A stretch of 64,000 bases of DNA, taken from positions 1 to 64,000 of the IMG/VR virus record IMGVR_UViG_3300025264_002028; one strand, given 5' to 3'. Positions 1 to 64,000 of this stretch are shown here, in pieces. Positions within the stretch are counted from its first letter, which is position 1; each line of letters opens with the position of its first letter. Under the pieces are notes generated by a model, which saw only the letters and a list, made by a program, of their open reading frames with translations, made no database searches and was not told the DNA's origin. The position numbers and the translations under genes are program-made. The DNA comes from a virus.

Positions 1-3000
1 TGTTGTGACTTAGATTTTAAATTTATACAAACATCTGGAACGTCAAAGATATACAATTTAATTGTGGGCGAACGGGGCTCCGATGTATCTGTTGATTTGT
101 ATGGGTTTGATGATGCAGAACTAGTAGATGGAGATGAAGAAAATTATTCTAAATTAGTTAATAATAAAGTAGAATCAGCAGGTCGTGTTCGCAAAGTGCC
201 CTATAATTTTCCATATGGACGATATCATTTATTTGAAGTTACTGTTGATAAATACAGTAGAATTTCTGCGATTACCCATAAAAACACTTATAACGGTGGA
301 AGCGATTTTGATTCTAACACAGTGAATCCTTGGTCTTCATTAGAAAATAAAGACACCGTGGATGCTTATGGGGAACAGCTCACTACTTATACAGGATTAA
401 ATGATTTAGAAGCATTAAGATCTAATAGATACTGGTATAAAGGTTTATTATATCATTGGTATGATACTACTGATACGCTTGTAAGAAGCGGTGGAACTGA
501 TACGGATTATTACTCTGATAAAGGTACACCCACTATTGGGCCGTCATCTAGCGGGGGTGGTGGTGGTATGGGTGATTGGTATATATTTGGGTGGGTAGAT
601 AGTTTTGGTAAAAGTGTAGCCTTAGATACCACGATGGCGTTTACATCTTCTGATGTTAAAGAAGATATTGGCGATCTTAAAGGCGCCGCATCTGTTGGTT
701 ATATCCATACTGATACCATATCAGAAGGAGCTATTAGCGCAGCTCGTCAATATATTTATGATAATACCAGATACGGTTTTACTGGGGGTTTTGCCGCACA
801 AAAGAATAAAGCAGAGGCGTTCGCTAAATGTATGCTCGCTAAAGAGGGCATATTGACATGGGGGCAATATAATATATCAGAATCTGGCCAAAAGCCCGGT
901 ATATATTTTTATGATTACTCTACAGGTACACCGCAGTTTTCCAATATTATAGTTTCGCAAAGTAAAATAGGTGATGTATCTGGAGACAGTTCCGACGATA
1001 TATTTGGTTCATATTTTAGATGCCATAAAGACCTATTGGTAGCCAATACATATGATGTTGTCAATGAGTTTGGCTTACGGCACCCCAATAAACATCAATA
1101 CATGTTTGTATTTACAAAAAGTAGATATGGTAACTTAGAGTATACACAAAAGATTGCTCCTGCTTTTAATAAAAAGGATAGCAAATATCCCGGTACTCTT
1201 CAGACAGATTTTAATTTAAAAGCTCTTCAGAATATCACATATGATAATAGACAAGACGGATCGGTTACATGGCGGTTGGATCTAACCAATAGGTTTGATA
1301 TATTTGAGGATAAAATTTTATTGAGAGACCCTGTTGAGTTTATTCTTTTTCAGAAAAGCTATAGAGATCAAAATAGATCAATAGATACTAAAAATACTAT
1401 TACCGCTAGTTTAGAAAACTATTTAGTATTTGAAGAAGATTTTAATACTGGACCGGACAACTTAGACACTTCTGTGTGGAATTTGAATAATGTATATCAA
1501 TATGACTTTACACATAGATATGGTCTTCAGAATACAGCTTTAATATATGATCAGATATATCGTCACAATACTCTTGTATATTTCTTTGACATTCCTATTA
1601 ATGACCAAGTATTTTCTGAATTTTTCGATTTAACTATTCGTCTTGATTCTGAACAAATAAAAACACTGTTTAATAATATTGATTACACAAATACAACGCC
1701 AGTTCTTCCTAAGATCATACTTTATCAGTATGATCCTCGTAGTATGATTAGTTTGTTTGGTGATGCTGGAGTGTCTCCACAAAAATATTCGGAAAGCGCT
1801 CCATTATATCGAGGGGGAGCTAATGATCTTTATTGGTATTTTGAAAACGATGTAAGCGATACTGGTTTAGCTGGAAGTTCTTTATACTATCAATGCGCAG
1901 ACACTAACACTAACAAAAGTTTGCCTCATGCTAATATATTTACTCCAACATATACGAATCTTGTGGGAGTGGATGGTATAAGTACCACAAGTTATGAAGG
2001 CACCATTACTATACCAAACATACAAAAGTATATAATATGGGAAAATTTGACAAAAGATGGTAGTGATTATACTAGGTCTTTTGTGACAAGTCCCGGTTCT
2101 TCCGATACCTATAATTTAACTTTTAATGATAGTAGCGCCGAATCTTATAATAGTAGTTATGTGGGCAAAACTATTAGGGCTACAATTGCTATAGGTATTG
2201 TGAGTCAAGATATAGAGGATTTTAATGCTGAGAGTTCTTGTGACTATACTAATCAGATAGCTCCTTATCGGGAGCCAAAAACAGGAAAATATTCCTATAT
2301 AAATACGGGTGGAGATCATGATTTTAGGAATGAAATAAGATTAAAGTCTGTTGATTTATCATTTAAGTATATAGATAAAATGAATGTACGTCGTTTTATG
2401 ACTAAATTCCATAAGGTGGCCGCTTTTGATTACGGATCAGCCGCCAGTACAAACTTAAGTGACGGTAATAGGCATTTTCCTCTTGATTATACGGGTACCA
2501 TCTATACAGATAATGACTTCCATAAAAGTGTGAATAACGATATTATTAGATTTGGAACGTCAGTAGCTGCTGCTCAATTAGATGAAGGTGTGGCTCCTCT
2601 TCAGGGTACATACAGTAAATCTGTACAGATAATAACTAACCAACACGTTACCACTAATGACACAGGAGCTTTAGGTGGTGTCTATTGGTATGTATTAAAT
2701 GATTCGTTAGTCAAAGGTTCTCGAACCACAGGTGGGGGTAGTAGTGGACAGACTTTAATTGAAGGGCCATGGTTAGGCGGTTTTGATATACAAGAACCAG
2801 AATATCTTCCCCTTTCTATTATATCATGGGACATGGCTAGTGGTACTGCTCCCGCTATAATTGGGGGTTCTTTGCCATCCAACAGTAGTATGATTATACA
2901 TACTGCTGGTATAGATGCTACAGACGCATCAATGATATTGCGTATGGGACCCGCTAATCTTGATGCATCAATGCCACTGACCATTAAGCCTATTGGGACT

Positions 3001-6000
3001 AAGAGTGAAGCGATACCTTTGGTTGGCCCTTATTTGAAGGGATATGATTCACCTCCCAGTAGTGGTATTCTTTATATCAAGGGGCCTGATGCTACCGGAA
3101 GCATGACTCTATACACACAACCGCCCGTTCCAATTGCTACTGATATAGATTTATATATACAACCTCCTATACCAATTAGTGGATGGGACTTAAGGCCTCC
3201 TCTTTTTGTAAACGCTCATCGCGCTTTTAATACTCCCCCAGCTGTTTATCCTAATCTATATTTACAGGGTTCAATTGCTGCCAGTGGATGGGATAATCCA
3301 GACACCGGTTTACGGCCCACATTATTTATTAAACAGAATGTGGTTACAGCCAGCGGAGTCCTTCATATTGCGGGACCAATACAGAAGACTAATACCGCAA
3401 GCCTAACATTAAATAGCGAGCCTTTGAATTCTGGTATTACGTTATTTATGGAGCCTACTTCAATTGATTCTAGTGCTTCTACTACTTTATGGATTGGCAA
3501 AAAGGATTCTGTTAAATCTTTGGATTTAGTGTTTCATGCTAACAGGCTTAATAGTTCAACTACTTTATTCACGAAAAGTCAATCTACAAAGTCTAATAGT
3601 TTGGATAATAGCCCCACTGCTCGCTGTGGAATTGGGGACCGTCAAAAGATATTTGATATATCTCCTCACGCTGAACCAGAAATTATTGCTACTCAAACAA
3701 ACTCTATAACTAGAGAAAGATATTATGGGACTGATTATCAGTATGGATTTAATTATATTAATAATTTAGGGTCTAAACTAGATGTTCTAAATACTAATAA
3801 CGCCCAAACATTTTTCTCAGAATATCTTAAAAAGGAATCGTTTGATACTAATGGTGAATATTTGGTTATAGCCGTTAATACTAGTGATACATATGCTGAT
3901 GTGATTGAAGACGTACAAATCTTTCAAATACTAAGTGATGACTCTGTTAATCTGCATACTACATATAGTACAGCTATTGCTGATTTACAAACAAAATCCG
4001 TTATTCCTTCGTCTTCCCTTTCGGAAACTATTGTTTATAAAGACGCTAAGATTTCGGCAGCTAACAGAATAGCCTTGGCCGCTAGAGTTTCTTATATAGA
4101 GCTGATTGATGAAGCCTTAGTCACTACCTATAAAAATGTGATCTTAATATTGAATAGTAGTTTTACTGTGGAAGCTGCTATTGGTGAAGTATATGATCCT
4201 ACTTCGTTAGCTGATAGTGTTATGGGAAGTTCTTTATTTTGGCAAGAAGAAGATTTGTATTATGATAAACAGACTCCATCATTTGGCGATATATATTCTT
4301 TAAAATACAGTGATTTATATTTGGTAGAAACTCGTGTTGCTAAATTTGAAGACACGTCATTTATGGCAAAATATATTGAGGGAACTGAGTTCTTAAGTCC
4401 CAATATTAAGACGGCCTTTGGAGCAAGAATACAAGTATATGATGACATTATGTTTATAGGGGCGCCGTTGTTTGATGGGTATATTACTCAAAATACATTA
4501 ACTTCTTTCCATTATTATTCTCCTCGGGGCGCTGTATTAATCTATACGAAGAGTGGTGGAACGTGGAGTCATTATGATACTGTGTATTGTGGGGGATTCA
4601 CCTCGGCTAATATCTCGTCTTCTAGCTATTCTATTGATTATGATATGGGCTTGTTTGGATATGACTTTGATTATAATCCTGTAAGTAGCAAACTGGTAGT
4701 TAGTGAGCCCGGTAATAAAAAGGCTTATAGATTCCAAGTTAATTCGGATGTATCAGCGAACCTCGAAGAAACATATACTGGTACCTCTGATGACCAAGAT
4801 TTTGGTTTTGCTATTAGTTCTTGCGGATATAACGATGCAATTACATTCTCTAAGACGGGCTCAGGCAAGATATACAACTTGACCACAGGTACCTCTTATA
4901 CGTTTAATCTAGATAATACTGACGATGAAATTCTTCCGTATGTACCTGTTGGATCAGTATTACAATCCTCTTCAGAGGAAATATATATAGCCAAAGTTTT
5001 GACGTTTGCTACTAGCGCTCAGCTTTTAGTGGCTAGAAAATTTAACTATAAATATGGTAATCAAACTTCTGATTCTACTCTTCAGAAATTTACTTTATTG
5101 AAAATATCTAAGTTGCTTGATAAAACATTATTTATCAGTGGCCCCAAACAATCTACGGGTTCTTTAGGGTTATATTTAAAACCGTATGAAGCATCTACAG
5201 CCTCTACAAGTTTGACGATTTCTAAAAATGAAGTTACCAGTGGTATTCCATTATATATGATGGTACCATCTGGGATGGTTGCTGATATGAATCTTGTAAT
5301 GAAGCAAAAAGAAGTGCTAGACGTACCTTTGTTTATAGAGGGTCTTTTCGAATCTGGTGTTAATACAGCCCCCTTTGTTATACACGGGCCAAGTGGCGAT
5401 AGTAATAATGCAAACTTATTTATGCCCACTATAGGTCGTCCATCTCAACCATTGAGTCTGAATATACAGTCTACATCTGGTAGTGGAGTTTTGGGTACAA
5501 GCCTATTATTTATAGACGAAGGAACCAGAGCCCCACTTAGCGGTATCGCTAATACCAGCCTATTTCTTGACGCTCCTAGAACAGCAGATGTATCTGGTAT
5601 GTCATCCGACGCTAATGTGTATATTTCTGGTGGGAACGCTGGGAATACAACATCCAATTTGGGCGTGACGATGTATTCCCCGCAATCCTCTGGCGTAAGT
5701 AATGCAATGTCTATGGCGATAGCAATAGAAGACAGTATTTTACCAACTGGAGTCATGACTAGCGGTATTTCTTTAGTGATGGGGAGCGGATATGGGACAA
5801 CTTCGTATGGTATAGCTAACATTGCCCCATTGCTTATTAAGTCTTCTTATCCAGCTAGTGGCGATATGTCATTATATCTAAATCGCCCTGCTGGAAATGT
5901 AATGAATCTTTTCCTTGAAAATACGATGGCTACCGGAGTGATGAGTATAGTTACTAGTGGAACATTTGGTTCTACAAATTCTATGGGATTATTTGCTAGT

Positions 6001-6057
6001 GGAGTGGGCGCTCCTAACGCTACGGGTATATTATACATTAGAGGTTATGAAGATTAG
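1..6057 (+). CDS. Very large putative virion/tail-fibre protein, 5'-truncated by the window; FG-GAP-like and beta-strand repeats
   Basis: Frame 1 is open from base 1, so the GTG at 64 is probably not the true start. Over 2000 aa, Ser/Thr/Gly-rich. FG-GAP-like motifs (SFGKSVAL, AFGARIQVYDDIMFIGAP, LFGYDFDY, DFGFAISS). Two blocks of short xLxIxG-type repeats. Confidence 0.6.
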   Translation, partial: CCDLDFKFIQTSGTSKIYNLIVGERGSDVSVDLYGFDDAELVDGDEENYSKLVNNKVESAGRVRKVPYNFPYGRYHLFEVTVDKYSRISAITHKNTYNGGSDFDSNTVNPWSSLENKDTVDAYGEQLTTYTGLNDLEALRSNRYWYKGLLYHWYDTTDTLVRSGGTDTDYYSDKGTPTIGPSSSGGGGGMGDWYIFGWVDSFGKSVALDTTMAFTSSDVKEDIGDLKGAASVGYIHTDTISEGAISAARQYIYDNTRYGFTGGFAAQKNKAEAFAKCMLAKEGILTWGQYNISESGQKPGIYFYDYSTGTPQFSNIIVSQSKIGDVSGDSSDDIFGSYFRCHKDLLVANTYDVVNEFGLRHPNKHQYMFVFTKSRYGNLEYTQKIAPAFNKKDSKYPGTLQTDFNLKALQNITYDNRQDGSVTWRLDLTNRFDIFEDKILLRDPVEFILFQKSYRDQNRSIDTKNTITASLENYLVFEEDFNTGPDNLDTSVWNLNNVYQYDFTHRYGLQNTALIYDQIYRHNTLVYFFDIPINDQVFSEFFDLTIRLDSEQIKTLFNNIDYTNTTPVLPKIILYQYDPRSMISLFGDAGVSPQKYSESAPLYRGGANDLYWYFENDVSDTGLAGSSLYYQCADTNTNKSLPHANIFTPTYTNLVGVDGISTTSYEGTITIPNIQKYIIWENLTKDGSDYTRSFVTSPGSSDTYNLTFNDSSAESYNSSYVGKTIRATIAIGIVSQDIEDFNAESSCDYTNQIAPYREPKTGKYSYINTGGDHDFRNEIRLKSVDLSFKYIDKMNVRRFMTKFHKVAAFDYGSAASTNLSDGNRHFPLDYTGTIYTDNDFHKSVNNDIIRFGTSVAAAQLDEGVAPLQGTYSKSVQIITNQHVTTNDTGALGGVYWYVLNDSLVKGSRTTGGGSSGQTLIEGPWLGGFDIQEPEYLPLSIISWDMASGTAPAIIGGSLPSNSSMIIHTAGIDATDASMILRMGPANLDASMPLTIKPIGTKSEAIPLVGPYLKGYDSPPSSGILYIKGPDATGSMTLYTQPPVPIATDIDLYIQPPIPISGWDLRPPLFVNAHRAFNTPPAVYPNLYLQGSIAASGWDNPDTGLRPTLFIKQNVVTASGVLHIAGPIQKTNTASLTLNSEPLNSGITLFMEPTSIDSSASTTLWIGKKDSVKSLDLVFHANRLNSSTTLFTKSQSTKSNSLDNSPTARCGIGDRQKIFDISPHAEPEIIATQTNSITRERYYGTDYQYGFNYINNLGSKLDVLNTNNAQTFFSEYLKKESFDTNGEYLVIAVNTSDTYADVIEDVQIFQILSDDSVNLHTTYSTAIADLQTKSVIPSSSLSETIVYKDAKISAANRIALAARVSYIELIDEALVTTYKNVILILNSSFTVEAAIGEVYDPTSLADSVMGSSLFWQEEDLYYDKQTPSFGDIYSLKYSDLYLVETRVAKFEDTSFMAKYIEGTEFLSPNIKTAFGARIQVYDDIMFIGAPLFDGYITQNTLTSFHYYSPRGAVLIYTKSGGTWSHYDTVYCGGFTSANISSSSYSIDYDMGLFGYDFDYNPVSSKLVVSEPGNKKAYRFQVNSDVSANLEETYTGTSDDQDFGFAISSCGYNDAITFSKTGSGKIYNLTTGTSYTFNLDNTDDEILPYVPVGSVLQSSSEEIYIAKVLTFATSAQLLVARKFNYKYGNQTSDSTLQKFTLLKISKLLDKTLFISGPKQSTGSLGLYLKPYEASTASTSLTISKNEVTSGIPLYMMVPSGMVADMNLVMKQKEVLDVPLFIEGLFESGVNTAPFVIHGPSGDSNNANLFMPTIGRPSQPLSLNIQSTSGSGVLGTSLLFIDEGTRAPLSGIANTSLFLDAPRTADVSGMSSDANVYISGGNAGNTTSNLGVTMYSPQSSGVSNAMSMAIAIEDSILPTGVMTSGISLVMGSGYGTTSYGIANIAPLLIKSSYPASGDMSLYLNRPAGNVMNLFLENTMATGVMSIVTSGTFGSTNSMGLFASGVGAPNATGILYIRGYED

Positions 6058-6066
6058 GAGACAAAT

Positions 6067-7422
6067 ATGGCTGTTACATATGGCAATTTTATAATAGGCG
6101 GCTCTAGTGGTAGCGATACTTCTACTAGAATTGATGGGCCTTTTCCAAAATATAGCATTAGTGTAGAGTCCAACTTTACTGAATCTGGTGATTTTCTATC
6201 AACCAAGTATTCTATTACGGTAAATGGAACTCTTACAATACCTACGTGGGCAACTGCCAACATTACAACTAAAGGTCAACGTCAATCAGTTATACAGAAA
6301 GAGATAAATAAAGCCCTTGCAGCCAGAACATCGTCTGGAAATGACGATAAAGCTACTTTAACTATTGAACCATATGGTGGACTTTCTAATGATATAGTAT
6401 TTACTAATGCTCGATTACTGAGTATTGAAATACCAGAACAAACCGATGAAAGCGCGGGGGTTCAAAATCAAGAATATAGTTTTTCTTTTGAAGCTTATGA
6501 TACAGTTGGATATAATATAGTTTCGGGATCTGAAACATGGGACGTGTCTAAAGACGACAGTATAATAATTGACTCTATTTCGGGACAAGAATATACATAT
6601 ACCGTAAGCCATACTGTAGAGGCTACTGGGGTTGGAACGGGTGGTACAACAGCATATGATAATGCAAGAACGTGGGTATTAGCGCGGGCTGGTACAAGTG
6701 GAAGCGGTGACCCTAGCGCAGACATTGGAGCTGGAGGGGGCACATATAATCACCTACAGTCTGTAAATAGCGATGTCCAAAGCGGATCATATTCTCAAAC
6801 GGACACATGGGTAAGAGCTGATGAAGCGTATAGCTCAGAAATTGATATAAGTACTGAGTCAGGCGAAGAGGGTATTACTACTATTACTGTAAATGGAAAT
6901 ATTCAAGGTTTAGATAGTTCAGATGCCAGTAGTAGATTAACAAATGCAAAAACTGGAAGAACCTATTGGGAAGGACAGGCTTTTACATTAGCTTCGGCGG
7001 TTTATAGTGTAGTAGGGGGTGCTCTTCAGTCCACAGTAATATCTAGCAGTCGGGGGGAGAGTCGAAGTGGTGGCTCAACTACTTTTAGTAGATCTTTTAA
7101 TGATGTAGTGGTTACTATTCCCGGTGCCATTGCTGAAAATGTTGATGTAACCTATGATAATTCAGATGGTGGTAATAAGGTAATGGCAATTCTTCAGGTT
7201 ATGAATAGAGCTGCTGGCCCAATTTTGCAGGATATGCAAACTACACCAGAAAAGAAACAAGGGCTTTCTGTAGATGCAACTATGGGTAAACAATATAGAA
7301 CAGCTAAGCCCACTTTTAATTGGGCTGCATACGCTCCTACTAATGGTCATAGGCAATCATTTAATGAGAGTTGGTCATCTGCTACAGGTAAGTATACTTT
7401 AAGTGTAGAATGGGTTTATTAG
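6067..7422 (+). CDS. Putative virion structural (tail-associated) protein
   Basis: 451 aa, AGGAG RBS upstream, S/T/G-rich beta-type composition, located among large structural ORFs. Confidence 0.5.
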   Translation: MAVTYGNFIIGGSSGSDTSTRIDGPFPKYSISVESNFTESGDFLSTKYSITVNGTLTIPTWATANITTKGQRQSVIQKEINKALAARTSSGNDDKATLTIEPYGGLSNDIVFTNARLLSIEIPEQTDESAGVQNQEYSFSFEAYDTVGYNIVSGSETWDVSKDDSIIIDSISGQEYTYTVSHTVEATGVGTGGTTAYDNARTWVLARAGTSGSGDPSADIGAGGGTYNHLQSVNSDVQSGSYSQTDTWVRADEAYSSEIDISTESGEEGITTITVNGNIQGLDSSDASSRLTNAKTGRTYWEGQAFTLASAVYSVVGGALQSTVISSSRGESRSGGSTTFSRSFNDVVVTIPGAIAENVDVTYDNSDGGNKVMAILQVMNRAAGPILQDMQTTPEKKQGLSVDATMGKQYRTAKPTFNWAAYAPTNGHRQSFNESWSSATGKYTLSVEWVY

Positions 7423-7431
7423 GAGATTATT

Positions 7432-10400
7432 ATGGCGGTGACTTTTAGTACACCGCTCCTTTTTGGGGCGAGAGTTATAAGCGTGAGCACATCTTTGGGA
7501 TGGGGAGGAGATTCTAGTACGTGCCAGTTGACGCTAGTAGATGATCCTGCTGATGGTTACACGTTAAGCTTGCCTGATGTAGGAACTGCCGTAGCGTTTC
7601 AATGGGGTGATTTTTATTTTGGTGGCGTATTTCAGCGGTATACACGTAAAAGAAGTCTGAGTGGTTTTACCTATGATGTAATTTTAGAATCTCCTTCTAA
7701 ATTAATGGATGGTATTCAGATTATTTTGGAAGGCTTTCAGGGTACCCAGTGGAGCTTAAGCGGAGCGGGGGGAGTATCTGATACCTTTACTAGTCAAATT
7801 AGTCAGGTTTGGAATCCATATGCGGTTAGAGAAAACTATAGTTTTGGAGGTATATGGGGGGGGGCGGATATAAATAGCGTTGGTTTTCCAGCTAAAGACG
7901 CTTTAACTTTGATTGAGGAGATATCAAAAGGCGAACATGACTTTGGAGGACCAGCCTATTTTGGAAACAGTTATTATGAAGTTGACTTATCAGAGATTAA
8001 AGACGCGCTCCCAGACAACTATAGAATTAAGGGGCCGGTGCAAAATTTAAATGCTATTCTGCAAGAATGTGCGGAAATTAATGTGCAAGATTATTTTGTT
8101 ACAGTTATAGGAGACGTTCCTAATCCTAGTACTGTTGATAGCGGTAATACTCCTACTACGCGCCCTGTGTTCGGGGGAAGCTCAGAGAGCGAGAACTTCG
8201 ATGTTATTGGAGTAGCAAATAATTCTCAAAAACGAGCAACCATACTTGTAAAAACTATATCAAGAAAAGCGCAACCTGAACCGGGTATTATTGAGCAAAT
8301 GGTTGAGCGAGCGTTTAACAATGGCGAGCTTATGTCGGCGGATAATGGTAAAGAATTATCAAACATCCCTACACAAAAACTTGTTATAGGCGGTCCTGCA
8401 AGTCGGTATATAGAAAAAACACAAAGTGAATTGATACCCATATGGTCCAAATCTCCTAATAATAAATATTTATTAGGTAGCGCTCTTCCTTCTGGTTATG
8501 ATAATTTTGCAACAGCTCCAGTACTACTGGATGATGGTTCCGTTTATCAGGCTACCGTTTTAGAAGTTAGATGTGCCCTATCTGACCGTAAAACATGGGA
8601 TACTTATCATGTGATTCAAGATGGGGGCGCTAGGACCGGAGCAGCCGCTCTAACAAGAGTGACTAATAATGTTATTGATAGAATGAATGAAAATATGGCT
8701 ACTCCCGGTTTACTGAAAGATAGTAGTGGTACAACCGCTAACGAACAGGCCAGATTTTTTAATAATCAAAACGTATCAGCTACCCCCGATAAAATTTTTA
8801 GTGCCGTACAAAGAGCTGGTTCAGAATTTTTTGGTAAGCAATTTTTGGTACAGCTTCCTTATGAAGAAGGGGGCTTTGCTAATAACTTGCGATGGATTGA
8901 TGAAGATAAAAAATATGAATCGTCTTGGGACATAGCTGATAGCGCATGGAGGGAAGATACTCCTATTAAGGATATATCATTTTATGACGGAGAAGGAAAA
9001 TTGGTTTCTGTTGCTACTTGGCCTATCAATGATAACCATGACTACAGCGCACTAGGGTCAAATTATGCTAAGACAGCCGCAGGAGACATGGCTGGAAAAG
9101 CTAATGTTAATAAGGAGATTTTATGGCTTGATTTTGGGTATGGAAGAAAACCTTATGCTACAGTTTCTTGTGACCAAGTTATGGCTTATGATACATATAC
9201 CACAGCTACTAATGGTCTCACATGGTTAATTTTTCTATTGGCGGGAAAGTTGGTTAGTCCAAAAAATTATGGTATGTTTGGTTTTGAAAATTCACAAATA
9301 CCACTAGGGCCAGTCCCAGCGGCTCCTAATATTGTAGGAATACCACAGCAAAGTAATCGTTATTCTTGGGGTCCTTGGTATAAATATGCTGCTCAAAATG
9401 GAAAAGCTGTAGTACAAGTGGAAGAAAGTTTACGCCCAGAAACTTTTGGTAATGCTGCTAAAATGGATGAGTCAGGTTTTACTTATGCAAATGTGGGCCT
9501 CGCTGAAATGACAGCAGATGAAAGTGGTTATGTAGAATTAGCCGAAGTACCCCAATATAATGTTGCTGATAGAATGGAAGATGTAGGTCCATATATAACT
9601 AGTATAGACATTAGTATAGGGGTGGATGGTGTCAAAACAACTTATAAATTTAATACTTGGACACCAAACTTTGGAAAGATAGCTAAGTATAATATAGATA
9701 GAATATCCAGAATCAATACAGCAAGTATTGCTTTTCTTCAGGATCAACGGAATAGAATTACAAAAAGGCCTTTACCCCAGAAACAACTTGGGACTGGCGG
9801 AACGTGGACAAGACCTAGAGTGCATGATGGATATGCTAAAATGCAAGGTATGTCAGGAATGGCTGGATTTTTTATGGGAGTAACAGCTTCCCCAGAAGTT
9901 CAAAGACCTGCGACATCCGCAATGGACCCCTCTGCTGCTTTACGCGGTATAGCAAATAATTTTGGTGGCTCTTGTTATTCTTCATGGGAACAATTAATTA
10001 GTCCTATATCTATTGACAAAGACCCTAGTGATAATAGTGTAACTCCCGGTTTTCGTCCTCCGGGACAAGGACATAATGATGATGACGATGACGGTGTTTT
10101 TGGGGGCGCAAGTACGCAGGTTGCGCCTACTAATATTGACTTGAGTCCATATTTTCCTCATATTTTTGCTTTTCACGGTGACGTAAGAAACACAGATTTT
10201 GAATTTGTAGTAAATTCTGATACTCATAGTGGCGATGGTCCGGGCCAAACAAATGATATTAATTTACAAAAGGTTACAATTGACCCGCTGAATGTAAGGC
10301 CCAATAATGCCCTTCGAGGGCCGCTAGTCATGTGCGGATGGGGTTATGATATTGCAAGTATGCCAACTCCAGCAGATGATACAGATCCTACTCAATTTAA

Positions 10401-10779
10401 TCTAGCTACTCCCCGTAATAGATCTTTATGGAAAACTGGCCCAGTTGATTTAATGTGGGATGATGAACGTCAAGTATGGTGTGGCGGCCTCTTGATGGTG
10501 GAAGGTATTCTGTCTGCCGATTTACAAAAACCAGCTAATACTGAAAGCCCTACAACAGCTAGTGTTGAATTATATCGTAGTATTAATGGAGAGTGGACAG
10601 GAGGAAAACCTAGAAAGGGGCCTGATGGACAAAGTGGCGCAACAGAAGAGATTGTATTAGTAAATAGAGACACTTCTCTAGAGGCACGAGCAGGAGCTTA
10701 TGTATTAGCGGTAAGAATAAATTATGAATGGCGTCCTTTAGTTGTTACCTGTACATCGCCACCTTCATCTTCTAGTTAA
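7432..10779 (+). CDS. Putative tail/baseplate hub-like structural protein
   Basis: 1115 aa, AGGAG RBS. The N-terminus (GWGGDSSTCQLTLVDD...YDVILESP) and the internal ITSIDISIGVDGVKTTY segment resemble tail hub proteins. Function inferred from context. Confidence 0.45.
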   Translation: MAVTFSTPLLFGARVISVSTSLGWGGDSSTCQLTLVDDPADGYTLSLPDVGTAVAFQWGDFYFGGVFQRYTRKRSLSGFTYDVILESPSKLMDGIQIILEGFQGTQWSLSGAGGVSDTFTSQISQVWNPYAVRENYSFGGIWGGADINSVGFPAKDALTLIEEISKGEHDFGGPAYFGNSYYEVDLSEIKDALPDNYRIKGPVQNLNAILQECAEINVQDYFVTVIGDVPNPSTVDSGNTPTTRPVFGGSSESENFDVIGVANNSQKRATILVKTISRKAQPEPGIIEQMVERAFNNGELMSADNGKELSNIPTQKLVIGGPASRYIEKTQSELIPIWSKSPNNKYLLGSALPSGYDNFATAPVLLDDGSVYQATVLEVRCALSDRKTWDTYHVIQDGGARTGAAALTRVTNNVIDRMNENMATPGLLKDSSGTTANEQARFFNNQNVSATPDKIFSAVQRAGSEFFGKQFLVQLPYEEGGFANNLRWIDEDKKYESSWDIADSAWREDTPIKDISFYDGEGKLVSVATWPINDNHDYSALGSNYAKTAAGDMAGKANVNKEILWLDFGYGRKPYATVSCDQVMAYDTYTTATNGLTWLIFLLAGKLVSPKNYGMFGFENSQIPLGPVPAAPNIVGIPQQSNRYSWGPWYKYAAQNGKAVVQVEESLRPETFGNAAKMDESGFTYANVGLAEMTADESGYVELAEVPQYNVADRMEDVGPYITSIDISIGVDGVKTTYKFNTWTPNFGKIAKYNIDRISRINTASIAFLQDQRNRITKRPLPQKQLGTGGTWTRPRVHDGYAKMQGMSGMAGFFMGVTASPEVQRPATSAMDPSAALRGIANNFGGSCYSSWEQLISPISIDKDPSDNSVTPGFRPPGQGHNDDDDDGVFGGASTQVAPTNIDLSPYFPHIFAFHGDVRNTDFEFVVNSDTHSGDGPGQTNDINLQKVTIDPLNVRPNNALRGPLVMCGWGYDIASMPTPADDTDPTQFNLATPRNRSLWKTGPVDLMWDDERQVWCGGLLMVEGILSADLQKPANTESPTTASVELYRSINGEWTGGKPRKGPDGQSGATEEIVLVNRDTSLEARAGAYVLAVRINYEWRPLVVTCTSPPSSSS

Positions 10780-10790
10780 GGAATACAGCT

Positions 10791-13700
10791 ATGAGACCCT
10801 GCTGCTGTAAAGAAGAAGGCTGCGAAATTAAATCGGGTTTTTCTATTATTATCAAGCATGGTGCCAGTGATCTATATCCTGAAGGAGCCACTACTACTTA
10901 TACTGAAATAAAAGATAAGTATGATATTCCAGAAAGCCTTGATGGTCTTGAGGTTTTTTGGGAGGCGGATAAAGGAATACCAGAATCTATTGAATTTCGT
11001 TTTGATAAAGGTAACAAATATGCATATTATGCAAACTTAGAGTGGACTCAAGGACGACTCCCTCCTGCGTCGATTGAAAGAGATGTATTAGATGCTAGTA
11101 ATACTAGCCCTATAGAAGTTATTACTAGTGTGGAACACGGGTTTAAAACTGGCGATAAGGTTGATCTGGTTGGAGCTATTGGTAATACTGCGGCCAATGG
11201 TGAGTGGCATGTGGTTGTTATTGACAAATATACGTTCTCCTTGCTTGGCTCTACAGGAAATGGAGACTTTGATATAACATCCAATGCTACAGTAAAAATG
11301 TCAGATATAACAGCCCCCACCATAAAAGAAACATTTTTTTCTTATCTTATAGGTAGCGAAATTGGCTACTTTAATACCATAGCAGACTGGGATTACGAAA
11401 AGGGCACACTTAGAGAAACAACATTAAGGATGTTTGCAGAGGGCTATAGTAGAAAATATCCTACTATTCGTGGAACAGATGCCTCAGATGATCTAATATT
11501 TGAACCTCCTGAACTGTCTATGGCACTAGCACAAGATGTGGCTAACTTAGTATTTCGTGATTCGCAAGCGTCTTTTGGTTATGAACCTAAGGTGTGGACA
11601 ACGCAAGATTTTTCTTTCAAAACCAAACCAGACTTTGATAAATATTTTTCTGAAAGCGATATGTCGTCTTATTCTTTATTAATAGATTTTGCGCCAACCG
11701 TTCAACCATACAATTTTGCCCCACTAAATGTAGCCATTAAAGACCCTGTTGAAGGAGGTCCCACATCTGTTACGTTATTAACATTATCGTATAAAGCGTC
11801 ATGGGGTGCTAGTTATGCAGACCATAGAAAAGTGGGAGGTACGTTAACAGCGTTTGATATTTCTGATGATGACAGTGCAACTTTGCAAACATTATTAAAT
11901 AGTACAGAAAGCTTGAGCGGTATTCCTGATGAAAATATTACTGAGGTATTGTTTACAGCTATAGAAGCTCAACAGCCGTCTACCAATTCTACGGCTACTA
12001 TGAAAGATAAATATGATATTACCATACAGTTATTAAAAGATAATCCTGTAGACGACCTAATATTTTATAGACGAGATGAAGATGGAAACGTATTGAATAA
12101 TTGTGACGGAATAAAATACGCTAGAGCACCAATTAATAAAACATATGTAACATATATTGACCCTAGAGGCAGTTGGATTAATGGAAATGATATAAACATC
12201 TTTATGAGAAAAAAGTATACGTATGTTGATCCTAATTTTCTACGTAACATTCGCAACATTTCTCAAACCCAAGCTCCCAATGCCCCTGTTATCGTTACTA
12301 TTTCAGGAGTACATGGTTTTGAAGATGGAGATAAGGTGCGTATTTTTGATGTCAATGGTGCAATGGGAGACGAAATTGATGGAGACTGGTATATTGATGT
12401 GATTTCAGAAAACTCGTTTTCCTTAAGGGATGCGCCGCTTGTTAGTTTTTTGGACTATTCAGGAGGCGGTAAAGTTAGACAGTTTTTACAAAAAGAGGTA
12501 GATTATTTAATAAATATAGGTAGACAGGCTTCTGTTAGTAATTCTTGTGGTGCGGTGGTAGCGGATTGTGGGGATTTTGGTTTTAAGTTTGGTGCTACTA
12601 CAGACAAATTGTGTGACCCTGTTTTACCTCCTGTGCAAAATATGAAAAAGCCTTTTATTAGTTCCTTTATGGATTGGGAGCCTGATCTTGAAAATTGTCG
12701 CTTTTCTGATTATGATGGTTATAAGGAGGATTACCTAAGTAAAGCGACTATGTTTACACAGAATGGCTATAGACATTATAATAACCAAAGCTATTTAGCT
12801 AATTTTAAGAAAGAATGCGCGCCCCCAAAAGAAGCGAGTGGCTATAAAATATATACTATTAAAGGAACTTTTATTAAATATGATCTTGACACATGGCATG
12901 AGGCTAATGATTCTAACCCAAGGAAGTTTCCTATTGAAGGAAGCCCTTGTGTTGAAGGCTTTACGCCCAAACATCAAATGAAGTTTGAGTGTGTCAATAA
13001 CGCTAGTCTAAGTTCTAAAGTATACCCCACCTGCTACTGGGATTTTCCTAAAGGTATTGACGAAATGGCTCCTATGACACCTGCTAGATTTATGAATCTA
13101 GAACTATTAACGGGAGAAAAATTTTATATCTATGGATCTAAACGTGTGGGTGAAGACCTACATATACAAGAGTATGTTAGTCAGTGGCCAGCAACCTTTT
13201 ATGAAGGTGCGTTGTATGAATTTCCTACGTCTGCTGATACGGCCCTTTTATTTGGGCAGTCTTCATCATGTGTATGGGAAGAGTGTGTTACAGAAGTCGG
13301 AAAAACATTTGGAGGATCACTACTTAATACTTCGTTAGATAGCGTGGGACCTATTGAAGCTTTTCCAAACCTTTCTAGTTCTCCTATAGAAATAAAAGTG
13401 GGTGGGCCACACGGCTTAAAAAATAACGACCTAGTGGTAGTAGCGGGTGTTTTAGGTAACACCGCAGCCAATAATGATTCACCGGGCGCTCCCGATAAAT
13501 GGTCTATTACTGTAACGGGTCCTGACACGTTTTTGCTAAATGGATCGGATAGTAACGGCACATACGCGGGAAGTGGCACTGTAACGCATAGGGTTGATAA
13601 TGTGGAACCTCCTGCATATAAAGCAGATCCTACTACAGGAAAACCATATATTGTTAAAATTAAGCCAGATAAAACGGGATGGCACTATAATGGGTGTATA

Positions 13701-15404
13701 GAAACCCGTTGGGACGCTTTGGATTATGAAGATGATATTATTTATGAGGATGAAGAAGTTGATCCCTATGGGACTAGTATCAAAAAAGTGGAACCTAAAG
13801 ATCCCGGATGGATACAGGAAAACCTATGCAACACAACAAAAAAATATGTTACAGAACTATGGTATAAACATAAGTTAAATTCATCTTTGAGGCGCCCGTC
13901 CAAGACATTACCTTTTATAGGTAGTTTTGGGCATGATGAAAATTATCCTGAAGGTGAAGGTAACGCAATAGCTCATTTGGCGGCTAAAACATGGATAAGG
14001 TCACAAGTAATTGAGGCTACTACTTTATTAAAGCTCGGGTCTATCCCGTGTATATGGGAAACGGACGGATCATGGGTTGATATAGGAGGTATAGAGGCAG
14101 CTACTATTAATTCAGGATATAGTAATGGTATGCTTGATGTACAATTTGATACTAAAGAGTATCATTTACAAAATGGTTGCCAAACTACTAATCAACAGGA
14201 TACTGGGGGCTATAATATAGCGGGACATAAATTAAGTCTGGAAAGTCCAACACAGGGGGAGATAGATCCATGTGGTCTCGAAGGTAAACAAGGCAGCTGG
14301 CAGATTCATAGCAAGGTAATGTCGGGATATGACTTTACAACTAGGAGTTATTATAAAGTCGATCCAAATTGGGCTACATGTCATCCCGAGCTAGAGGGAA
14401 CAGGAAGGTATGCGAGATCTTGTAAGTATGCTCCAAGTGCTGATATTGAAGTTAAAACATGTTTAAGTTATGGTCGTGATGTGTCAGGTATGGGGTTTAG
14501 TGTTTTGGGGGGCACATGTTCAACTGATGATGATCCTCCTATGCCAAAACCCGCTATACATATAGGAGAATTCAGCATAGATCTTGATTTATATAATCCA
14601 GTAACTAAAATTTCTGAATGTTACGATGACACAGATCCATTCGCTGTGCTTCCTGTAGTTGATTGTACTGATGTTATAGATTCTAGGTGTTGCGATAGTA
14701 ATTATTGTCGTTTTACTTTAGCGGATAATATTATAACAATGGACGGAGAGCATAGAGAAGTATATGTAAATATTAGTGATGTATCTCCTCCGTTTGCTAT
14801 TGCAACAAGTGCGGGTACTAAAATAATTGAGTGGAATTTAGGGTGTAATGTATATTTTGATTTTGCGTCTACCTTACCTATCAAGGGTAGCACTACTGAT
14901 AATTGTAGTCATAGTACTGTTATATCTGAATTTGGTGGAGGCACCAGTGGAACGGTATATTTTTATACGAAAACTGTTGCAAATGCGTTGGTCGAATGGG
15001 AGTTAAATGATATATATATTGGTGCTTCTAGTATTGATTTTGGTGGCGACGTTACCATATGTACTGACGTGCGAGGGTGTGGAGGTTGTTCTGTTTGTAT
15101 AAAAGAAGGGGCTACATGTACATCATGTGCAGATGGAACCCAACACATTATTACACCTCTTACTCCGTCTACTACTGCGCGGACACAAAACGTAATCAAA
15201 TGTTTGGGTAAGTGTAAAAATAGCGCATATCCACTAGATAGTGACGTAGAATACTGGCCCAGAGCTATATGTGGCGTTGAAGATTGGACTGGATGTTGTT
15301 TATCGGCATCCCCATTGTTTTGGACAAATTATGGCGCATGTAGTCACGCAGCTACACGATTGTTAAAGGTAAATATTTCACAATTAGGAGGAATAGATGA
15401 CTAA
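10791..15404 (+). CDS. Large Cys-rich virion protein with three E1-FCCH-like beta domains
   Basis: 1537 aa, starts MRPCCC. Three copies of an HG(F/L)xxGDxV...G.W.(V/I)...D.FSL-type domain. Cys-rich C-terminal third. Confidence 0.55.
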   Translation: MRPCCCKEEGCEIKSGFSIIIKHGASDLYPEGATTTYTEIKDKYDIPESLDGLEVFWEADKGIPESIEFRFDKGNKYAYYANLEWTQGRLPPASIERDVLDASNTSPIEVITSVEHGFKTGDKVDLVGAIGNTAANGEWHVVVIDKYTFSLLGSTGNGDFDITSNATVKMSDITAPTIKETFFSYLIGSEIGYFNTIADWDYEKGTLRETTLRMFAEGYSRKYPTIRGTDASDDLIFEPPELSMALAQDVANLVFRDSQASFGYEPKVWTTQDFSFKTKPDFDKYFSESDMSSYSLLIDFAPTVQPYNFAPLNVAIKDPVEGGPTSVTLLTLSYKASWGASYADHRKVGGTLTAFDISDDDSATLQTLLNSTESLSGIPDENITEVLFTAIEAQQPSTNSTATMKDKYDITIQLLKDNPVDDLIFYRRDEDGNVLNNCDGIKYARAPINKTYVTYIDPRGSWINGNDINIFMRKKYTYVDPNFLRNIRNISQTQAPNAPVIVTISGVHGFEDGDKVRIFDVNGAMGDEIDGDWYIDVISENSFSLRDAPLVSFLDYSGGGKVRQFLQKEVDYLINIGRQASVSNSCGAVVADCGDFGFKFGATTDKLCDPVLPPVQNMKKPFISSFMDWEPDLENCRFSDYDGYKEDYLSKATMFTQNGYRHYNNQSYLANFKKECAPPKEASGYKIYTIKGTFIKYDLDTWHEANDSNPRKFPIEGSPCVEGFTPKHQMKFECVNNASLSSKVYPTCYWDFPKGIDEMAPMTPARFMNLELLTGEKFYIYGSKRVGEDLHIQEYVSQWPATFYEGALYEFPTSADTALLFGQSSSCVWEECVTEVGKTFGGSLLNTSLDSVGPIEAFPNLSSSPIEIKVGGPHGLKNNDLVVVAGVLGNTAANNDSPGAPDKWSITVTGPDTFLLNGSDSNGTYAGSGTVTHRVDNVEPPAYKADPTTGKPYIVKIKPDKTGWHYNGCIETRWDALDYEDDIIYEDEEVDPYGTSIKKVEPKDPGWIQENLCNTTKKYVTELWYKHKLNSSLRRPSKTLPFIGSFGHDENYPEGEGNAIAHLAAKTWIRSQVIEATTLLKLGSIPCIWETDGSWVDIGGIEAATINSGYSNGMLDVQFDTKEYHLQNGCQTTNQQDTGGYNIAGHKLSLESPTQGEIDPCGLEGKQGSWQIHSKVMSGYDFTTRSYYKVDPNWATCHPELEGTGRYARSCKYAPSADIEVKTCLSYGRDVSGMGFSVLGGTCSTDDDPPMPKPAIHIGEFSIDLDLYNPVTKISECYDDTDPFAVLPVVDCTDVIDSRCCDSNYCRFTLADNIITMDGEHREVYVNISDVSPPFAIATSAGTKIIEWNLGCNVYFDFASTLPIKGSTTDNCSHSTVISEFGGGTSGTVYFYTKTVANALVEWELNDIYIGASSIDFGGDVTICTDVRGCGGCSVCIKEGATCTSCADGTQHIITPLTPSTTARTQNVIKCLGKCKNSAYPLDSDVEYWPRAICGVEDWTGCCLSASPLFWTNYGACSHAATRLLKVNISQLGGIDD

Positions 15405-15651
15405 TAATGGCACGCCTAGTGGTTTAGGTTGGAAAAAAGATACCTACGGTAAAAGTCCCGAAGATAAAACTGTTATAGATGGCTCTTTACCATGTGGGTC
15501 TATGTTAGAATATATTGATTATGCTAGTGATAGATTTCAAAAAGCAATTAGCCATACACCGATACCTCTTACCACTAAAACGTTACAGATTTCTACCATA
15601 GGCCTATTACCAACAACCATTAAAAGCTCACAATATGAGGAAAATGAATGA
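15397..15651 (+). CDS. Hypothetical protein
   Basis: 84 aa, AGGAGG RBS upstream, overlaps both neighbours. Confidence 0.55.
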   Translation: MTNNGTPSGLGWKKDTYGKSPEDKTVIDGSLPCGSMLEYIDYASDRFQKAISHTPIPLTTKTLQISTIGLLPTTIKSSQYEENE

Positions 15652-16103
15652 AATTTAAATGTAAATGTGGTGCCATATACGATGTACAAAGTGGCTCATT
15701 TACGTGTAAATGTGGATATAGTGATGTATTTAGTGATGTTAGAAGTACGAGTCAAAAGGCTACGCCAGTAGAGAAAATAGAAGGGGAAATTTCTGATTTT
15801 AAGCCTATTATAAATAAGGATATCATGGATTCTAAGATAGTACCTCCACAAGGAAGAGGATGCTGTGGGCAAACATCTCCTAGTTTTTTTCAAAAAGCAA
15901 AAAATTTGGCTAATACAATGGGAGATTTTGCTAATTCGGGCTTTAAAGTAGCGGATGAGGAAGTATACAATAAAAGAATGGAAATTTGCAGAGGATGTGA
16001 CAGGTTTGAAAACAACAGATTTTGTAGGGAATGTGGATGTTTTATGGACCTAAAGGCCAAAATAGAGGTGGCAGAATGTCCCCTAGATAAATGGTCAAAA
16101 TAA
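15648..16103 (+). CDS. Cys-rich putative metal-binding protein (DUF6171-like C-terminus)
   Basis: N-terminal CKC...CKC. C-terminal RMEICRGC...CRECGCFM..K......CPLDKW, a motif common in small phage proteins. Confidence 0.6.
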   Translation: MKFKCKCGAIYDVQSGSFTCKCGYSDVFSDVRSTSQKATPVEKIEGEISDFKPIINKDIMDSKIVPPQGRGCCGQTSPSFFQKAKNLANTMGDFANSGFKVADEEVYNKRMEICRGCDRFENNRFCRECGCFMDLKAKIEVAECPLDKWSK

Positions 16104-16121
16104 CGTTTATGAACTAATTTT

Positions 16122-16153
16122 TGTGTATAATACAATGTTACCTTAATAGGAGG
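16122..16153 (+). promoter_or_regulatory. Putative extended -10 promoter (TGTGTATAAT) and strong RBS (AGGAGG)
   Basis: TGTGTATAATA at 16122-16132 in the intergenic gap. AGGAGG at 16148-16153, ahead of the ATG at 16162. Confidence 0.55.
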
Positions 16154-16161
16154 AATTTAAC

Positions 16162-17082
16162 ATGGCAGAAATTACATTTGGCATAGATGGCCAAGAAAAT
16201 ATAGTAGGATCGGGCCTTGGGTTTTTTGGGGCTACGTTTGGTTCCTCGGTCCAGATAGGTTCCTATCAGGATTCTACATATGTTACTAATTCCGATGGTA
16301 CCACTCAGGGACCAGTGGATCTAAATACCAAATTTACCAATTCGGGTTCTGGAACTGCTAATGGTATTACCACAGAAGACGGTATTAGGTACTTTAATTC
16401 CAGTCGCCGAAGTCTGGAAATCAACTTCGATCACACATCTGAAGTTAATGTGCAGAATGTACAACTGAGAATATATGATAGGGATAATATCAACTATCCC
16501 GCCTCAGGTGTCAATACCAAAGTGTGCGAGTTGCTAAACTTTGACAGCAAAGATTACGACGCATGGAAAACAAACAATGGAGATGACAGTACTAATGGTA
16601 AAGCTGGCGCCGCTATTGGCTCTGGTGACCTTTTCTGGTGGGGTGCGGGCTGGAAAAATACCGAAGTTTCACAGGATTATTACGATAATTCTTCTGGTAT
16701 TCGGTTTTTTAACTTCACCGATACCGACGCCGTTGCGGGCGCGGGAAATGGTGATGGTCGACTCCAGAATACTGTGACAGGTAATACTGAAACCGTAGGT
16801 GGTACGGGAACTATTGTTCCACTCTTTAATTCTCCCGGTAGCGGACAAAGATTCTTAGATAATGATTATGATTCCACCTTTAGACCCAAATGGGTCCAGT
16901 ATTACAACAATGGTTTACGTCCCTCCGGCGTTCCTGATTATGGTTCTGCCACCACGACAGGTACTTATGGGGGAAGTGGTATTGACGCTAGACATACATG
17001 GAGATTGGGTATGTCTGCTACACCATTAAGCATTGGGTCTAAGACTCAGTACGGATTATACGTGTCTCTAGAATATCTATAA
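16162..17082 (+). CDS. Putative abundant structural protein
   Basis: 306 aa, G/T/N/S-rich, with its own promoter-like element, a strong RBS and a downstream terminator. Confidence 0.5.
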   Translation: MAEITFGIDGQENIVGSGLGFFGATFGSSVQIGSYQDSTYVTNSDGTTQGPVDLNTKFTNSGSGTANGITTEDGIRYFNSSRRSLEINFDHTSEVNVQNVQLRIYDRDNINYPASGVNTKVCELLNFDSKDYDAWKTNNGDDSTNGKAGAAIGSGDLFWWGAGWKNTEVSQDYYDNSSGIRFFNFTDTDAVAGAGNGDGRLQNTVTGNTETVGGTGTIVPLFNSPGSGQRFLDNDYDSTFRPKWVQYYNNGLRPSGVPDYGSATTTGTYGGSGIDARHTWRLGMSATPLSIGSKTQYGLYVSLEYL

Positions 17083-17106
17083 TATCACCATTATAAATTG
17101 AGACAC

Positions 17107-17140
17107 AAAAGCCCCGCTTCGGCGGGGCTTTCTTTTATTT
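17107..17140. terminator. Bidirectional rho-independent terminator at the convergence of the two arms
   Basis: AAAA-GCCCCGC-TTCG-GCGGGGC-TTTCTTTT: perfect 7-bp GC stem, cUUCGg tetraloop, A-tract on the left and T-tract on the right. Confidence 0.9.
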
Positions 17141-18046
17141 CTTGAGGTCATTATATATATAACTAGCAACTGCAATATCTTCAATAGCTAATCCGGTAGA
17201 GTCAAACAATGATATATCAGAATCCAAACGATTAAAATCAGGGTTTACTACTTCAGATAAGTTGATAAAATTGTCCCTATTTTCTGTATGCTGAGATTCT
17301 CCAGAATGGAACGCCTGAGCTTTATCATCCACAACACATATATTACATATATTTCCTAAATTGTCTTCAAACTCCTGTTTACCTTCCGCGTCTGCTCCAA
17401 TAGCATTAATGTGTATACCCGGTTTGAGCCATTCTGATTTAATAAAAGGCTTTCTTGAGGGAGTCAGGGTGGTCAATATATCACTTCCACATACGCAATC
17501 TTCTAGCGTTTCACATACGGTAATATTGCCACCAAAAATTGCTACTAAATGATCACATTTAGCCTGATCTAAGTCAAACAATTTGATATGCTTTATATCT
17601 CTTACGTTTAAAATAGCTTCGATTTGGTATTCTGTTTGGAATCCACATCCTACAAAAGCTGCAACTGTAGAATCCTTTTTAGAAAGATATTTTGTGGCAA
17701 CGCCGGTAACGGCTGCTGTTCTATAAGAAGTGATTAGCATACCATCCATCATAGCTATGGGATATCCTGTATCAATATCGTTTAACATAATTACTGCTGA
17801 TACGCTGGGACCAAATTTATTTTTTTCATTATTGGGAAAAATAGAAGCCCATTTAATACCTACTGCGTTACCAAATCTAGCTGGCATTGCCCTAAAGTCA
17901 TTTTCTCCATCCAGCTCCAAATAAATTTTAGGGGGCATTTGTCCTTTGTCTGGATTTTGAAAAACATCTTCCATTATTTTGATGATAGGTTTCATAACAA
18001 GATAGGGAAGAATGTCTTTTTCTTTTATTTGTTTGATGTTATTCAT
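17135..18046 (-). CDS. Ornithine cyclodeaminase/mu-crystallin family protein (resembles archaeal-type alanine dehydrogenase)
   Basis: MPPKIYL, FRAMPA, GIKW, TSYRTAA, Rossmann GCGFQ, HINAIGAD, FDSTGLAIED. Confidence 0.88.
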   Translation of the reverse strand: MNNIKQIKEKDILPYLVMKPIIKIMEDVFQNPDKGQMPPKIYLELDGENDFRAMPARFGNAVGIKWASIFPNNEKNKFGPSVSAVIMLNDIDTGYPIAMMDGMLITSYRTAAVTGVATKYLSKKDSTVAAFVGCGFQTEYQIEAILNVRDIKHIKLFDLDQAKCDHLVAIFGGNITVCETLEDCVCGSDILTTLTPSRKPFIKSEWLKPGIHINAIGADAEGKQEFEDNLGNICNICVVDDKAQAFHSGESQHTENRDNFINLSEVVNPDFNRLDSDISLFDSTGLAIEDIAVASYIYNDLKK

Positions 18047-19130
18047 GGATTTCTAGCTCATTAAGAAGTGTATTGAATAGAGAAACTGGAACATCCTGAT
18101 ATCCTAATGGCCTATTAAGGCTGTTTATATTAGGATTATCCTCTAGACAAGCAAATATGGCAGCGACTAACCCTCCAGATGTGGCACGCTGCATGGCAGA
18201 ATAACCGTCTTTAACTCGTACAAGGTTGGTTTTTCTGTATTTATCGTTGGTACTAGTGGCTTCTACGTCTACAATAACTACATCATCAAACTTTCGGTGG
18301 TCATCACGAAATAACGCTCCTAGCTGGGTGGCATTGAATTTTCTTTGTTCCAAAAAATAAGAGACGAAATCTCTATGTCCTTGGTATCTTAACGTTTTAT
18401 AGGAACAGTTATATACGCCACGATCTTTCATGAGGTTTAATGTGTGTGATATTCCCCCACTTGTAGTGAAGGCCTCTAAGTATTCTATAGTAAATGATTC
18501 TAATTTGGAAGATTGTATTCTTACATATTCTGTTTCTTTGAGAGGGGGAATTTTTTTGAATTCTCCATCTATCAAAATCTCACAATCGTCTACATACTCA
18601 TTGTATAAGCCCTGAACTGACCAAGTTGGCCTATAGTTAAATGGATCTACGGCTTCTGGTACCTTCCTCGCTGGAATTCCACCACACCTAATTTTAACTT
18701 CAATAGGAGTTTCTAACATTTCATGATAAGCTTCTTCTGCCATAATATTAGCCCATCCGGGTGCCAAACCTAAATCAGTAAAAACGGTAGCGTTATTTTC
18801 TTCAGCCATTTGGTTAATTTTATTGCTAGTAGGTACTGATCCACCAAGGTCACAGTATAAAATTTTACTTTTAATAGCAGCCTTAGCCACAGGTAAACTA
18901 ACATTATATGGCAATGAAGAAATTATGAGGTCAAAAGTTTCATCATTTTTAAAGTCTGGATCATTGTGGTTACCTATAGAGATGGCCCTAAATTTTATAT
19001 GTCTATCTGTTTCTAGAGTGGGGGAGGGATTTTCTATATCAAAAGTAGTGATGAAATGATCACCAAGTTTTTTAATCATATGGGCTATAGCGTGTCCCAT
19101 TTGTCCAGTACCAAATAATGCTATATTCAT
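18039..19130 (-). CDS. Saccharopine dehydrogenase / lysine 6-dehydrogenase family protein
   Basis: GTGQMG, SSLPY, YCDLGG, GLAPG, WSVQGLYNEY, EAFTTSGG, YKTLRYQGH, SAMQRAT. Confidence 0.85.
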   Translation of the reverse strand: MNIALFGTGQMGHAIAHMIKKLGDHFITTFDIENPSPTLETDRHIKFRAISIGNHNDPDFKNDETFDLIISSLPYNVSLPVAKAAIKSKILYCDLGGSVPTSNKINQMAEENNATVFTDLGLAPGWANIMAEEAYHEMLETPIEVKIRCGGIPARKVPEAVDPFNYRPTWSVQGLYNEYVDDCEILIDGEFKKIPPLKETEYVRIQSSKLESFTIEYLEAFTTSGGISHTLNLMKDRGVYNCSYKTLRYQGHRDFVSYFLEQRKFNATQLGALFRDDHRKFDDVVIVDVEATSTNDKYRKTNLVRVKDGYSAMQRATSGGLVAAIFACLEDNPNINSLNRPLGYQDVPVSLFNTLLNELEIHE

Positions 19131-19131
19131 T

Positions 19132-20196
19132 CTAGTATCCTCTTACTGCATTTTGACAAACCAATCCCCGTTCTTTAGTCCAATTTTGGGCTTCCTTGAT
19201 AAGGCCATCACTCCAAAGCTTTAGAGCGCCGCTCTGCATTGCCCTCCCAAAGGAGAATGAAAGTCGCCAAGGCTTTTTTTCTTCATCGGTTGATAAACTA
19301 TCTAATCTATTGATATGACTTAAATTTTCAATTGCTTCATCGTCTGATTGTCCCCCGCTTAAAAATGCGATAGCTGGTAGGGCACAGGGTACCTCATTTC
19401 TCAAACATTTAACCGTCATCTTAGCTACAGTTTCCGCATCTGCCCTATCTTTACTTTGATATCCTGATACAATCATATTTGGTTTTAGTATCGTATGCTC
19501 CAGTTCTACATCTTCATAATGTAGGGCGTCAAATAATATATGTAAAACCTGTCTTGTTATTCTATATGAATCTTCTATAGAATGTATTCCATTCATTAAA
19601 ACTTCTGGTTCTACAATAGGTATAATACCGTGCGATTGACATTTTTTAGCATAACGAGCTAACGTCCAACAGTTTGCTAAAAGCCCTTGGGGGCTATTGT
19701 TCTGTAGGAGTACAGCTCTCCACTTAGCAAATTGTGCTCCCAATTCTTTATACTCTACTAACCTTTGATCTAAGCCGTCAAGACCTTCTGTCAGGGTTTC
19801 ATTAGAATCTACAAAATATGGTTTGGCACCTTTATCTACTTTAATTCCTAGCACTATATCGTTTTCAATAAGTGGTGCTATTGTTTCTTCATTTCTGAGG
19901 GTTTCATCAAAAAGGATAACACCACCCACTGACTTCTTAAGGTCCGGTGTAGAAAAAATAGTATGACGATATGAATGTCTAGTTTCAGGTGTAGATTCTT
20001 GACCCACAGACCCAAGTCTATTGGCTATTGTTCCGTCACTTTCATCAGCGGCCAAGATACCCCGAAAATTTTTGAAAATCTTTTTGATAGTCTGATGCAC
20101 TAGACGTGTCTCCTCCTTTAAAAGTTCTTCGCGAAACTCTGGATCACGATTGATACGGTTTTGCACGGTCTCTTTAAAATCCCTAGTTAATCCCAT
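19132..20196 (-). CDS. fba: Fructose-bisphosphate aldolase, class I, with an N-terminal extension
   Basis: GILAADES, GIKVDKG, FAKWR, PIVEPEV, Schiff-base LKPNM, FLSGGQ, FSFGRA, C-terminal Tyr. Confidence 0.93.
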   Translation of the reverse strand: MGLTRDFKETVQNRINRDPEFREELLKEETRLVHQTIKKIFKNFRGILAADESDGTIANRLGSVGQESTPETRHSYRHTIFSTPDLKKSVGGVILFDETLRNEETIAPLIENDIVLGIKVDKGAKPYFVDSNETLTEGLDGLDQRLVEYKELGAQFAKWRAVLLQNNSPQGLLANCWTLARYAKKCQSHGIIPIVEPEVLMNGIHSIEDSYRITRQVLHILFDALHYEDVELEHTILKPNMIVSGYQSKDRADAETVAKMTVKCLRNEVPCALPAIAFLSGGQSDDEAIENLSHINRLDSLSTDEEKKPWRLSFSFGRAMQSGALKLWSDGLIKEAQNWTKERGLVCQNAVRGY

Positions 20197-20197
20197 C

Positions 20198-20623
20198 TTA
20201 TCTTTCTTTTTTCGTTTTTTCTGAAATTAAAAATGACTCTAAGTCACTTCTGGTGGTAGTAGAAAGCATTATATTTATTTCTGGTATAGCAAACAAGATC
20301 CAATGCCACATAAGACCACCTATAAGATAAGCAGGATTAATTTCTGGGACAGCCTCAAGTATCATATAACTATAAGCCATACACAACATTATTCTAATAG
20401 GCATAAGTCCTAGTGTAGCGGGTACTAAAAGCGCATTGTTGTTATGAAATCTCCAAAAGGGAATCATCCAACTCAATGTAAAAATTAACATTGGAGGAAT
20501 GGATGCTAGTAAGGTTTTTCCTAATATAGGTTTAATCATATACAAAGGTAACACAATGATCAAAAACGAACACGCTATTAAACTTACGAGCAAAATTAGA
20601 TTATGTTTTAAAACTGTATTCAT
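20198..20623 (-). CDS. Small integral membrane protein (about 4 TM helices)
   Basis: 141 aa with four hydrophobic segments, tightly packed between lat and fba. Confidence 0.6.
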   Translation of the reverse strand: MNTVLKHNLILLVSLIACSFLIIVLPLYMIKPILGKTLLASIPPMLIFTLSWMIPFWRFHNNNALLVPATLGLMPIRIMLCMAYSYMILEAVPEINPAYLIGGLMWHWILFAIPEINIMLSTTTRSDLESFLISEKTKKER

Positions 20624-20626
20624 ACA

Positions 20627-21844
20627 TCAACTTTCCTTTTGTAATTCATAAATAGCATCATCAATAAAACTACAAGCGATATCTGCGTCCTCCTTAGAAA
20701 ATGTTAAAGCAGGCCTTAGTCTAATAGACTTTGTTCCACATGTTAATACTAACATTTTTTTTTGTAACACATCTTTCAATCTATCTCTTTTGGGTGTAGT
20801 ATCTAAATCAAAGGCTATCATCAACCCTTGGCCACGAACATTTTTTAGTTCTTTTCTATCGGATAAAGCATTCATAAAATGGGTGCCTACTTGAGCCGCA
20901 TTTACTACTAGATTTTCTTTTTTTATAGTATCTATAATATATTGGAACCTTACCATATCTACTATATTGCCGCCCCACGTAGAATTAATTCTTCCACTAG
21001 TAGAGAAGACATTTTCTTTTACCTCGTCTATTCTTTCGGTAGCACAAAACCCACAGACTTGTGTCTTCTTTCCGAAGCACATCATGTCAGGGATTACACC
21101 AAAGTGTTCATATGCCCACATTCTACCAGTAGCTCCTAATCCTGTTTGAACTTCATCAAATATGAGCATGGATTCATATGTATCTGCTAAGCTTCTTAGC
21201 TCATGAAAAACTTGAGGGTTAAAATGTCTATCTCCTCCTTCCCCCTGAATGGGTTCTACAACAATAGCTGCAACATCATGATGCATATATTGATCAAGCT
21301 TATCAATATCGTAAATAGTTGACCAATTAAACTGCGGGAAAAATTTTGTTTTATTTAATTCAGTATTAGTTAGAGATAATGTATATCCAGTACGTCCATG
21401 AAACGCTTTATACAGATGGACCACATCCATCCCATTGACTGATTCTTGATTGTATATACCTAATTTTTGGGCCTTCCAATCAAATGCTGCCTTCAGAGCA
21501 TTTTCTACTCCTAAGGCGCCCCCATCAATAAAAAAATAATGACTAAAATCTGGAGTTATTTCTGCAAATTTTTCTACAAAATTCACGTAGTCCCTAGAAT
21601 ACATATCACTATTGGCTAGTTTATGGAGGGCCGCTTTTCCTAAGTGGAATTGGGCACTAACAAGTGACGGATGATTCCAGCCTAGAGGTTGACTAGCAAA
21701 CTGAGAATAACAGTCTAAAAAATGTTGACCTGTTTCTGCATCTATAATCCAAGAGCCATGGCTTTCCTCAGGGTCTACAACAACATGAAAACCATCAGTA
21801 AGTATATGCTTAGACAATCTACTCATAATGTCAGGGTTAGGCAT
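20627..21844 (-). CDS. lat: L-lysine 6-aminotransferase (class III PLP aminotransferase)
   Basis: SQFASQPLGWNHP, GALGVENALKAAFDWK, AFHGRTGY, EPIQGEGGD, DEVQTG, PLP-Lys FGKKTQVCG, RINSTWGGNIVDMVR. Confidence 0.88.
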   Translation of the reverse strand: MPNPDIMSRLSKHILTDGFHVVVDPEESHGSWIIDAETGQHFLDCYSQFASQPLGWNHPSLVSAQFHLGKAALHKLANSDMYSRDYVNFVEKFAEITPDFSHYFFIDGGALGVENALKAAFDWKAQKLGIYNQESVNGMDVVHLYKAFHGRTGYTLSLTNTELNKTKFFPQFNWSTIYDIDKLDQYMHHDVAAIVVEPIQGEGGDRHFNPQVFHELRSLADTYESMLIFDEVQTGLGATGRMWAYEHFGVIPDMMCFGKKTQVCGFCATERIDEVKENVFSTSGRINSTWGGNIVDMVRFQYIIDTIKKENLVVNAAQVGTHFMNALSDRKELKNVRGQGLMIAFDLDTTPKRDRLKDVLQKKMLVLTCGTKSIRLRPALTFSKEDADIACSFIDDAIYELQKES

Positions 21845-22617
21845 TTTACAGCTCCTCCAGATTTCATGAATTCTGACATATTGCAGGTAATCGCATTACT
21901 AAACAGATTACCACAATTATTTGCAGGGGTAACGACTTGACTTTTAACAGAAACGCTATTGCATATAAAATTATATGCTTCCTCTTCCGACACACTGCTA
22001 ATTTTGACACTAAGATTTTCTTGAGCAATATATTGTACCAATTTAGTCATGCCACCTACCAACGATTCAGGAGTAAAGGCCTTTTCATAAAAACAAATAT
22101 GATTATCAGAAACAAATAAACAGGTATCTAGATGGTAGAAGTTTGGATTTTTTAATTCTAAAGAGATATAATCTACGTCAAAAATATCTGCTACCATTGA
22201 GTGTGATTCTTTATCAGTTCTAAATCCATGTCCCATAAATAGCAAGTCTCTAAAGAAGAGGGCGTCTCCAGCTCCTTCAAAATGAATATCATCGGGAAGC
22301 AATATAGTTTCGTAACCGTGTTGAAGAAACCATTTTTCAAATAGGTCTTTTTCACCTCGCCTTTCCTTGTGTTTAAAATTTGACAGAATCACTTGCTTGT
22401 CTTTTACAAGACCAGCATTAGCTGTAAAAACCATATCAGGAAAATCTGCATGAGGACGTATATGTTCTATTTTTGCTCCAGCGGAGCTTAATGCATCAAT
22501 CATAGTCCGCCATTGAGACATCGCCAGACTTTCATTTGGATTATTATGAATATCCATCCACGGATTAATTTCGTAGCGGACATCAAAATATTCTGGGGAG
22601 CACAATAAAACTTTCAT
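21823..22617 (-). CDS. Amidinotransferase/pentein-family hydrolase (arginine dihydrolase ArgZ/AgrE N-domain-like or DDAH-like)
   Basis: YEINPWM, PDMVFTANAGLV, FEGAGDAL, YHLDTC, catalytic Cys in KSGGAVKCLTL. Confidence 0.85.
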   Translation of the reverse strand: MKVLLCSPEYFDVRYEINPWMDIHNNPNESLAMSQWRTMIDALSSAGAKIEHIRPHADFPDMVFTANAGLVKDKQVILSNFKHKERRGEKDLFEKWFLQHGYETILLPDDIHFEGAGDALFFRDLLFMGHGFRTDKESHSMVADIFDVDYISLELKNPNFYHLDTCLFVSDNHICFYEKAFTPESLVGGMTKLVQYIAQENLSVKISSVSEEEAYNFICNSVSVKSQVVTPANNCGNLFSNAITCNMSEFMKSGGAVKCLTLTL

Positions 22618-24110
22618 TTCATCCCCTGTGGAAATGCTAGGGTTTCGTCATGGTTTACTGTCCACGATACCTCGTGTGTTACAGCCCTGAAAGTCCGAGC
22701 AGCCGAAGGATATCCATTGCCAGACTTTTTCACGCCGCCAAACGCAAGATGAGACTCAGCAGCAATAGAGCCGCCGTTCCAATAACACATTCCATACTCA
22801 CAATAATCACGACATCGTCTAGCCTTTTTAAAGTCTTCTGTGACCACTCCAACAGCCAACCCATAATCTGTGTCATTATAAATACGAATAGCATCATCAA
22901 CATTATCAAAAGGAATAATTGCAACGTGTGGTCCAAATACTTCATTTTTAAGATAAGGCGCGTCACGCCATTCAGTTTGGTAAGCTAGTGGGCTAACAAA
23001 ATGTCCGGGCGGCGTATACTTAGGCTCTATCAGAACCGTAGCTTCTGAATCTTGCATGACCATATCATTAAAACCTAATACTCTATCAAGTTGTTGTTGA
23101 TTAATAAGAGGACCCATATAGGCATTTTCATTGGGCTGTGACTGAGTTAGCAAAGAGTCGTCTGTAAAAGGAGGTCCTGTCTTTATTTGTTTTGCATAAT
23201 GGACAAAGGATTCACAAAACTTATCATAGATTCCCCGCTGTACAATGATTCTTCCAGAAGATACGCATCTTTGCCCTGATAGTTTAAAAGCACTAGCAAT
23301 AGAGGAAGAAACAGCTAGGTCAAAATTAGCATCATCAAACACTATAACAGCAGACTTACTACCCATTTCACAGGAACAAGTTTTGTGCCAGCTATGAGCG
23401 CAAACATATCTAATATGTTGACCTACTTCAGCGCTGCCTGTAAAGCAAATATGGTCTACGTTCTGACGGGCGAGATAATCACCTACCTTACCGTCTCCAT
23501 GAAGTAGATTAATTACTCCCGGAGGAACTCCAGCATCATGATACAGCTCCATAGCTAGTTGTGACGTGTAAGGAGCGTCTTCACTTGGTTTGAGAATGAC
23601 AGTATTACCCTCAACAATAGCAGGGGCAGCACACCAAAAAGCACCAATGGCCAGAGGAAAATTCCAAGGACTAATAATAGCGACCACCCCTTTAGGTTTT
23701 CGCAGCATATAGGAGTCTTTTTCAGAAATTTCGGACGCAACGGATTCTCCCTGTGGGGTGCGCCCAGAGCCAAAAGCATATTGAGCCATGTGTAGTGCTT
23801 CATTTACTTCGGCAATAGACTCGTTATAATTTTTCCCAGTTTCATGGGATATTGCACGGGCTAATACTTCTCGACGCTCTTCAATCAACTTAGCAACTTC
23901 ATACAAATATTCTGCACGTTGCACCCTACTTACATCGCGCCAACTATGAAAAGCTTTTCTGGCATGGGCATACGTCTCTTCTATCTCTGCTTCGGTAGAG
24001 TTAAAAAAAACACCCAAAGACTGTTCGGTACAAGGATCTAGATTATCGAAGAATGAATCCGAAGCACTACCAACAAATTGACCATTAATATAGTTTTGAG
24101 CGTCCCACAT
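22614..24110 (-). CDS. Aldehyde dehydrogenase (candidate aminoadipate/glutamate semialdehyde dehydrogenase)
   Basis: ISPWNFP, LKPSE, FTGS, CEMGSK, catalytic GQRC, EVFGP, FGGVKKSG. Confidence 0.92.
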   Translation of the reverse strand: MWDAQNYINGQFVGSASDSFFDNLDPCTEQSLGVFFNSTEAEIEETYAHARKAFHSWRDVSRVQRAEYLYEVAKLIEERREVLARAISHETGKNYNESIAEVNEALHMAQYAFGSGRTPQGESVASEISEKDSYMLRKPKGVVAIISPWNFPLAIGAFWCAAPAIVEGNTVILKPSEDAPYTSQLAMELYHDAGVPPGVINLLHGDGKVGDYLARQNVDHICFTGSAEVGQHIRYVCAHSWHKTCSCEMGSKSAVIVFDDANFDLAVSSSIASAFKLSGQRCVSSGRIIVQRGIYDKFCESFVHYAKQIKTGPPFTDDSLLTQSQPNENAYMGPLINQQQLDRVLGFNDMVMQDSEATVLIEPKYTPPGHFVSPLAYQTEWRDAPYLKNEVFGPHVAIIPFDNVDDAIRIYNDTDYGLAVGVVTEDFKKARRCRDYCEYGMCYWNGGSIAAESHLAFGGVKKSGNGYPSAARTFRAVTHEVSWTVNHDETLAFPQGMK

Positions 24111-24111
24111 A

Positions 24112-24600
24112 TTATAATCCTTTAGTACTGTTCATTAGGTTTTTAACATTATTTTGACAAAATCCCTTATCTCCTCTCTCTATAAGCTCTATAATAATAC
24201 CCCCTAAATGATCTAAAGGTTTAGTAAATATTTGTCTCATATTATCATCGGGGCAATCAATGACATTTTCTGTGAGAAACTCTACTCCCTTTTCCTTCCA
24301 CTCCTTCACTTTATCTTCTATATGAAGAACTTGATAGGCCATATGATGAATGCCCCCTGTTCCTCCTCGCTCTTGTACCCATTTGTCTACAATAGAATCA
24401 GTTGTTCCATTGGATACAAAAATTTCAGGAGAAATATGACGTGCGCCAGCAGCTGGCTCTAGGACTAGGCATTCGGCCGTAGACTCATCATCAAATTTAA
24501 TTTCAAACTCTGTGACTGTTCTATAGTTCAGAGTTGCCTTCAGAAATTCTGCGGCCTTATGTCTGTCCGTAACTCTATATGCTATGTGATCTAATCTCAT
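24112..24600 (-). CDS. VOC-fold protein resembling the stand-alone C-terminal catalytic domain of HPPD
   Basis: LDHIA, GGIHHMAY, RQIFTKP and IELIER..GFCQNN give a His-His-Glu metal triad in 162 aa. Confidence 0.75.
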   Translation of the reverse strand: MRLDHIAYRVTDRHKAAEFLKATLNYRTVTEFEIKFDDESTAECLVLEPAAGARHISPEIFVSNGTTDSIVDKWVQERGGTGGIHHMAYQVLHIEDKVKEWKEKGVEFLTENVIDCPDDNMRQIFTKPLDHLGGIIIELIERGDKGFCQNNVKNLMNSTKGL

Positions 24601-24611
24601 TAAATGCTTTC

Positions 24612-24697
24612 AAAAAAAAACGGGTTTTATCGAGTTTGATCAGTACAGAATGGGGGACCCGAAACCATCTGCAAACTAAAGCCGCTGACCAAACCGG
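24612..24697 (-). ncRNA. Candidate structured cis-regulatory leader (riboswitch/attenuator-like) upstream of the amino-acid operon
   Basis: Nested stems 24634-24643/24685-24694 and 24644-24653/24665-24673. Their mismatches are G-U wobbles only on the - strand. Loop CGGGU is complementary to downstream ACCCG. U9 tract at 24612-24620. Confidence 0.5.
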
Positions 24698-25039
24698 CTA
24701 TTCCAAAGTCTTTTTCTCCTGATTCCATTTCATCCATCCATTATCGGGGAGCCAGTTTCCATCTATATCTTTACGTTTGGGAAATAGTCCACCGCCCTTT
24801 TTGTTTACCCCAAAGGCCAACTTAGCATGACACTTCTTGCACTTCAGCTCAAAGTACTCATTACCTTCATTTTCCCTTACAATATATCTTAGGTTATCCG
24901 ACCCACATTTGCCACATGTATTTTCAGAAAAAACCTCCTGAAATACAGATAAATCCTTGAAAACATCCTTAACGGTTTCAGCTTCAAATTCAACCGATAC
25001 GTTACCCGTGCTACATTTTACTCTCATAATCATCTCCAA
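24698..25039 (-). CDS. Hypothetical zinc-ribbon protein
   Basis: CGKC...CKKC; overlaps the upstream stop. Confidence 0.65.
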   Translation of the reverse strand: MEMIMRVKCSTGNVSVEFEAETVKDVFKDLSVFQEVFSENTCGKCGSDNLRYIVRENEGNEYFELKCKKCHAKLAFGVNKKGGGLFPKRKDIDGNWLPDNGWMKWNQEKKTLE

Positions 25040-25791
25040 TTTTTATCATAGCCTACAATATTGGCTGGAATCTTTTTTTGTTTATTTTGATACTCATTAA
25101 GAACCGCAAGCATTGTAGACGCGGTTTTCTTACTAACTTCCGTAATATCAGCGTATTGATTTTCCCCCATATTAATAAAACCCATAACATTAATTTCTAA
25201 CTGCTTACACTTGTTGTCAATAAAATTAGCTTGAGCAGAACTAATGGAATCATTCTCCTTCCACTCTCCATCAGTTGCCTTTTCTACTTTAATAGACTCC
25301 CTTACAATAGAGGCCACGTCTTTTTTAGCCAGCTCTTCAGCCGCCAAACATCTAACCTTTAAAGCTTTACGTAGGGCACGACCTTCCGCCCTAGTGCTTG
25401 CAGTGGCTACTGGATGGGCACAAAACAAATCGTCTGTGTTACCATGCCACACGTCAGCTACATCCGCAAATATTCTATGTTCTCCACTATTCCCCCAGTT
25501 AATGATAACCTCAAATACTACAGTTGCTCGTCCCGGACCATTGTTATCTTCAGCTGGAAAAACTTGAGAAGGTCGGCTACTTATAATATCTCCTAGTAGC
25601 TCTTCCGCCACACGGCGTAACCCAGCACAAATAGGATTTTTATCAATCAATTCATGTGGCTCAAACTTGGACATTACATAGTCGTTCCATTCCTTCGATC
25701 CATATCTTGGGCCATCTTCCGCTTTTTCCATAATAACCACATCTTGTTCAGTAATCTGTTCTGTTTCAAATAAATCTTGATCAATTGCCAT
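25030..25791 (-). CDS. Putative Rad52/Sak-like single-strand annealing protein
   Basis: ATASTRAEGRALRKAL...AAEE motif resembles Rad52-superfamily phage annealases. Confidence 0.5.
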   Translation of the reverse strand: MAIDQDLFETEQITEQDVVIMEKAEDGPRYGSKEWNDYVMSKFEPHELIDKNPICAGLRRVAEELLGDIISSRPSQVFPAEDNNGPGRATVVFEVIINWGNSGEHRIFADVADVWHGNTDDLFCAHPVATASTRAEGRALRKALKVRCLAAEELAKKDVASIVRESIKVEKATDGEWKENDSISSAQANFIDNKCKQLEINVMGFINMGENQYADITEVSKKTASTMLAVLNEYQNKQKKIPANIVGYDKNWR

Positions 25792-26567
25792 TAAGAAATC
25801 TCCAATTCAATAAGTCTTTCGTCTTGAGGCGGAAAACTAGCTTCTATTTTTTCAATTTCAGGATACACTAAATCCCATAGTCTCCTTTTCACGCTGTGCG
25901 ATATGTGTTTGCATAGATACTTCACCCTTATTATACAATAACCTTTGGAAATAAGCAACCCATTTTTAATAGAATCATACTTAATATAGTTTCTAAGGTG
26001 CTTCTCTCCAAACAAAGGAGTAAAATGTTGTGGTCCATCTATTTCAATCGCTATTCCCAAATCGGGAAGAAAAAGGTCTATCTCAAATTTTTCTCCTTCA
26101 ATCAAATGCTTCTTATGAATTATAGTACTGTATCCAGATTTTGTCAATTCAGAATATAAAAATTTTTCAGCCTTTGATCCTTCAATACTACTCTTTCTCA
26201 GGGCTTCCGCCGCTTTTTTACGCATCAAACGCTTCTCGCCGTCTCCTAATTTGTCCCATCGTTTTTTGGCTTCCTCAGAGAACTTCTTTCTTTCTTCTGT
26301 GGACATTTGTTTCCATCTTTTTTCTATCGTTTTGCTAATTTGTAGCTTTTGCTCTTCTGTTTTAGGCTTACCCTTTGTGGGGTGCGTGGCTCTTCCATAT
26401 TTTAATGCGCCCTTTTGCGCCTCTGATTTACTTCGTAACTTACACCCATTTTTCTTTAGGATTCTTTCTATTTTTTTAGGATAAGTGTTGAGATTTTTAG
26501 CTATCTCATATGTACTCTTATTATTGCTATATTCCTGTATCACATAACCTTCATCTATTTGTTGCAT
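25791..26567 (-). CDS. Free-standing homing endonuclease (HTH + NUMOD3 + Vsr/DUF559-like nuclease)
   Basis: N-terminal HTH (STYEIAKNL), NUMOD3-like KGKPKTEEQKLQISK, C-terminal EIDLF...IEIDGPQH. Confidence 0.72.
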   Translation of the reverse strand: MQQIDEGYVIQEYSNNKSTYEIAKNLNTYPKKIERILKKNGCKLRSKSEAQKGALKYGRATHPTKGKPKTEEQKLQISKTIEKRWKQMSTEERKKFSEEAKKRWDKLGDGEKRLMRKKAAEALRKSSIEGSKAEKFLYSELTKSGYSTIIHKKHLIEGEKFEIDLFLPDLGIAIEIDGPQHFTPLFGEKHLRNYIKYDSIKNGLLISKGYCIIRVKYLCKHISHSVKRRLWDLVYPEIEKIEASFPPQDERLIELEIS

Positions 26568-26568
26568 G

Positions 26569-27468
26569 TTAATCTCTCCACCATTTGATCGCTTGATCCA
26601 GTTTTATTCTAGGTTTCCATGTAAGATATTTTTCAATTTTAGAAATATCTGCTAAAGTTTCTCTGGCTTCTCCGGGGCGTTCTGGGATATGGATATAATC
26701 ATTACCAATCATATTTGCTATATCAAGTATACTGTAGTTTTTACCTACTCCAACATTAAATGTTTCTCCAAAGATGTTTGGATTATTGGAAATAGCAGCG
26801 AGCCAATTAGCCCTTACAACGTCAGCTACATGTGTAAAATCTCTTCTTTGTTTACCATCTCCTACAATAGTCATAGGTTCTTTATTCTCAACTTGTCTCA
26901 AAAAAATTCCTATTACTGGAGCATATTGACCCTTGAGGGGCTGACGATCCCCATAAACATTAAAATAACGTAGAATAACCGTCTGAAGGTCGAACATTTG
27001 GTAATACATTTTACATAGTTCTTCACCAGCGACCTTTGTGACAGAGTAAGGATTTAAGCAATCATTAGACATTTCTTCTGTGAGAGGAGGTATGTTTTTT
27101 AGTCCATATGCCGACGAAGTAGATGAATATATTACCCTTTCTACATTATGTGTACGTGCCGCCTGAAGGACATTACAAGTGCCTACCACATTAGTTTGGG
27201 CTGCTTTAGTGGGGTTTTCTATAGCTGGCTGTATTCGTGATTCCGCAGCCATATGAAACACACAATTAACACCCCTAAACCACCCCTGCATTTGATCATA
27301 GTCACAGATATCAATTTTAGCTTCTATACATTCAGGATTCCAATAAAATTGTTCATTGGATACTGCGGATTCATTATCCATAACGACAACTTCATGTCTT
27401 CCCATAATCAGAAAATCAACGAGATTACTTCCTATAAATCCAGCTCCTCCAGTTACTAGATATTTCAT
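26569..27468 (-). CDS. NAD-dependent nucleotide-sugar epimerase/dehydratase (GalE/WbpP-like)
   Basis: TGGAGFIGS, YSVTK, LRYFNVYG, GDGKQRRDFTHV. Confidence 0.92.
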   Translation of the reverse strand: MKYLVTGGAGFIGSNLVDFLIMGRHEVVVMDNESAVSNEQFYWNPECIEAKIDICDYDQMQGWFRGVNCVFHMAAESRIQPAIENPTKAAQTNVVGTCNVLQAARTHNVERVIYSSTSSAYGLKNIPPLTEEMSNDCLNPYSVTKVAGEELCKMYYQMFDLQTVILRYFNVYGDRQPLKGQYAPVIGIFLRQVENKEPMTIVGDGKQRRDFTHVADVVRANWLAAISNNPNIFGETFNVGVGKNYSILDIANMIGNDYIHIPERPGEARETLADISKIEKYLTWKPRIKLDQAIKWWRD

Positions 27469-27950
27469 GACAATCCTTCATCAAAAGAAATAATACTTTT
27501 TATTTGATCCAAGTTCCAGTCGTCCACGATGCCCCTTACCGGCTTATTGCACATATTTTCTATGGCGTCTTTATGGGAATTACTACGAGCTAGAATACTG
27601 ATTCGTTCGTCTCTAAATAGGGAAGAAGCTATATTAAAACTGATTGGTTTCCGTATCCACTCTAGATCCCAAACATAGAAATATTTTTTAGAATTGTTGT
27701 TAGAATTTAACAATATCTGTGTTGATTCTAAATCTGTTGAAATTGCAAATCCATGAAAATTAGCTAGACTATAGATATTCATACAGGCAAAAAGGGAGTC
27801 ATATACGGGCGCCGCTAGATTATTATAGTAACAACTTGCACTCATTTCTAGATCTGTAGCTAATTTATTAAATTCTTTTATCATATAGAATGACATTTGA
27901 GATGGACCTAAATTATTAACTATAGCACCTAATGTTCGGCGGCCTTCCAT
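27465..27950 (-). CDS. Hypothetical protein (GT-B N-domain-like)
   Basis: 161 aa, KYFYVWDLEW motif, within the glycan cluster. Confidence 0.45.
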   Translation of the reverse strand: MEGRRTLGAIVNNLGPSQMSFYMIKEFNKLATDLEMSASCYYNNLAAPVYDSLFACMNIYSLANFHGFAISTDLESTQILLNSNNNSKKYFYVWDLEWIRKPISFNIASSLFRDERISILARSNSHKDAIENMCNKPVRGIVDDWNLDQIKSIISFDEGLS

Positions 27951-28600
27951 ATCTTTTGTCTCCAGTATTCGGGAGTTAAAGTGTTCATTTGAAATGGTTT
28001 ATTTTTAAATACAGCTTTAGTTTGATGTAATATTGATTTATTTATGTCTTCCCATTTTTCAACAAATAAAACAGGAGCATCATGATACATATCACATATT
28101 TTCTTATTATTTACAATTGATATTCCGTTTGCTATTAATATTGTATAAGTTTCTACCTCAACAGTAGATACCATAAAGCTTGCTAGGCCCACGTAACTCA
28201 AAGTGGTTTCATGTTTTGTTATGGGTAAACAAGGAATAGATTTTTGTATAGTAGACATTATTTTTTGTTTTTCTTCTGTTTCATCATCAAAAATACCAAT
28301 ATTTCTATGTGCCACCTGTGGTAATATACACCCAACTGGTCCATTTTCGATACCCCTCGGAATTGATTCTTTTTTGTGATGCTCAAGATTCAGATCACTT
28401 ACAAACCACTTGGTAATATTTCTAGGCATATTAATAGGCTCTATGATATTATCGTGTTCACAGTGAGTAATTAGCACAAAATTTGTGTCAGTATTAGACC
28501 TAAGCTCTTTACAAATATCCTTGTAATTTGATTCATCCGAATACACTATTTGATTAGAGGTACATGCAGATATATATGTTTGTTTATTAATTAGTTCCAT
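27929..28600 (-). CDS. Hypothetical protein, possibly a divergent exostosin-like glycosyltransferase
   Basis: Start moved to the ATG at 28600 (MELINK), which overlaps the upstream stop. LITH..D, KWF, SIPRGI, PVLFVEKW motifs. Confidence 0.45.
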   Translation of the reverse strand: MELINKQTYISACTSNQIVYSDESNYKDICKELRSNTDTNFVLITHCEHDNIIEPINMPRNITKWFVSDLNLEHHKKESIPRGIENGPVGCILPQVAHRNIGIFDDETEEKQKIMSTIQKSIPCLPITKHETTLSYVGLASFMVSTVEVETYTILIANGISIVNNKKICDMYHDAPVLFVEKWEDINKSILHQTKAVFKNKPFQMNTLTPEYWRQKIWKAAEH

Positions 28601-29375
28601 TGAAATACTCCTTTCTCCATTGTCGACCGGCGGCAAAATGCCTGAGTATAGTATTTTCCTTTGGAGTGGGATTAATATAGAATCTGTTTTCTCCATCTTC
28701 CTCACATATATGTGTTACGTTCCATTCTGTTGGAAAAATTTGCACATTTTCAAGGAGATCATCTATGGAGTAGATTATTTCAGACGACTTATTCATATGA
28801 AATCCATAATTTGGCAATTTGGCAAAAGGGGTCCAGCTATGTAGGGGTAATCCTGTCATAGTATACCAAGACGCCTGCTCCCTAAAAAGTTCCCAATTGG
28901 GCTGTCCAGTTATAGGATTCGTGTGTTCGGGCGCAGAATTATGTTTCATTCTCTGATAAAAATCCTCATTTAACATATTCCTTAACATGTTTCGAGACCA
29001 ATCATTAACTCTTATTGTATAGGCTCCCATACAATGGGTATTGCACGAATCAATAGCATATCCAAAAGATTTTCCCTTGATCGGCTGGAACGGCTGACTA
29101 AAGTTAGCAATTGCTATATCAGCATCTATATGTGACACTATGTCTCCATCTTTAACAAATCCCTCTTCAATCCAGTCGTGAACCAGTTTATGTTTTAACC
29201 ATGTAGGATTTCCTCTCCAAAAATTACCGTCTTTTTCTCTTGGAAGTTTTAATATTTCTACGTATTCAAATCCATGGATATCCGAGTATTTCTGGTTCGC
29301 TTTTGACATAAAACGTACAAAAAACTCTTGCTGAGGCGGTGGGTATTCTGCCATACAAAAAAATACTTTTTTCAT
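28587..29375 (-). CDS. Glycosyltransferase, GT34 (GMA12/MNN10)-like
   Basis: YSDIHGFEY, WLKH, DxD motif IDADI, EQA, WNV, HFA. TAATG coupling with the upstream gene. Confidence 0.65.
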   Translation of the reverse strand: MKKVFFCMAEYPPPQQEFFVRFMSKANQKYSDIHGFEYVEILKLPREKDGNFWRGNPTWLKHKLVHDWIEEGFVKDGDIVSHIDADIAIANFSQPFQPIKGKSFGYAIDSCNTHCMGAYTIRVNDWSRNMLRNMLNEDFYQRMKHNSAPEHTNPITGQPNWELFREQASWYTMTGLPLHSWTPFAKLPNYGFHMNKSSEIIYSIDDLLENVQIFPTEWNVTHICEEDGENRFYINPTPKENTILRHFAAGRQWRKEYFNGTN

Positions 29376-30064
29376 TATACAGCCCTCGCTAAAATCCAAC
29401 ATTGACAACAGTTGTTTTCTTCATTAGTTACTGACCCGCTTTCATTTGATAGTTCGTAAAAATCGGGCCACGTATGGTTTTGAAAAATTTTACAGATATA
29501 GTCATAATTTCCCCACTGTCCCATTTTCAATATCTCAAAACCGTTTAATACAAATAAAACAGCCAGCCCCATTGGTGTGAATCCACCAAAATGAGTGGGT
29601 GTCATATGAGGAATATTTATTGTTGGAACACTTGTAAACACCAACCCAGAAGGATTCATAACATTTTTAATGTTCCGAACGGCTAATTGAGGATTGTATA
29701 GGTGTTCAATTGTTTGACTAAATAAGAAAAAGTCGAATTTTTCATCCACTTGAATTTCTTGATGTAGATCGTGTGGGGGGTATTGTAATATTGTTTTTTT
29801 ATCAAACCTGTCTTCAATGAATTCCAATTCGGGATCTTCATCATCTGTAACCCCAATATGACCAGACAACTCTATCTGACTGGTCCATTCTATAAAATCC
29901 AATATACACCAAACTCTTGGAAAATCATGACCTTTCCATCCGTTATATTTATTCCACACTCCCTTTTCTTTTGTTCCGGTATACTTTGGTACCTTTTTGT
30001 ATTTTTCAAAATAATTTGGTTGTAGTTTTACGTAATTATAATATATATATTCTATGGTATTCAT
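29375..30064 (-). CDS. Class I SAM-dependent methyltransferase-like protein
   Basis: FDFFLFSQTIEHLYNP...MNPSGLVFTSVP...H..P. Confidence 0.7.
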   Translation of the reverse strand: MNTIEYIYYNYVKLQPNYFEKYKKVPKYTGTKEKGVWNKYNGWKGHDFPRVWCILDFIEWTSQIELSGHIGVTDDEDPELEFIEDRFDKKTILQYPPHDLHQEIQVDEKFDFFLFSQTIEHLYNPQLAVRNIKNVMNPSGLVFTSVPTINIPHMTPTHFGGFTPMGLAVLFVLNGFEILKMGQWGNYDYICKIFQNHTWPDFYELSNESGSVTNEENNCCQCWILARAV

Positions 30065-30819
30065 TTATTTCGCAGCTCCTTTAATTGTTCTTTAATGTGG
30101 GCTACCTCCAAATCACTTTGTAGACATCTATTAATGTCTTTCTGGTGTGTGGTTTCAATTATATTTATTTGTTTATGGAAGACATCCTTAATTAAATAGA
30201 GTAAATCGTATTTGCTTATAGGTGTTGTGCCAATTTGCGTTATGTATTCATAATCATCCCAATTTGCAAATATCATCTGGGAAATTTTGGCCCATTGGAG
30301 TACTGTTATGCCGTTCCAGTAATGGTTAATATACCCATTAACACATTCTGTTTGCGATAGGAACCATGACAAAAGTGACTTATTATACTTATCTATACCT
30401 ATAATAGAGGACCTTATGATTTTTAGATTGGTTTTTGTTTTAAAGTGTAATATAGAAGATTTACTGATACCATATACATCTAAAGCGTTACTTTGTTTAT
30501 ATTTACCATACAGTTTTCCTATAGGCAGCTGTCCATCAAACACGCAGTCGGTATCAGGATGTATATATTTTACTTTAGACGGGAGATTATTCATAATAAA
30601 TTGGGGTAGCTCATAATTAATTGTAAAGTCTGCTGTTTTTTGTGGAATAGCGCCTATACAGTTAATCAATAGATCACCTTTAAAATTGCGTATAGTCTCC
30701 TTAAATATTTGAGAAGGCCAGCGGTAGTCAATAGTGTTTAATGTCCAGCTGTACTCATTATAATATTTTGTAACTGCGGTACCTAACATCCCTTTATGGC
30801 CTAAAACTAGAAGGTTCAT
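30061..30819 (-). CDS. NDP-4-keto-6-deoxysugar reductase (RmlD family)
   Basis: LGHKGMLG, INCIG, TDCVFDG, YGISK, IIRSSIIG. Confidence 0.85.
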   Translation of the reverse strand: MNLLVLGHKGMLGTAVTKYYNEYSWTLNTIDYRWPSQIFKETIRNFKGDLLINCIGAIPQKTADFTINYELPQFIMNNLPSKVKYIHPDTDCVFDGQLPIGKLYGKYKQSNALDVYGISKSSILHFKTKTNLKIIRSSIIGIDKYNKSLLSWFLSQTECVNGYINHYWNGITVLQWAKISQMIFANWDDYEYITQIGTTPISKYDLLYLIKDVFHKQINIIETTHQKDINRCLQSDLEVAHIKEQLKELRNK

Positions 30820-31751
30820 TTATAAAAATCCTGTTTTGCCAATATATTTTTTAGTTCCTGTGGAGTCACTACATTATTCATGGAATTATATTCTCCCCCT
30901 TTAAACGAAACCTCATTATACGTTTTAAGTGGGTGCATGATATAACAATCAAAGTTTTCTAAATATTTCATTCTTGGTATCTCTTCTGAGGAAGCCATGA
31001 TTTCATGTATTTTCTCATTTACTCTAGGCTTTCCAATAGTATACTTTAAACCAAACATTTTTTCATATATACTAAAAATATCTTTAACACGAAAGCTTTT
31101 TAGATTGGGAACCACGTTTACGTTTTCTAGACTCAAGGCGTTTTCAACAATATCAACAGCTTCTTCTACACTAATCATAAATCGCGTCATGTGTTCTTCA
31201 TAGAGAGTAAGAGTAATCTGATTTTCAATCGCATTCCATATAAGCGGAATCAGACTGCCCGTGGAATTCATTACATTTCCGTATATAGCTGTACTTAACT
31301 TGGTTTTTATGTTGTCATTATTTAGTATAAAAGATTCTCCCGCTACATATTTTAATGAACCGTATATTGTAGTGGCGGCTCGACTTTTATCTGTACTGAT
31401 AAAACAGGCAGCTTCAAACTTATTACCTATAGCAGCCCTTTTACTATTGATTGCCCCATGTACAATAGTCTGAAGTGCTTCTTCTATATTGTTACTACAT
31501 GCATCAATTTGTTTTAAACTAGCAGCAAATATTGCTATATTGTGTCCGGCACAAGACCGTGTCAATAAAGTTTGGTTTCTCACATCACCAATAATAAATT
31601 TAACTTTGGGGTACATTTTAGATAAATAATAATGTTTAGCTTCATCTCTACTAAAAACGGTAATTTCGTTCTTGTCGTAATATCTGCTTATAATATTTTT
31701 ACCAAGGAAGCCTGCGCCTCCTGTGATAAATATTTTTTTGTTTTCTATCAT
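30816..31751 (-). CDS. UDP-GlcNAc 4,6-dehydratase (PseB/FnlA/CapD family)
   Basis: TGGAGFLG, SRDEAK, GDVRN, AASLKQI, ISTDK, YGSLK, YGNV, MTRF, EKIHE. Confidence 0.88.
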   Translation of the reverse strand: MIENKKIFITGGAGFLGKNIISRYYDKNEITVFSRDEAKHYYLSKMYPKVKFIIGDVRNQTLLTRSCAGHNIAIFAASLKQIDACSNNIEEALQTIVHGAINSKRAAIGNKFEAACFISTDKSRAATTIYGSLKYVAGESFILNNDNIKTKLSTAIYGNVMNSTGSLIPLIWNAIENQITLTLYEEHMTRFMISVEEAVDIVENALSLENVNVVPNLKSFRVKDIFSIYEKMFGLKYTIGKPRVNEKIHEIMASSEEIPRMKYLENFDCYIMHPLKTYNEVSFKGGEYNSMNNVVTPQELKNILAKQDFYK

Positions 31752-32368
31752 TAATCTACCCATCTAATTATTTCAAATGCCTCAGCATGGTCACACCCGC
31801 TTTGTCCACCCCTCACTCTAGCAATTGCTTTGATATGATCCGCACTCCTAAAAGATCTCACCTGTGTCTCAATAAGAGAATATAAATGAAGCTTTTTATC
31901 TATGTCGATTTTAACGAAATGGTTGGGGTTAAATGTTTTATAATTATGATTCCAAAATACCACATGAGGCTGTTCATATATGAGGACCTTTTTAACAAAA
32001 AAGTTGATATCATGCGGTCTCAAAGCTGTCAAACACGCCTCATAGACAGCCCGATGGTCTTGGTTGTATGAAGGATGTGGAATATATATTTTATCAGGCT
32101 GTATTTTATTAATGTATAATTCAATATCTGGAATCAAATCGCTTGCGTTATATCTATTAACTGGGTGATGCAATAGATGAAAAGAAAAGTCTATTTCTTG
32201 CACAACCCTATGAAACTCTTCTACCCTTTCCGCCCTTGTTAAAGCTACATGGCCGTGCTGTTGGTTTTCTGCGAGCCCACAATGCAACACAAACGTATCA
32301 CTACTCAAAATTCCCCCACACCCTAAGACTTCATCGTCTACATGAGGAGAAATTATCATTTGTTTCAT
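31751..32368 (-). CDS. PIG-L/LmbE family N-deacetylase
   Basis: SPHVDDEVLGCGG, HPSYNQDH, ARVRG, AEAF. Confidence 0.88.
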   Translation of the reverse strand: MKQMIISPHVDDEVLGCGGILSSDTFVLHCGLAENQQHGHVALTRAERVEEFHRVVQEIDFSFHLLHHPVNRYNASDLIPDIELYINKIQPDKIYIPHPSYNQDHRAVYEACLTALRPHDINFFVKKVLIYEQPHVVFWNHNYKTFNPNHFVKIDIDKKLHLYSLIETQVRSFRSADHIKAIARVRGGQSGCDHAEAFEIIRWVD

Positions 32369-33003
32369 AATTTGGCTCCCGTTAAATATAGAATTGTATT
32401 GTTTTTACAAGATACAAATGCATTAGGATAGGGATTTTGTAGACATCTAATTTTATTATAGAGTTCTTTAGCTGTCATATTTGTAAAATCTTCTAATTTT
32501 ATTTCACTCATTTTAGGAGTACGACGTTTTTTAGTGTCATGGCTTATTTGTTTGGTTTCCGGTATGTTGGGATAGTGATTGAAAAATTTTATTAACAAAG
32601 ACGTGGTGGCGTGCTCTATGTGATAAAAAACATCTTGAAGATTTCCACGTAAACTAATGTTTTCTTTATAGAGGATAGGCCCTCCGTCTGTTTGGGCTGT
32701 AGCCTTGAATAACGTAACCTTACTCTTCTCTAGTCCGTCTATAATCTGGTTTTGTATTGGAGAGCCTCCAGCATAATTTGGTAGATCTGATGGATGTGCC
32801 ACTATTGTATAGTTTGAAGACACATATTCGTCAGATACAATCCAACTCCACCCCAACAATATAGTGACATCAAAAGAATTTGTTTGAGTAATTTCATCAA
32901 ATTGTTTAGTAGTTGTTACAAGTGATACATGAGGACATTTAGAGCGTATAGAGTTATATACGTTTAAGGCCCAGTTTCTATAGGCACAAAATAATATTTT
33001 CAT
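32365..33003 (-). CDS. Formyltransferase (Fmt-like, probably a sugar N-formyltransferase)
   Basis: GWSWIV, HPSDLPNYAGGSPIQNQI, DGGPI, IRCLQNPYPNAF. Confidence 0.85.
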   Translation of the reverse strand: MKILFCAYRNWALNVYNSIRSKCPHVSLVTTTKQFDEITQTNSFDVTILLGWSWIVSDEYVSSNYTIVAHPSDLPNYAGGSPIQNQIIDGLEKSKVTLFKATAQTDGGPILYKENISLRGNLQDVFYHIEHATTSLLIKFFNHYPNIPETKQISHDTKKRRTPKMSEIKLEDFTNMTAKELYNKIRCLQNPYPNAFVSCKNNTILYLTGAKL

Positions 33004-33791
33004 ACCGAAGTAACCTTTCTGTATTCTGTCTTATAGTCTGACAGTATAAAGTGGTATGTGCGTGAATCACCGTCAGTTGATCTTCTTCCAAAGTCAATTC
33101 CAATTATAGAATGTGTCCAATCAAACCAAGACTCACTAATGTCTGGCCTTGAGTCTCCTATTATATTATCCCATTGTGGATAACTTTCTTCTGGTATAAC
33201 CCTTTTAATTTCATGGGGAGTCTGTTGCCATTTTTTGTGAAAAAAAGGACCCGATATAGCACATTTAGCACCATCTTCTTTTAAAAGAGGGCTTTTCCAT
33301 GTTTGATCATATTCACATGATAATGATTCATAATAGGCTAAATTGGCTAATCTTAAACGTAATACGAAATCATCGTCTTCGCATCCTCCTCCATAAAATC
33401 TCTGATCAAACCATCCTATTTTTCTAAAGACTTCTTTAGTAAGAGCTAAAAAGGCTACATTCCATTGTCCCACTACTGCATAGCCCCTATGTAGAAGTTG
33501 TAGCATAAAAGTAATTTCTTCTGGATTTGGAATTACTCTGTCATTGACCAAAATAACAGTTTCAGTTGGAGAAGTTGCTACAGCTTCATTCATTAATTCT
33601 GAATATGAATCATATGCTTCTGGTCTTCTGTCAATTCTATTGTTCCAGTGTATATTAAATTCATTATTTAATGGCTCTAATTTTTGCATCTGATTTTCTA
33701 CAACCTTAGAATCAGATCCGGCGTGTAAGCAGATGGTGATATCTTTTTCTAAATATTTTGGAGAAGGATTATGTGGATTTCTAGAAAACAT
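33000..33791 (-). CDS. Glycosyltransferase, GT2-like
   Basis: KIGWFDQRFYGGGCEDDDFVLRL. Confidence 0.75.
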   Translation of the reverse strand: MFSRNPHNPSPKYLEKDITICLHAGSDSKVVENQMQKLEPLNNEFNIHWNNRIDRRPEAYDSYSELMNEAVATSPTETVILVNDRVIPNPEEITFMLQLLHRGYAVVGQWNVAFLALTKEVFRKIGWFDQRFYGGGCEDDDFVLRLRLANLAYYESLSCEYDQTWKSPLLKEDGAKCAISGPFFHKKWQQTPHEIKRVIPEESYPQWDNIIGDSRPDISESWFDWTHSIIGIDFGRRSTDGDSRTYHFILSDYKTEYRKVTSV

Positions 33792-34609
33792 TATTCATTC
33801 CTAATTCTTGAATTGTATTCTTGAGTGGCTTTCAAGATAGACGTATCTAAAATTTTATCCTCTAGCAGCTTTATTAAACCGCTTAAATCTTTTGGAAAAC
33901 ATGAGCCGCCAAAGCCAAATTTTCCGTCTGGTCCCGGAACCTTCCAGTGAGAACTACCTAGTCGGGAGTCAGAGTGATGAACAATTTCTATCAGGTTATT
34001 ATAATCTATATTTAGCGCTGAACAAATTTCAAACATATGATTAGCAAATCCTACACGCACAGAAAGATAGGAGTTTATAAGATACTTAATAAGTTCTGCT
34101 TCGGTTGGAGACACTTTAATAACTTCGGCATTGGGCCACATCGCCCTATAGTAGTTTTCTAGCCTACGCCCTAAAATATCATTGTTTAAGGGAATTCCAA
34201 GGATATGTCGAGTAGAGTTTCTAAAGTCTTCTTCTGCATTTCGTTCTGTTAAGAATTCGGGATTTGCTACAATAGTCAAATTATCAAACCGCAGTTGAAA
34301 ACGGTAAGTGCTCCCCGGCACTAAAGTAGACTTAATTAAAATGATTGGTTTAACAGATAGTTGTGTTGCATATCTATCTAATAATGACAAGGAGTTTTCA
34401 ACAATGTCTATATAGCATCGTCCCTCCTTGTCCATAGGAGTTGGGAGGCATAAATAAATTATTTCGCAATTTTCAATTATATTTAGATAACCATCGTTAA
34501 TATCTAAATCGTCTGTTATATCATATGAATACGTAGTGTGAGAGGAGCCTGACAAAAATTTATATATAGCTCCCCCCACAAAACCCCTACCTATTACTCC
34601 CACATCCAT
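33791..34609 (-). CDS. UDP-glucose/GDP-mannose dehydrogenase family (lacks the C-terminal domain)
   Basis: GRGFVG, CLPTP, IKST, NPEFL, AELIKY, catalytic FGGSCFPKD. Only 272 aa. Confidence 0.88.
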   Translation of the reverse strand: MDVGVIGRGFVGGAIYKFLSGSSHTTYSYDITDDLDINDGYLNIIENCEIIYLCLPTPMDKEGRCYIDIVENSLSLLDRYATQLSVKPIILIKSTLVPGSTYRFQLRFDNLTIVANPEFLTERNAEEDFRNSTRHILGIPLNNDILGRRLENYYRAMWPNAEVIKVSPTEAELIKYLINSYLSVRVGFANHMFEICSALNIDYNNLIEIVHHSDSRLGSSHWKVPGPDGKFGFGGSCFPKDLSGLIKLLEDKILDTSILKATQEYNSRIRNE

Positions 34610-35360
34610 TGATTTCTCCTTCTATATACTGGCTAACTGCTTTTGGGGATATATCTCTATAATATCTTCTAGTTGCTTCACTAATGGTCCTAAGTTTATC
34701 AGGATTTGTTAGTATTGTTTTTACTATTTGGTAAACATTTTGAAGAGGTATATAGGGAGCATTTTTATAAACCCAATTATCTGGCTGTGACACCGTAAGT
34801 ATCACACAAGAAGCGGCACAAGCTTCAAAAAATCTAAATGATTCTGGACTTGCTGTTCCATGAGGACAAATAGCTATCTTTGTATCACACAATATCTTTG
34901 AATAGGATTCACAATCCAGACCCCTGTTGAAGCCTTGATAGAAGCCAAAAAAAGAATTGATAGAATCATCCATTAAAAATTGTGGTATCTCTTTATACAA
35001 ATCGAACCTATTGTTTGCTAGTTGTCCCACAAAGGAAACGTCAAAATTTCTTTCTAGAATATTTTTTTCTGTAACTACAAAATCTTTAGATGGACCAAGC
35101 GGTAACGGTCTTAACTTGGGATGTTGTCCTTCATAACAGTATTGCTTAAATATTAATTTAACAGATGGATCATTTATTTCTTCTGGAATTCTATATGATT
35201 CATCAGCATTCATTAAAATTATTTTTTCTTCTTCAGTATCTGGAAGAGCATCTCCAAAGTTTTTGGCTACTACTGTAATATCTACATTAAGATGCGAAGA
35301 TATTTCAGAAAAAAACCTTTTTTCTAGATTATTATCAGGTGTTATGTCAATGTATTTCAT
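34587..35360 (-). CDS. Exostosin/GT47-like glycosyltransferase
   Basis: VSFVGQ, KIAICPHG..SPESFRFFEA. Confidence 0.65.
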   Translation of the reverse strand: MKYIDITPDNNLEKRFFSEISSHLNVDITVVAKNFGDALPDTEEEKIILMNADESYRIPEEINDPSVKLIFKQYCYEGQHPKLRPLPLGPSKDFVVTEKNILERNFDVSFVGQLANNRFDLYKEIPQFLMDDSINSFFGFYQGFNRGLDCESYSKILCDTKIAICPHGTASPESFRFFEACAASCVILTVSQPDNWVYKNAPYIPLQNVYQIVKTILTNPDKLRTISEATRRYYRDISPKAVSQYIEGEINGCGSNR

Positions 35361-35366
35361 TTTGCC

Positions 35367-35550
35367 TCAATATAGATTGGGATAATCTGTACAAATTCCA
35401 TAACAATCAAAAGGTTCTTTACCCCAGTCGGACGCAAACTTTCCGTTATTCGGTTTACCAAAAACAACTACAACTGAGCTAGGAGTTTGTTCCTTCTTTA
35501 ACCATATGGAAGCTCCTAATTTGTCCAGACAAACACAAAGCTGTTTTCAT
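35367..35550 (-). pseudogene. Deletion scar: 5' stub of one gene joined out of frame to the 3' stub of another
   Basis: ATG at 35550 gives MKTALCLSGQIRSFHMVKEGTNS* (stop at 35479). A second frame gives ...QTPSSVVV...DCYGICTDYPNLY* (stop at 35367). Confidence 0.6.
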
Positions 35551-36434
35551 TATACAAACCTTTCAAGCGTTTGAACAAGCTGGGTAGCTCTCATTTTTGT
35601 AGTTCCATTCTGTAATAACCACTCACGCTGTTTACAAACCATATCTATATATTCTTTGGTTGGTGAGTTCTTCACCAAAAGTCTATTGATAAGTTTTTCT
35701 AGCTCATCAAGACTACTATAGGAAAAACAAGGTAAATTTTGTGGAGCACACAAAGGTGGCTTTTGATCATAATCCCTAAACAATAGACAAGCTCCACTAG
35801 CTAATATTTCATAATGACGCAGGGAGTCCCACCCTCCTTTCTTGCATGTTAAGCCAAACCAAGACGATGCCATATCATTATAATAGTTGGTTTCGTCGCT
35901 AAAAACATAAAATTGTCGGGCTGCTGGTCCTAAAATTTGGGGACCAAATACAGCGTAAGGAGGAGCTGTTTTTTGTATAACTTGCTGTTTATTATTAAAT
36001 AACATTGGACGAATTCGGTGAGAAGGAATACCAAATCCGGTGGGATATACATCTTCAGACTCTTTAAATAATTCTCTTTTAAAACAAGGGATTTTAGAAA
36101 TTGTATTGTGGTCATGACCATCTAAATACCAAACACCATGTTTAGCAAGACTGTCTATTTCTGGTATATTTGTTACCCCGTAAGCATCTGTTACCCCATA
36201 TAATACAAAGTCTACCTCGTCTACTTTTCGATTAGAAACCTCTTCAATAGGATATGTTAACAAGCTAAATCCCCAACCATGAAGCTCGTTCTTAGGAGAT
36301 TCAGAAAAATCTCCATACATAATTTTTTTTCTAGGAAAGTCTATACAATCATCACCTAAAACCTCTCGTAAGCCATGCAGCATAGACACTTCTTGATAGT
36401 CTCCTTCAGATGAAGTAACGTATAATATATTCAT
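35550..36434 (-). CDS. Glycosyltransferase-like protein (GT-B)
   Basis: YLDGHD, FKREL, KKGGWDSLRHYEILASG. Confidence 0.65.
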   Translation of the reverse strand: MNILYVTSSEGDYQEVSMLHGLREVLGDDCIDFPRKKIMYGDFSESPKNELHGWGFSLLTYPIEEVSNRKVDEVDFVLYGVTDAYGVTNIPEIDSLAKHGVWYLDGHDHNTISKIPCFKRELFKESEDVYPTGFGIPSHRIRPMLFNNKQQVIQKTAPPYAVFGPQILGPAARQFYVFSDETNYYNDMASSWFGLTCKKGGWDSLRHYEILASGACLLFRDYDQKPPLCAPQNLPCFSYSSLDELEKLINRLLVKNSPTKEYIDMVCKQREWLLQNGTTKMRATQLVQTLERFV

Positions 36435-37261
36435 TAGTCTTTCCATTCGTTGAGTTTATCTAGTATCCTATCATAACATCCTTCATAAGAGTAATATTTT
36501 TTATATACCTTTCTACCTGCGTCACGCATATCATTTATTTTGTTTTGACTCATCATACTTAAATATCCATATAGATGTCTAAGCTTTTTAGCACTACACA
36601 ATACACCATACGACTCAAAATCCACCATATCATGAAAAGGTATCCAAGGCTCATCGTATATATAAACAGGAATTGTACCATAATTAAGAGCCTCACATAT
36701 TCTAAAAGATGTTTTTCCGTACCCTCTAGGGCATAAAGCAAATATAGAACTTTTCATCGCAATTTCAAAACCTGTGACACCCATCCATTCACTGATAAAA
36801 ATATCGTCGTATTCATGAAAATAATATTGCATTTTTTGCCTAATTACGTGTCGCCCCTTAATGGCTCCTACAAAACTACAAAGCAACTCTCGTTGAGGTT
36901 TGATAAAAACTGTGTTTGGTCGTGGCATACAATTTAATGGGTATGCATAATCTCCCATGCCACCACTAGCAAATGAATATAGATCTAAGTTTTTAACATT
37001 ATGAAGAATGCCGTCGTCCCACTGAACTACAGTAAAATATTCTTTGTCTTTATCTAGAGAGTCAAGATATAGCTGTAGGTCTGACATATCGTCTTTGCCA
37101 TAGTTTTTAGCAACATAATAATTAGTCCAGCAGACGGGAAGATACTCTTTACAAGTGTCTGGACGTTCTTTACTAAATCTATTATAAAAATATTCTTCAA
37201 AGATTGTAGTATTATAAGGAGGGTTCTCATGATTAGTGGGAATTGCAAAATCAGGCATCAT
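36434..37261 (-). CDS. Exostosin/GT47 family glycosyltransferase
   Basis: CSFVGA, SIFALCPRGYGKTSFRICEALNYGTIPVYI..EPWIPF. Confidence 0.82.
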   Translation of the reverse strand: MMPDFAIPTNHENPPYNTTIFEEYFYNRFSKERPDTCKEYLPVCWTNYYVAKNYGKDDMSDLQLYLDSLDKDKEYFTVVQWDDGILHNVKNLDLYSFASGGMGDYAYPLNCMPRPNTVFIKPQRELLCSFVGAIKGRHVIRQKMQYYFHEYDDIFISEWMGVTGFEIAMKSSIFALCPRGYGKTSFRICEALNYGTIPVYIYDEPWIPFHDMVDFESYGVLCSAKKLRHLYGYLSMMSQNKINDMRDAGRKVYKKYYSYEGCYDRILDKLNEWKD

Positions 37262-38085
37262 ATTAAGTCTCCCACGTAATACTTTGAGGTCGGCTGCCAA
37301 CTAGCGTGCCACAAATGGCACGCATAACTCCAAGGTTTTAGATAAGATTTAATGAGTTCTTCCGTTGCTTCATCTCTATATCTAGCTGGAAATGGATGAA
37401 AGGATTGAGAAGGAAAAATAAGAATATTGTCTAGGGCAGTCCATGACCATGATCTTATGTAGTTTATAATACTTTCAGTAAGTACCCACGGACCAGTTTG
37501 ATAAAGCACCTTAGTTTGATCGCAGGCAATATTCCATGGATTTTCTAGTGTACAACGCTCAATACACAAGTCTAGAATGGGATGGTCAATAGAAGATGCC
37601 ATAATACCATTATTCATTTGTACTGATCTCTCCAAACATATACCCGCATAAAAAGAACACTTGTCATGAATACTAGTAAACTCTGATGAGAGACATAGAA
37701 AGTCTACGTCCACATATAGGCCTCCATATTTTTTTAATATCTCATACCTCAATATATCCGATTTGTTACCCCAACTAGGAGAGGCCAAATATAGGGTCTT
37801 AGTCTTCATTTCTGGCAAAAATTCTTCTACCTCTTCATTGCCCCATGTTTTCACTTCAAAGTCTGGATTTTTATTCTTCCAGTCTTCTATATTTTTAGCA
37901 TACCATTCTGGCATTGGCGCACCAAGCCATATAAAATGTATAATTTTTGGTATAGGATTATCATGTGTGGTTTGGTCTATATTTTTTTCATAGATTTTTT
38001 TAATAAGAAGCCAATTGGCATTCTTTTCTGCGTAATTCCTATCAAATAGAGACGTTTCTATTTCACACATATCAAAAAAATTCAT
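37258..38085 (-). CDS. GT32 (OCH1/SUR1-like, DxD) glycosyltransferase
   Basis: IPKIIHFIWLG, KSDILRYEIL..YGGLYVDVD, TGP, HLWHASW. Confidence 0.88.
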   Translation of the reverse strand: MNFFDMCEIETSLFDRNYAEKNANWLLIKKIYEKNIDQTTHDNPIPKIIHFIWLGAPMPEWYAKNIEDWKNKNPDFEVKTWGNEEVEEFLPEMKTKTLYLASPSWGNKSDILRYEILKKYGGLYVDVDFLCLSSEFTSIHDKCSFYAGICLERSVQMNNGIMASSIDHPILDLCIERCTLENPWNIACDQTKVLYQTGPWVLTESIINYIRSWSWTALDNILIFPSQSFHPFPARYRDEATEELIKSYLKPWSYACHLWHASWQPTSKYYVGDLI

Positions 38086-38732
38086 TGGGCGTCCTTCATA
38101 TAAAAGGCGTCTCCCCAGCTTTCTGATTGCCACGCTACAAGCTCTCTAGTAAAGCCAAAACCTTGGAGGTAATTATCAATATCTCCGATAAGAGGACACT
38201 GGGCATATACTTCATCTCTGTTCACTTCCGCTATAATATAATCTATATGTTTCAATGATTTTTCTGCGCCTTTAAAAACTTCTAGTTCATATCCTTGTAC
38301 GTCCACATTAATAAAATTATATTCTTTGATATCAATATCAAAAGTAGAAATAAAATTATCTAACTTATAAACTTCCACTGACTCTTTTTTCACAAATTTT
38401 ACATTAGGGTGTTCAATAAGATGTTTCTTGGGTTTCAGTAATGAACTGGATGCTCCTGACCCATTTTTAATTCCTCCCTCTGTATGAGATATATACATGT
38501 CCATTAACTGATCATTTACATTACCAAGAGCTACGTTATGCACGTTTTCAGCAGCTATACATTTATTCTTTACTATTCTAAACAGGTCTTTTTGTGGCTC
38601 AAACAATACAGTATTAGATAGACCTACGGTCCTATAAAGTTCCAGCTCCTCTCCGGTATATGCTCCTATGTGGAGAACACCCTTAATCTGCATATTATAT
38701 TTATTAATTAAGGCAACCAAATTAAAAATCAT
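38082..38732 (-). CDS. FkbM family methyltransferase
   Basis: LHIGAYTG, FEP, ALG, SSSLL, NVDVQGYELEVFKG, WGDAFY. Confidence 0.88.
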   Translation of the reverse strand: MIFNLVALINKYNMQIKGVLHIGAYTGEELELYRTVGLSNTVLFEPQKDLFRIVKNKCIAAENVHNVALGNVNDQLMDMYISHTEGGIKNGSGASSSLLKPKKHLIEHPNVKFVKKESVEVYKLDNFISTFDIDIKEYNFINVDVQGYELEVFKGAEKSLKHIDYIIAEVNRDEVYAQCPLIGDIDNYLQGFGFTRELVAWQSESWGDAFYMKDAQ

Positions 38733-39592
38733 ATTAGACCCTTCAATATATCTAATTCTTGGTGTGGGCATACAATCTCTGGAAAATCAATATGATCAAG
38801 ATTGATTCTGTAGCCACCTAAAAACTTTTCATTTAAAAATTGTGCATCATAAGAAAATTCGTCACCGTGTCGGTTTTTAATTGTGTTTTGTACTCTATTG
38901 TTTGGACTATTTACTACACAGCTAGTCTTAAGGGACGCCATAAGGGGAGGAATATCAAACCAGAATCTCTGTAGTTTTGCTTCAAATTCATTGGGAGTTT
39001 GTTTCCACTCAAAAGCACCACTATTATTCAATATATTCAATTCTTTAGCGAACCGTCTAGCGTCTTGCTTTCTAAAAATGTGACCATCCACTGACAGGGG
39101 ATATGACCAATAACCACCCACCGGAATTGTAGTACGATTCCATGTTAAAAAGGGATCATTTCGTTCTCGAAGAGGTATACAATCATCCCGTAACACCCCA
39201 TCCCCATAGTCTCGTTTACGAATATTACTTCCTAGCCTTAGAGATAGACACGAACATGGATTGTGAAATAATCCATCTAAAACGCTTGCGCTAAATGCCA
39301 CAGAGCTATAAACAATATCATCATCCGTTAAAAAACAAATATATTCCTGACAAGCGTGGGAAATTGTTTTTTCTATATCACCAAATAAACCTCCACTATC
39401 TTCCTCGTTTTGTAATATAAAATTTGTATCAAGACATTCTTTCTGTAAAATCTGATAAGATTGCACATGTTCCGTAGATGCCTGAAATATAACTAATATT
39501 TCAGACACTTGTTTAAAATTTCTTTGTATACTATTTAGTGTAAGATCTAGCTGAAGGGCTCTATCTTTACTAAACACGATTGCGGAAATCAT
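38729..39592 (-). CDS. Putative GT-A glycosyltransferase
   Basis: IVFSKDRALQL, FLTDDDI, YPLSVDGHIF, PNEFE. Confidence 0.6.
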   Translation of the reverse strand: MISAIVFSKDRALQLDLTLNSIQRNFKQVSEILVIFQASTEHVQSYQILQKECLDTNFILQNEEDSGGLFGDIEKTISHACQEYICFLTDDDIVYSSVAFSASVLDGLFHNPCSCLSLRLGSNIRKRDYGDGVLRDDCIPLRERNDPFLTWNRTTIPVGGYWSYPLSVDGHIFRKQDARRFAKELNILNNSGAFEWKQTPNEFEAKLQRFWFDIPPLMASLKTSCVVNSPNNRVQNTIKNRHGDEFSYDAQFLNEKFLGGYRINLDHIDFPEIVCPHQELDILKGLI

Positions 39593-40514
39593 ACCACCAT
39601 TCCAATGTTTTTTTGAGGCCATCTTCTAAATTTATTTGTGGTTCATATCCTAATAGTCTTTTTGATCTTGATATATCTAAGCATCTTCTAGGTTGGCCGT
39701 CTGGCTTAGAAGTGTCCCATTCTATTTTTCCCTTATATCCCATAAGGTCACACAGGAGGTGTATCAAATCAGATATTTTGATTTCTTGTCCAGTACCTAC
39801 ATTGATTGGATCGGCACCAAGCTGTTCATTATCTATAGATAATCTTATTGCCTGCGCGCAATCATAAACGTATAAAAACTCACGAGAAGCATCACCAGTG
39901 CCCCAACATACAACAGAGTCTTTGTTTCCATCTATAGCCTCTTGGATTTTCAGAATTAGAGCAGGAATCACATGGCTGCTTTTTGGATCAAAATTATCGT
40001 ATGGTCCGTACATATTAACAGGCACAAGATTCACCGAGTTAAAATTATATTGTTTATTATAAGCAATTAAAAGCTCCATCAGGGTTTTTTTGGCTATTCC
40101 GTAGGGGGCATTTGTCTCTTCTGGATATCCATTCCATAAATCATCCTCATTAAAGGGAACAGGAGTAAATTTGGGATATTCGCATACAGTACCCACCATA
40201 ACAAATCTTTTAAGTTTACCATATTTTCTACAAGATTCAATCAAATTTACACCCATAGCCAAATTTTCATACATAAAAAGTCCCGGATTGTCTTTATTAG
40301 CCCCAATTCCCCCCACTCTTGCTGCCAAATGTACAACATAATCTGGTCTAAATTCTGACAATAAATAGTCTACCTGTTTCTGTTTGGTTAAATCCCACTT
40401 GGACTTTCCAGCCAAAGGTATTACATCTGTAAATCCATTACTTATTAGATCATCACAAACGGCTTTCCCTAAAAATCCATATGCTCCAGTAACTAAGATT
40501 CTATCTTGTTGCAT
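39570..40514 (-). CDS. fcl: GDP-L-fucose synthase
   Basis: HLAARVGGIGAN, GTVCEYPK, PEETNAPYGIAKK, NMYGPYDNF, SHVIPALI, WGTGDASREFLYV, KPDGQPRR. Confidence 0.92.
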   Translation of the reverse strand: MQQDRILVTGAYGFLGKAVCDDLISNGFTDVIPLAGKSKWDLTKQKQVDYLLSEFRPDYVVHLAARVGGIGANKDNPGLFMYENLAMGVNLIESCRKYGKLKRFVMVGTVCEYPKFTPVPFNEDDLWNGYPEETNAPYGIAKKTLMELLIAYNKQYNFNSVNLVPVNMYGPYDNFDPKSSHVIPALILKIQEAIDGNKDSVVCWGTGDASREFLYVYDCAQAIRLSIDNEQLGADPINVGTGQEIKISDLIHLLCDLMGYKGKIEWDTSKPDGQPRRCLDISRSKRLLGYEPQINLEDGLKKTLEWWYDFRNRV

Positions 40515-41562
40515 TTAATTCCTCTTTGGTACGATTCCATTTGTTAATGATATCATTAGCTTCTTCAGTATATCCAAATGCTTCCAATATACTACTAATT
40601 CTATGAAAGTTTGTATGGCCATCCAACAATATTGCTTTACCTTTTTTGGCTAAGTCATTTTTTTCATTTTCGTTTTGAAGATAATAGGCTATCTTATCAG
40701 TAAACTCTGCACGAGAACGAGCAGTAGGAACCGTGTCTCCAAAAATTTTATTTATAGATTCAACATGATCAGAAACACAAAATCCTCCCGCGCATAAAAT
40801 TTTAAACACTCTTTCGTTTACATCGAATCCAAACTCTTGAGCATGAGGCTCACTAAGATTGGGAGATATTTTTGCAGAAGCGAATAAGTTTTTAACATCG
40901 GAATCATCTATAACTCCGCAATACTGGTTTACACCACTCCAAGGTTGATTTCCAAATATTTTAATATTGTAATAGCCTACTGGAAAACACAAGGGTAATA
41001 AATACTGATCAATTACTAACGACTTGTATGGCCAGTAGCCACCCACAAAACCAATATCACATGCAAGATGGTCTTGGAAAAAAGAATAATAGTATTCATC
41101 AATATCAGCGCACATCATCAATGATAAGGTGTCTATATCTAAGTTGTCTTTCCAGTGGTTATGCGTAGTGTTCATAGCGTCTTGATCATAGTGTATATGA
41201 ACAAAGTCTGGCTTTCCTGTTTCTTCTTTTAGTTTTTCTAACGCTTCCTTTTCTTGATCCGTAGCATATAATATATTAAATTGCGATTTATCTACTTGTT
41301 TTTCATGATCGCCCCAATCGCCAGCTCGCAGTCCCACTTTTAAGTGTGGTCTTTCGTATATACATTTAATCAAAGAGGGTGTAAGATTATATGCTTGGCC
41401 CATAAATATATCCGGCTCAAAAGAATCAAAAGCATCAAAGGGTGATACGGCTTTACAGTCCCATATTGATGCCTCTATTCCTATGGTCCGAAAAGCCTTT
41501 AGCCATGCCATTCTTTGATAGAAATGGGCGTGTCTTCCATCACTTGATATTAAAATTCTCAT
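40501..41562 (-). CDS. CgeB-like GT-B glycosyltransferase
   Basis: DIGFVGG, SAKISPN, NERVFKILCAGGFCVSD, HTNFHR. Confidence 0.75.
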   Translation of the reverse strand: MRILISSDGRHAHFYQRMAWLKAFRTIGIEASIWDCKAVSPFDAFDSFEPDIFMGQAYNLTPSLIKCIYERPHLKVGLRAGDWGDHEKQVDKSQFNILYATDQEKEALEKLKEETGKPDFVHIHYDQDAMNTTHNHWKDNLDIDTLSLMMCADIDEYYYSFFQDHLACDIGFVGGYWPYKSLVIDQYLLPLCFPVGYYNIKIFGNQPWSGVNQYCGVIDDSDVKNLFASAKISPNLSEPHAQEFGFDVNERVFKILCAGGFCVSDHVESINKIFGDTVPTARSRAEFTDKIAYYLQNENEKNDLAKKGKAILLDGHTNFHRISSILEAFGYTEEANDIINKWNRTKEELNATR

Positions 41563-42256
41563 TCGATAGATCCCTCATACAATCAATTTCTAATATGGAC
41601 ATATTATCCGGTTCATAACAAATAAAACTTCCACCTTTTGATATTATCAAATTTATTATTTCAAATAGTAACATTTTTTTTATGGTTTCATTTCCTCTCA
41701 AGTACAGATTTTTAATTGCTTCAAATTCTTTTCCAGTAATATAAGCCATCTGACACCACTTAGTAGATAATCCATATGATAAGATGGTGGCACGTTTATT
41801 AACGACCGTCAATCCCACCTCTTTACTGCTGATTTGGTTTTTATTATCAATTATTAAAAATGACCTATCATACTTAAGTTCGCTAAGAGTATTTAAATTG
41901 AAGTAAAGATCTCCATGAAAAAAAAACATACTGTTACTAGTTGTGTTGTTGATAGCTAATCTTAAGCTTTCAGAAGAAGTTGTTTGATCGTATATCTGAT
42001 TTTCTACTATCCTTACTTTATTTTTGGTTTTTCTTATAATTCTATTTGTAGAATATCCAGTGACTAATATAATATCAGGATGACAAAAGGCATTTTCAAG
42101 AACTGATATTTGATGTTCTATTAATGTTCTGGTCCCTATTTTAATGAGACTTCTAGGCTCATATGATTTAATTCTTTTACCTACTCCAGCAGATAAGATA
42201 GCAACACACACGGAGCCGTTTGATTCTTTTTTTATTTTTTGTGTAAATCTGCTCAT
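41540..42256 (-). CDS. Nucleotidyltransferase (LicC/MobA-like NTP transferase)
   Basis: ILSAGVGKRIKS..PRSLIKIG, VTGY, HGDL, EIDC. Confidence 0.78.
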   Translation of the reverse strand: MSRFTQKIKKESNGSVCVAILSAGVGKRIKSYEPRSLIKIGTRTLIEHQISVLENAFCHPDIILVTGYSTNRIIRKTKNKVRIVENQIYDQTTSSESLRLAINNTTSNSMFFFHGDLYFNLNTLSELKYDRSFLIIDNKNQISSKEVGLTVVNKRATILSYGLSTKWCQMAYITGKEFEAIKNLYLRGNETIKKMLLFEIINLIISKGGSFICYEPDNMSILEIDCMRDLSNENFNIK

Positions 42257-43038
42257 CGCGCTCTTATAGATGCAACATTGTTTTGGAAAACTTCATTAGT
42301 CATTTTCATCGACTGGTTTTGTCCGGTTTCTCGTACAATAGAAAGCGGATCAGGAACATGAACGATCATACATATATTTGAAAGTCTTAGCCATAGATCA
42401 TAATCTTCGATACAACCTATAAAACCTTTACTAGCTGGCCCATGTAATTGGCTATCAAAAAATTCACCATTTTTCAATATTATATGTTCTAAAAAATCCT
42501 TCTTAATTAGGGAGCCGCTATGTACTATGCACCCATTTTCTAATGCTCTTTTATCGTATGGTAATTTATATTCATGTTTAATATAATTAGTATGCCCATA
42601 TGTTCTGTGTGTTTCATAGTCACCATACGCAACTCCTACCTGACTATCATCAAGCAGTTTTTGTATCAAAACTTCTACTTTTTGAGGCTTGTACATGTCG
42701 TCGGCGTCTAAAATACCAAATATTTCGGCCCACTCCCACGCTTCCCACATAGCTATATTTCTTGCTGTACTTGCTCCAGAATTGTTTGTTTTATATGCAT
42801 ACAGATTATCTTTTTGTCTTCTTTCTATTGGCCCCGTGTAATAAGGAGTGTTCATTTCTTCGGCAGAGATTTCATCTGTTATTGATGATATTTTATCCCA
42901 TGAATCGTCAGATGATCCATCTTCCAACACATACACACGTATATTTGGATAGGTCTGATTTAATGCGCTATCAATAGCCCCTAAAACATACTCACCATAA
43001 TTATAATTGCTGATGATGATGGCAACATTAGGATTCAT
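42253..43038 (-). CDS. GT2 family glycosyltransferase
   Basis: NYNYGEY, SALNQTY, DGSSD, GASTARN, LDADD, EDYDLWLRL. Confidence 0.9.
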   Translation of the reverse strand: MNPNVAIIISNYNYGEYVLGAIDSALNQTYPNIRVYVLEDGSSDDSWDKISSITDEISAEEMNTPYYTGPIERRQKDNLYAYKTNNSGASTARNIAMWEAWEWAEIFGILDADDMYKPQKVEVLIQKLLDDSQVGVAYGDYETHRTYGHTNYIKHEYKLPYDKRALENGCIVHSGSLIKKDFLEHIILKNGEFFDSQLHGPASKGFIGCIEDYDLWLRLSNICMIVHVPDPLSIVRETGQNQSMKMTNEVFQNNVASIRAR

Positions 43039-43867
43039 TATCGTCGATCCATACCCGATCGCCTCGCGAAGCATAGTTTTCATTAAATGTACTCCAAGTA
43101 ATTATAGTATCTGGATCATCAGTAGGTACCTTTTTTAGTTTATCAATAAAAGTACCATCAGTATCTGTATCTGTTTTTGCAAAATTAAAAGCAGCAGCCT
43201 GAAAAATAAGTCCATTCATATCTTTATAAGGTTCTACTACAACCAACCTTTTCATGTCAATGTTTATACGGCGGTGTATTTTTTCCATTAATGTTCGTTC
43301 AATACTTTCTCCGCTAGTGGTGACATATATCCAACCATTTTTTGCGTGCCGAAAAGCACTCTCTATCATTAACCATGGGTCAGGCTGATACATGTTTAAT
43401 ACCATATTATATTCTGTTTCCTCAAACACAAAATGCTTCACAAAAAGACTATGAATCTCTTGGTTATATTCTACTTTTTTATTACATACTACAACATATC
43501 TTGCCTTATGATCAAGTTGATGCTTTATATCTAATAGTGTACGCTCTAAGCTTTCTAAAGGATTTTGTGGTGTATCGTCAAAAAGAATAAAAAATCCTAC
43601 TATAGGTTTGATTTCTGAAAATACAGTTTTTTTAAGGTTGGATTTTTCTTCCAGAGTGAGTTCTTTGATCCACGGTGTTGGCCTATAGGTATTACAAAAT
43701 CTATTAGACACAAAATGCGTTTTGCCGTCTTCATTAGTTTCTACATGATGATCAGGATTAATTTTGTCTACACGATCAATCTTACATCCAGATTGCACAT
43801 ATGCTCCTGATCCATGTACTATTTCTGCAAAAACACATTTATCGCAACTAAACTTCATTTCTACCAT
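43028..43867 (-). CDS. Hypothetical protein (Cys-containing N-terminus, possible degenerate GT-A fold)
   Basis: CDKC...C...C N-terminus; coupled to both neighbours. Confidence 0.5.
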   Translation of the reverse strand: MVEMKFSCDKCVFAEIVHGSGAYVQSGCKIDRVDKINPDHHVETNEDGKTHFVSNRFCNTYRPTPWIKELTLEEKSNLKKTVFSEIKPIVGFFILFDDTPQNPLESLERTLLDIKHQLDHKARYVVVCNKKVEYNQEIHSLFVKHFVFEETEYNMVLNMYQPDPWLMIESAFRHAKNGWIYVTTSGESIERTLMEKIHRRINIDMKRLVVVEPYKDMNGLIFQAAAFNFAKTDTDTDGTFIDKLKKVPTDDPDTIITWSTFNENYASRGDRVWIDDNES

Positions 43868-44285
43868 TAGGTCGCCTCGCGGTTACAATGCATTGAAAAT
43901 TATCGTTAGAAAAATCTTTAGACTCTATTTTTAGATAGTCAGACATTAAATTGCAAATGTCTACCATATTAAATACCGAGGACTTAGAGTTGCCTGCAAA
44001 TAAACATGTGTTTACATCATGAATACCGATTAAACCTTTGTTATACTGATGGGACAATAGGTCAAAGTCTAGTTGATAAAATGTAATTTGTGAATCTATT
44101 CTCATTTTAGACATGATTTTTTTTATTACGTCCCCTATTTCTTCAAATTTGAAATTAGCTAAAATATTATCAACTATTATTTCTGTAGCCTCACAATCTT
44201 CCACCAAAAGATCCAAGGTATTTAAATCACTAATCCATGTATAAGAAGCGTCTGATGGTTGACTCTTAGATAAATAAATTCTCAT
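43848..44285 (-). CDS. Hypothetical protein (possible degenerate methyltransferase fold)
   Basis: 145 aa with an RBS-like GGTAGGA upstream. Confidence 0.45.
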   Translation of the reverse strand: MRIYLSKSQPSDASYTWISDLNTLDLLVEDCEATEIIVDNILANFKFEEIGDVIKKIMSKMRIDSQITFYQLDFDLLSHQYNKGLIGIHDVNTCLFAGNSKSSVFNMVDICNLMSDYLKIESKDFSNDNFQCIVTARRPNGRNEV

Positions 44286-44387
44286 TTTAATTCCTACCCT
44301 CTATTTCAGTATAGTGTACTTAATAATTTTATTTTCTTCGCGTAGTTGCTAGAATTGTCGCTGCTCTTTTAATCAGACAATTCACAT

Positions 44388-45395
44388 CTACCCATAGTTT
44401 TTAATAACACTTCGAAACATTGAGTTCCAAGAATTAATAAATTTACTCAAGTTAAAATCTTCTTCTATAGTCTTCCTAGCTGCGTCTCCCAATCTTTTGG
44501 CTTCATCGGGATCAAACAATAATCTTTCACAAAAAATCTTTAGTTCAAGGGGGTCATTGCTAAGTAAGCCATTTTTATTATGTGTGATTACATCTGGTAT
44601 CATACAATTATTGGTACTAACTATAGCGCACCCACATGCCATAGCCTCCATCAGTGCTGTGGGCACGGGAGAATGGAGGGATGTATTAAGGAACACTGCT
44701 GAAGTCTGATATCCTGTTCTCAGCTTTTGTAATGAAGATGCAGCCTCTGACAAGCCGGGATTATTACCATATACTTTAACTGGAATACTGCTAGGTTTAA
44801 CCACTTGATTCCATAAGTTCCATCCGCAGCACCAATCTCTATTAGGCCAGTCGTTTACCACCGATAAACAAACGGGATTTCTTTTTATTGTATCGTCTGG
44901 CTTCCAAAAATTACAATCAACGCCATGTTCTATCACGGAAGCACTATATTCATTTTTCCCCCATGCATTACGATTATAAGCAGATATAAAACTTTCATGG
45001 GTCACTTCTATTTGGTTGAATCCTTGTATCTGCGAAGACATTTCGTATCTTATGTCTGGAAGGACATGAGTGTGGCGTATAATAGGTATATTCAAAAGAT
45101 CTTGTAGTTGATAAGAAGTATTTATTCTGTTGCAGCTTGTATGGCATAAAACTAAATCAAAATTTATATGAAATGGAACTTCTGATATGGGAAAATAATT
45201 AGAAGGAATTTTGGCATAATCTGTGTTCCATAGTTTGCCTTCTTTAACAGAATAAAAATTATGTCCGGTTTGACAAAGATTCTGTTCATATCTTTCATGA
45301 GTACAAAATGTAAGTATATTTAAAGGATCGATATCTGACAGAGATGCTCTACGTAATATAGACTTTATGGATTGCGATGTAGCTTTAGCTGTCAT
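44388..45395 (-). CDS. GT4 (GT-B) glycosyltransferase
   Basis: HGVD, FLNTS..SPVPTALMEAMACGCAIVS. Confidence 0.85.
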   Translation of the reverse strand: MTAKATSQSIKSILRRASLSDIDPLNILTFCTHERYEQNLCQTGHNFYSVKEGKLWNTDYAKIPSNYFPISEVPFHINFDLVLCHTSCNRINTSYQLQDLLNIPIIRHTHVLPDIRYEMSSQIQGFNQIEVTHESFISAYNRNAWGKNEYSASVIEHGVDCNFWKPDDTIKRNPVCLSVVNDWPNRDWCCGWNLWNQVVKPSSIPVKVYGNNPGLSEAASSLQKLRTGYQTSAVFLNTSLHSPVPTALMEAMACGCAIVSTNNCMIPDVITHNKNGLLSNDPLELKIFCERLLFDPDEAKRLGDAARKTIEEDFNLSKFINSWNSMFRSVIKNYG

Positions 45396-46494
45396 TGAGA
45401 ATCCTTTTCATTATATTTCCTACCTTTTTATGGCTATACTTAGAGGCTGCCTTTCTAGCTTTAGATTTTTCTTTTTCAAATTCTAGAGGAGACTCTTTAT
45501 ATTTTGTATACATAGACCTCATAGCAAAGGCTAGTTGTTCTACATTAATCTCGCGCCACTTTGAATTAGCTGTATATAAGTTGGGTAATGTGTCAATAGC
45601 CTTATAGCATGGCACTTCTATTGAGGAAACCGAGATTCCCGAACAAAAATCATCCATCCCAGTTCCTTTAGTATATATTACAGGTATTCCCATAGCCATA
45701 GCTTCCATTGCTGGTATACACCAAGCTTCTCCATAGCTAGGCATTACGAAACAGTGACATTGATTCATTAGAGACAGCAAATCTACTCTATTGAATCTAC
45801 CACTAATCACTACTTCCTCTTTATAATTTTGTCTAAGTTTAAGGCCGCTTTTTATGTGGGCAACATATTCTTGAAAAGTTTTCATGCATTCATTGGCGTC
45901 AGTATTTGGCCTATTTATTTTTAAAAATAAGTTCACGGGTTCTGCCGGGTGGAATTCCAAATGAAAAGCTTTAATCAAAGCCTCAATATTTTTTCTGGAA
46001 ACAAATTCTCCTATAAAGCCAAAATTAAAAGTGCTTCGCAGTTCTTCCACTTGTGCTCCGATAGGAACATTTTTATAAGACGCAATAGGCAAGGAGTGGG
46101 GAATAATTTTAATGGGAACATCTACACCACTTTGTTGTGAAGCTTTCACTATTTGTTTATTTGGCACCCAAGCTTCATCCATTATATTAATATATTTATG
46201 CCACAATGAATCCCTAAAGTTGGATGTCTCTGTCACATAAAACCCTATATTTTTATATTTTGAATTATAAGAATAGAGGTGTGGTAATGTATGTTGTATA
46301 CAGATATCAGATCCTGTCGTGTCATTTTGTTCTAACTCTGTAATTCTTTGTGGAATATCATCAGACATTTCGTCAAAAGAAATAGCACGAGGAACAACAT
46401 CAATACCAGCCGCATCAATAGCTAATATATTATTGATACAAGCGTTCGACCATCCAGTTCCGTCTTTATAATTCCCGACGTACAATATTTTCAT
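45385..46494 (-). CDS. GT4 (GT-B) glycosyltransferase
   Basis: RKNIEALIKAF, FVMPSYGEAWCIPAMEAMAMG. Confidence 0.88.
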   Translation of the reverse strand: MKILYVGNYKDGTGWSNACINNILAIDAAGIDVVPRAISFDEMSDDIPQRITELEQNDTTGSDICIQHTLPHLYSYNSKYKNIGFYVTETSNFRDSLWHKYINIMDEAWVPNKQIVKASQQSGVDVPIKIIPHSLPIASYKNVPIGAQVEELRSTFNFGFIGEFVSRKNIEALIKAFHLEFHPAEPVNLFLKINRPNTDANECMKTFQEYVAHIKSGLKLRQNYKEEVVISGRFNRVDLLSLMNQCHCFVMPSYGEAWCIPAMEAMAMGIPVIYTKGTGMDDFCSGISVSSIEVPCYKAIDTLPNLYTANSKWREINVEQLAFAMRSMYTKYKESPLEFEKEKSKARKAASKYSHKKVGNIMKRILNDS

Positions 46495-48121
46495 GTCTAG
46501 TCTGTTCCCACATGTTAAATGATTCTCTTAAATCGCAAAAGCTTTTGTAGGCTTTTTCTATATTAAATGGTTGTGAAGCCGCCGTTCCTGAGGATGTTAT
46601 ATTGTGAGACTCATTAAAGTAAAAATCTCTATGTGTACTTTCTACCATACGTTGATATGTTAAATCCCTCACCGTTCTTTTCCATAAGAAATTACCTATC
46701 CATTGTGGCTTCCCTAGAACCCTTTCAAACAGATAATTTGTTTGATCCGTAGCACTAATATCTTGAGGCGGTGGTGTAGTCGCAGGTGTAAAAATCTGAG
46801 GAGGCGATAACCAAGTTTGTGTATGGTCTAAAGTTTTTGTTTCGTGAAAATGTTGTGCCCACACATGCGCTGTTTTATCCCAATTATAATGGGCTAATGT
46901 GTTTTCTCTTATTTTAGCTCCTATAGCAGGAAGCGCATCTAGGTTAGAATATAGTTCTATTAATTTCTCAATCGTATCTGCGTTATTGGGTACAGCCCTA
47001 TAGCATCCTGTTTCGCACTCCCTATTTAAAGCGAGCGGCTTGAGTGCTATTCCCTTAATGTTATTTATTACAGATTCCATTGCGGAATATTCTACAGACA
47101 TAACTGGAACTCCACATTGAGCCGCTTCCAGTTGCGGCATCCCAAATCCCTCACTATTAGCATATTGCATATAGATATCGAATAAGTTATATATTTTACA
47201 AAAATCATCCTCTTCTACTTTGTTATTTATGCCCGCCATGTGACTACTAAATTTTCCACACTTTTTACAAAATGTAAATGAGTCCTTAAAGAAGTTGGGT
47301 TGTATCTCATGGCACAAATTGCATTGGTAGGTAAATAGAACTCTGTGAGTCAAGTCAAATTCTTGAAGCAATCTTGGAATGTCCCATCCTACATCTGGAT
47401 AACAAGTATGGCAATATAAATATGTGTCTATAGCCTTTGTTTCATCTAAAAATTTTCTAAAGACTCTAAATAAATCAGGGTAAAGTTTTCTTTTTTGGTT
47501 TCTCATTACAGTACCAATTAAGAATATATTTCCAGAGATACCCATAGATTCCTTATGTTGGACCTTATTGGTAACGGGCTTAAAGTTTGCACTAGCACAA
47601 GGAGACGCAATGCCCTTATATTTTATGTCGTCACACTGCTCAAGAAGTGTATCTCTTCCAAACTCTGAATAAGTAAATACGGCATTTGCACTGGCATATG
47701 TAGATACCCACTGTGGATTTTGTGGAAATGCATCTACAGTGGGCATAATGGACCAGTGAAACAAATCTCTGAATGGAGAACGCGCTTCAAATTCTATCAT
47801 CCACCAGTCCCTAATGTCTACTACAAAATCAGGCATAAAGTCTAGTAGTACAGAATTAAATTTGTATTCTCCAAACTGAAAAGAGGGGGACGATTGATAT
47901 GTACCCCAGTCGGGACCGTTTTGGAGTGGTTGGTTGGGATATATTTTCCAAGGCACACTTGGAATGGATGGGTTGTTATCGTCTATATAACACGCTAATT
48001 CCGCTACCTCGAATTCAGGCATACAGTGCAATCTAGACATAACCTCCTTGCTATAAACAGAATATCCGGTGGGCAAGAAAGAAGCCTCTGTACAAAAAAG
48101 TATTTTTTTACGCTTCTTCAT
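46466..48121 (-). CDS. GT4 (GT-B) glycosyltransferase with an inserted zinc ribbon
   Basis: VMRNQKRK, CNLC-x13-CKKC insertion, SEGFGMPQLEAAQCG. Confidence 0.85.
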   Translation of the reverse strand: MKKRKKILFCTEASFLPTGYSVYSKEVMSRLHCMPEFEVAELACYIDDNNPSIPSVPWKIYPNQPLQNGPDWGTYQSSPSFQFGEYKFNSVLLDFMPDFVVDIRDWWMIEFEARSPFRDLFHWSIMPTVDAFPQNPQWVSTYASANAVFTYSEFGRDTLLEQCDDIKYKGIASPCASANFKPVTNKVQHKESMGISGNIFLIGTVMRNQKRKLYPDLFRVFRKFLDETKAIDTYLYCHTCYPDVGWDIPRLLQEFDLTHRVLFTYQCNLCHEIQPNFFKDSFTFCKKCGKFSSHMAGINNKVEEDDFCKIYNLFDIYMQYANSEGFGMPQLEAAQCGVPVMSVEYSAMESVINNIKGIALKPLALNRECETGCYRAVPNNADTIEKLIELYSNLDALPAIGAKIRENTLAHYNWDKTAHVWAQHFHETKTLDHTQTWLSPPQIFTPATTPPPQDISATDQTNYLFERVLGKPQWIGNFLWKRTVRDLTYQRMVESTHRDFYFNESHNITSSGTAASQPFNIEKAYKSFCDLRESFNMWEQTRHENIVRREL

Positions 48122-48452
48122 TAAGATTTTCTTCTCTATTATTGTTGAAGATTTTGAAATTGGTTATTCTAAAGTTTACCTTTTGTCTTTTTTCTTCACC
48201 AACTGTCCATCTTTGTTGTCTGGCGATAGCTTCTACGGCAATAAAGTCCCCTTTTTTGCAGTATTTATGAATAGTGGTGGCGCCACTATCCCATGCCTCG
48301 AATTCTAGAAAATCCACCCTTTTCTTTTTCGTGCCGTCTTTATCTTTTCTATGTTCCTCAATAGCCAAAGTAAAGCTTACAAGGTGGGTATTATTTACTT
48401 CTTTTAGTCTGGGGTCGGCTACCAGCCTGCCGACAAAAGTGCATCTATTCAT
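48108..48452 (-). CDS. ssb: Single-stranded DNA-binding protein
   Basis: NRCTFVGRLVADP, FTLAI, DFLEFEAW, CKKGD. GGAGA RBS precedes the ATG at 48452. Confidence 0.88.
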   Translation of the reverse strand: MNRCTFVGRLVADPRLKEVNNTHLVSFTLAIEEHRKDKDGTKKKRVDFLEFEAWDSGATTIHKYCKKGDFIAVEAIARQQRWTVGEEKRQKVNFRITNFKIFNNNREENLNEEA

Positions 48453-48501
48453 AGGGATCTCCAAATTAAGTATGGGGGCTCCTATGTTATATAGACCCTT
48501 C

Positions 48502-50067
48502 TTAAATTTGGCACACTTTATTTACAATAATTCCACCATCTTCTTTCTTGGATGTCTGTCCCATTAGGATCACCATGTTACCTTCGACTAAAAATTCCTT
48601 GTTTTTTTGGTAGTCTTCTGGGAATATGATGACTGAATCTAGTACGCCAGAGCTATCTTCCACTGATAAAAATGCCATAAGTTGTCCCGGATTTTTACCC
48701 TTTTTAGTCTTATATTCTCTTAAGGAATTAATCTGCACAGCCACATTTACTTTGCCTTTCATGTACCCAAGAGCTACATCTTTACATACAGTATTTACAA
48801 GGTTGCTTTGAACATAGTCTGTTTTACCGCAAGTTAAGGCGCATCCCATGTATTTCTCTTCCGTATCGGCAATCCATATGGGGTCATCTTTGATATCATA
48901 AAATGGGTTTTCTAGGGAGTTTTTGATATCTACTACTGTAATCAGTCTTCTAGAATTAATCTTGAGATTATTGATCATATATCCTATACATTGAATAAGA
49001 GTCTCATGGTTGGAATAATTCTCTTTGATATATTTTTGTTCTCTTGCAGATAGTTGTTTCCAGCTGTCAAACTCATATAGCATTTCATTTCTGTTCTTGT
49101 TATTATTTTTACCATTAAAAGCCCCTACAGAAATCAAAGCCACCACAGCCTGTTTATTCAAAATGGAACATAAGTTATTTAAAATATCAAGCCAATTCCA
49201 ATCATCTATAGTCTTGTTCAAAATCTCTTCTGTTTCAGGAAGAAACTTGTTTATCTTATCACATTCTACTTCGCCCACATGTTTAACATTATTGATACCA
49301 AAGTAAATTGTTTTTGAGACAGACTGAAAGTTTTTATATAGATGCTTCAAACGGGGAGGATATACTTCAATATCATTCATTTTAGCATCAGTCACTAGCT
49401 CTTTAATTTCTTGTTTGGGGTCTGGTTTTCTTTTTGCATGATTAAGGTAAGTCTTAAAAAATCTCACGGGACGATAGCACTTACAGTATGCACTCCAATA
49501 GGCATTGATAGCATAGCTAACAGCGTGGGACTTGTTGAAAGCATAACGATTGGATTTTTCAATCCATGAAAAAATCTCTTCAGCGACTGCCGTAGTAACA
49601 GTGCCTTTATTTTTTGAGCCTTCTAGAAAAGACTTCTTGACTTCTGTCATCAAGCCAGCTTTCTTTTTTCCGATAGCCTTACGTAATGAGTCGGCATCCT
49701 TTAGACTAAAACCTGCCAGTTCTTGAGCTATCATCATGGACTGCTCTTGATAAACAAGCACCCCATATGTTTCTTCTAGGATGCGTTCTAAAGATTCATG
49801 TGGATATGTTACAGGATCAGTTTTGGATTTTCTATCTACATAATGTTGCGTCATAGACTTATCATCCGTAAAAGCTTTAAGACAGCCGGGACGGATTAGT
49901 GAAATAAGAGCGGCTAGTTCTTGAATATTTCGGGGGGCTACCCTTCTAGCCCATGAACGTCCGAGTTGCGACTCTAGCTGAAATACTCCCTTTGTCCTAC
50001 CATCACATATGAGATCCCACACCCTATCATCGTGAAAATCGTTCATGTTAAACGTAAAATTCGCCAT
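48502..50067 (-). CDS. dnaE: DNA polymerase III alpha subunit, C-terminal half (fingers/HhH/OB)
   Basis: TKGVFQLES, SLIRPG, ETYGVLVYQEQ, ADSLRKAIGKK, YAFNKSHAVSY, MAFLSVED. Confidence 0.92.
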   Translation of the reverse strand: MANFTFNMNDFHDDRVWDLICDGRTKGVFQLESQLGRSWARRVAPRNIQELAALISLIRPGCLKAFTDDKSMTQHYVDRKSKTDPVTYPHESLERILEETYGVLVYQEQSMMIAQELAGFSLKDADSLRKAIGKKKAGLMTEVKKSFLEGSKNKGTVTTAVAEEIFSWIEKSNRYAFNKSHAVSYAINAYWSAYCKCYRPVRFFKTYLNHAKRKPDPKQEIKELVTDAKMNDIEVYPPRLKHLYKNFQSVSKTIYFGINNVKHVGEVECDKINKFLPETEEILNKTIDDWNWLDILNNLCSILNKQAVVALISVGAFNGKNNNKNRNEMLYEFDSWKQLSAREQKYIKENYSNHETLIQCIGYMINNLKINSRRLITVVDIKNSLENPFYDIKDDPIWIADTEEKYMGCALTCGKTDYVQSNLVNTVCKDVALGYMKGKVNVAVQINSLREYKTKKGKNPGQLMAFLSVEDSSGVLDSVIIFPEDYQKNKEFLVEGNMVILMGQTSKKEDGGIIVNKVCQI

Positions 50068-50737
50068 TTGCAAAAGCCTTTTCAAATTTGGTTTTTTCTG
50101 CAAGCTTTCTTTGGAACTTCAAAAATTTAATTAAAATGTTAGCTGTATCCTTAACATCCTGAAGAGCATCGTGAGCTTTCTCTTTTGATTCTTCTGGGAA
50201 GCCAAAATATTCACGGAGGTAATCCATGTTTAAGGATTTTACATCTTTATTGTTTTCCGTCCATGAAAAAACCATGTCCATCAAATCAAGTTTAAAGATA
50301 GGATTAAAAAGTTTTTGTCTACCCTTAGTGTCGGTTGGCCCATGCTCTTCACACATTCGATGCACTATAGGCAAATCAAATCCAATAATATTATATCCGG
50401 CGGCTATTGGCGCAGTGTAACTAGATTTTCTGAAATTATATTTGTCACAGAACTGTCCAAATTTTTTCCAAACTGTCTTAGGGAGAGGTGCTTTCGCTAG
50501 TTTGTCCCTTGTCTTATGCGTAATTGTTAAAGCTTCATCTTCAAGCGGATCAACACCTGCCGCCACAGCCTTTTCCTCATCTACTATTGGCCTCATCTCA
50601 CTATTAAAAACACCTCCGGGTTGAAGGGTTAATTTTCTAGCATGGATGGCAATTGCTGCTATCTGAGTAGGTTGCGTCATCAGTGGATTACGACTACCAG
50701 TTTCAAAATCGAAGACAATAATATCTCTATAGTTCAT
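50048..50737 (-). CDS. DEDDh 3'-5' exonuclease (DnaQ/epsilon-like)
   Basis: ExoI VFDFETG, ExoII GYNIIGFD, ExoIII AHDALQDV. Confidence 0.88.
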   Translation of the reverse strand: MNYRDIIVFDFETGSRNPLMTQPTQIAAIAIHARKLTLQPGGVFNSEMRPIVDEEKAVAAGVDPLEDEALTITHKTRDKLAKAPLPKTVWKKFGQFCDKYNFRKSSYTAPIAAGYNIIGFDLPIVHRMCEEHGPTDTKGRQKLFNPIFKLDLMDMVFSWTENNKDVKSLNMDYLREYFGFPEESKEKAHDALQDVKDTANILIKFLKFQRKLAEKTKFEKAFANGEFYV

Positions 50738-50976
50738 TAGGATGTCCCTTCTACAATTTCAAAGAATTTATCTAACGCATCATCAATATTTCTATATATT
50801 TTCGAGAACTTTACTTGTGAGCTACTTGCGTCTACTTGATACATACCGTCTTTTCTATCTCTATACTCTGGGAGCATCTTTCTTAGGTCACACACTGAGA
50901 TCTTATTATACTCTAGAGCGCACCCATAATAAATAACTGATTTAAAGTCCTGCCTAAGGATGTTGTGGTCTCTCAT
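50737..50976 (-). CDS. Hypothetical protein
   Basis: 79 aa, AAGGAG RBS, fills the gap between dnaE-N and the exonuclease. Confidence 0.6.
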   Translation of the reverse strand: MRDHNILRQDFKSVIYYGCALEYNKISVCDLRKMLPEYRDRKDGMYQVDASSSQVKFSKIYRNIDDALDKFFEIVEGTS

Positions 50977-50978
50977 GT

Positions 50979-52526
50979 CTACTCCTTAATTTCCATAATT
51001 TTACTTAATAGATCAATACCTAATATATCAAACTTAACATGTCCCTGACTTTCCAAGTCGCCCATTTCAAATGCAGCTATCATATTGCCGCTTTTATCCT
51101 GTGTCATAGGACAAATAGAATTCAGGCGATCCTTAGAAATAATGACACCAGCAGCGTGTTTACCCATAGATTTGTTTGTACCCTCTATTCGTATGGCTTG
51201 TTCAAAAAGTGGCGCTAAGGAGCCTTCTAGGGCTCCCTCGTTGATCTTACACCACTTTCTAAGATTGTCTCCTTCGTTTAACAATGCCCATTTGATAATG
51301 GACCTTTCTTCCATACTTTCCAGCTGATCAGAAATATCTGCTTCGTTAGGAATACCCTTGGTGATCTCATTCATTTCAGCAAATGAAACGGCGTCATGCA
51401 TTCTTAGTACTTCCTTAAGGGCTGCTCTTCCTTGTAGTCTACCAAATGTGATCATCTGAGACACTTTCTCTTCGCCATACTTTCTTTTAATATAATCTAT
51501 TACTTCTTCTCGGTGTTCAGCTGGTACATCAATATCAATATCAGGTAGCGATATATATTCTTCGGTGTTTCTGCCTTCGTTATAGAATCTTTCAAAAATC
51601 AAATTATATTCAATAGGATCTACGTTAGTAATTCCTATAAGGTAGGATATTAAACAGCCAGCTGCTGATCCTCGACCGGGACCAGCGAGCCAACCCTCTG
51701 ATTCAATATGTCTAATGATATCTTGTACAATAAGAAAATATCCTGAAAGATCTGCGCCAAATATGACATCTAGTTCCTTCTTTATTCTATCTACGTAGGC
51801 CTGTTTAGCCTGATCTGTTTTTACTTTACCTTGTGGAATTAATAAACGTTTCCACCCTTTTCTACATAACTCTGTTAAATAATCGTTTTCTTCCATACCA
51901 TCTGGACATACAAATTTAGGAAGCATCGGCTTCCTTAAGATATCATATTCTTCACAGAGGTCAACTACTTGGTTCACTTTTTTGATTTCATTTGCATCAA
52001 TACCCATACTTTCAAAGTCATCAGGAGAGGGGAGATAAAATTCATCTGAATCAAAGAAGCGTCTGTCAGCCCCTTCTAGTTTCTTTTCTACTTTAGATAG
52101 AGTGGTTTTCATCCCAGAGCATAGTAATATTCTTTGTAGAATAGCATCTTCTTTCTGGGCATAATAGATTTCTCTTTCTCGTAGTGGTGAATCTAGTCGA
52201 TACAGATTATCCTTTTTAGTCATCTTCTCTAATGTCGTATTAAAATTGTCTGTACCTATGGTTCCGGTTAGCTCTATCAGATCAAACCAGCCCGCTTTGT
52301 TTTTTGCTAAGAGACTAAAGTCGCCAAAATCACATCCTATAATTGGTTTAATATCCTCGGCTTGACACGCTTTATAAAAATTTACGGCGCCCGACAGTGA
52401 TTTATAGTCAGTAATAGCGCACGCTTTATATCCATACTCCTTACATTTAGATACGATTTCATCAGGCTTACAAAAACCCCGAAGAAGACTGTAGTGCGTG
52501 TGTATACAGAGAGGAGCCCAGTTCAC
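50979..52526 (-). CDS. dnaE: DNA polymerase III alpha subunit, N-terminal half (PHP + palm/thumb)
   Basis: HTHYSLL, AITD, IKPIIG, YFLIVQD, GPGRGSAAG, FERFYN, catalytic PDIDID, HAAGV, KFDILG. GTG start. Confidence 0.93.
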   Translation of the reverse strand: MNWAPLCIHTHYSLLRGFCKPDEIVSKCKEYGYKACAITDYKSLSGAVNFYKACQAEDIKPIIGCDFGDFSLLAKNKAGWFDLIELTGTIGTDNFNTTLEKMTKKDNLYRLDSPLREREIYYAQKEDAILQRILLCSGMKTTLSKVEKKLEGADRRFFDSDEFYLPSPDDFESMGIDANEIKKVNQVVDLCEEYDILRKPMLPKFVCPDGMEENDYLTELCRKGWKRLLIPQGKVKTDQAKQAYVDRIKKELDVIFGADLSGYFLIVQDIIRHIESEGWLAGPGRGSAAGCLISYLIGITNVDPIEYNLIFERFYNEGRNTEEYISLPDIDIDVPAEHREEVIDYIKRKYGEEKVSQMITFGRLQGRAALKEVLRMHDAVSFAEMNEITKGIPNEADISDQLESMEERSIIKWALLNEGDNLRKWCKINEGALEGSLAPLFEQAIRIEGTNKSMGKHAAGVIISKDRLNSICPMTQDKSGNMIAAFEMGDLESQGHVKFDILGIDLLSKIMEIKE

Positions 52527-52527
52527 T

Positions 52528-52704
52528 TCAACAATCCTCGTATAAATTCTTAAGCATTTTTAAACTAACTGCCAATGATTCATTTTCTGTATACTTTCCT
52601 ACTTGTTCATAAAGACGTGTTGTTATTTTTTTTGCCGTCTCAACATCAATAAACTCATTAATTATACCAAATATTTGGCGCGCTTCGTAGTTATTAGTTG
52701 GCAT
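52528..52704 (-). CDS. Hypothetical protein
   Basis: Likely start MPTNNYE, overlapping the upstream stop. Confidence 0.55.
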   Translation of the reverse strand: MPTNNYEARQIFGIINEFIDVETAKKITTRLYEQVGKYTENESLAVSLKMLKNLYEDC

Positions 52705-53215
52705 TAATTTTTCCTTTTTTCTTTCTAAACTTTTTAAGATCTGAAATAGCCACGTTATAACAATTTGCCTTGACCCTAAATCCATTTGATGGGTCAGTCT
52801 GTCCCTTACGCAACTTGTGCGCGCTCCTAAAATAATCCTCCTTTGCTAACCAACCTAATAACCAAGCCCTCCCCCATTTTCCACTTTTATATTCCACCCT
52901 TACAAACGCATACCTATCACACTCTTGCTTAGTATTATAGGCAGCCACGCTGCATTCGTAAAATGGTTTAGGTTCACTCGTACATCTTTTGGTTTTGACA
53001 TCGTATTTGATTTTACTCGATGCTGTTTCGTAGAGAATATCGTAGTCGTAAGTATTTGATACTATACCATTGATTATCTCATTGGCAACCTCTTCTCCTA
53101 AAAATCCAGCAATATTTCCGTCGCCAGCAGTTATGGAGTTCTTTAGTTTACCCATACTACGTGCCTTACGCCAAGCCCGCTGTTTCATTTTTTCTGTAAT
53201 TGCTATTTCAATCAT
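52694..53215 (-). CDS. Putative PD-(D/E)XK nuclease-fold protein
   Basis: GFLGEE...YDYDI...YDVKTK pattern. Confidence 0.5.
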   Translation of the reverse strand: MIEIAITEKMKQRAWRKARSMGKLKNSITAGDGNIAGFLGEEVANEIINGIVSNTYDYDILYETASSKIKYDVKTKRCTSEPKPFYECSVAAYNTKQECDRYAFVRVEYKSGKWGRAWLLGWLAKEDYFRSAHKLRKGQTDPSNGFRVKANCYNVAISDLKKFRKKKGKINAN

Positions 53216-53217
53216 AT

Positions 53218-53820
53218 TTATCTCCAAACAAAAATATCCCAACTTCTTAATTCCGTAGTGTAGTTTTCATGTTTAAACATGTCTAGTATTAATTCTGTAT
53301 CGGGACCATTTGCTTCTACAGTCCAGCATTTAATGTCATATTCTGTAAAATTAAATGTTTCTAATATTTCTTTTTCAAACCCTTCTACATCTATACTAAT
53401 ATAATCTATGGTAGAAGGCGCTCCATGTTTTTGCAATAAATTATTTAAGCTAATTGTTGTGAGATGGTGCTGCGGGTAACGAAAACAATTATTATCGTAA
53501 TCTTTTACATAGCCAAAAGGAGCTACCGCAGATAGCATCGGATCTTCCTCATGCGCATAAAATGGTACAGTTATACCGCTTGTATCCAACACAGGAGAAT
53601 TTTCTAAGGAGCATGTTCTATTTTCTTTTAATTTTATAAATGACTCTGGGTTTGCTTCCACACATATTCCATACCAACCAAAATCTTTTTCCAAGGTATA
53701 GGTGTTAGATAGCTCAATACCATCATGAGCACCTATGTCAACAAAAAATCCTCCAGTTTTGTTATCATGCCTATCTAGCACCCACTTGTCCTGTCCTATT
53801 TGAGAATAAAAAATATTCAT
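53218..53820 (-). CDS. FkbM family methyltransferase
   Basis: SQIGQD, FVDIGAHDG, SNT, GWYGICVEAN, IDYISIDVEG. Confidence 0.88.
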   Translation of the reverse strand: MNIFYSQIGQDKWVLDRHDNKTGGFFVDIGAHDGIELSNTYTLEKDFGWYGICVEANPESFIKLKENRTCSLENSPVLDTSGITVPFYAHEEDPMLSAVAPFGYVKDYDNNCFRYPQHHLTTISLNNLLQKHGAPSTIDYISIDVEGFEKEILETFNFTEYDIKCWTVEANGPDTELILDMFKHENYTTELRSWDIFVWR

Positions 53821-53824
53821 TTGT

Positions 53825-54472
53825 TTACCATGCAAGTAGTTTATTAGCCACCTTGGTTGTTAGAATAAACACATCCATATAACCATCACTATTTTGGTCA
53901 AGAGATTTAATGGGACGCCCATGATGCCATAATTTTTTATCGTCCATTGTTACCATATATCCCGCCTCTAATGGCAAATAAATAAAGGGTTCCTCGTCTT
54001 TTTCCATATAAACTAAAAGATGGCCGCCTTCTATGTTATGTCTTGCTATTCCTACCGTTGCTATGAAATCATTTCCATCTTGGTGTACGCCTTCTGGAGA
54101 AATTGGGGTTTCCTCATATAGTGTAACAATACGCATTTGATGTATCTCAACAAGAGTAGTATAAGGAAGAGAATTCACCATTCTAAATTGATAAATTATC
54201 TCTTTCATGCCGTCGCTATAGAGCGCACTCTCATCAATATTTTCAAATTTTCTTTCAACATTACCTTGAAAGTTATTATATTTGTCTGTCTGCATAAATT
54301 GATTAATAGGAAGTGCTTTAATAGCTGTAGGTTCTACCATGAGTTCTACCACAGAATATCGTCGCAATCTATATTTGCCATCCTTATGTTCTGTGGAAGG
54401 CAGATGATTAAATGAGGGAGACAAATCTTGTACCGTAGAATCCGTTAATTTATCTAATCGTAAAAGACTCAT
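53825..54472 (-). CDS. 2OG-Fe(II) dioxygenase (2OG-Fe_Oxy_2 type)
   Basis: YRLRRYS, FMQ...N, HQMRI, PEGVHQDG (HxD), distal His in LWHH. Confidence 0.8.
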   Translation of the reverse strand: MSLLRLDKLTDSTVQDLSPSFNHLPSTEHKDGKYRLRRYSVVELMVEPTAIKALPINQFMQTDKYNNFQGNVERKFENIDESALYSDGMKEIIYQFRMVNSLPYTTLVEIHQMRIVTLYEETPISPEGVHQDGNDFIATVGIARHNIEGGHLLVYMEKDEEPFIYLPLEAGYMVTMDDKKLWHHGRPIKSLDQNSDGYMDVFILTTKVANKLLAW

Positions 54473-54490
54473 ACTACATTCCTTTTTCTG

Positions 54491-55510
54491 TTAGCCCGGC
54501 GCTTCATAATGGCCAATACTAAAATCCTTTTTAGTGCAATTGCCAACTGTGTCTTTCATACTGCTTCCTTTCAGCTCTTCTTCAATATACTGACACATTG
54601 ATTTGTTAGTTCCGGGCCATTTGTTTTTGTAAAAATGACATAATTTTGTACACTTCCAGTGGTTGCGATTTTTTGAAATAGGAAGAGGCTTATCGTTCTT
54701 TTGTATTTGTTGAAATCTTTTCCCTAGCATGTATAAAAATTTATTTTGATCGTTTCTATCAAAACACATACTAAACGGACCCCCATCCCTAATATAAAAT
54801 ATAGACATAATAGCTTGATCATATTGTGGAAACATCTTAGATATAGCGTAATTATACAATAGTAATTGAGGATCTTCAATCAATTTCTCATAAGTTTTTT
54901 CTTCTCCGGTAGCCCAGTTTAATCTACGTCCTGTTTTCCAATCAATAACTTCTATAGTGTTATCATCTACTTGTGTAACCAAATCAATAGTTCCCTTGAT
55001 GGCTAGTCTTCCGTTTATTTTTTTTCCGTCTGGCATTTTATAAGAATACTCAGCCCAATCTTCTTCTATGGGAATGTCAAATTGAGGCTCACTAGCAATG
55101 ACATTTCTATTGCGAGGATCAAATTGTCCATCATTATATTCTAAGGCATCCCAAGTTGATTTCTTGCAAAAGTTAAAATCTGCATTTGTATAATTATGAA
55201 TACACGTACTAGTGTAGTAGTCATAACTTAAATCCAACAAATTATTAACAAATTTCTTAGTGCTAAGTTGTTTCTTAGAGAACTGGATTTTTCCAAGGGC
55301 ATCATCAGTAATAGACATCTGTTTGTTTTCTTTACGCTGCATTCTTTTTTTACAGGAGGCTAGGCATTCCATGACCTTATGAACAATGGTGCCCAGTTGG
55401 GCCTTTTTTCCAGAAATAGATTGATGACCTAATACATATGTAATAAAATATTGCATTTGGCAATAATCATAATTGTTGTAGGACGAACTACGAATGTATG
55501 TTACTATCAT
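54491..55510 (-). CDS. Cas4/RecB-like PD-(D/E)XK exonuclease
   Basis: GTIVH, KGTIDL, VIDWKTG, QLLLY. One N-terminal and three C-terminal Cys (CTKLC...C). Confidence 0.82.
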   Translation of the reverse strand: MIVTYIRSSSYNNYDYCQMQYFITYVLGHQSISGKKAQLGTIVHKVMECLASCKKRMQRKENKQMSITDDALGKIQFSKKQLSTKKFVNNLLDLSYDYYTSTCIHNYTNADFNFCKKSTWDALEYNDGQFDPRNRNVIASEPQFDIPIEEDWAEYSYKMPDGKKINGRLAIKGTIDLVTQVDDNTIEVIDWKTGRRLNWATGEEKTYEKLIEDPQLLLYNYAISKMFPQYDQAIMSIFYIRDGGPFSMCFDRNDQNKFLYMLGKRFQQIQKNDKPLPISKNRNHWKCTKLCHFYKNKWPGTNKSMCQYIEEELKGSSMKDTVGNCTKKDFSIGHYEAPG

Positions 55511-56343
55511 GGGCTCTCTTTAAATTTATGGATTCCACCTACAAGTTCTTTGTTAACTTTAGGTTCTGGTTCTGGTTTTTGTATTACATTGCCCAACCAT
55601 CCCCAGCTATCTAACGTTTTTACAAGTTCTACATTTGTTTCATAGATACTTAAATTCTGGTTATCTATAACAGCATCCCAATCTTCCCAGTTTTCCAAGG
55701 CTGTTTCACTAGTATGTTTATCTTTTGTGTCTTTATGTCTAGTTAATTTAATTACCTTACCACCAGCATTTTGAATCGCTTCTGCTTCATTTGGAAATCT
55801 ACAATCACTGATGATTGCCACTAAAGGGTTTTCTCTTTCTATTTGGTCTATTGTGGTATCTGTCCAAATATTTTCCTTAATGGTTCTACAAATATCACTA
55901 CCAAAATATTGTAGAAATTCCCTAGCGCTCATTTGTCCCGAGGAAGACTTTTTGCATCCGGGCATATTTTCCCACCTCATTGGTATCATAGTGTTTTTTT
56001 GTCTGTCGGTGCCGTAACACTGTATTCGGGTCAAACCAAATAAAGCTATAGACATTTCCTTAAGGGTGGTAGCAAATGCATAATGCTTTACAAAGGGCCA
56101 CATGTTATTAGACGCCCACTCGGCAAATTCTAGGTCACTCCTAGTAATATCCAGAAGGCCTTGGTTTTGCTGTTCATGACCTTCGGCATCTATAGTTTTT
56201 GTGTCTACAGCCAATCCACCATCTTCAGTAATAGAAAAATTATCTACAATATGGTGTGATCTCAGTTGGTAACCATGTAAAAAATTACAGCAAGTGTTTT
56301 TGCCAGACTGTTTGGTACCAGCAAAAGCAAGAATTCTGTTCAT
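55507..56343 (-). CDS. Deoxynucleoside monophosphate kinase (T4 gp1-like)
   Basis: AGTKQSGKNT, FATTLKE, REFLQYFG, ISDCRFPNE, HTSE. Confidence 0.85.
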   Translation of the reverse strand: MNRILAFAGTKQSGKNTCCNFLHGYQLRSHHIVDNFSITEDGGLAVDTKTIDAEGHEQQNQGLLDITRSDLEFAEWASNNMWPFVKHYAFATTLKEMSIALFGLTRIQCYGTDRQKNTMIPMRWENMPGCKKSSSGQMSAREFLQYFGSDICRTIKENIWTDTTIDQIERENPLVAIISDCRFPNEAEAIQNAGGKVIKLTRHKDTKDKHTSETALENWEDWDAVIDNQNLSIYETNVELVKTLDSWGWLGNVIQKPEPEPKVNKELVGGIHKFKESP

Positions 56344-57392
56344 AGAGATGCTCCTTGGATTTGGTCACTAAGTTCTTCTTTGATTTTCTCAATAGTCATA
56401 TCTCCAACATCTTTTTCGGAGATCTTAGGACGATAATAATTAAATCTTCTTCCGCCTTTTTCGGCTATTTGTTCAGCTGCCTTCTCGCCCGCTTCATCAG
56501 AATCCGTAAGAATCACTACATTTAGTGCTCCACTTTGTTCTAACAATACCAATTGATCATCAGTGAGGCTGGCTCCGAAGATTCCAACCGTATTTGGAAA
56601 ACCAGCCTCATGCATTTTCCATACGTCTCCTTGACCTTCTACTAAGATAACGGTACCAGTTTTTCTAACGTGCTCAAGAGCTAAGTTTAAACCGTAAAGA
56701 TAGGATTTTCGGAAGCCCTTACTATGTAACCACTTAGGCTGCATGTCTGGAGATGTTGATCTACCAACGCATCCAACATAATTATAGTCTTCATCGTAGA
56801 TTGGAACAACAATTCTTCCTGACATTGGCCTATTTTTTTCTAAACAAAGTCCCACATCAAACAAATCAAGCGTTTCTGGATAATATCCTCTGTTAATATA
56901 ATATTTAGCGGGTATATTTATTCTTCTGCGTACCTCTTCTCGTTTGACAGGATGTGAAAAACGTTGGGGTTTTCTTTCAAAAACCTCAAGCAACTTCAAC
57001 TCTTTATTTATTTCTAGGGGTTCACTATAAGTCTCTAGGTTCTCAATTTTTGTATCAAGAAATTTGAGGCAGTATTCAAATGCCGTTATCAGGTTGACTT
57101 CTTTATCAAGACGATGATTTAATACACCACGCACAAAACCCAACAGGCTAGAAGCAAAATCCTCTTCACACTGTCGTGTCCAACATTTCCAATTTCCCTT
57201 GATGACATCCCCATCTGTAAAAATAGAACACCCTTCAGGATTATCTCCCCCATGTATTGGACATGGAAAGACAAGCCTATTGTGGTGTTCCACGGGCTCT
57301 ATTTCAAAATGGTCTAATAGATCTGACACTCTATCAAACAGCTGATTAGACAGATGCGATATCTGTGGCTTCGTAATCTTCATCAGTTTCAA
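56340..57392 (-). CDS. dnaG: DNA primase (Zn finger + TOPRIM)
   Basis: CPIH...WKCWTRQC, RIVVPI, LYGL, VEGQGD, TDSDEAG. Confidence 0.88.
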   Translation of the reverse strand: MKLMKITKPQISHLSNQLFDRVSDLLDHFEIEPVEHHNRLVFPCPIHGGDNPEGCSIFTDGDVIKGNWKCWTRQCEEDFASSLLGFVRGVLNHRLDKEVNLITAFEYCLKFLDTKIENLETYSEPLEINKELKLLEVFERKPQRFSHPVKREEVRRRINIPAKYYINRGYYPETLDLFDVGLCLEKNRPMSGRIVVPIYDEDYNYVGCVGRSTSPDMQPKWLHSKGFRKSYLYGLNLALEHVRKTGTVILVEGQGDVWKMHEAGFPNTVGIFGASLTDDQLVLLEQSGALNVVILTDSDEAGEKAAEQIAEKGGRRFNYYRPKISEKDVGDMTIEKIKEELSDQIQGASL

Positions 57393-58818
57393 ATCCTCGA
57401 TCAGTTTTCTTGGTGGCTTTTTTCAATTCATTACGTGTTTTGCCTTCTTCTATTCTACCATACTTTCCGAACATATTCATGTTGATATAATCGCCATCAT
57501 CTAGGCCAGCCCCATGACGTGCTACTACGGGCACTAATTTTCTGTTGCCATTTTCTTCGAGGTCGTCTGCTATCTCTTCATCTGATTTCATCTTGAATAT
57601 AGTAAAGCTTGTACATAGCCAAATCAAACGATCAGAACCAGAAACTACATCCGTTGACTCTTTAGTTATACCATCTCTATTCAATTGCACAAAACTTAAA
57701 CATGGCACATCATGCTTAACACAAAAATTATGGAGTTGGGTAATCTGAAAACCAAGCAACTGGAATTCTTGCATGGAGTTAGAAATACCATCTGATCCCA
57801 TTAGCTTAAGGTAGTCATATATTATTAAACAGTCTTTAGTTCTACCATTTTCGTCTATTCCTACGTGTTGATATAGCCACTTACGCATCAGCCCTAAGAT
57901 ATTTTCAAAAGGCTGTCCCGCAATACTAATATAATGATAAGGTATAGCCTTAAGCTTTTCGGCGGCTTCCTCTATCTTTTTTTTGTCTATCTCATTTTCT
58001 GCAAATTTTCCAGTAGATATTCTATTGATGTCTACGCCACTGAGATTAGCAAGCATTCTATTCAAATGATCTTCTTTAGACATTTCCGTGTCTAACATCA
58101 ACACTGGGATCTCTAAATTCTGTGTCACATGCAGAGCCACTTCATCACCAAACATAGACTTACCAACTTTTGGTCGCGCGGCCACAAGGTCTACGCACTT
58201 TCTTCTAAAGCCGCCTCCTATAGCCTGATCGTAAATTGAGAAACCACTACTAATACCAATCATATCGGTAGGATTGTCTGCGAGATGGTGAATGTATGCT
58301 TCTACTTCGTCACCAATTATTTCTGGTTGATGACTAGATGATTCATATATTGCAGAGGTAGCGTCCAGTATTGGCGACTCTACCATAGTAATTAAATCAT
58401 TTATATCCTCATCACCACTAATAGTGTTGAGGCGTTTTTCACAAACCTTGAGAGTCTGCTGAATATTTCTAGCTAGTTTTAGCTTAGCTATTTTGGCCGC
58501 ATGAATACTAATATTATCTTTATGGATAGGAAAATTGAAAAGGGATCGTAAAAATCCTATCTCATTTTTATTATTAATATTTTCATACAGGTTTAGATTG
58601 TTAGCTGCCGCTAAAATAGAGGCTAGTTCTACATGACTACTTTCTGAGATTACCTTCTTGACACATTTGAAAATGATCTGATTCATTTCATTAGTAAAAT
58701 GATCAGTATCAATAAAATCAATATTCAAAAAGGCATCTAGGCCATATTGACATAGACCAGCCAGTACAGCCCTTTCGGCAGCTAGATCCTGTAAATTTCT
58801 TTTGCTTACTTTTTCCAT
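57346..58818 (-). CDS. dnaB: Replicative DNA helicase
   Basis: AERAVLAG, Walker A AARPKVGKS, DTEM, IYDYLKL, VQLNR, ARHG. Confidence 0.93.
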   Translation of the reverse strand: MEKVSKRNLQDLAAERAVLAGLCQYGLDAFLNIDFIDTDHFTNEMNQIIFKCVKKVISESSHVELASILAAANNLNLYENINNKNEIGFLRSLFNFPIHKDNISIHAAKIAKLKLARNIQQTLKVCEKRLNTISGDEDINDLITMVESPILDATSAIYESSSHQPEIIGDEVEAYIHHLADNPTDMIGISSGFSIYDQAIGGGFRRKCVDLVAARPKVGKSMFGDEVALHVTQNLEIPVLMLDTEMSKEDHLNRMLANLSGVDINRISTGKFAENEIDKKKIEEAAEKLKAIPYHYISIAGQPFENILGLMRKWLYQHVGIDENGRTKDCLIIYDYLKLMGSDGISNSMQEFQLLGFQITQLHNFCVKHDVPCLSFVQLNRDGITKESTDVVSGSDRLIWLCTSFTIFKMKSDEEIADDLEENGNRKLVPVVARHGAGLDDGDYINMNMFGKYGRIEEGKTRNELKKATKKTDRGFETDEDYEATDIASV

Positions 58819-58991
58819 TTTTTGATGGCTTTAAAATAATTAAGCTCTTGTGTGACGGCTGAAATTCTACCGACTTCAGAACTTGGATATTTATCCTTTG
58901 CTATTTGTTCAGCTTGTTTGCAATCCGTTGCTTTTATTTTCAAATGTTTGGCTTGTCCATCTGGTAAAGTAATATAAACAACGTATTGCAT
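58806..58991 (-). CDS. Hypothetical protein
   Basis: 61 aa, GGGGGA RBS, overlaps the dnaB start. Confidence 0.55.
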   Translation of the reverse strand: MQYVVYITLPDGQAKHLKIKATDCKQAEQIAKDKYPSSEVGRISAVTQELNYFKAIKKWKK

Positions 58992-58999
58992 ATATCCCC

Positions 59000-59575
59000 C
59001 TATTTTTTAATGAGTTTCTCATACTCTTGTCTAGAAATAAAAGTTGTTTCTGTTGTCTGTTTGCTTCTGAGTTTCATACAATCGGGGCATTTTTCAATGG
59101 CCCCAGCTCCTTCATGGGTGTGGCTTTTTAGATAGTGATATGTTCTTTCTTCAGAGTTGCGTATCATATACAAAAATGAACGGTGTCCTTTCAGTAGCGT
59201 AATTATAGAATCTAGCTCTTCTTCAACAGAAAGCTTTTCTTCTGGCAAATCTGTAGACTCTTCTTTTATTTGCTGAAGTTGATTTAGTTTTTCTACTGAA
59301 ATTTCTACAATTTGTTTGTCTTCAGTACCCCATAGATCGTAACACTCCGTACAAAACTTTTGCATTTCCGTGTGGGGTTTTGCGTAGTGCAAACTTCTTA
59401 GTTGTGTATCCACCAAGCAATTTTCGTATTCATTCATCTTAGTTAAGATAGTATATATTTCTTCAAATTTACTTTCTATGGTTTTTTGTGGAGGAGTGGA
59501 GGATGTTGAAACCGTCATTGCTAGACAAACACCAAGGCCAATCAGATATAAAGCATTTAACAAATTGATCTTCAT
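59000..59575 (-). CDS. Hypothetical membrane-anchored/secreted protein with two HY..H..CxxC repeats
   Basis: GGAGA RBS, hydrophobic N-terminus, repeated His/Cys motif. Confidence 0.55.
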   Translation of the reverse strand: MKINLLNALYLIGLGVCLAMTVSTSSTPPQKTIESKFEEIYTILTKMNEYENCLVDTQLRSLHYAKPHTEMQKFCTECYDLWGTEDKQIVEISVEKLNQLQQIKEESTDLPEEKLSVEEELDSIITLLKGHRSFLYMIRNSEERTYHYLKSHTHEGAGAIEKCPDCMKLRSKQTTETTFISRQEYEKLIKK

Positions 59576-59583
59576 TATATCTC

Positions 59584-59901
59584 CTATGGTCCATGCCACG
59601 GCCACTTCTCAGCCATGGCCTTATTAACAGTGCCATTTTCACCAATCTCAACTAGCCATCTTCCATACTTTCCTGTTTTATATGTTCGAACATTCACGTT
59701 ACCACGGTCATCCATATTAGCTACTATTAATTTTTTAAGTTCATTGGTAGCCGTTTTGTAATCTACATGTCCCCGTTCAGGAGTATTAACACCTATAAGC
59801 CTACAACGAAGACGTGCCGTAAGCTTTAACCCTAGATCTACATCGAATTCGACAGTATCACCGTCAATACAGCGAATTAATTTTGCTCGATAGTTATACA
59901 T
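59584..59901 (-). CDS. Thermonuclease (SNase) family nuclease
   Basis: IDGDTV, RLIGVNTPE, GKYGRWL. Confidence 0.85.
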   Translation of the reverse strand: MYNYRAKLIRCIDGDTVEFDVDLGLKLTARLRCRLIGVNTPERGHVDYKTATNELKKLIVANMDDRGNVNVRTYKTGKYGRWLVEIGENGTVNKAMAEKWPWHGP

Positions 59902-59910
59902 ATCATCTCC

Positions 59911-60342
59911 CTATTTGCCAGAACTACCAAAGCCATCTCCTCCCCTCTCAGTTATATCAAGAGAATCAACCACTGTCAAAGAAAAGTCTGGAACTTCCTG
60001 AAAAAGTATTTGGGCGATTCTATCTCCAGCACTAACCTTTAGAGGAAATGGATCATTGGAAGCATTATAAAGACATACTTTTATTTCACCTCTGTATCCT
60101 GAATCTATTACGCCAGCAAAAATTGCAACCCCTCGTTTAACAGCTAGACCAGACCGAGGCCAAATTAAGCCAACATATCCTTCTGGGATTGACATAGCAA
60201 TTCCAGTAGCAATGGTAGCTCTGCGGCCACGCTCTATCTCCCTATCCTCTAAGGAGTAAAGATCCCAACCAGCATCACTTGTATTATTTTTAGTGGGCAC
60301 AATTGCTGTATCATCAAGTTTTTTAATATCAATATTAAGCAA
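59911..60342 (-). CDS. dut: dUTPase (trimeric)
   Basis: AGWDL, PRSGLA, GVIDSGYRGEI, GDRIAQ, RGGDGFGSSG. Confidence 0.95.
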   Translation of the reverse strand: MLNIDIKKLDDTAIVPTKNNTSDAGWDLYSLEDREIERGRRATIATGIAMSIPEGYVGLIWPRSGLAVKRGVAIFAGVIDSGYRGEIKVCLYNASNDPFPLKVSAGDRIAQILFQEVPDFSLTVVDSLDITERGGDGFGSSGK

Positions 60343-60783
60343 TTATCTTCTCCTTTTTACGAGGCAACTATCACACACAAAAAAATCTCGCGCGTGCGCT
60401 TCTGGAACAATACTTGTTTTACGACACTCTTCACATTTTTGCTCTACCCTTTTAGCTTTTTTTCTATCTCTTGCAGTTGGTTTGTAGGATGGGGTGGTGA
60501 CATCCATAGCCTCAATTTTATCATCAACAAAAAGATTCTTACGTTTACCTTGATTAACTGGTGTAGCACTAGCAGATCGCAGGTCTTTATCATCGGTTAT
60601 TGATGAGATAAAGTTGTCTTCATTTCGTGTTACTAGAGAATCTTTCTGCGGATCTTCTTCTTTGGGCTCTTCTGGTGGCGTCTCAACTGTTGCTAGTAAC
60701 GTATTGGCCATCTTAATAAGTTCAGGATCGTTAAGTTCCATTCCCTTTTTTAATAGTTCCTTAGCTGTGTCAATTACTGACAT
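60343..60783 (-). CDS. Hypothetical protein with a C-terminal zinc finger
   Basis: CEEC...CDSC. Confidence 0.6.
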   Translation of the reverse strand: MSVIDTAKELLKKGMELNDPELIKMANTLLATVETPPEEPKEEDPQKDSLVTRNEDNFISSITDDKDLRSASATPVNQGKRKNLFVDDKIEAMDVTTPSYKPTARDRKKAKRVEQKCEECRKTSIVPEAHARDFFVCDSCLVKRRR

Positions 60784-61247
60784 TATGTTCTCCTCTTAGA
60801 CAGGTTTTGTAATATATCTCCCATTCTTTTAGCATTATCAGCCTTTTCGATAAGGGAACTAAGTCTGGCATGGGTATGTGTTTTTATTTTAATAATTTCA
60901 GAAGCTAGAGGATTTTCTCTCACGGCGTTCCAATATTTTTCTTGCCATTTAGTATACTTGTCACCATATTGATTAACAATTGGAGATATTATATACCAGA
61001 TGCTATCGTCAGCCCAATCTAAAATTATTCTTTGTTTATTGTAAATGCTTTGTAAATAGTCTGCATGAGAATATAATGTATATGCCTTTTCTAGACACTC
61101 CTCAGCACTCAATGCCCGTAGTTCCATTTCACTTGTATTTAATATAATACCAGCCGTAGAATTTTCTTTCGTAATATCAATATTATTGATTGTTATCCAG
61201 TCTTCTACCTTGGATAAAAATTCATTCAATTTTGCTTCGCCACTCAT
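60783..61247 (-). CDS. Hypothetical helical protein (possible UvsY-like recombination mediator)
   Basis: 154 aa, helical-looking, two genes downstream of recA. Assignment is contextual only. Confidence 0.4.
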   Translation of the reverse strand: MSGEAKLNEFLSKVEDWITINNIDITKENSTAGIILNTSEMELRALSAEECLEKAYTLYSHADYLQSIYNKQRIILDWADDSIWYIISPIVNQYGDKYTKWQEKYWNAVRENPLASEIIKIKTHTHARLSSLIEKADNAKRMGDILQNLSKRRT

Positions 61248-61629
61248 CTATGTCCTCATTATATTTTAGTGCTACAAAAGTAATATCGTTTAGATTACAC
61301 CATTCAACTTTATCTTTGTCCCGAGCCTGTGCTTTATAAAAGTTCATCTTGTTTTTAAAAAAATGCGAATTATATTTGAAGTGTTGTTCTCCATGGACTT
61401 CTACAATTAGATTTCTATTTGGAACAACAAAGTCAGCACGCAAAACAGACTTTCGTATACTTGTTTTAGATCCCGGAAGAGAAACCTCCTCTAATATTCT
61501 ATCAAAAGGAAAAATTTCTTCAAGAAGTTTTTTTGCTTTATCGTGTAAGTTAGATCTTTCTTTTGACCTTGCTTGGTTACGGGCTGGTGTCCAGCTGTAT
61601 TCTTTACCGTCAAGACCTTTTACTTTCAT
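61222..61629 (-). CDS. Vsr/DUF559-like endonuclease
   Basis: LEEV, LRADF, VEVHGEQH, RDKDKVEWC. Confidence 0.72.
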   Translation of the reverse strand: MKVKGLDGKEYSWTPARNQARSKERSNLHDKAKKLLEEIFPFDRILEEVSLPGSKTSIRKSVLRADFVVPNRNLIVEVHGEQHFKYNSHFFKNKMNFYKAQARDKDKVEWCNLNDITFVALKYNEDIDEWRSKIE

Positions 61630-61632
61630 ACT

Positions 61633-62697
61633 CTAAAGCATCTCCTTTATTTCGCTTTCTAATATATGAACCACCTTAGGATTCTTATCCAAGAACTGAT
61701 ATAGTTTTTCTTGACCCTGTACTTTTACTGATTTCAAAACTGCCTCCATGTCTTCAATATTGACTTCTGGATTAATTTCTTTTACAAGCTCTAAATGGGA
61801 TGCCATAAACTCACACGTCAACCAAGCACCAGCTTTACCTATCATACCGAGGTCTTGTCCTAGAATAATAAGCTCTTGAATCTTATCTATACCATGTCCA
61901 TATTTTAGCCAGCTTTGACATTCTCCTCCCGGAGGACCCATAGAAGAACATAATATACGCCAATTAATAGCCTGTCCTACTTGTTGATCTCTTTGCTCCC
62001 ACGCGGCTATAGACTTAACTTCCATACGTGTATCGGCTTGATACTGTATTTTTTTACCGCAGTCTGGCATTCGTGGGGCGCCATAGCCTGACGTATTAGC
62101 AATAAAATGAGTAATAATAATCATAGTAGCCCGTTGCTTTGGTACAATTTGCCCTAGTTTTTTGCAGAAAACAGATAGCAGCTTGGGAAGACCTGCTCGT
62201 CCGGGGGACATATCTCCATCTAGTTCTTTTTCAGGCATTAAGGCTGAAGTAGAATCAATAATACATACGCACCTATAGTTTTCTTTAGCGCTTACTAATT
62301 TAACTGTGATGTCTAAAAATGCCTCAGCGCTTAATGGCTCGTCTTCTGCGTGTACAATATGAATTTTTTCTTTATCCAGACCATCTACGCCTAACAAATT
62401 CATTTCTTTAAGACGCCCTTCTGCATCTAAATAGATAATCGGGCGCTCTTCCTTTTGGCAGTTAGCTGCAATTTGAAGTGCTGTAGTTGTTTTACCACAC
62501 TTAGGATCGCCCGTCAAAATAATCCAAGAGCCCTCTTTAATCCCACCTCCCAATGCGATATCTATAGATGGTCCCACAGATATAACTTTGAAGTCTTTTC
62601 GTTGATCAAGGATCTGATTACCTGTCGATATCACGTTTCCATACTTTTTAATAATTTCCTTTTTAAAGGATGGATTATTCTTTACCACAATCATCAT
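61633..62697 (-). CDS. recA: RecA/UvsX recombinase
   Basis: DIALGGGI, Walker A GDPKCGKTT, YLDAEG, IIDS, AGAW. AAAGGAG RBS before the ATG at 62697. Confidence 0.88.
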   Translation of the reverse strand: MMIVVKNNPSFKKEIIKKYGNVISTGNQILDQRKDFKVISVGPSIDIALGGGIKEGSWIILTGDPKCGKTTTALQIAANCQKEERPIIYLDAEGRLKEMNLLGVDGLDKEKIHIVHAEDEPLSAEAFLDITVKLVSAKENYRCVCIIDSTSALMPEKELDGDMSPGRAGLPKLLSVFCKKLGQIVPKQRATMIIITHFIANTSGYGAPRMPDCGKKIQYQADTRMEVKSIAAWEQRDQQVGQAINWRILCSSMGPPGGECQSWLKYGHGIDKIQELIILGQDLGMIGKAGAWLTCEFMASHLELVKEINPEVNIEDMEAVLKSVKVQGQEKLYQFLDKNPKVVHILESEIKEML

Positions 62698-63145
62698 CAC
62701 TCCTTTCAGCTCTTTTAATTTTAGAAAACAGATTTGTCTGACCAAAGGCCTTACGAGGTTTAGAAGTATTGTCTATTTTTTTAACAATATTTTCTTCAGT
62801 CTTGGGCTGTTGATCTAGAAGATGGCGCATAAACGCCACTTCTTTTTTAACAAATGGACGTGGATTAAAAAAACCCAGAGAATAGGTGTTCTTTCCTCTG
62901 GGGGAATTTATATATTTTATTAAGGCATCTTCACCAAATTCTTTGATTAACTTTCTAGCTGCAACTATTTGTCCTTGATAGGACCTTTTTTGTTTTTTGT
63001 TCCAAAATTTATATGCCAGACTGCCTTCGTTATCTTTCTCGCATTTACGTTGACACATTATTTCAGCGGCGTACTGAGCAGCATCACAATATTCACCCGT
63101 TGAGGGCGACTTGAACCTGCTTACTTTGCTTCTTTTTTGAGCCAT
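62675..63145 (-). CDS. Hypothetical protein
   Basis: 156 aa, basic, coupled to neighbours. Confidence 0.6.
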   Translation of the reverse strand: MAQKRSKVSRFKSPSTGEYCDAAQYAAEIMCQRKCEKDNEGSLAYKFWNKKQKRSYQGQIVAARKLIKEFGEDALIKYINSPRGKNTYSLGFFNPRPFVKKEVAFMRHLLDQQPKTEENIVKKIDNTSKPRKAFGQTNLFSKIKRAERSDDDCGKE

Positions 63146-63602
63146 CTTTAAAAATCATTAGGTTAACGTTTTCGGGGGTCAATTTTCTAGTTTGGACGGG
63201 TGCCTCGAATTCGCACAGCGGCCAACTAAATTTTCTAACGTCTACAGTTTCAAGGTTATCATTTAAAACGCCGGCTGTCAAGTGCTGAAAAGCAGTAGCT
63301 GCTCCACTTTCCATATTTATATCTTTAGACACGCCACGTACTACAAACACTCCGTCCAAACCGTTGGGATTATCAAACAAAACTTCCTGAGGGGCGCCAA
63401 AAACCAATACTTGAACCTTGGTTACACATTCTCCAGTTTCTTCACAAAAATTCATAAGGCGCTCCCATGGAGAGCCCGTTTCTCCGGGCCTGTCATAATC
63501 TGACCATACAGTTTGACCGTCTGTCAGCGCGCATTTCCAGAGAATTTCTATATCTTCCATAAGGAGTTTATGAACATATGAGTCTTGTTTGGTACAAAGC
63601 AT
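63093..63602 (-). CDS. Hypothetical protein
   Basis: Likely start MLCTKQ at 63602, with GAGGA RBS, just after the upstream stop. Confidence 0.6.
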   Translation of the reverse strand: MLCTKQDSYVHKLLMEDIEILWKCALTDGQTVWSDYDRPGETGSPWERLMNFCEETGECVTKVQVLVFGAPQEVLFDNPNGLDGVFVVRGVSKDINMESGAATAFQHLTAGVLNDNLETVDVRKFSWPLCEFEAPVQTRKLTPENVNLMIFKDGSKKKQSKQVQVALNG

Positions 63603-63603
63603 A

Positions 63604-63915
63604 TCAGTCCTCTTTAATCTTGTGTATTGATCCTTCATGTCTGGTAGAGACATTTACTTTATTTTTTCGTTTGTTTTTATTTTCATCTGACACTATTGAG
63701 GCCGCTTCTGTCATTACCACCACTCCTCTCTCCTTTTTTCGGGCAAATAGATTATGCGTTATAGTGGTTGCATCTACGTCATCTTTAATAGTTTCTAGAT
63801 GTCCAGTAACTATTGTTTCTGATCTATTCAGCTTTTTAGACAAAGACGCTACAGTTTTATTGGAGTTTTGTTCTATGTAAGACTTCTCATCGTTAGATAG
63901 TGGTCCACGTTTCAT
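63604..63915 (-). CDS. Hypothetical protein (possible N-terminal HTH)
   Basis: GGAGA RBS; LSNDEKSYIEQN...VASLSKKLNRS. Confidence 0.55.
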   Translation of the reverse strand: MKRGPLSNDEKSYIEQNSNKTVASLSKKLNRSETIVTGHLETIKDDVDATTITHNLFARKKERGVVVMTEAASIVSDENKNKRKNKVNVSTRHEGSIHKIKED

Positions 63916-63916
63916 A

Positions 63917-64000
63917 TTAGTTCTCCATCATAAGCCTTCTGGCTCTAGTAAGGAATATCCTACTCGAAGATTTCAGATATTCTATATACAAATCAAATAC
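63917..64000 (-). CDS. 3' end of a gene starting beyond the window
   Basis: Open frame ...VFDLYIEYLKSSSRIFLTRARRLMMEN*, ending 1 nt before the next ATG. Confidence 0.6.
   Translation of the reverse strand, partial: VFDLYIEYLKSSSRIFLTRARRLMMEN

Follow-up and report, generated by a model that had tools for sequence, protein, structure and literature searches.

A modular phage operon that may break down basic amino acids from the omega end

Background

Arginase-type catabolism converts arginine to ornithine, then to glutamate semialdehyde and finally to glutamate. OCD-family enzymes and imine reductases convert ornithine, lysine or their imines to proline or pipecolate. The closest described relatives of the locus reported here are the cyanobacterial proteins ArgZ and AgrE, the bacterial pair of LAT and piperideine-6-carboxylate (P6C) dehydrogenase, the arginase-type route and the L-lysine dehydrogenase of Pyrococcus horikoshii. 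Phages also carry single auxiliary-metabolism genes, such as the class I fructose-bisphosphate aldolase (FBA) of Prochlorococcus phage P-TIM68 and the lone DDAH-like genes of Ralstonia phage RsoM2USA and Xanthomonas phage phiXF1. A first-pass annotation of the present sequence knew of no described phage with a module of this kind, which agrees with our searches: no cultured phage among 50,697 phage records has the enzyme combination, and no published description of such a phage module was found in a literature search.

Operon layout and viral setting

The window, which is the whole 64,000-nucleotide stretch that was analysed, belongs to an IMG/VR virus record with a CheckV completeness of 67%. 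The ORF listing of the window contains eight abutting or overlapping minus-strand ORFs from 24600 to 17135. The gaps between them are 1-3 nt and the remaining junctions are overlaps of 4, 22 and 8 nt. All eight genes occur in the order that had been named, and the Pfam and NCBIfam families match for the named enzymes. The features are, in the 5' to 3' direction of the operon:

24612..24697, minus strand: upstream structured RNA element with a U9 tract at its end, 11 nt from the start codon of the VOC gene
24112..24600, minus strand: single-domain VOC protein, 162 aa, similar to the C-terminal, catalytic half of HPPD / hydroxymandelate synthase
22614..24110, minus strand: NAD(P)-dependent aldehyde dehydrogenase (ALDH), 498 aa, phage-specific subfamily, proposed omega-semialdehyde dehydrogenase
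21823..22617, minus strand: pentein hydrolase of 264 aa that resembles ArgZ/AgrE but stands alone, putatively an arginine dihydrolase yielding Orn, CO2 and 2 NH3 from Arg
20627..21844, minus strand: LAT-family class III aminotransferase, 405 aa, 22-nt overlap with the pentein gene
20198..20623, minus strand: small protein of 141 aa, hydrophobic with about 3-4 membrane spans predicted from hydropathy, lineage-specific insertion
19132..20196, minus strand: class I FBA, 354 aa
18039..19130, minus strand: saccharopine-dehydrogenase-family enzyme, 363 aa, Sacchrp_dh_NADP + Sacchrp_dh_C, closest to L-lysine dehydrogenase
17135..18046, minus strand: OCD/mu-crystallin family enzyme, 303 aa, PF02423 (4.8e-77), with archaeal alanine dehydrogenase and imine reductases as nearest relatives
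17108..17131, both strands: strong bidirectional intrinsic terminator, 10-bp stem with 7 GC pairs, 4-nt loop, T runs on either strand

The terminator separates the operon from a convergent plus-strand gene (16162-17082). The upstream element sits in a 97-nt gap, and its nested fold (-23.7 kcal/mol) is no better than shuffles (z = -0.85). Of the two structured boundaries that had been proposed, the terminator is confirmed; the upstream element may be a transcription stop. No operon promoter was identified.

The surroundings of the operon are phage-like, as had been stated. RIIA, RNR, two DnaE halves, DnaB and UvsX are encoded on the same contig. The contig is viral; it comes from a large marine phage that is uncultured, with a genome of about 150 kb. 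Misassembly of a host fragment onto phage DNA can be set aside with near certainty. At both operon junctions L125, an independent metagenome contig, is colinear with the window at 74-84% DNA identity, and the G+C content is even throughout the region. The core of the operon is found among phage genes in more than 20 IMG/VR contigs, and also in a record of 161 kb that includes a terminase and has a CheckV completeness of 100%. The best cellular pentein is just 37-43% identical to the phage protein, and the cellular loci do not have this arrangement.

Enzymes encoded by the operon

All seven enzymes have an assigned family and intact catalytic motifs. The pentein falls in a DDAH/arginine-dihydrolase-like family, matches PDB 6jv0 and 6lrf over its full length and retains the FTAN, FEGAGD, HLDT and KCLT motifs. 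It scores 225 bits against the arginine dihydrolase model NF052232 (cut-off 450), about equal to the 219 bits against the M. tuberculosis dimethylargininase model, which is also below its cut-off. The phage penteins form one clade, and their sister sequences have as neighbour either an OlsF-like gene or one for an ornithine aminotransferase. In the two nearest cellular relatives the next gene encodes an ornithine--oxo-acid transaminase (543 bits, cut-off 378) or an OlsF-like ornithine-lipid synthase, which suggests that these penteins make ornithine.

The aminotransferase (Pfam Aminotran_3) scores 479.8 bits against TIGR03251 (LAT_fam), just under the cut-off of 520.8, and 360 bits against M. 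tuberculosis LAT (2cin). The equivalents of FHGR, QGEGG and GKK (PLP-lysine) and the substrate arginine are conserved. The homology to LAT points to lysine, not ornithine, as the likely substrate. In trees, the phage LATs form one clade, as do the phage ALDHs. LAT also occurs in another phage lineage, whose contigs reach 532 kb; there, a glutamate dehydrogenase and a trypsin-like peptidase are encoded 2-3 genes away, an arrangement with the same nitrogen-release logic.

The ALDH (Pfam Aldedh, 5.4e-127) has intact PWNFP, EMGSK and GQRCVS motifs. It reaches no NCBIfam equivalog, the best score being 322 bits against a cut-off of 770. The general route given in the first-pass annotation has an ALDH oxidise aminoadipate semialdehyde/P6C to 2-aminoadipate. 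With 246 bits against the P6C-dehydrogenase model (cut-off 730), the phage enzyme is not of the P6C-dehydrogenase type that accompanies LAT in cells, in contrast to the Verrucomicrobiales locus L051.

The VOC protein matches Pfam Glyoxalase_4 (5.8e-10) and covers profile positions 158-265 of TIGR01263 (4HPPD), at 52 bits (cut-off 277). H5, H85/H86, E138, QIF(T/S)KP, R142 and KGFC are invariant in the family. The AF2 model has a pLDDT of 84 and its Foldseek matches are divided between methylmalonyl-CoA epimerase and the C-domains of HMS/HPPD. The gene is usual in the cassettes, yet missing in L005, L043 and L125. This half-HPPD may be a dispensable partner of the ALDH, possibly an Fe(II) 2-oxo-acid oxygenase.

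The saccharopine-dehydrogenase-family enzyme matches no NCBIfam model. Its AF2 model (pLDDT 89.9) has L-lysine dehydrogenase of P. horikoshii (3abi) as the top Foldseek match (E 9e-23, TM 0.76-0.81), and 3abi is also the best sequence match (E 2.5e-18). Saccharopine and carboxyspermidine dehydrogenases rank behind it. The OCD-family enzyme scores 234 bits against TIGR02371 (cut-off 409). In the PDB its best match is 1omo (206 bits), followed by Pyr2C reductase and ketimine reductase; cyclodeaminases rank lower.

The FBA exceeds the class I FBA equivalog cut-off (NF033379, 371 bits against 250) and has the DES, KVDKG, AKWR, EPEV and LKPNM motifs and the C-terminal Y. It is placed elsewhere in most relatives, and its sole cultured-phage homologue is that of cyanophage P-TIM68 (42%). 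Because the equivalog cut-off is reached and there is a cyanophage precedent, it is probably a separate carbon-flux gene, though co-transcribed here. The 141-aa membrane protein has no Pfam or NCBIfam family and only weak atlas leads, and its gene is missing from L004 and L125. A match to the DUF2784 protein of relatives was rejected, as the two are unrelated.

Conservation in related phages

The module is widespread in marine viral contigs. The ALDH-pentein-LAT core is colinear in 23 of 23 phage contigs, so the notion of a module restricted to this contig fails: at least 23 related contigs carry the same core. In L009 the core is inserted between the two DnaE halves. The operon genes are under purifying selection, with dN/dS of about 0.05-0.10 in comparison with L004.

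The first-pass annotation also described a single complete eight-gene pathway, which does not survive this comparison. Only the core is constant; in relatives, the genes for FBA, the dehydrogenase and OCD lie at other places or are missing. L125 is colinear with the window without the VOC and membrane genes and has an additional acyl-CoA dehydrogenase at the operon end; compared with L125, the window has the VOC gene (with the leader) and the membrane gene inserted. Of the genes whose co-occurrence had been proposed as a check, pentein and LAT accompany each other, and ALDH, in all 23 contigs; saccharopine dehydrogenase and OCD are linked to them inconsistently.

Other phages have a VOC-ALDH-dehydrogenase cassette with pentein and LAT not nearby. 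Their ALDH is nested in the ALDH clade of the cassettes (support 98), and is therefore orthologous between LAT-type and dehydrogenase-type cassettes. Since the phages with this cassette use the same orthologue, LAT and the dehydrogenase would feed one ALDH.

Proposed function and alternatives

Judging from the enzyme families and their arrangement, the locus is probably a modular auxiliary-metabolism operon that breaks down basic amino acids from the omega end. Its most likely role, on somewhat better than even grounds, is to strip nitrogen from host arginine, ornithine and lysine during infection, as NH3 and glutamate. The ArgZ-like pentein would hydrolyse L-arginine to L-ornithine, CO2 and 2 NH3. 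The LAT-family enzyme, which appears translationally coupled to the pentein, would use ornithine, lysine or both as donor of an omega-amino group to 2-oxoglutarate, so that glutamate forms together with either glutamate semialdehyde (P5C) or aminoadipate semialdehyde (P6C). The lysine-dehydrogenase-like enzyme may be a second, NAD(P)-dependent entry, most likely on lysine, that releases the omega-amine as NH3. The ALDH would oxidise the semialdehyde to glutamate or 2-aminoadipate, and the OCD-family enzyme may act on a cyclic imine or ammonia, either by imine reduction or in the manner of an alanine dehydrogenase. The scheme assigns no step to the VOC protein. The substrates proposed for the LAT, dehydrogenase and ALDH steps are tentative, because LAT is under its cut-off with homology that favours lysine and the ALDH is neither of the P6C- nor of the P5C-dehydrogenase type. 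No glutamate dehydrogenase, glutamine synthetase or asparagine synthase is present in the cassette phages; therefore, use of the freed nitrogen would depend on the host. The earlier assignment to basic-amino-acid catabolism is supported, whereas neither compatible-solute production nor cyanophycin as a source found any support.

A different route, from lysine to 2-oxoglutarate, is possible but unlikely. LAT and/or the dehydrogenase would produce aminoadipate semialdehyde, the ALDH 2-aminoadipate, a host transaminase 2-oxoadipate, and the VOC protein, as an HglS analogue, 2-hydroxyglutarate by oxidative decarboxylation. LAT and L-lysine dehydrogenase are indeed the closest characterised kin of both entry enzymes, VOC-ALDH is the most stable pair over the cassette configurations, the VOC retains the HPPD-type His/His/Glu triad and the QIFTKP motif, and a weak language-model lead (0.91) links it to a viral HglS cluster. 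The acyl-CoA dehydrogenase of L125 would also suit glutaryl-CoA steps. However, the VOC has no Pfam HGLS match and is missing from three contigs (L005, L043 and L125), the ALDH departs from the canonical cellular LAT/Pcd pair, and a 2-aminoadipate transaminase is not encoded. The pentein would have to be an unrelated arginine gene or convert homoarginine to lysine, which leaves unexplained its presence in all 23 LAT cassettes and its overlap with LAT.

The variable parts of the operon raise the question of whether this is a hot spot of independently acquired, co-transcribed genes that each act alone on host metabolism. FBA, OCD and the dehydrogenase occupy differing places in relatives, the differences from L125 are cassette-sized indels (leader and VOC, membrane gene, ACAD and HAD), and SET-domain, truncated UGDH-like and HAD-like genes are interspersed in relatives. 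The window dehydrogenase and VOC are 41-43% identical to the L004 copies, as against 76-85% for flanking genes. Because OCD, FBA and the dehydrogenase are inconsistently linked to the core, some of the genes may be packed together here by coincidence. For the operon as a whole this is rather improbable: the core order is kept in 23 otherwise rearranged contigs, its enzymes form a chemically consecutive series, and replacement of pentein and LAT by the dehydrogenase beside the same ALDH would hardly be expected unless an intermediate is shared. Synthesis of proline, pipecolate or some other product derived from amino acids, to serve as an osmolyte or to supply a substituent to the neighbouring glycosylation system, is very unlikely. 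Such products are within the chemistry of OCD-family enzymes and imine reductases, and sugar-modifying genes border the cassette in the window and in relatives; but the ALDH, by oxidising the semialdehyde irreversibly, is in competition with imine reduction, many cassettes lack OCD or have it unlinked, and no ligase or transferase for amino-acid attachment is seen beside the cassette.

Comparison with known systems

The phage dehydrogenase has 3abi as its top match in both sequence and fold (TM about 0.8), but is only 23% identical to it and is not matched by NCBIfam models. The pentein aligns with the full dihydrolase domain of cyanobacterial ArgZ (Sll1336) and AgrE (Alr4995; PDB 6juy, 6jv0, 6lrf) with an E-value of 3e-53 and the motifs kept, and the OCD-family gene in the operon echoes the arginine to ornithine to proline logic of AgrE. 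In contrast to these proteins, it is a stand-alone domain without the C-terminal domains, falls at half the model cut-off, forms its own clade with the other phage sequences and, instead of being joined to a cyclodeaminase in one protein, is coupled to an ALDH and a LAT-family aminotransferase.

The LAT gene lies two genes from the ALDH gene, similar to the LAT-Pcd locus of Verrucomicrobiales L051, and its product is related to LAT of M. tuberculosis (Rv3290c). It differs from the bacterial pair in its sub-threshold LAT score, in the type of ALDH and in the pentein gene that always lies between. The same three chemical steps as in the arginase-type route (RocF-RocD-RocA logic) are proposed for pentein, aminotransferase and ALDH, and in the Gammaproteobacteria MAG L049 the nearest cellular pentein directly precedes ornithine--oxo-acid transaminase. 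However, the phage dihydrolase would free NH3 and not urea, the aminotransferase is of the LAT and not the OAT family, and the ALDH is no recognised P5C dehydrogenase. Like the single auxiliary-metabolism genes of other phages, these are phage-borne copies of host enzymes, but here three to seven enzymes of the same theme lie in one operon and are conserved as a unit.

Operon structure and viral setting

The cluster has eight open reading frames on the minus strand, running from 24600 to 17135; neighbouring frames are 1-3 nt apart, except for overlaps of 4, 22 and 8 nt. It lies on a single contig of 103,239 bp without a terminal repeat, whose first 64 kb form the window. The first-pass annotation of this cluster was correct in every descriptive point, namely the ORF layout, the family assignments and the boundaries.

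Genes of the operon from first to last, and the downstream terminator
24112-24600, minus strand: VOC protein, 162 aa, Glyoxalase_4; HPPD profile matched in the C-terminal half only (Pfam, NCBIfam)
22614-24110, minus strand: aldehyde dehydrogenase (ALDH), 498 aa (Pfam, NCBIfam)
21823-22617, minus strand: pentein, 264 aa, nearest to the arginine dihydrolase domain (Pfam, NCBIfam)
20627-21844, minus strand: class III aminotransferase (LAT), 405 aa, nearest to L-lysine 6-transaminase (479.8 bits, cut-off 520.8)
20198-20623, minus strand: hydrophobic protein, 141 aa, no Pfam or NCBIfam family
19132-20196, minus strand: class I fructose-bisphosphate aldolase (FBA; 371.4 bits, cut-off 250)
18039-19130, minus strand: saccharopine-dehydrogenase-family protein, 363 aa (Pfam)
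17135-18046, minus strand: OCD/mu-crystallin protein, 303 aa (Pfam)
17108-17131: bidirectional terminator, 10-bp and GC-rich, between the last operon gene and a convergent plus-strand gene

The upstream gap of 97 nt contains a structured element with a U9 end, located 11 nt ahead of the first start codon.

A cluster of this kind could be a host fragment or a chimera. The contig is an IMG/VR virus record (67% complete by CheckV) and encodes RIIA, ribonucleotide reductase, DnaB, UvsX, an exonuclease and a DnaE polymerase in two halves. The G+C content is even over the cluster and its flanks. The ALDH-pentein-LAT core is carried by other IMG/VR records, including one of 161 kb that has a terminase and is rated complete by CheckV. 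In addition, L125, an independent metagenome contig of 43 kb, is colinear with the window through both operon junctions at 74-84% DNA identity. Because of the phage genes, the IMG/VR carriers and this colinearity, a host or chimeric origin is excluded as far as sequence comparison allows, and the viral origin on which the earlier proposal depended is borne out. The metabolic genes lie in a viral genome, have viral flanks and are kept in related viruses, as in a phage auxiliary metabolic gene cluster. In DnaE and RIIA, the identity to the nearest cultured phages is no higher than 35-40%.

The window also has a plus-strand ORF of 1537 aa (10791-15404) with two domains resembling the FCCH domain of ubiquitin E1 (PF16190, 6.8e-18) and no other family. 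No Pfam or PHROG match was obtained for the giant ORFs beside it (more than 2018, 451 and 1115 aa).

Conservation and rearrangement of the cassette

The search of IMG/VR with the aminotransferase returned 41 loci. In 22 of these, ALDH, pentein and LAT stand in the same order with 44-84% identity. Conservation was surveyed by clustering the ORFs of 21 IMG/VR loci and by comparing the window with L125. The three-gene cassette was constant (23/23 contigs), but the remainder of the operon was not, so the cluster is a modular unit rather than the fixed eight-gene pathway first proposed. The cassette is real and is widespread in the Tara and IMG/VR data.

The VOC gene precedes ALDH in most loci and is absent from the loci L005 and L043 and from L125. 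FBA occurs in many relatives at a distance of several kilobases from the cassette. In the complete 161-kb genome the OCD gene is far from the cassette and there is no dehydrogenase. Relative to L125 the window has two insertions: one joins the RNA element and VOC (24099-24698) and the other is the membrane protein gene. The operon of L125 adds, after OCD, an acyl-CoA dehydrogenase of 613 aa with all three ACAD domains and a HAD-like protein of 104 aa (L125:8533-10689), neither of which was found anywhere on the 103-kb contig of the window. In the group of viral locus L009 (L009:3614-15478), the cassette, OCD and dehydrogenase separate the N-terminal half of the split DnaE from its C-terminal half and adjoin a DnaQ-like exonuclease. 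Four relatives (L007:8857-9222, L006, L010 and L016) have a SET-domain ORF of 121 aa, with a protein-lysine-methyltransferase fold, between ALDH and pentein.

Most relatives also carry, after LAT, a truncated homologue of UDP-glucose/GDP-mannose dehydrogenase (270-290 aa) without the UDP-binding C-terminal domain (L007:11200-12060, L009:11173-12045). A role of this gene as a P5C/P6C reductase was rejected, since the window homologue (33791-34609) is in a sugar-modification island and matches UGDH structures only. A protein of 140-150 aa lies ahead of VOC in 11 relatives (L007:6379-6828 and kin); it has an N-terminal DxDGV motif, as in HAD phosphatases, and no Pfam match. The membrane protein of the window had sub-threshold leads only in the Atlas. 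Kinship with the DUF2784 protein that trails the cassette in relatives was rejected (hhalign probability of 1%).

Compared with viral locus L004, the core genes have a dN/dS of about 0.05-0.10 and by this measure are under purifying selection. Identity to the L004 counterparts is only 41-43% for the window dehydrogenase and VOC, against 76-85% for the surrounding genes. The dehydrogenase and VOC are closer (52-70% identity) to those of the phages with the VOC-ALDH-dehydrogenase arrangement. Since these two genes are nearer to the latter phages than to L004 despite their well-conserved neighbours, the comparison suggests an exchange of modules between phage lineages.

A third configuration sharing the same ALDH

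The dehydrogenase search of metagenome contigs found contiguous VOC, ALDH and dehydrogenase genes, the last 52-54% identical, on Tara and other contigs (for example L130:7991-11050; also L127-L129, L131 and L132). Neither pentein nor LAT was found in the contig flanks of these clusters. The flanks of L130 and its kin encode three DUF1501 proteins, an EF-hand protein, an IscA-like Fe-S protein and PhoH. The 86-kb example of this type has the three DUF1501 genes and PhoH and therefore belongs to the same broad phage group.

In the ALDH tree, the ALDHs of the VOC-ALDH-dehydrogenase type nest within the cassette clade (support 98), and the window ALDH is nearer to them than to most cassette ALDHs. 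Therefore, one ALDH orthologue acts downstream of either pentein plus LAT or the dehydrogenase. Since the same orthologue pairs with both, the arrangement is best explained if LAT and the dehydrogenase both supply the ALDH with the same kind of product, an omega-semialdehyde. The phage ALDH scores 246.6 bits on the L-piperidine-6-carboxylate dehydrogenase model NF050084 (cut-off 730), well below equivalog level, and it is distant from all other NCBIfam equivalogs; its catalytic Cys and Glu motifs are intact. The ALDH beside the canonical LAT of cellular locus L051 scores 764 bits on this model and is a true P6C dehydrogenase.

Pentein and aminotransferase

The pentein carries the motifs FTAN, FEGAGD, HLDT and KCLT. 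The catalytic Cys, His and acid are present, as is the TAN asparagine expected of the arginine dihydrolase domain. C259, H162, D164 and N67 are invariant in alignment A1. The match of the pentein to the dihydrolase domains of Sll1336 (ArgZ) and Alr4995 (AgrE) spans its whole length, with an E value of 3e-53. The score on the arginine dihydrolase model NF052232 is 225.3 bits, below the cut-off of 450, and the M. tuberculosis dimethylargininase model scores it almost equally (219, cut-off 300). Bifunctional ArgZ is about 700 aa long and has fused C-terminal ornithine-cyclodeaminase / LOR-like domains. The phage protein lacks this fusion; its 264 aa cover positions 6-268 of the 696 in the bifunctional profile NF052231.

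Cellular homologues of the pentein are only 37-43% identical. Among the best 80 cellular pentein loci, only 8 have an ALDH or class III aminotransferase nearby, and the cassette combination was found in none. The phage sequences form one clade in the pentein tree (support 99), to which two long-branched Gammaproteobacteria MAG sequences are sister (support 91). An ornithine--oxo-acid transaminase above its equivalog cut-off comes immediately after one of these two genes, and an OlsF-like ornithine-lipid synthase immediately after the other. Because both sister penteins adjoin enzymes that use ornithine, they imply ornithine as the predicted product.

The LAT has the class III fold, and its FHGR, QGEGG and GKK motifs hold the equivalents of R170, E243 and K300 of M. 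tuberculosis LAT, so that both the PLP lysine and the arginine/glutamate switch for substrate binding are kept. It matches that enzyme with 360 bits, and the PLP lysine and the substrate arginine are conserved. On the L-lysine 6-transaminase model TIGR03251 its 479.8 bits are below the cut-off of 520.8; the canonical cellular LAT of L051 scores 552.

The remaining IMG/VR loci from the aminotransferase search, on contigs of up to 532 kb, have a LAT without the cassette. Their neighbourhood is conserved and phage-like, with a LAGLIDADG endonuclease and a Dam methylase. Two to three genes from LAT there is a glutamate dehydrogenase (GDH) in 6 loci and a trypsin-like peptidase in 10, as in L039:13100-15667 and also in L020, L025, L027, L030 and L032. 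In the LAT tree the cassette LATs have these LATs as their closest relatives. Combining LAT with GDH gives a net deamination of lysine in which 2-oxoglutarate is regenerated. Judged from gene content, this is a second putative phage solution to lysine deamination, in very large viral contigs, and it gives independent support for a nitrogen-release role of phage LATs.

Dehydrogenase, OCD protein and aldolase

The dehydrogenase matches both PF03435 and PF16653 and is a member of the saccharopine dehydrogenase family. The top Foldseek match of its model (pLDDT 89.9) is 3abi, the L-lysine dehydrogenase of P. horikoshii, and L-lysine dehydrogenase ranks above saccharopine and carboxyspermidine dehydrogenases. 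The identity to 3abi is 23% and no equivalog model matched, so lysine is a predicted substrate. A polyamine role as carboxyspermidine dehydrogenase was rejected, because those structures rank lower and no decarboxylase is present.

The OCD protein belongs to PF02423 (259 bits, gathering threshold 24) and falls below the equivalogs ala_DH_arch (234, cut-off 409) and OCD (154, cut-off 350). Its closest matches are archaeal alanine dehydrogenase and the imine reductases rather than cyclodeaminases. The FBA exceeds the cut-off of NF033379 and keeps the Schiff-base lysine and catalytic residues, with the motifs DES, KVDKG, AKWR, EPEV and LKPNM and the C-terminal Tyr. Since it passes the equivalog, is unlinked in relatives and has a precedent in cyanophages, it is treated as a separate carbon-flux gene that is co-transcribed in the window operon.

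Proposed pathway

The pentein would convert arginine to ornithine, CO2 and two NH3. The LAT-family enzyme, which is translationally coupled to it, would transfer the omega-amine of ornithine, and probably of lysine, to 2-oxoglutarate. The lysine-dehydrogenase-like enzyme would be a second entry that frees the omega-amine as NH3, and the shared ALDH would oxidize the resulting semialdehydes, yielding glutamate or 2-aminoadipate. Reduction of P5C/P6C-type imines is one possible role of the OCD-family enzyme, and ammonia handling as a dehydrogenase is another. On balance, the two basic amino acids that are richest in nitrogen or most abundant would give up their nitrogen as NH3 and glutamate, and NAD(P)H would form as a by-product. 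We infer a split into an arginine/ornithine branch (pentein and LAT) and a lysine branch (dehydrogenase); the homology of LAT argues for lysine. The split would explain why pentein and LAT are never separated, why LAT and the dehydrogenase occur together in the window operon and why the dehydrogenase alone suffices in other phages. GDH, asparagine synthase and glutamine synthetase were not found in five related viral records, so nitrogen assimilation must rely on the host.

The VOC protein scores 52 bits on the 4HPPD model TIGR01263 (cut-off 277) and matches only the C-terminal half of this two-domain family of about 350 aa. In fold it is intermediate between methylmalonyl-CoA epimerase and the hydroxymandelate synthase/HPPD catalytic domain, and the family is almost entirely marine and viral. 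H5, H85/H86, E138, QIFTKP, ELIER and KGFCQNN are invariant in 21 aligned members. By analogy, H5, H85/H86 and E138 are putative ligands of an HPPD-like His/His/Glu iron triad. The most interesting option is that the protein may be an HglS-like 2-oxo-acid oxygenase. The sole link to HglS is a feature-similarity lead of 0.91; no Pfam match to HGLS (PF07063, 2-oxoadipate dioxygenase/decarboxylase) was obtained at E <= 0.01. A quite unlikely reading is that large marine phages carry a self-assembled, interchangeable toolkit taking arginine and lysine to glutamate and 2-oxoglutarate. It would be entered either through pentein plus LAT or through a lysine-dehydrogenase-like enzyme, with a new ALDH common to both, sometimes an acyl-CoA dehydrogenase, and VOC as a new minimal Fe(II) oxygenase converting 2-oxoadipate to 2-hydroxyglutarate. 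If true, this half-HPPD protein of 160 aa would be the smallest known member of the HglS-type reaction class, and virus-specific.

Comparison with known systems

Most phage auxiliary metabolic genes are single genes for photosynthesis, carbon, phosphate, sulfur or nucleotide supply. If the proposed pathway is true, a conserved multi-enzyme cassette would free all four arginine nitrogens, together with the one in the lysine side chain, in the form of NH3 and glutamate. Phages of nitrogen-poor oceans would then reprogramme amino-acid catabolism, presumably to supply the building of their genomes of about 150 kb. The cassette has at least three interchangeable configurations, a natural experiment in viral pathway assembly. 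The several enzyme subfamilies that it contributes are small, soluble proteins open to direct assay: a stand-alone ArgZ-like dihydrolase, a half-size HPPD-like protein, a lysine-dehydrogenase-like enzyme and a LAT/ALDH pair of non-canonical type.

The first-pass annotation knew of no described phage with such a module, and this held in the literature and among 50,697 phage records. No description was found in the former; in the latter, the only finds were DDAH-like genes on their own, a single FBA, and the separate LAT and ALDH genes of one huge uncultured phage. The phage proteins fall below several curated membership cut-offs. Part by part, the operon is similar to four known systems: the ArgZ/AgrE route, the LAT/Pcd pair, arginase-type arginine catabolism and the archaeal lysine dehydrogenase.

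Follow-up and report, generated by a model that had tools for sequence, protein, structure and literature searches.

A family of double-pseudoknot RNA modules at gene junctions of uncultured marine phages, with a possible function in transcription termination

The structured RNA element located at positions 24612-24699 on the minus strand of the 64,000-nt window analyzed here (the first 64 kb of a 103-kb virus record, denoted G000, which represents a genome that is approximately 67% complete) is, as judged by comparison of its copies, one unit of an undescribed family of RNA modules of ~85-90 nt present in a group of uncultured marine phages. The units of this family support four helices, namely P0, P1, P2, and a pairing between the apical loop and the 3' tail, that together make up two predicted interlocked H-type pseudoknots, P0/P1 and P2/loop-tail, with the strand order a-b-a'-c-d-c'-b'-d'. 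We are highly confident that the element is a conserved structured RNA module and that it is not a riboswitch dedicated to the amino-acid operon in front of which it lies. With regard to its function, we tentatively favor the possibility that the unit is a modular, leaky intrinsic terminator combined with an RNA-end cap, in which the pseudoknot would play the role of the terminator helix and which would have spread as a cassette.

The 97-nt gap that holds the element on the minus strand extends from the stop codon of a 113-aa ORF (24698-24700) to the ATG at 24600, and the operon downstream encodes a glyoxalase/VOC-like protein, an aldehyde dehydrogenase (ALDH), a DDAH-like hydrolase, a class-III aminotransferase, and a class-I aldolase. 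The fold that was described for this gap in the initial annotation is present (Table 1), and in a scripted check every listed pair turned out to be a standard pair. The outer stem joins 24685-24694 to 24634-24643, and all 10 bp are present in this copy; the outer two pairs, however, are not conserved in other units, which leaves an 8-bp core. Similarly, the one-sided internal loop of 11 nt is found at 24674-24684, but it is not a simple bulge because five of its bases (24680-24684) pair with 24695-24699 to form P0, a helix that had been overlooked. The inner stem of about 9 bp is formed by 24665-24673 and 24644-24653 with U24649 bulged, and the two pairs that had been noted as A-C on the plus strand are the wobbles G24689-U24639 and G24672-U24645 on the minus strand. 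The annotated spacing of the U9 tract is also exact, with the tract starting 13 nt past the stem base and stopping 11 nt short of the ATG, and the element is more GC-rich than its flanks, as reported (G+C fraction of 0.51 vs 0.37-0.40).

Table 1. Parts of the element in the window and of the compared DnaB junctions
Feature	Position	Strand	Remark
UAG stop codon of the upstream 113-aa ORF	24698..24700	-	P0 begins with its A and G
P0, 5' strand (AGCCG)	24695..24699	-	partner 24680-24684
P1, 5' strand, 8-bp core	24685..24692	-	two extra pairs in this copy extend it to the 10-bp outer stem
P0, 3' strand (CGGCU)	24680..24684	-	inside the 11-nt 'bulge' of the initial annotation
P0-P2 junction	24674..24679	-	2-6 nt long across units
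P2, 5' strand	24665..24673	-	97.5% of cells paired; both-side changes in 6 of 9 pairs
Apical loop, 11 nt	24654..24664	-	CGGGU at 24657-24661 is the pseudoknot 5' strand
P2, 3' strand	24644..24653	-	U24649 bulged; bulge at the same place in all units
P1, 3' strand	24636..24643	-	abuts P2 with zero unpaired bases between
Variable linker	24626..24635	-	ends in the conserved UAAAA, the last A of which (24625) opens the pseudoknot strand
Pseudoknot, 3' strand (ACCCG)	24621..24625	-	duplex energy with the loop -8.0 kcal/mol
U9 tract	24612..24620	-	begins at the base right after the last pseudoknot pair
Weak ribosome-binding stretch and ATG	24598..24611	-	glyoxalase/VOC-like first gene of the operon
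Membrane-protein/DnaB junction with unit	L003:3450-3670; L083:1335-1552		
Membrane-protein/DnaB junction without unit	L131:3845-3983; L133:2543-2681		

The folding energy is uninformative for this element: the minimum free energy of the minus strand is -23.7 kcal/mol (z = 0.12, with 102 of the 200 shuffled sequences folding equally well) and that of the plus strand is -18.6 kcal/mol (z = 0.30), and the significance of the fold comes solely from comparison among copies. In a nested energy model, there is little difference between the combinations P0+P2 (-14.3 kcal/mol) and P1+P2 (-14.7 kcal/mol). P0 and the 8-bp P1 appear to be sterically compatible given the 2-nt connecting loop; alternatively, the two helices may represent the two states of a switch.

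A second copy of the unit is present in the same genome outside the window (G000 66316-66412, of which 88 nt at 66321-66408 are 81% identical to the unit in the window); the stop codon of a DUF1501 gene falls within this copy, and a gene for a small secreted protein comes next. Pattern scans combined with an nhmmer profile added at least 17 units from contigs of related uncultured phages, namely L003 (= L005, L066), L004 (= L046), L036, L052, L055, L083, and L108, which brings the total to 19 distinct units, including the two G000 copies, that are closely related and come from a narrow group of phages. Contig L036 comes from a relative of the G000 phage, and the tag peptide of its tmRNA, AEPSLALAA, is the same as that of the G000 tmRNA. 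A candidate for a third G000 copy, at 33274-33420, lies inside a glycosyltransferase-like ORF and was dismissed as a chance match. A search of Rfam 15 with positions 24300-25000 of the window at E values up to 10 gave zero matches on the element, in agreement with the earlier failure to recognize a known riboswitch class in it, and the same database applied to the L036 units returned only the tmRNA and one chance-level match of 21.7 bits, with no guide-RNA-type or ribozyme family. The unit was not matched by blastn among the phage records of GenBank. Among 185,579 bacterial species genomes, a strict two-arm pattern retrieved nothing, and a looser pattern retrieved approximately the number of matches expected by chance, none of which was scored by model R1. 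The family is under-sampled by the metagenome scan.

To assess the fold by comparison, pairs were counted for a specified structure in a MAFFT alignment of 18 units (A2). P0 is paired in 100% of the cells and has changed on both sides in all five of its pairs, P1 has a solid 8-bp core outside which the two outermost pairs of the window copy are not kept, and P2 consists of 9 bp with a constant 1-nt bulge. For these three helices together, none of the 500 shuffles matched the observed covariation, which includes 17 pairs changed on both sides, and 89% of the cells are paired compared to 37-47% when the partners are slid. At several positions G-U alternates with A-U or G-C, which amounts to A-C on the opposite strand; because many of the G-U pairs exist on the sense strand only, the folded strand is the gene-sense RNA. 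The proposal that a structured RNA is formed on the coding strand, for which covariation among homologous units had been named as a check, is thus borne out: P0, P1, and P2 covary, and the versions of the pseudoknot are compensatory. Translation extending through the unit was also considered and rejected: some copies do have an open frame, but the substitutions compensate each other in the manner of RNA pairing.

Outside the helices, the only invariant positions among the 19 closely related units are those of the UAAAA run; the loops and junctions vary in length and sequence, the 6-8 nt ahead of the A run are fully variable, and the strongly conserved sequences are those of P1 and lower P2. 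This scarcity of invariant unpaired nucleotides makes it very improbable that the unit is a self-cleaving ribozyme that would cut polycistronic or tmRNA-containing transcripts at unit borders, although a double-pseudoknot fold would suit such a function and small ribozymes, like these units, are commonly found in phages, in tandem, and beside tmRNA. Moreover, no known ribozyme family matches the unit, and its strand order is unlike those of the HDV-like, twister, and pistol folds.

Because the loops differ in length, the MAFFT columns do not resolve the helix between the loop and the tail, which was therefore scored by script. The complementarity between CGGGU in the loop (24657-24661) and ACCCG immediately before the U9 tract (24621-24625), which was already noticed in the initial annotation, is real: complementary versions of the two strands covary across units. 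Five distinct Watson-Crick complementary versions of 5-9 bp were found at the same tail position after the invariant A-run, namely the common version CGGGU(U)/(A)ACCCG and four others of 7, 7, 9, and 8 Watson-Crick pairs, whereas the loop of one class combined with the tail of another yields a mean complementarity of only 3.5 bp (maximum 5). Within an array, adjacent units always differ in their pseudoknot sequences, as would be expected if each unit pairs internally and pairing with its neighbors is avoided. A sixth class (L036C and L108b) has an imperfect pseudoknot, and in most units the pseudoknot helix is only 5-6 bp long; both observations count against the terminator interpretation that is developed below.

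All units run in the direction of the genes and start at a stop codon or within a few bases after it. Most units open with UAG or a variant thereof, and the UAG is the actual stop codon in the window copy as well as in L003, L055, and L083; in the copies that follow DUF1501 genes, the reading frame extends three codons into the unit. G000 encodes three DUF1501 proteins outside the window (66398-67666, 67680-68930, and 90529-91779), and only the first of these genes is followed by a unit, which includes its last three codons and stop. The genes located after the units are unrelated and comprise the VOC/ALDH operon, small secreted proteins, DnaB, a TnpB-like protein, and a 121-aa protein; a unit is also placed before an Hsp20 region, and different downstream genes follow the unit after one DUF1501 gene. 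An operon orthologous to that in the window was identified in L167 (84% identity for the ALDH and 44% for the VOC protein), where the upstream gene is unrelated to that of G000 and where no unit was detected with model R1 with the filters off. The 183-nt gap before the L167 operon (L167:3274-3456) contains four small hairpins of another kind (GGGAU ... AUCCC) and may itself be another repeated intergenic element.

The initial annotation had suggested that the leader gates the operon as a riboswitch sensing an amino acid or a related metabolite, and the position of the unit directly before a lysine/arginine-type operon is what such a riboswitch would call for. Since, however, units precede unrelated genes and are absent from the orthologous operon, the leader provides no evidence for metabolite regulation of the amino-acid operon. 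The L167 operon has a different leader, the second G000 copy precedes a small secreted protein, and other copies lie before DnaB and further unrelated genes, so that a riboswitch dedicated to this operon is scarcely credible. Another possibility is that the unit senses a global signal as a riboswitch, the ligand being, for example, an ion or a nucleotide second messenger that would stabilize the pseudoknot and thereby cause termination. The complex fold, in which a pseudoknot runs up to the U tract, is compatible with this, and the dimers could then be tandem aptamers with one expression platform; tandem aptamers that share one terminator are known in other riboswitch classes. Nevertheless, the lack of a common function among the downstream genes, the variability of the loops and junctions, the dispensability of the unit at orthologous sites, and the lack of an Rfam match render this explanation decidedly improbable.

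Alignment of the junctions between the gene for a 128-134-aa membrane protein and DnaB (A3) revealed a block of ~87-90 nt, spanning from the UAG to the U tract, in L003, L055, and L083 that is missing in L131-L133, with alignable flanks. In L131-L138, the DnaB proteins of which are 84-93% identical, the membrane-protein gene and DnaB abut, and the unit model detected no unit at any of the 36 viral loci that encode the L003-type DnaB, the sites being empty. At this junction, the unit occurs on two different upstream backgrounds. Conversely, the G000 DnaB, which is only 45% identical to the L003 DnaB, is not preceded by a unit, whereas the units of G000 and L003 are ~80-90% alike despite this distance between the DnaB proteins. 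The unit therefore behaves as expected of a mobile cassette, that is, as a repeated intergenic element located at junctions that differ between close relatives.

The same polymorphism, along with the single orientation of all units, could also point to a transposon part, either an IS200/IS605-type end (or a gene-less derivative thereof) or a scaffold RNA of TnpB. In L036, a 418-aa TnpB/Cas12f-like gene has units on both sides, and the TAG-type tetranucleotide before a small hairpin, which heads most units, recalls the ends of REP and IS200/605 elements. However, the TnpB gene is present in only one of about eight contigs (L036), and the 103 kb of G000 contain no TnpB, Y1 transposase, or reverse transcriptase. 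Furthermore, four covarying helices, G-U pairs on the sense strand, and pseudoknots of 5-9 bp fit an RNA rather than transposase-bound DNA hairpins, and there was no match to a guide-RNA-type family; hence we consider this origin improbable. No relatives of the L036 TnpB were found in viral contigs.

The most complex arrangement of units is that of L036 (4283-6461), where the order is tmRNA, units A-B, C-D, and E, the TnpB/Cas12f-like gene, and units F-G; the five units that follow the tmRNA thus form an array of three blocks (A-B, C-D, and E), each of which ends in Us. The tmRNA gene of G000 (94305-94563) is directly followed by a gene, with no array. In L052 (1520-1760, minus strand) and L108 (1100-1400), a dimer of units lies between two sigma-70-like sites (TGGACT, 16-17 nt, TATAAT), the sequence of which may represent the promoter consensus of the phage. 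The start predicted for the first putative promoter, which is within a coding region, is the first base of P0, and the second putative promoter is located downstream of the U8 tract of the dimer; an SSB gene follows this region. Inspection by eye revealed no conserved promoter of the sigma-70 or Bacteroidota type inside the unit. Two kinds of array RNA were considered and rejected, namely a type III toxin-antitoxin RNA (ToxI-like), given that the units have diverged and that no ToxN/AbiQ-type neighbor was found with Pfam, PHROGs, and PADLOC, and a reverse-transcriptase template or UG27 array, given that the ORFs of G000 and L036 include no RVT_1 match and that the units are ~85-90 nt long.

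These arrangements raise the question of whether the units are stand-alone or protein-binding non-coding RNAs, with single units acting as operators and arrays acting as sponges for a phage or host protein. The dimers placed between a promoter-like site and a U8 terminator, the five-unit array beside the tmRNA gene, and the strong sequence conservation of P1 and lower P2 are compatible with this idea. We nonetheless find it rather unlikely because, in the approximately eight contigs, we found no protein family that accompanies the units, and because the putative promoter upstream of the dimers lies within a coding region.

The terminator interpretation that we favor starts from the U tract, which, in all 14 of the 14 single or array-final units, follows the last pseudoknot pair without an intervening base. 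Five units lack a U tract, and each of these has another unit within 0-3 nt downstream. The base of the helix beside the Us is G/C-rich in the final units and more A/U-rich in three of the four sequence types of internal units. If the pseudoknot is taken as the helix, the U tract lies within the 0-2 nt after a G+C-rich helix that characterize intrinsic terminators. A local hairpin with a short loop set against the U tract is absent, as the nested stem stops 13 nt before the Us, and a consensus terminator scan did not call the element. In this sense, the initial remark that the element is unlike a plain terminator and possibly conditional holds up, since the junction of the pseudoknot and the U tract looks non-canonical. 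The zero-gap junction between helix and Us, the loss of the Us where another unit follows, and the position of the units after stop codons and after a stable-RNA gene are the observations that suggest termination; against it stand, in addition to the short and imperfect pseudoknots mentioned above, the U tracts of just five Us in three units. Alternatively, Us located ahead of a ribosome-binding site could have a role in translation. To our knowledge, no intrinsic terminator of the pseudoknot type has been demonstrated. Given that this phage also uses ordinary hairpin-plus-U terminators, the host polymerase presumably reads such signals.

Under the terminator interpretation, the loop-tail helix, with its G+C-rich base and the immediately following U tract, would be the terminator helix, and the scaffold of P0, P1, and P2 would hold the remote 5' strand in the loop, poised for pairing. 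In addition, the knot would cap the released 3' end against nucleases. Units are found directly before genes without a promoter of their own, including the essential DnaB, which excludes strong termination at such sites, and in the window partial termination is required at 24612-24699 because the downstream genes have no room for their own promoter. Within an operon such as this one, termination would thus be partial, and how strongly the downstream genes are expressed relative to the upstream ones would be set by the unit. One hypothesis for how this could be tuned is that the ribosome halted at the UAG covers P0 and the 5' strand of P1, melts both helices, and lowers termination; such gating by ribosomes would reconcile leakiness in messages with a tight stop after tmRNA. 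The cassette gained, lost, or exchanged between phages would then comprise the stop codon, the knot, and the U tract. A perfect sigma-70 consensus (both hexamers with a 17-nt spacer) is present on the minus strand at 26119-26147, inside an HNH homing-endonuclease-like ORF (25791-26567), and this putative promoter could drive two small ORFs, the unit, and the operon.

The main rival to the terminator interpretation is a knot resistant to nucleases or helicases, a bacterial-virus counterpart of the exoribonuclease-resistant RNAs (xrRNAs) of flaviviruses. Such a knot would halt an enzyme that proceeds 5' to 3' (RNase J, or RNase E when it scans from the 5' end), so that the message downstream is protected or stable small RNAs accumulate; the U tract would then be incidental. 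The 5' end of a flavivirus xrRNA base-pairs with the inter-helix junction, and its apical loop latches to the 3' tail; these structures occur in tandem copies and stop the bacterial RNase J1 (PMC8374639). The unit has both of these pseudoknots, from the 5' end to the inter-helix junction and from the apical loop to the 3' tail, and likewise occurs in tandem; units lie just 5' of ribosome-binding sites, the transcription start predicted in L052 and L108 coincides with the first base of P0, and poor conservation of unpaired positions is what would be expected of a mechanical fold. Nevertheless, the unit has no three-way junction, no third helix appears in the alignment, and this model does not explain why the U tract is so strictly joined to the fold and is lost from internal units alone, while the units flanked by a promoter and a terminator as dimers have nothing downstream to protect. 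The unit furthermore comes from a DNA phage rather than an RNA virus, ends in a U tract, and is not related to xrRNAs in sequence; the likeness is a resemblance and not membership, and a nuclease block is in our estimation doubtful.

With respect to other known systems, the units share with intrinsic terminators the G+C-rich helix followed without a gap by a U tract and the location after stop codons and a stable-RNA gene, but the helix is a pseudoknot of the loop with a strand 35-60 nt away that is held by two further helices, and the location inside operons implies that it must be leaky. The T4-type PeSL elements and bacterial REP/BIME elements are similarly multi-copy, intergenic, oriented with the genes, co-transcribed, and located at junctions of differing gene content; those, however, are simple stem-loops, with a promoter in the case of PeSL, whereas the unit is a covarying double pseudoknot without a recognizable promoter. 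The preQ1-I, fluoride, and ZTP riboswitches are also compact pseudoknots that adjoin a U tract upstream of genes, but the units lack a common gene function, have variable loops, and abut the Us with the pseudoknot itself rather than with a separate hairpin. The nearest described array of structured units is that of the phage UG27 reverse transcriptases, in which structurally conserved but sequence-diverse units of 135-167 nt, with a main hairpin, an asymmetric internal loop, and a pseudoknot, lie beside the reverse transcriptase and two accessory genes and are gained and lost, with extra units in neighboring gaps (bioRxiv 10.64898/2026.09.22.753630). The present units are shorter, at ~85-90 nt, end in U tracts, and were found without a reverse transcriptase.

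It is conceivable, although doubtful, that the units represent a new functional class, that is, a mobile, self-contained double-pseudoknot module of DNA phages that acts mechanically, either as the first intrinsic terminator of the pseudoknot type, tuned by the ribosome on the first helix, or as an xrRNA analogue that blocks host RNases and produces stable decoy RNAs from the arrays. If the pseudoknot is a terminator helix, then a long-range tertiary pairing, and not a local hairpin, can stop bacterial RNA polymerase, which would define a class missed by terminator finders and offer a natural route to attenuation dependent on translation or on factors. If it is a nuclease block, the principle of xrRNAs would extend to bacteria and their viruses. 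On either reading, the unit would be a compact natural RNA part, consisting of a stop codon, a knot, and a U tract, that phages move between operons, and such a part would help in understanding the modular evolution of phages and would be useful as an insulator.

Two other repeated elements were encountered in the searches. The Caldilineaceae MAG CHL15 contains ~20 copies of a multi-copy element (L169, L173, L174, and ~17 more loci), the conserved end of which consists of a 13-mer plus TAAAAC in common with the phage unit, followed by GTAG and a perfect small hairpin, and resembles an IS200/IS605 or REP end; this element was not scored by model R1 and was rejected as a member of the family, the shared motif being treated as chance. 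In the pattern scan of metagenomes, most of the matches listed (L006-L122, e.g., L006:1161-1203) belong to an unrelated high-copy repeat of ~105 nt found in five metagenome samples, with a motif span of 42-43 nt, which has in common with the unit, by chance, a ten-base loop motif and a twelve-base tail motif and ends in a hairpin-plus-U terminator of its own.
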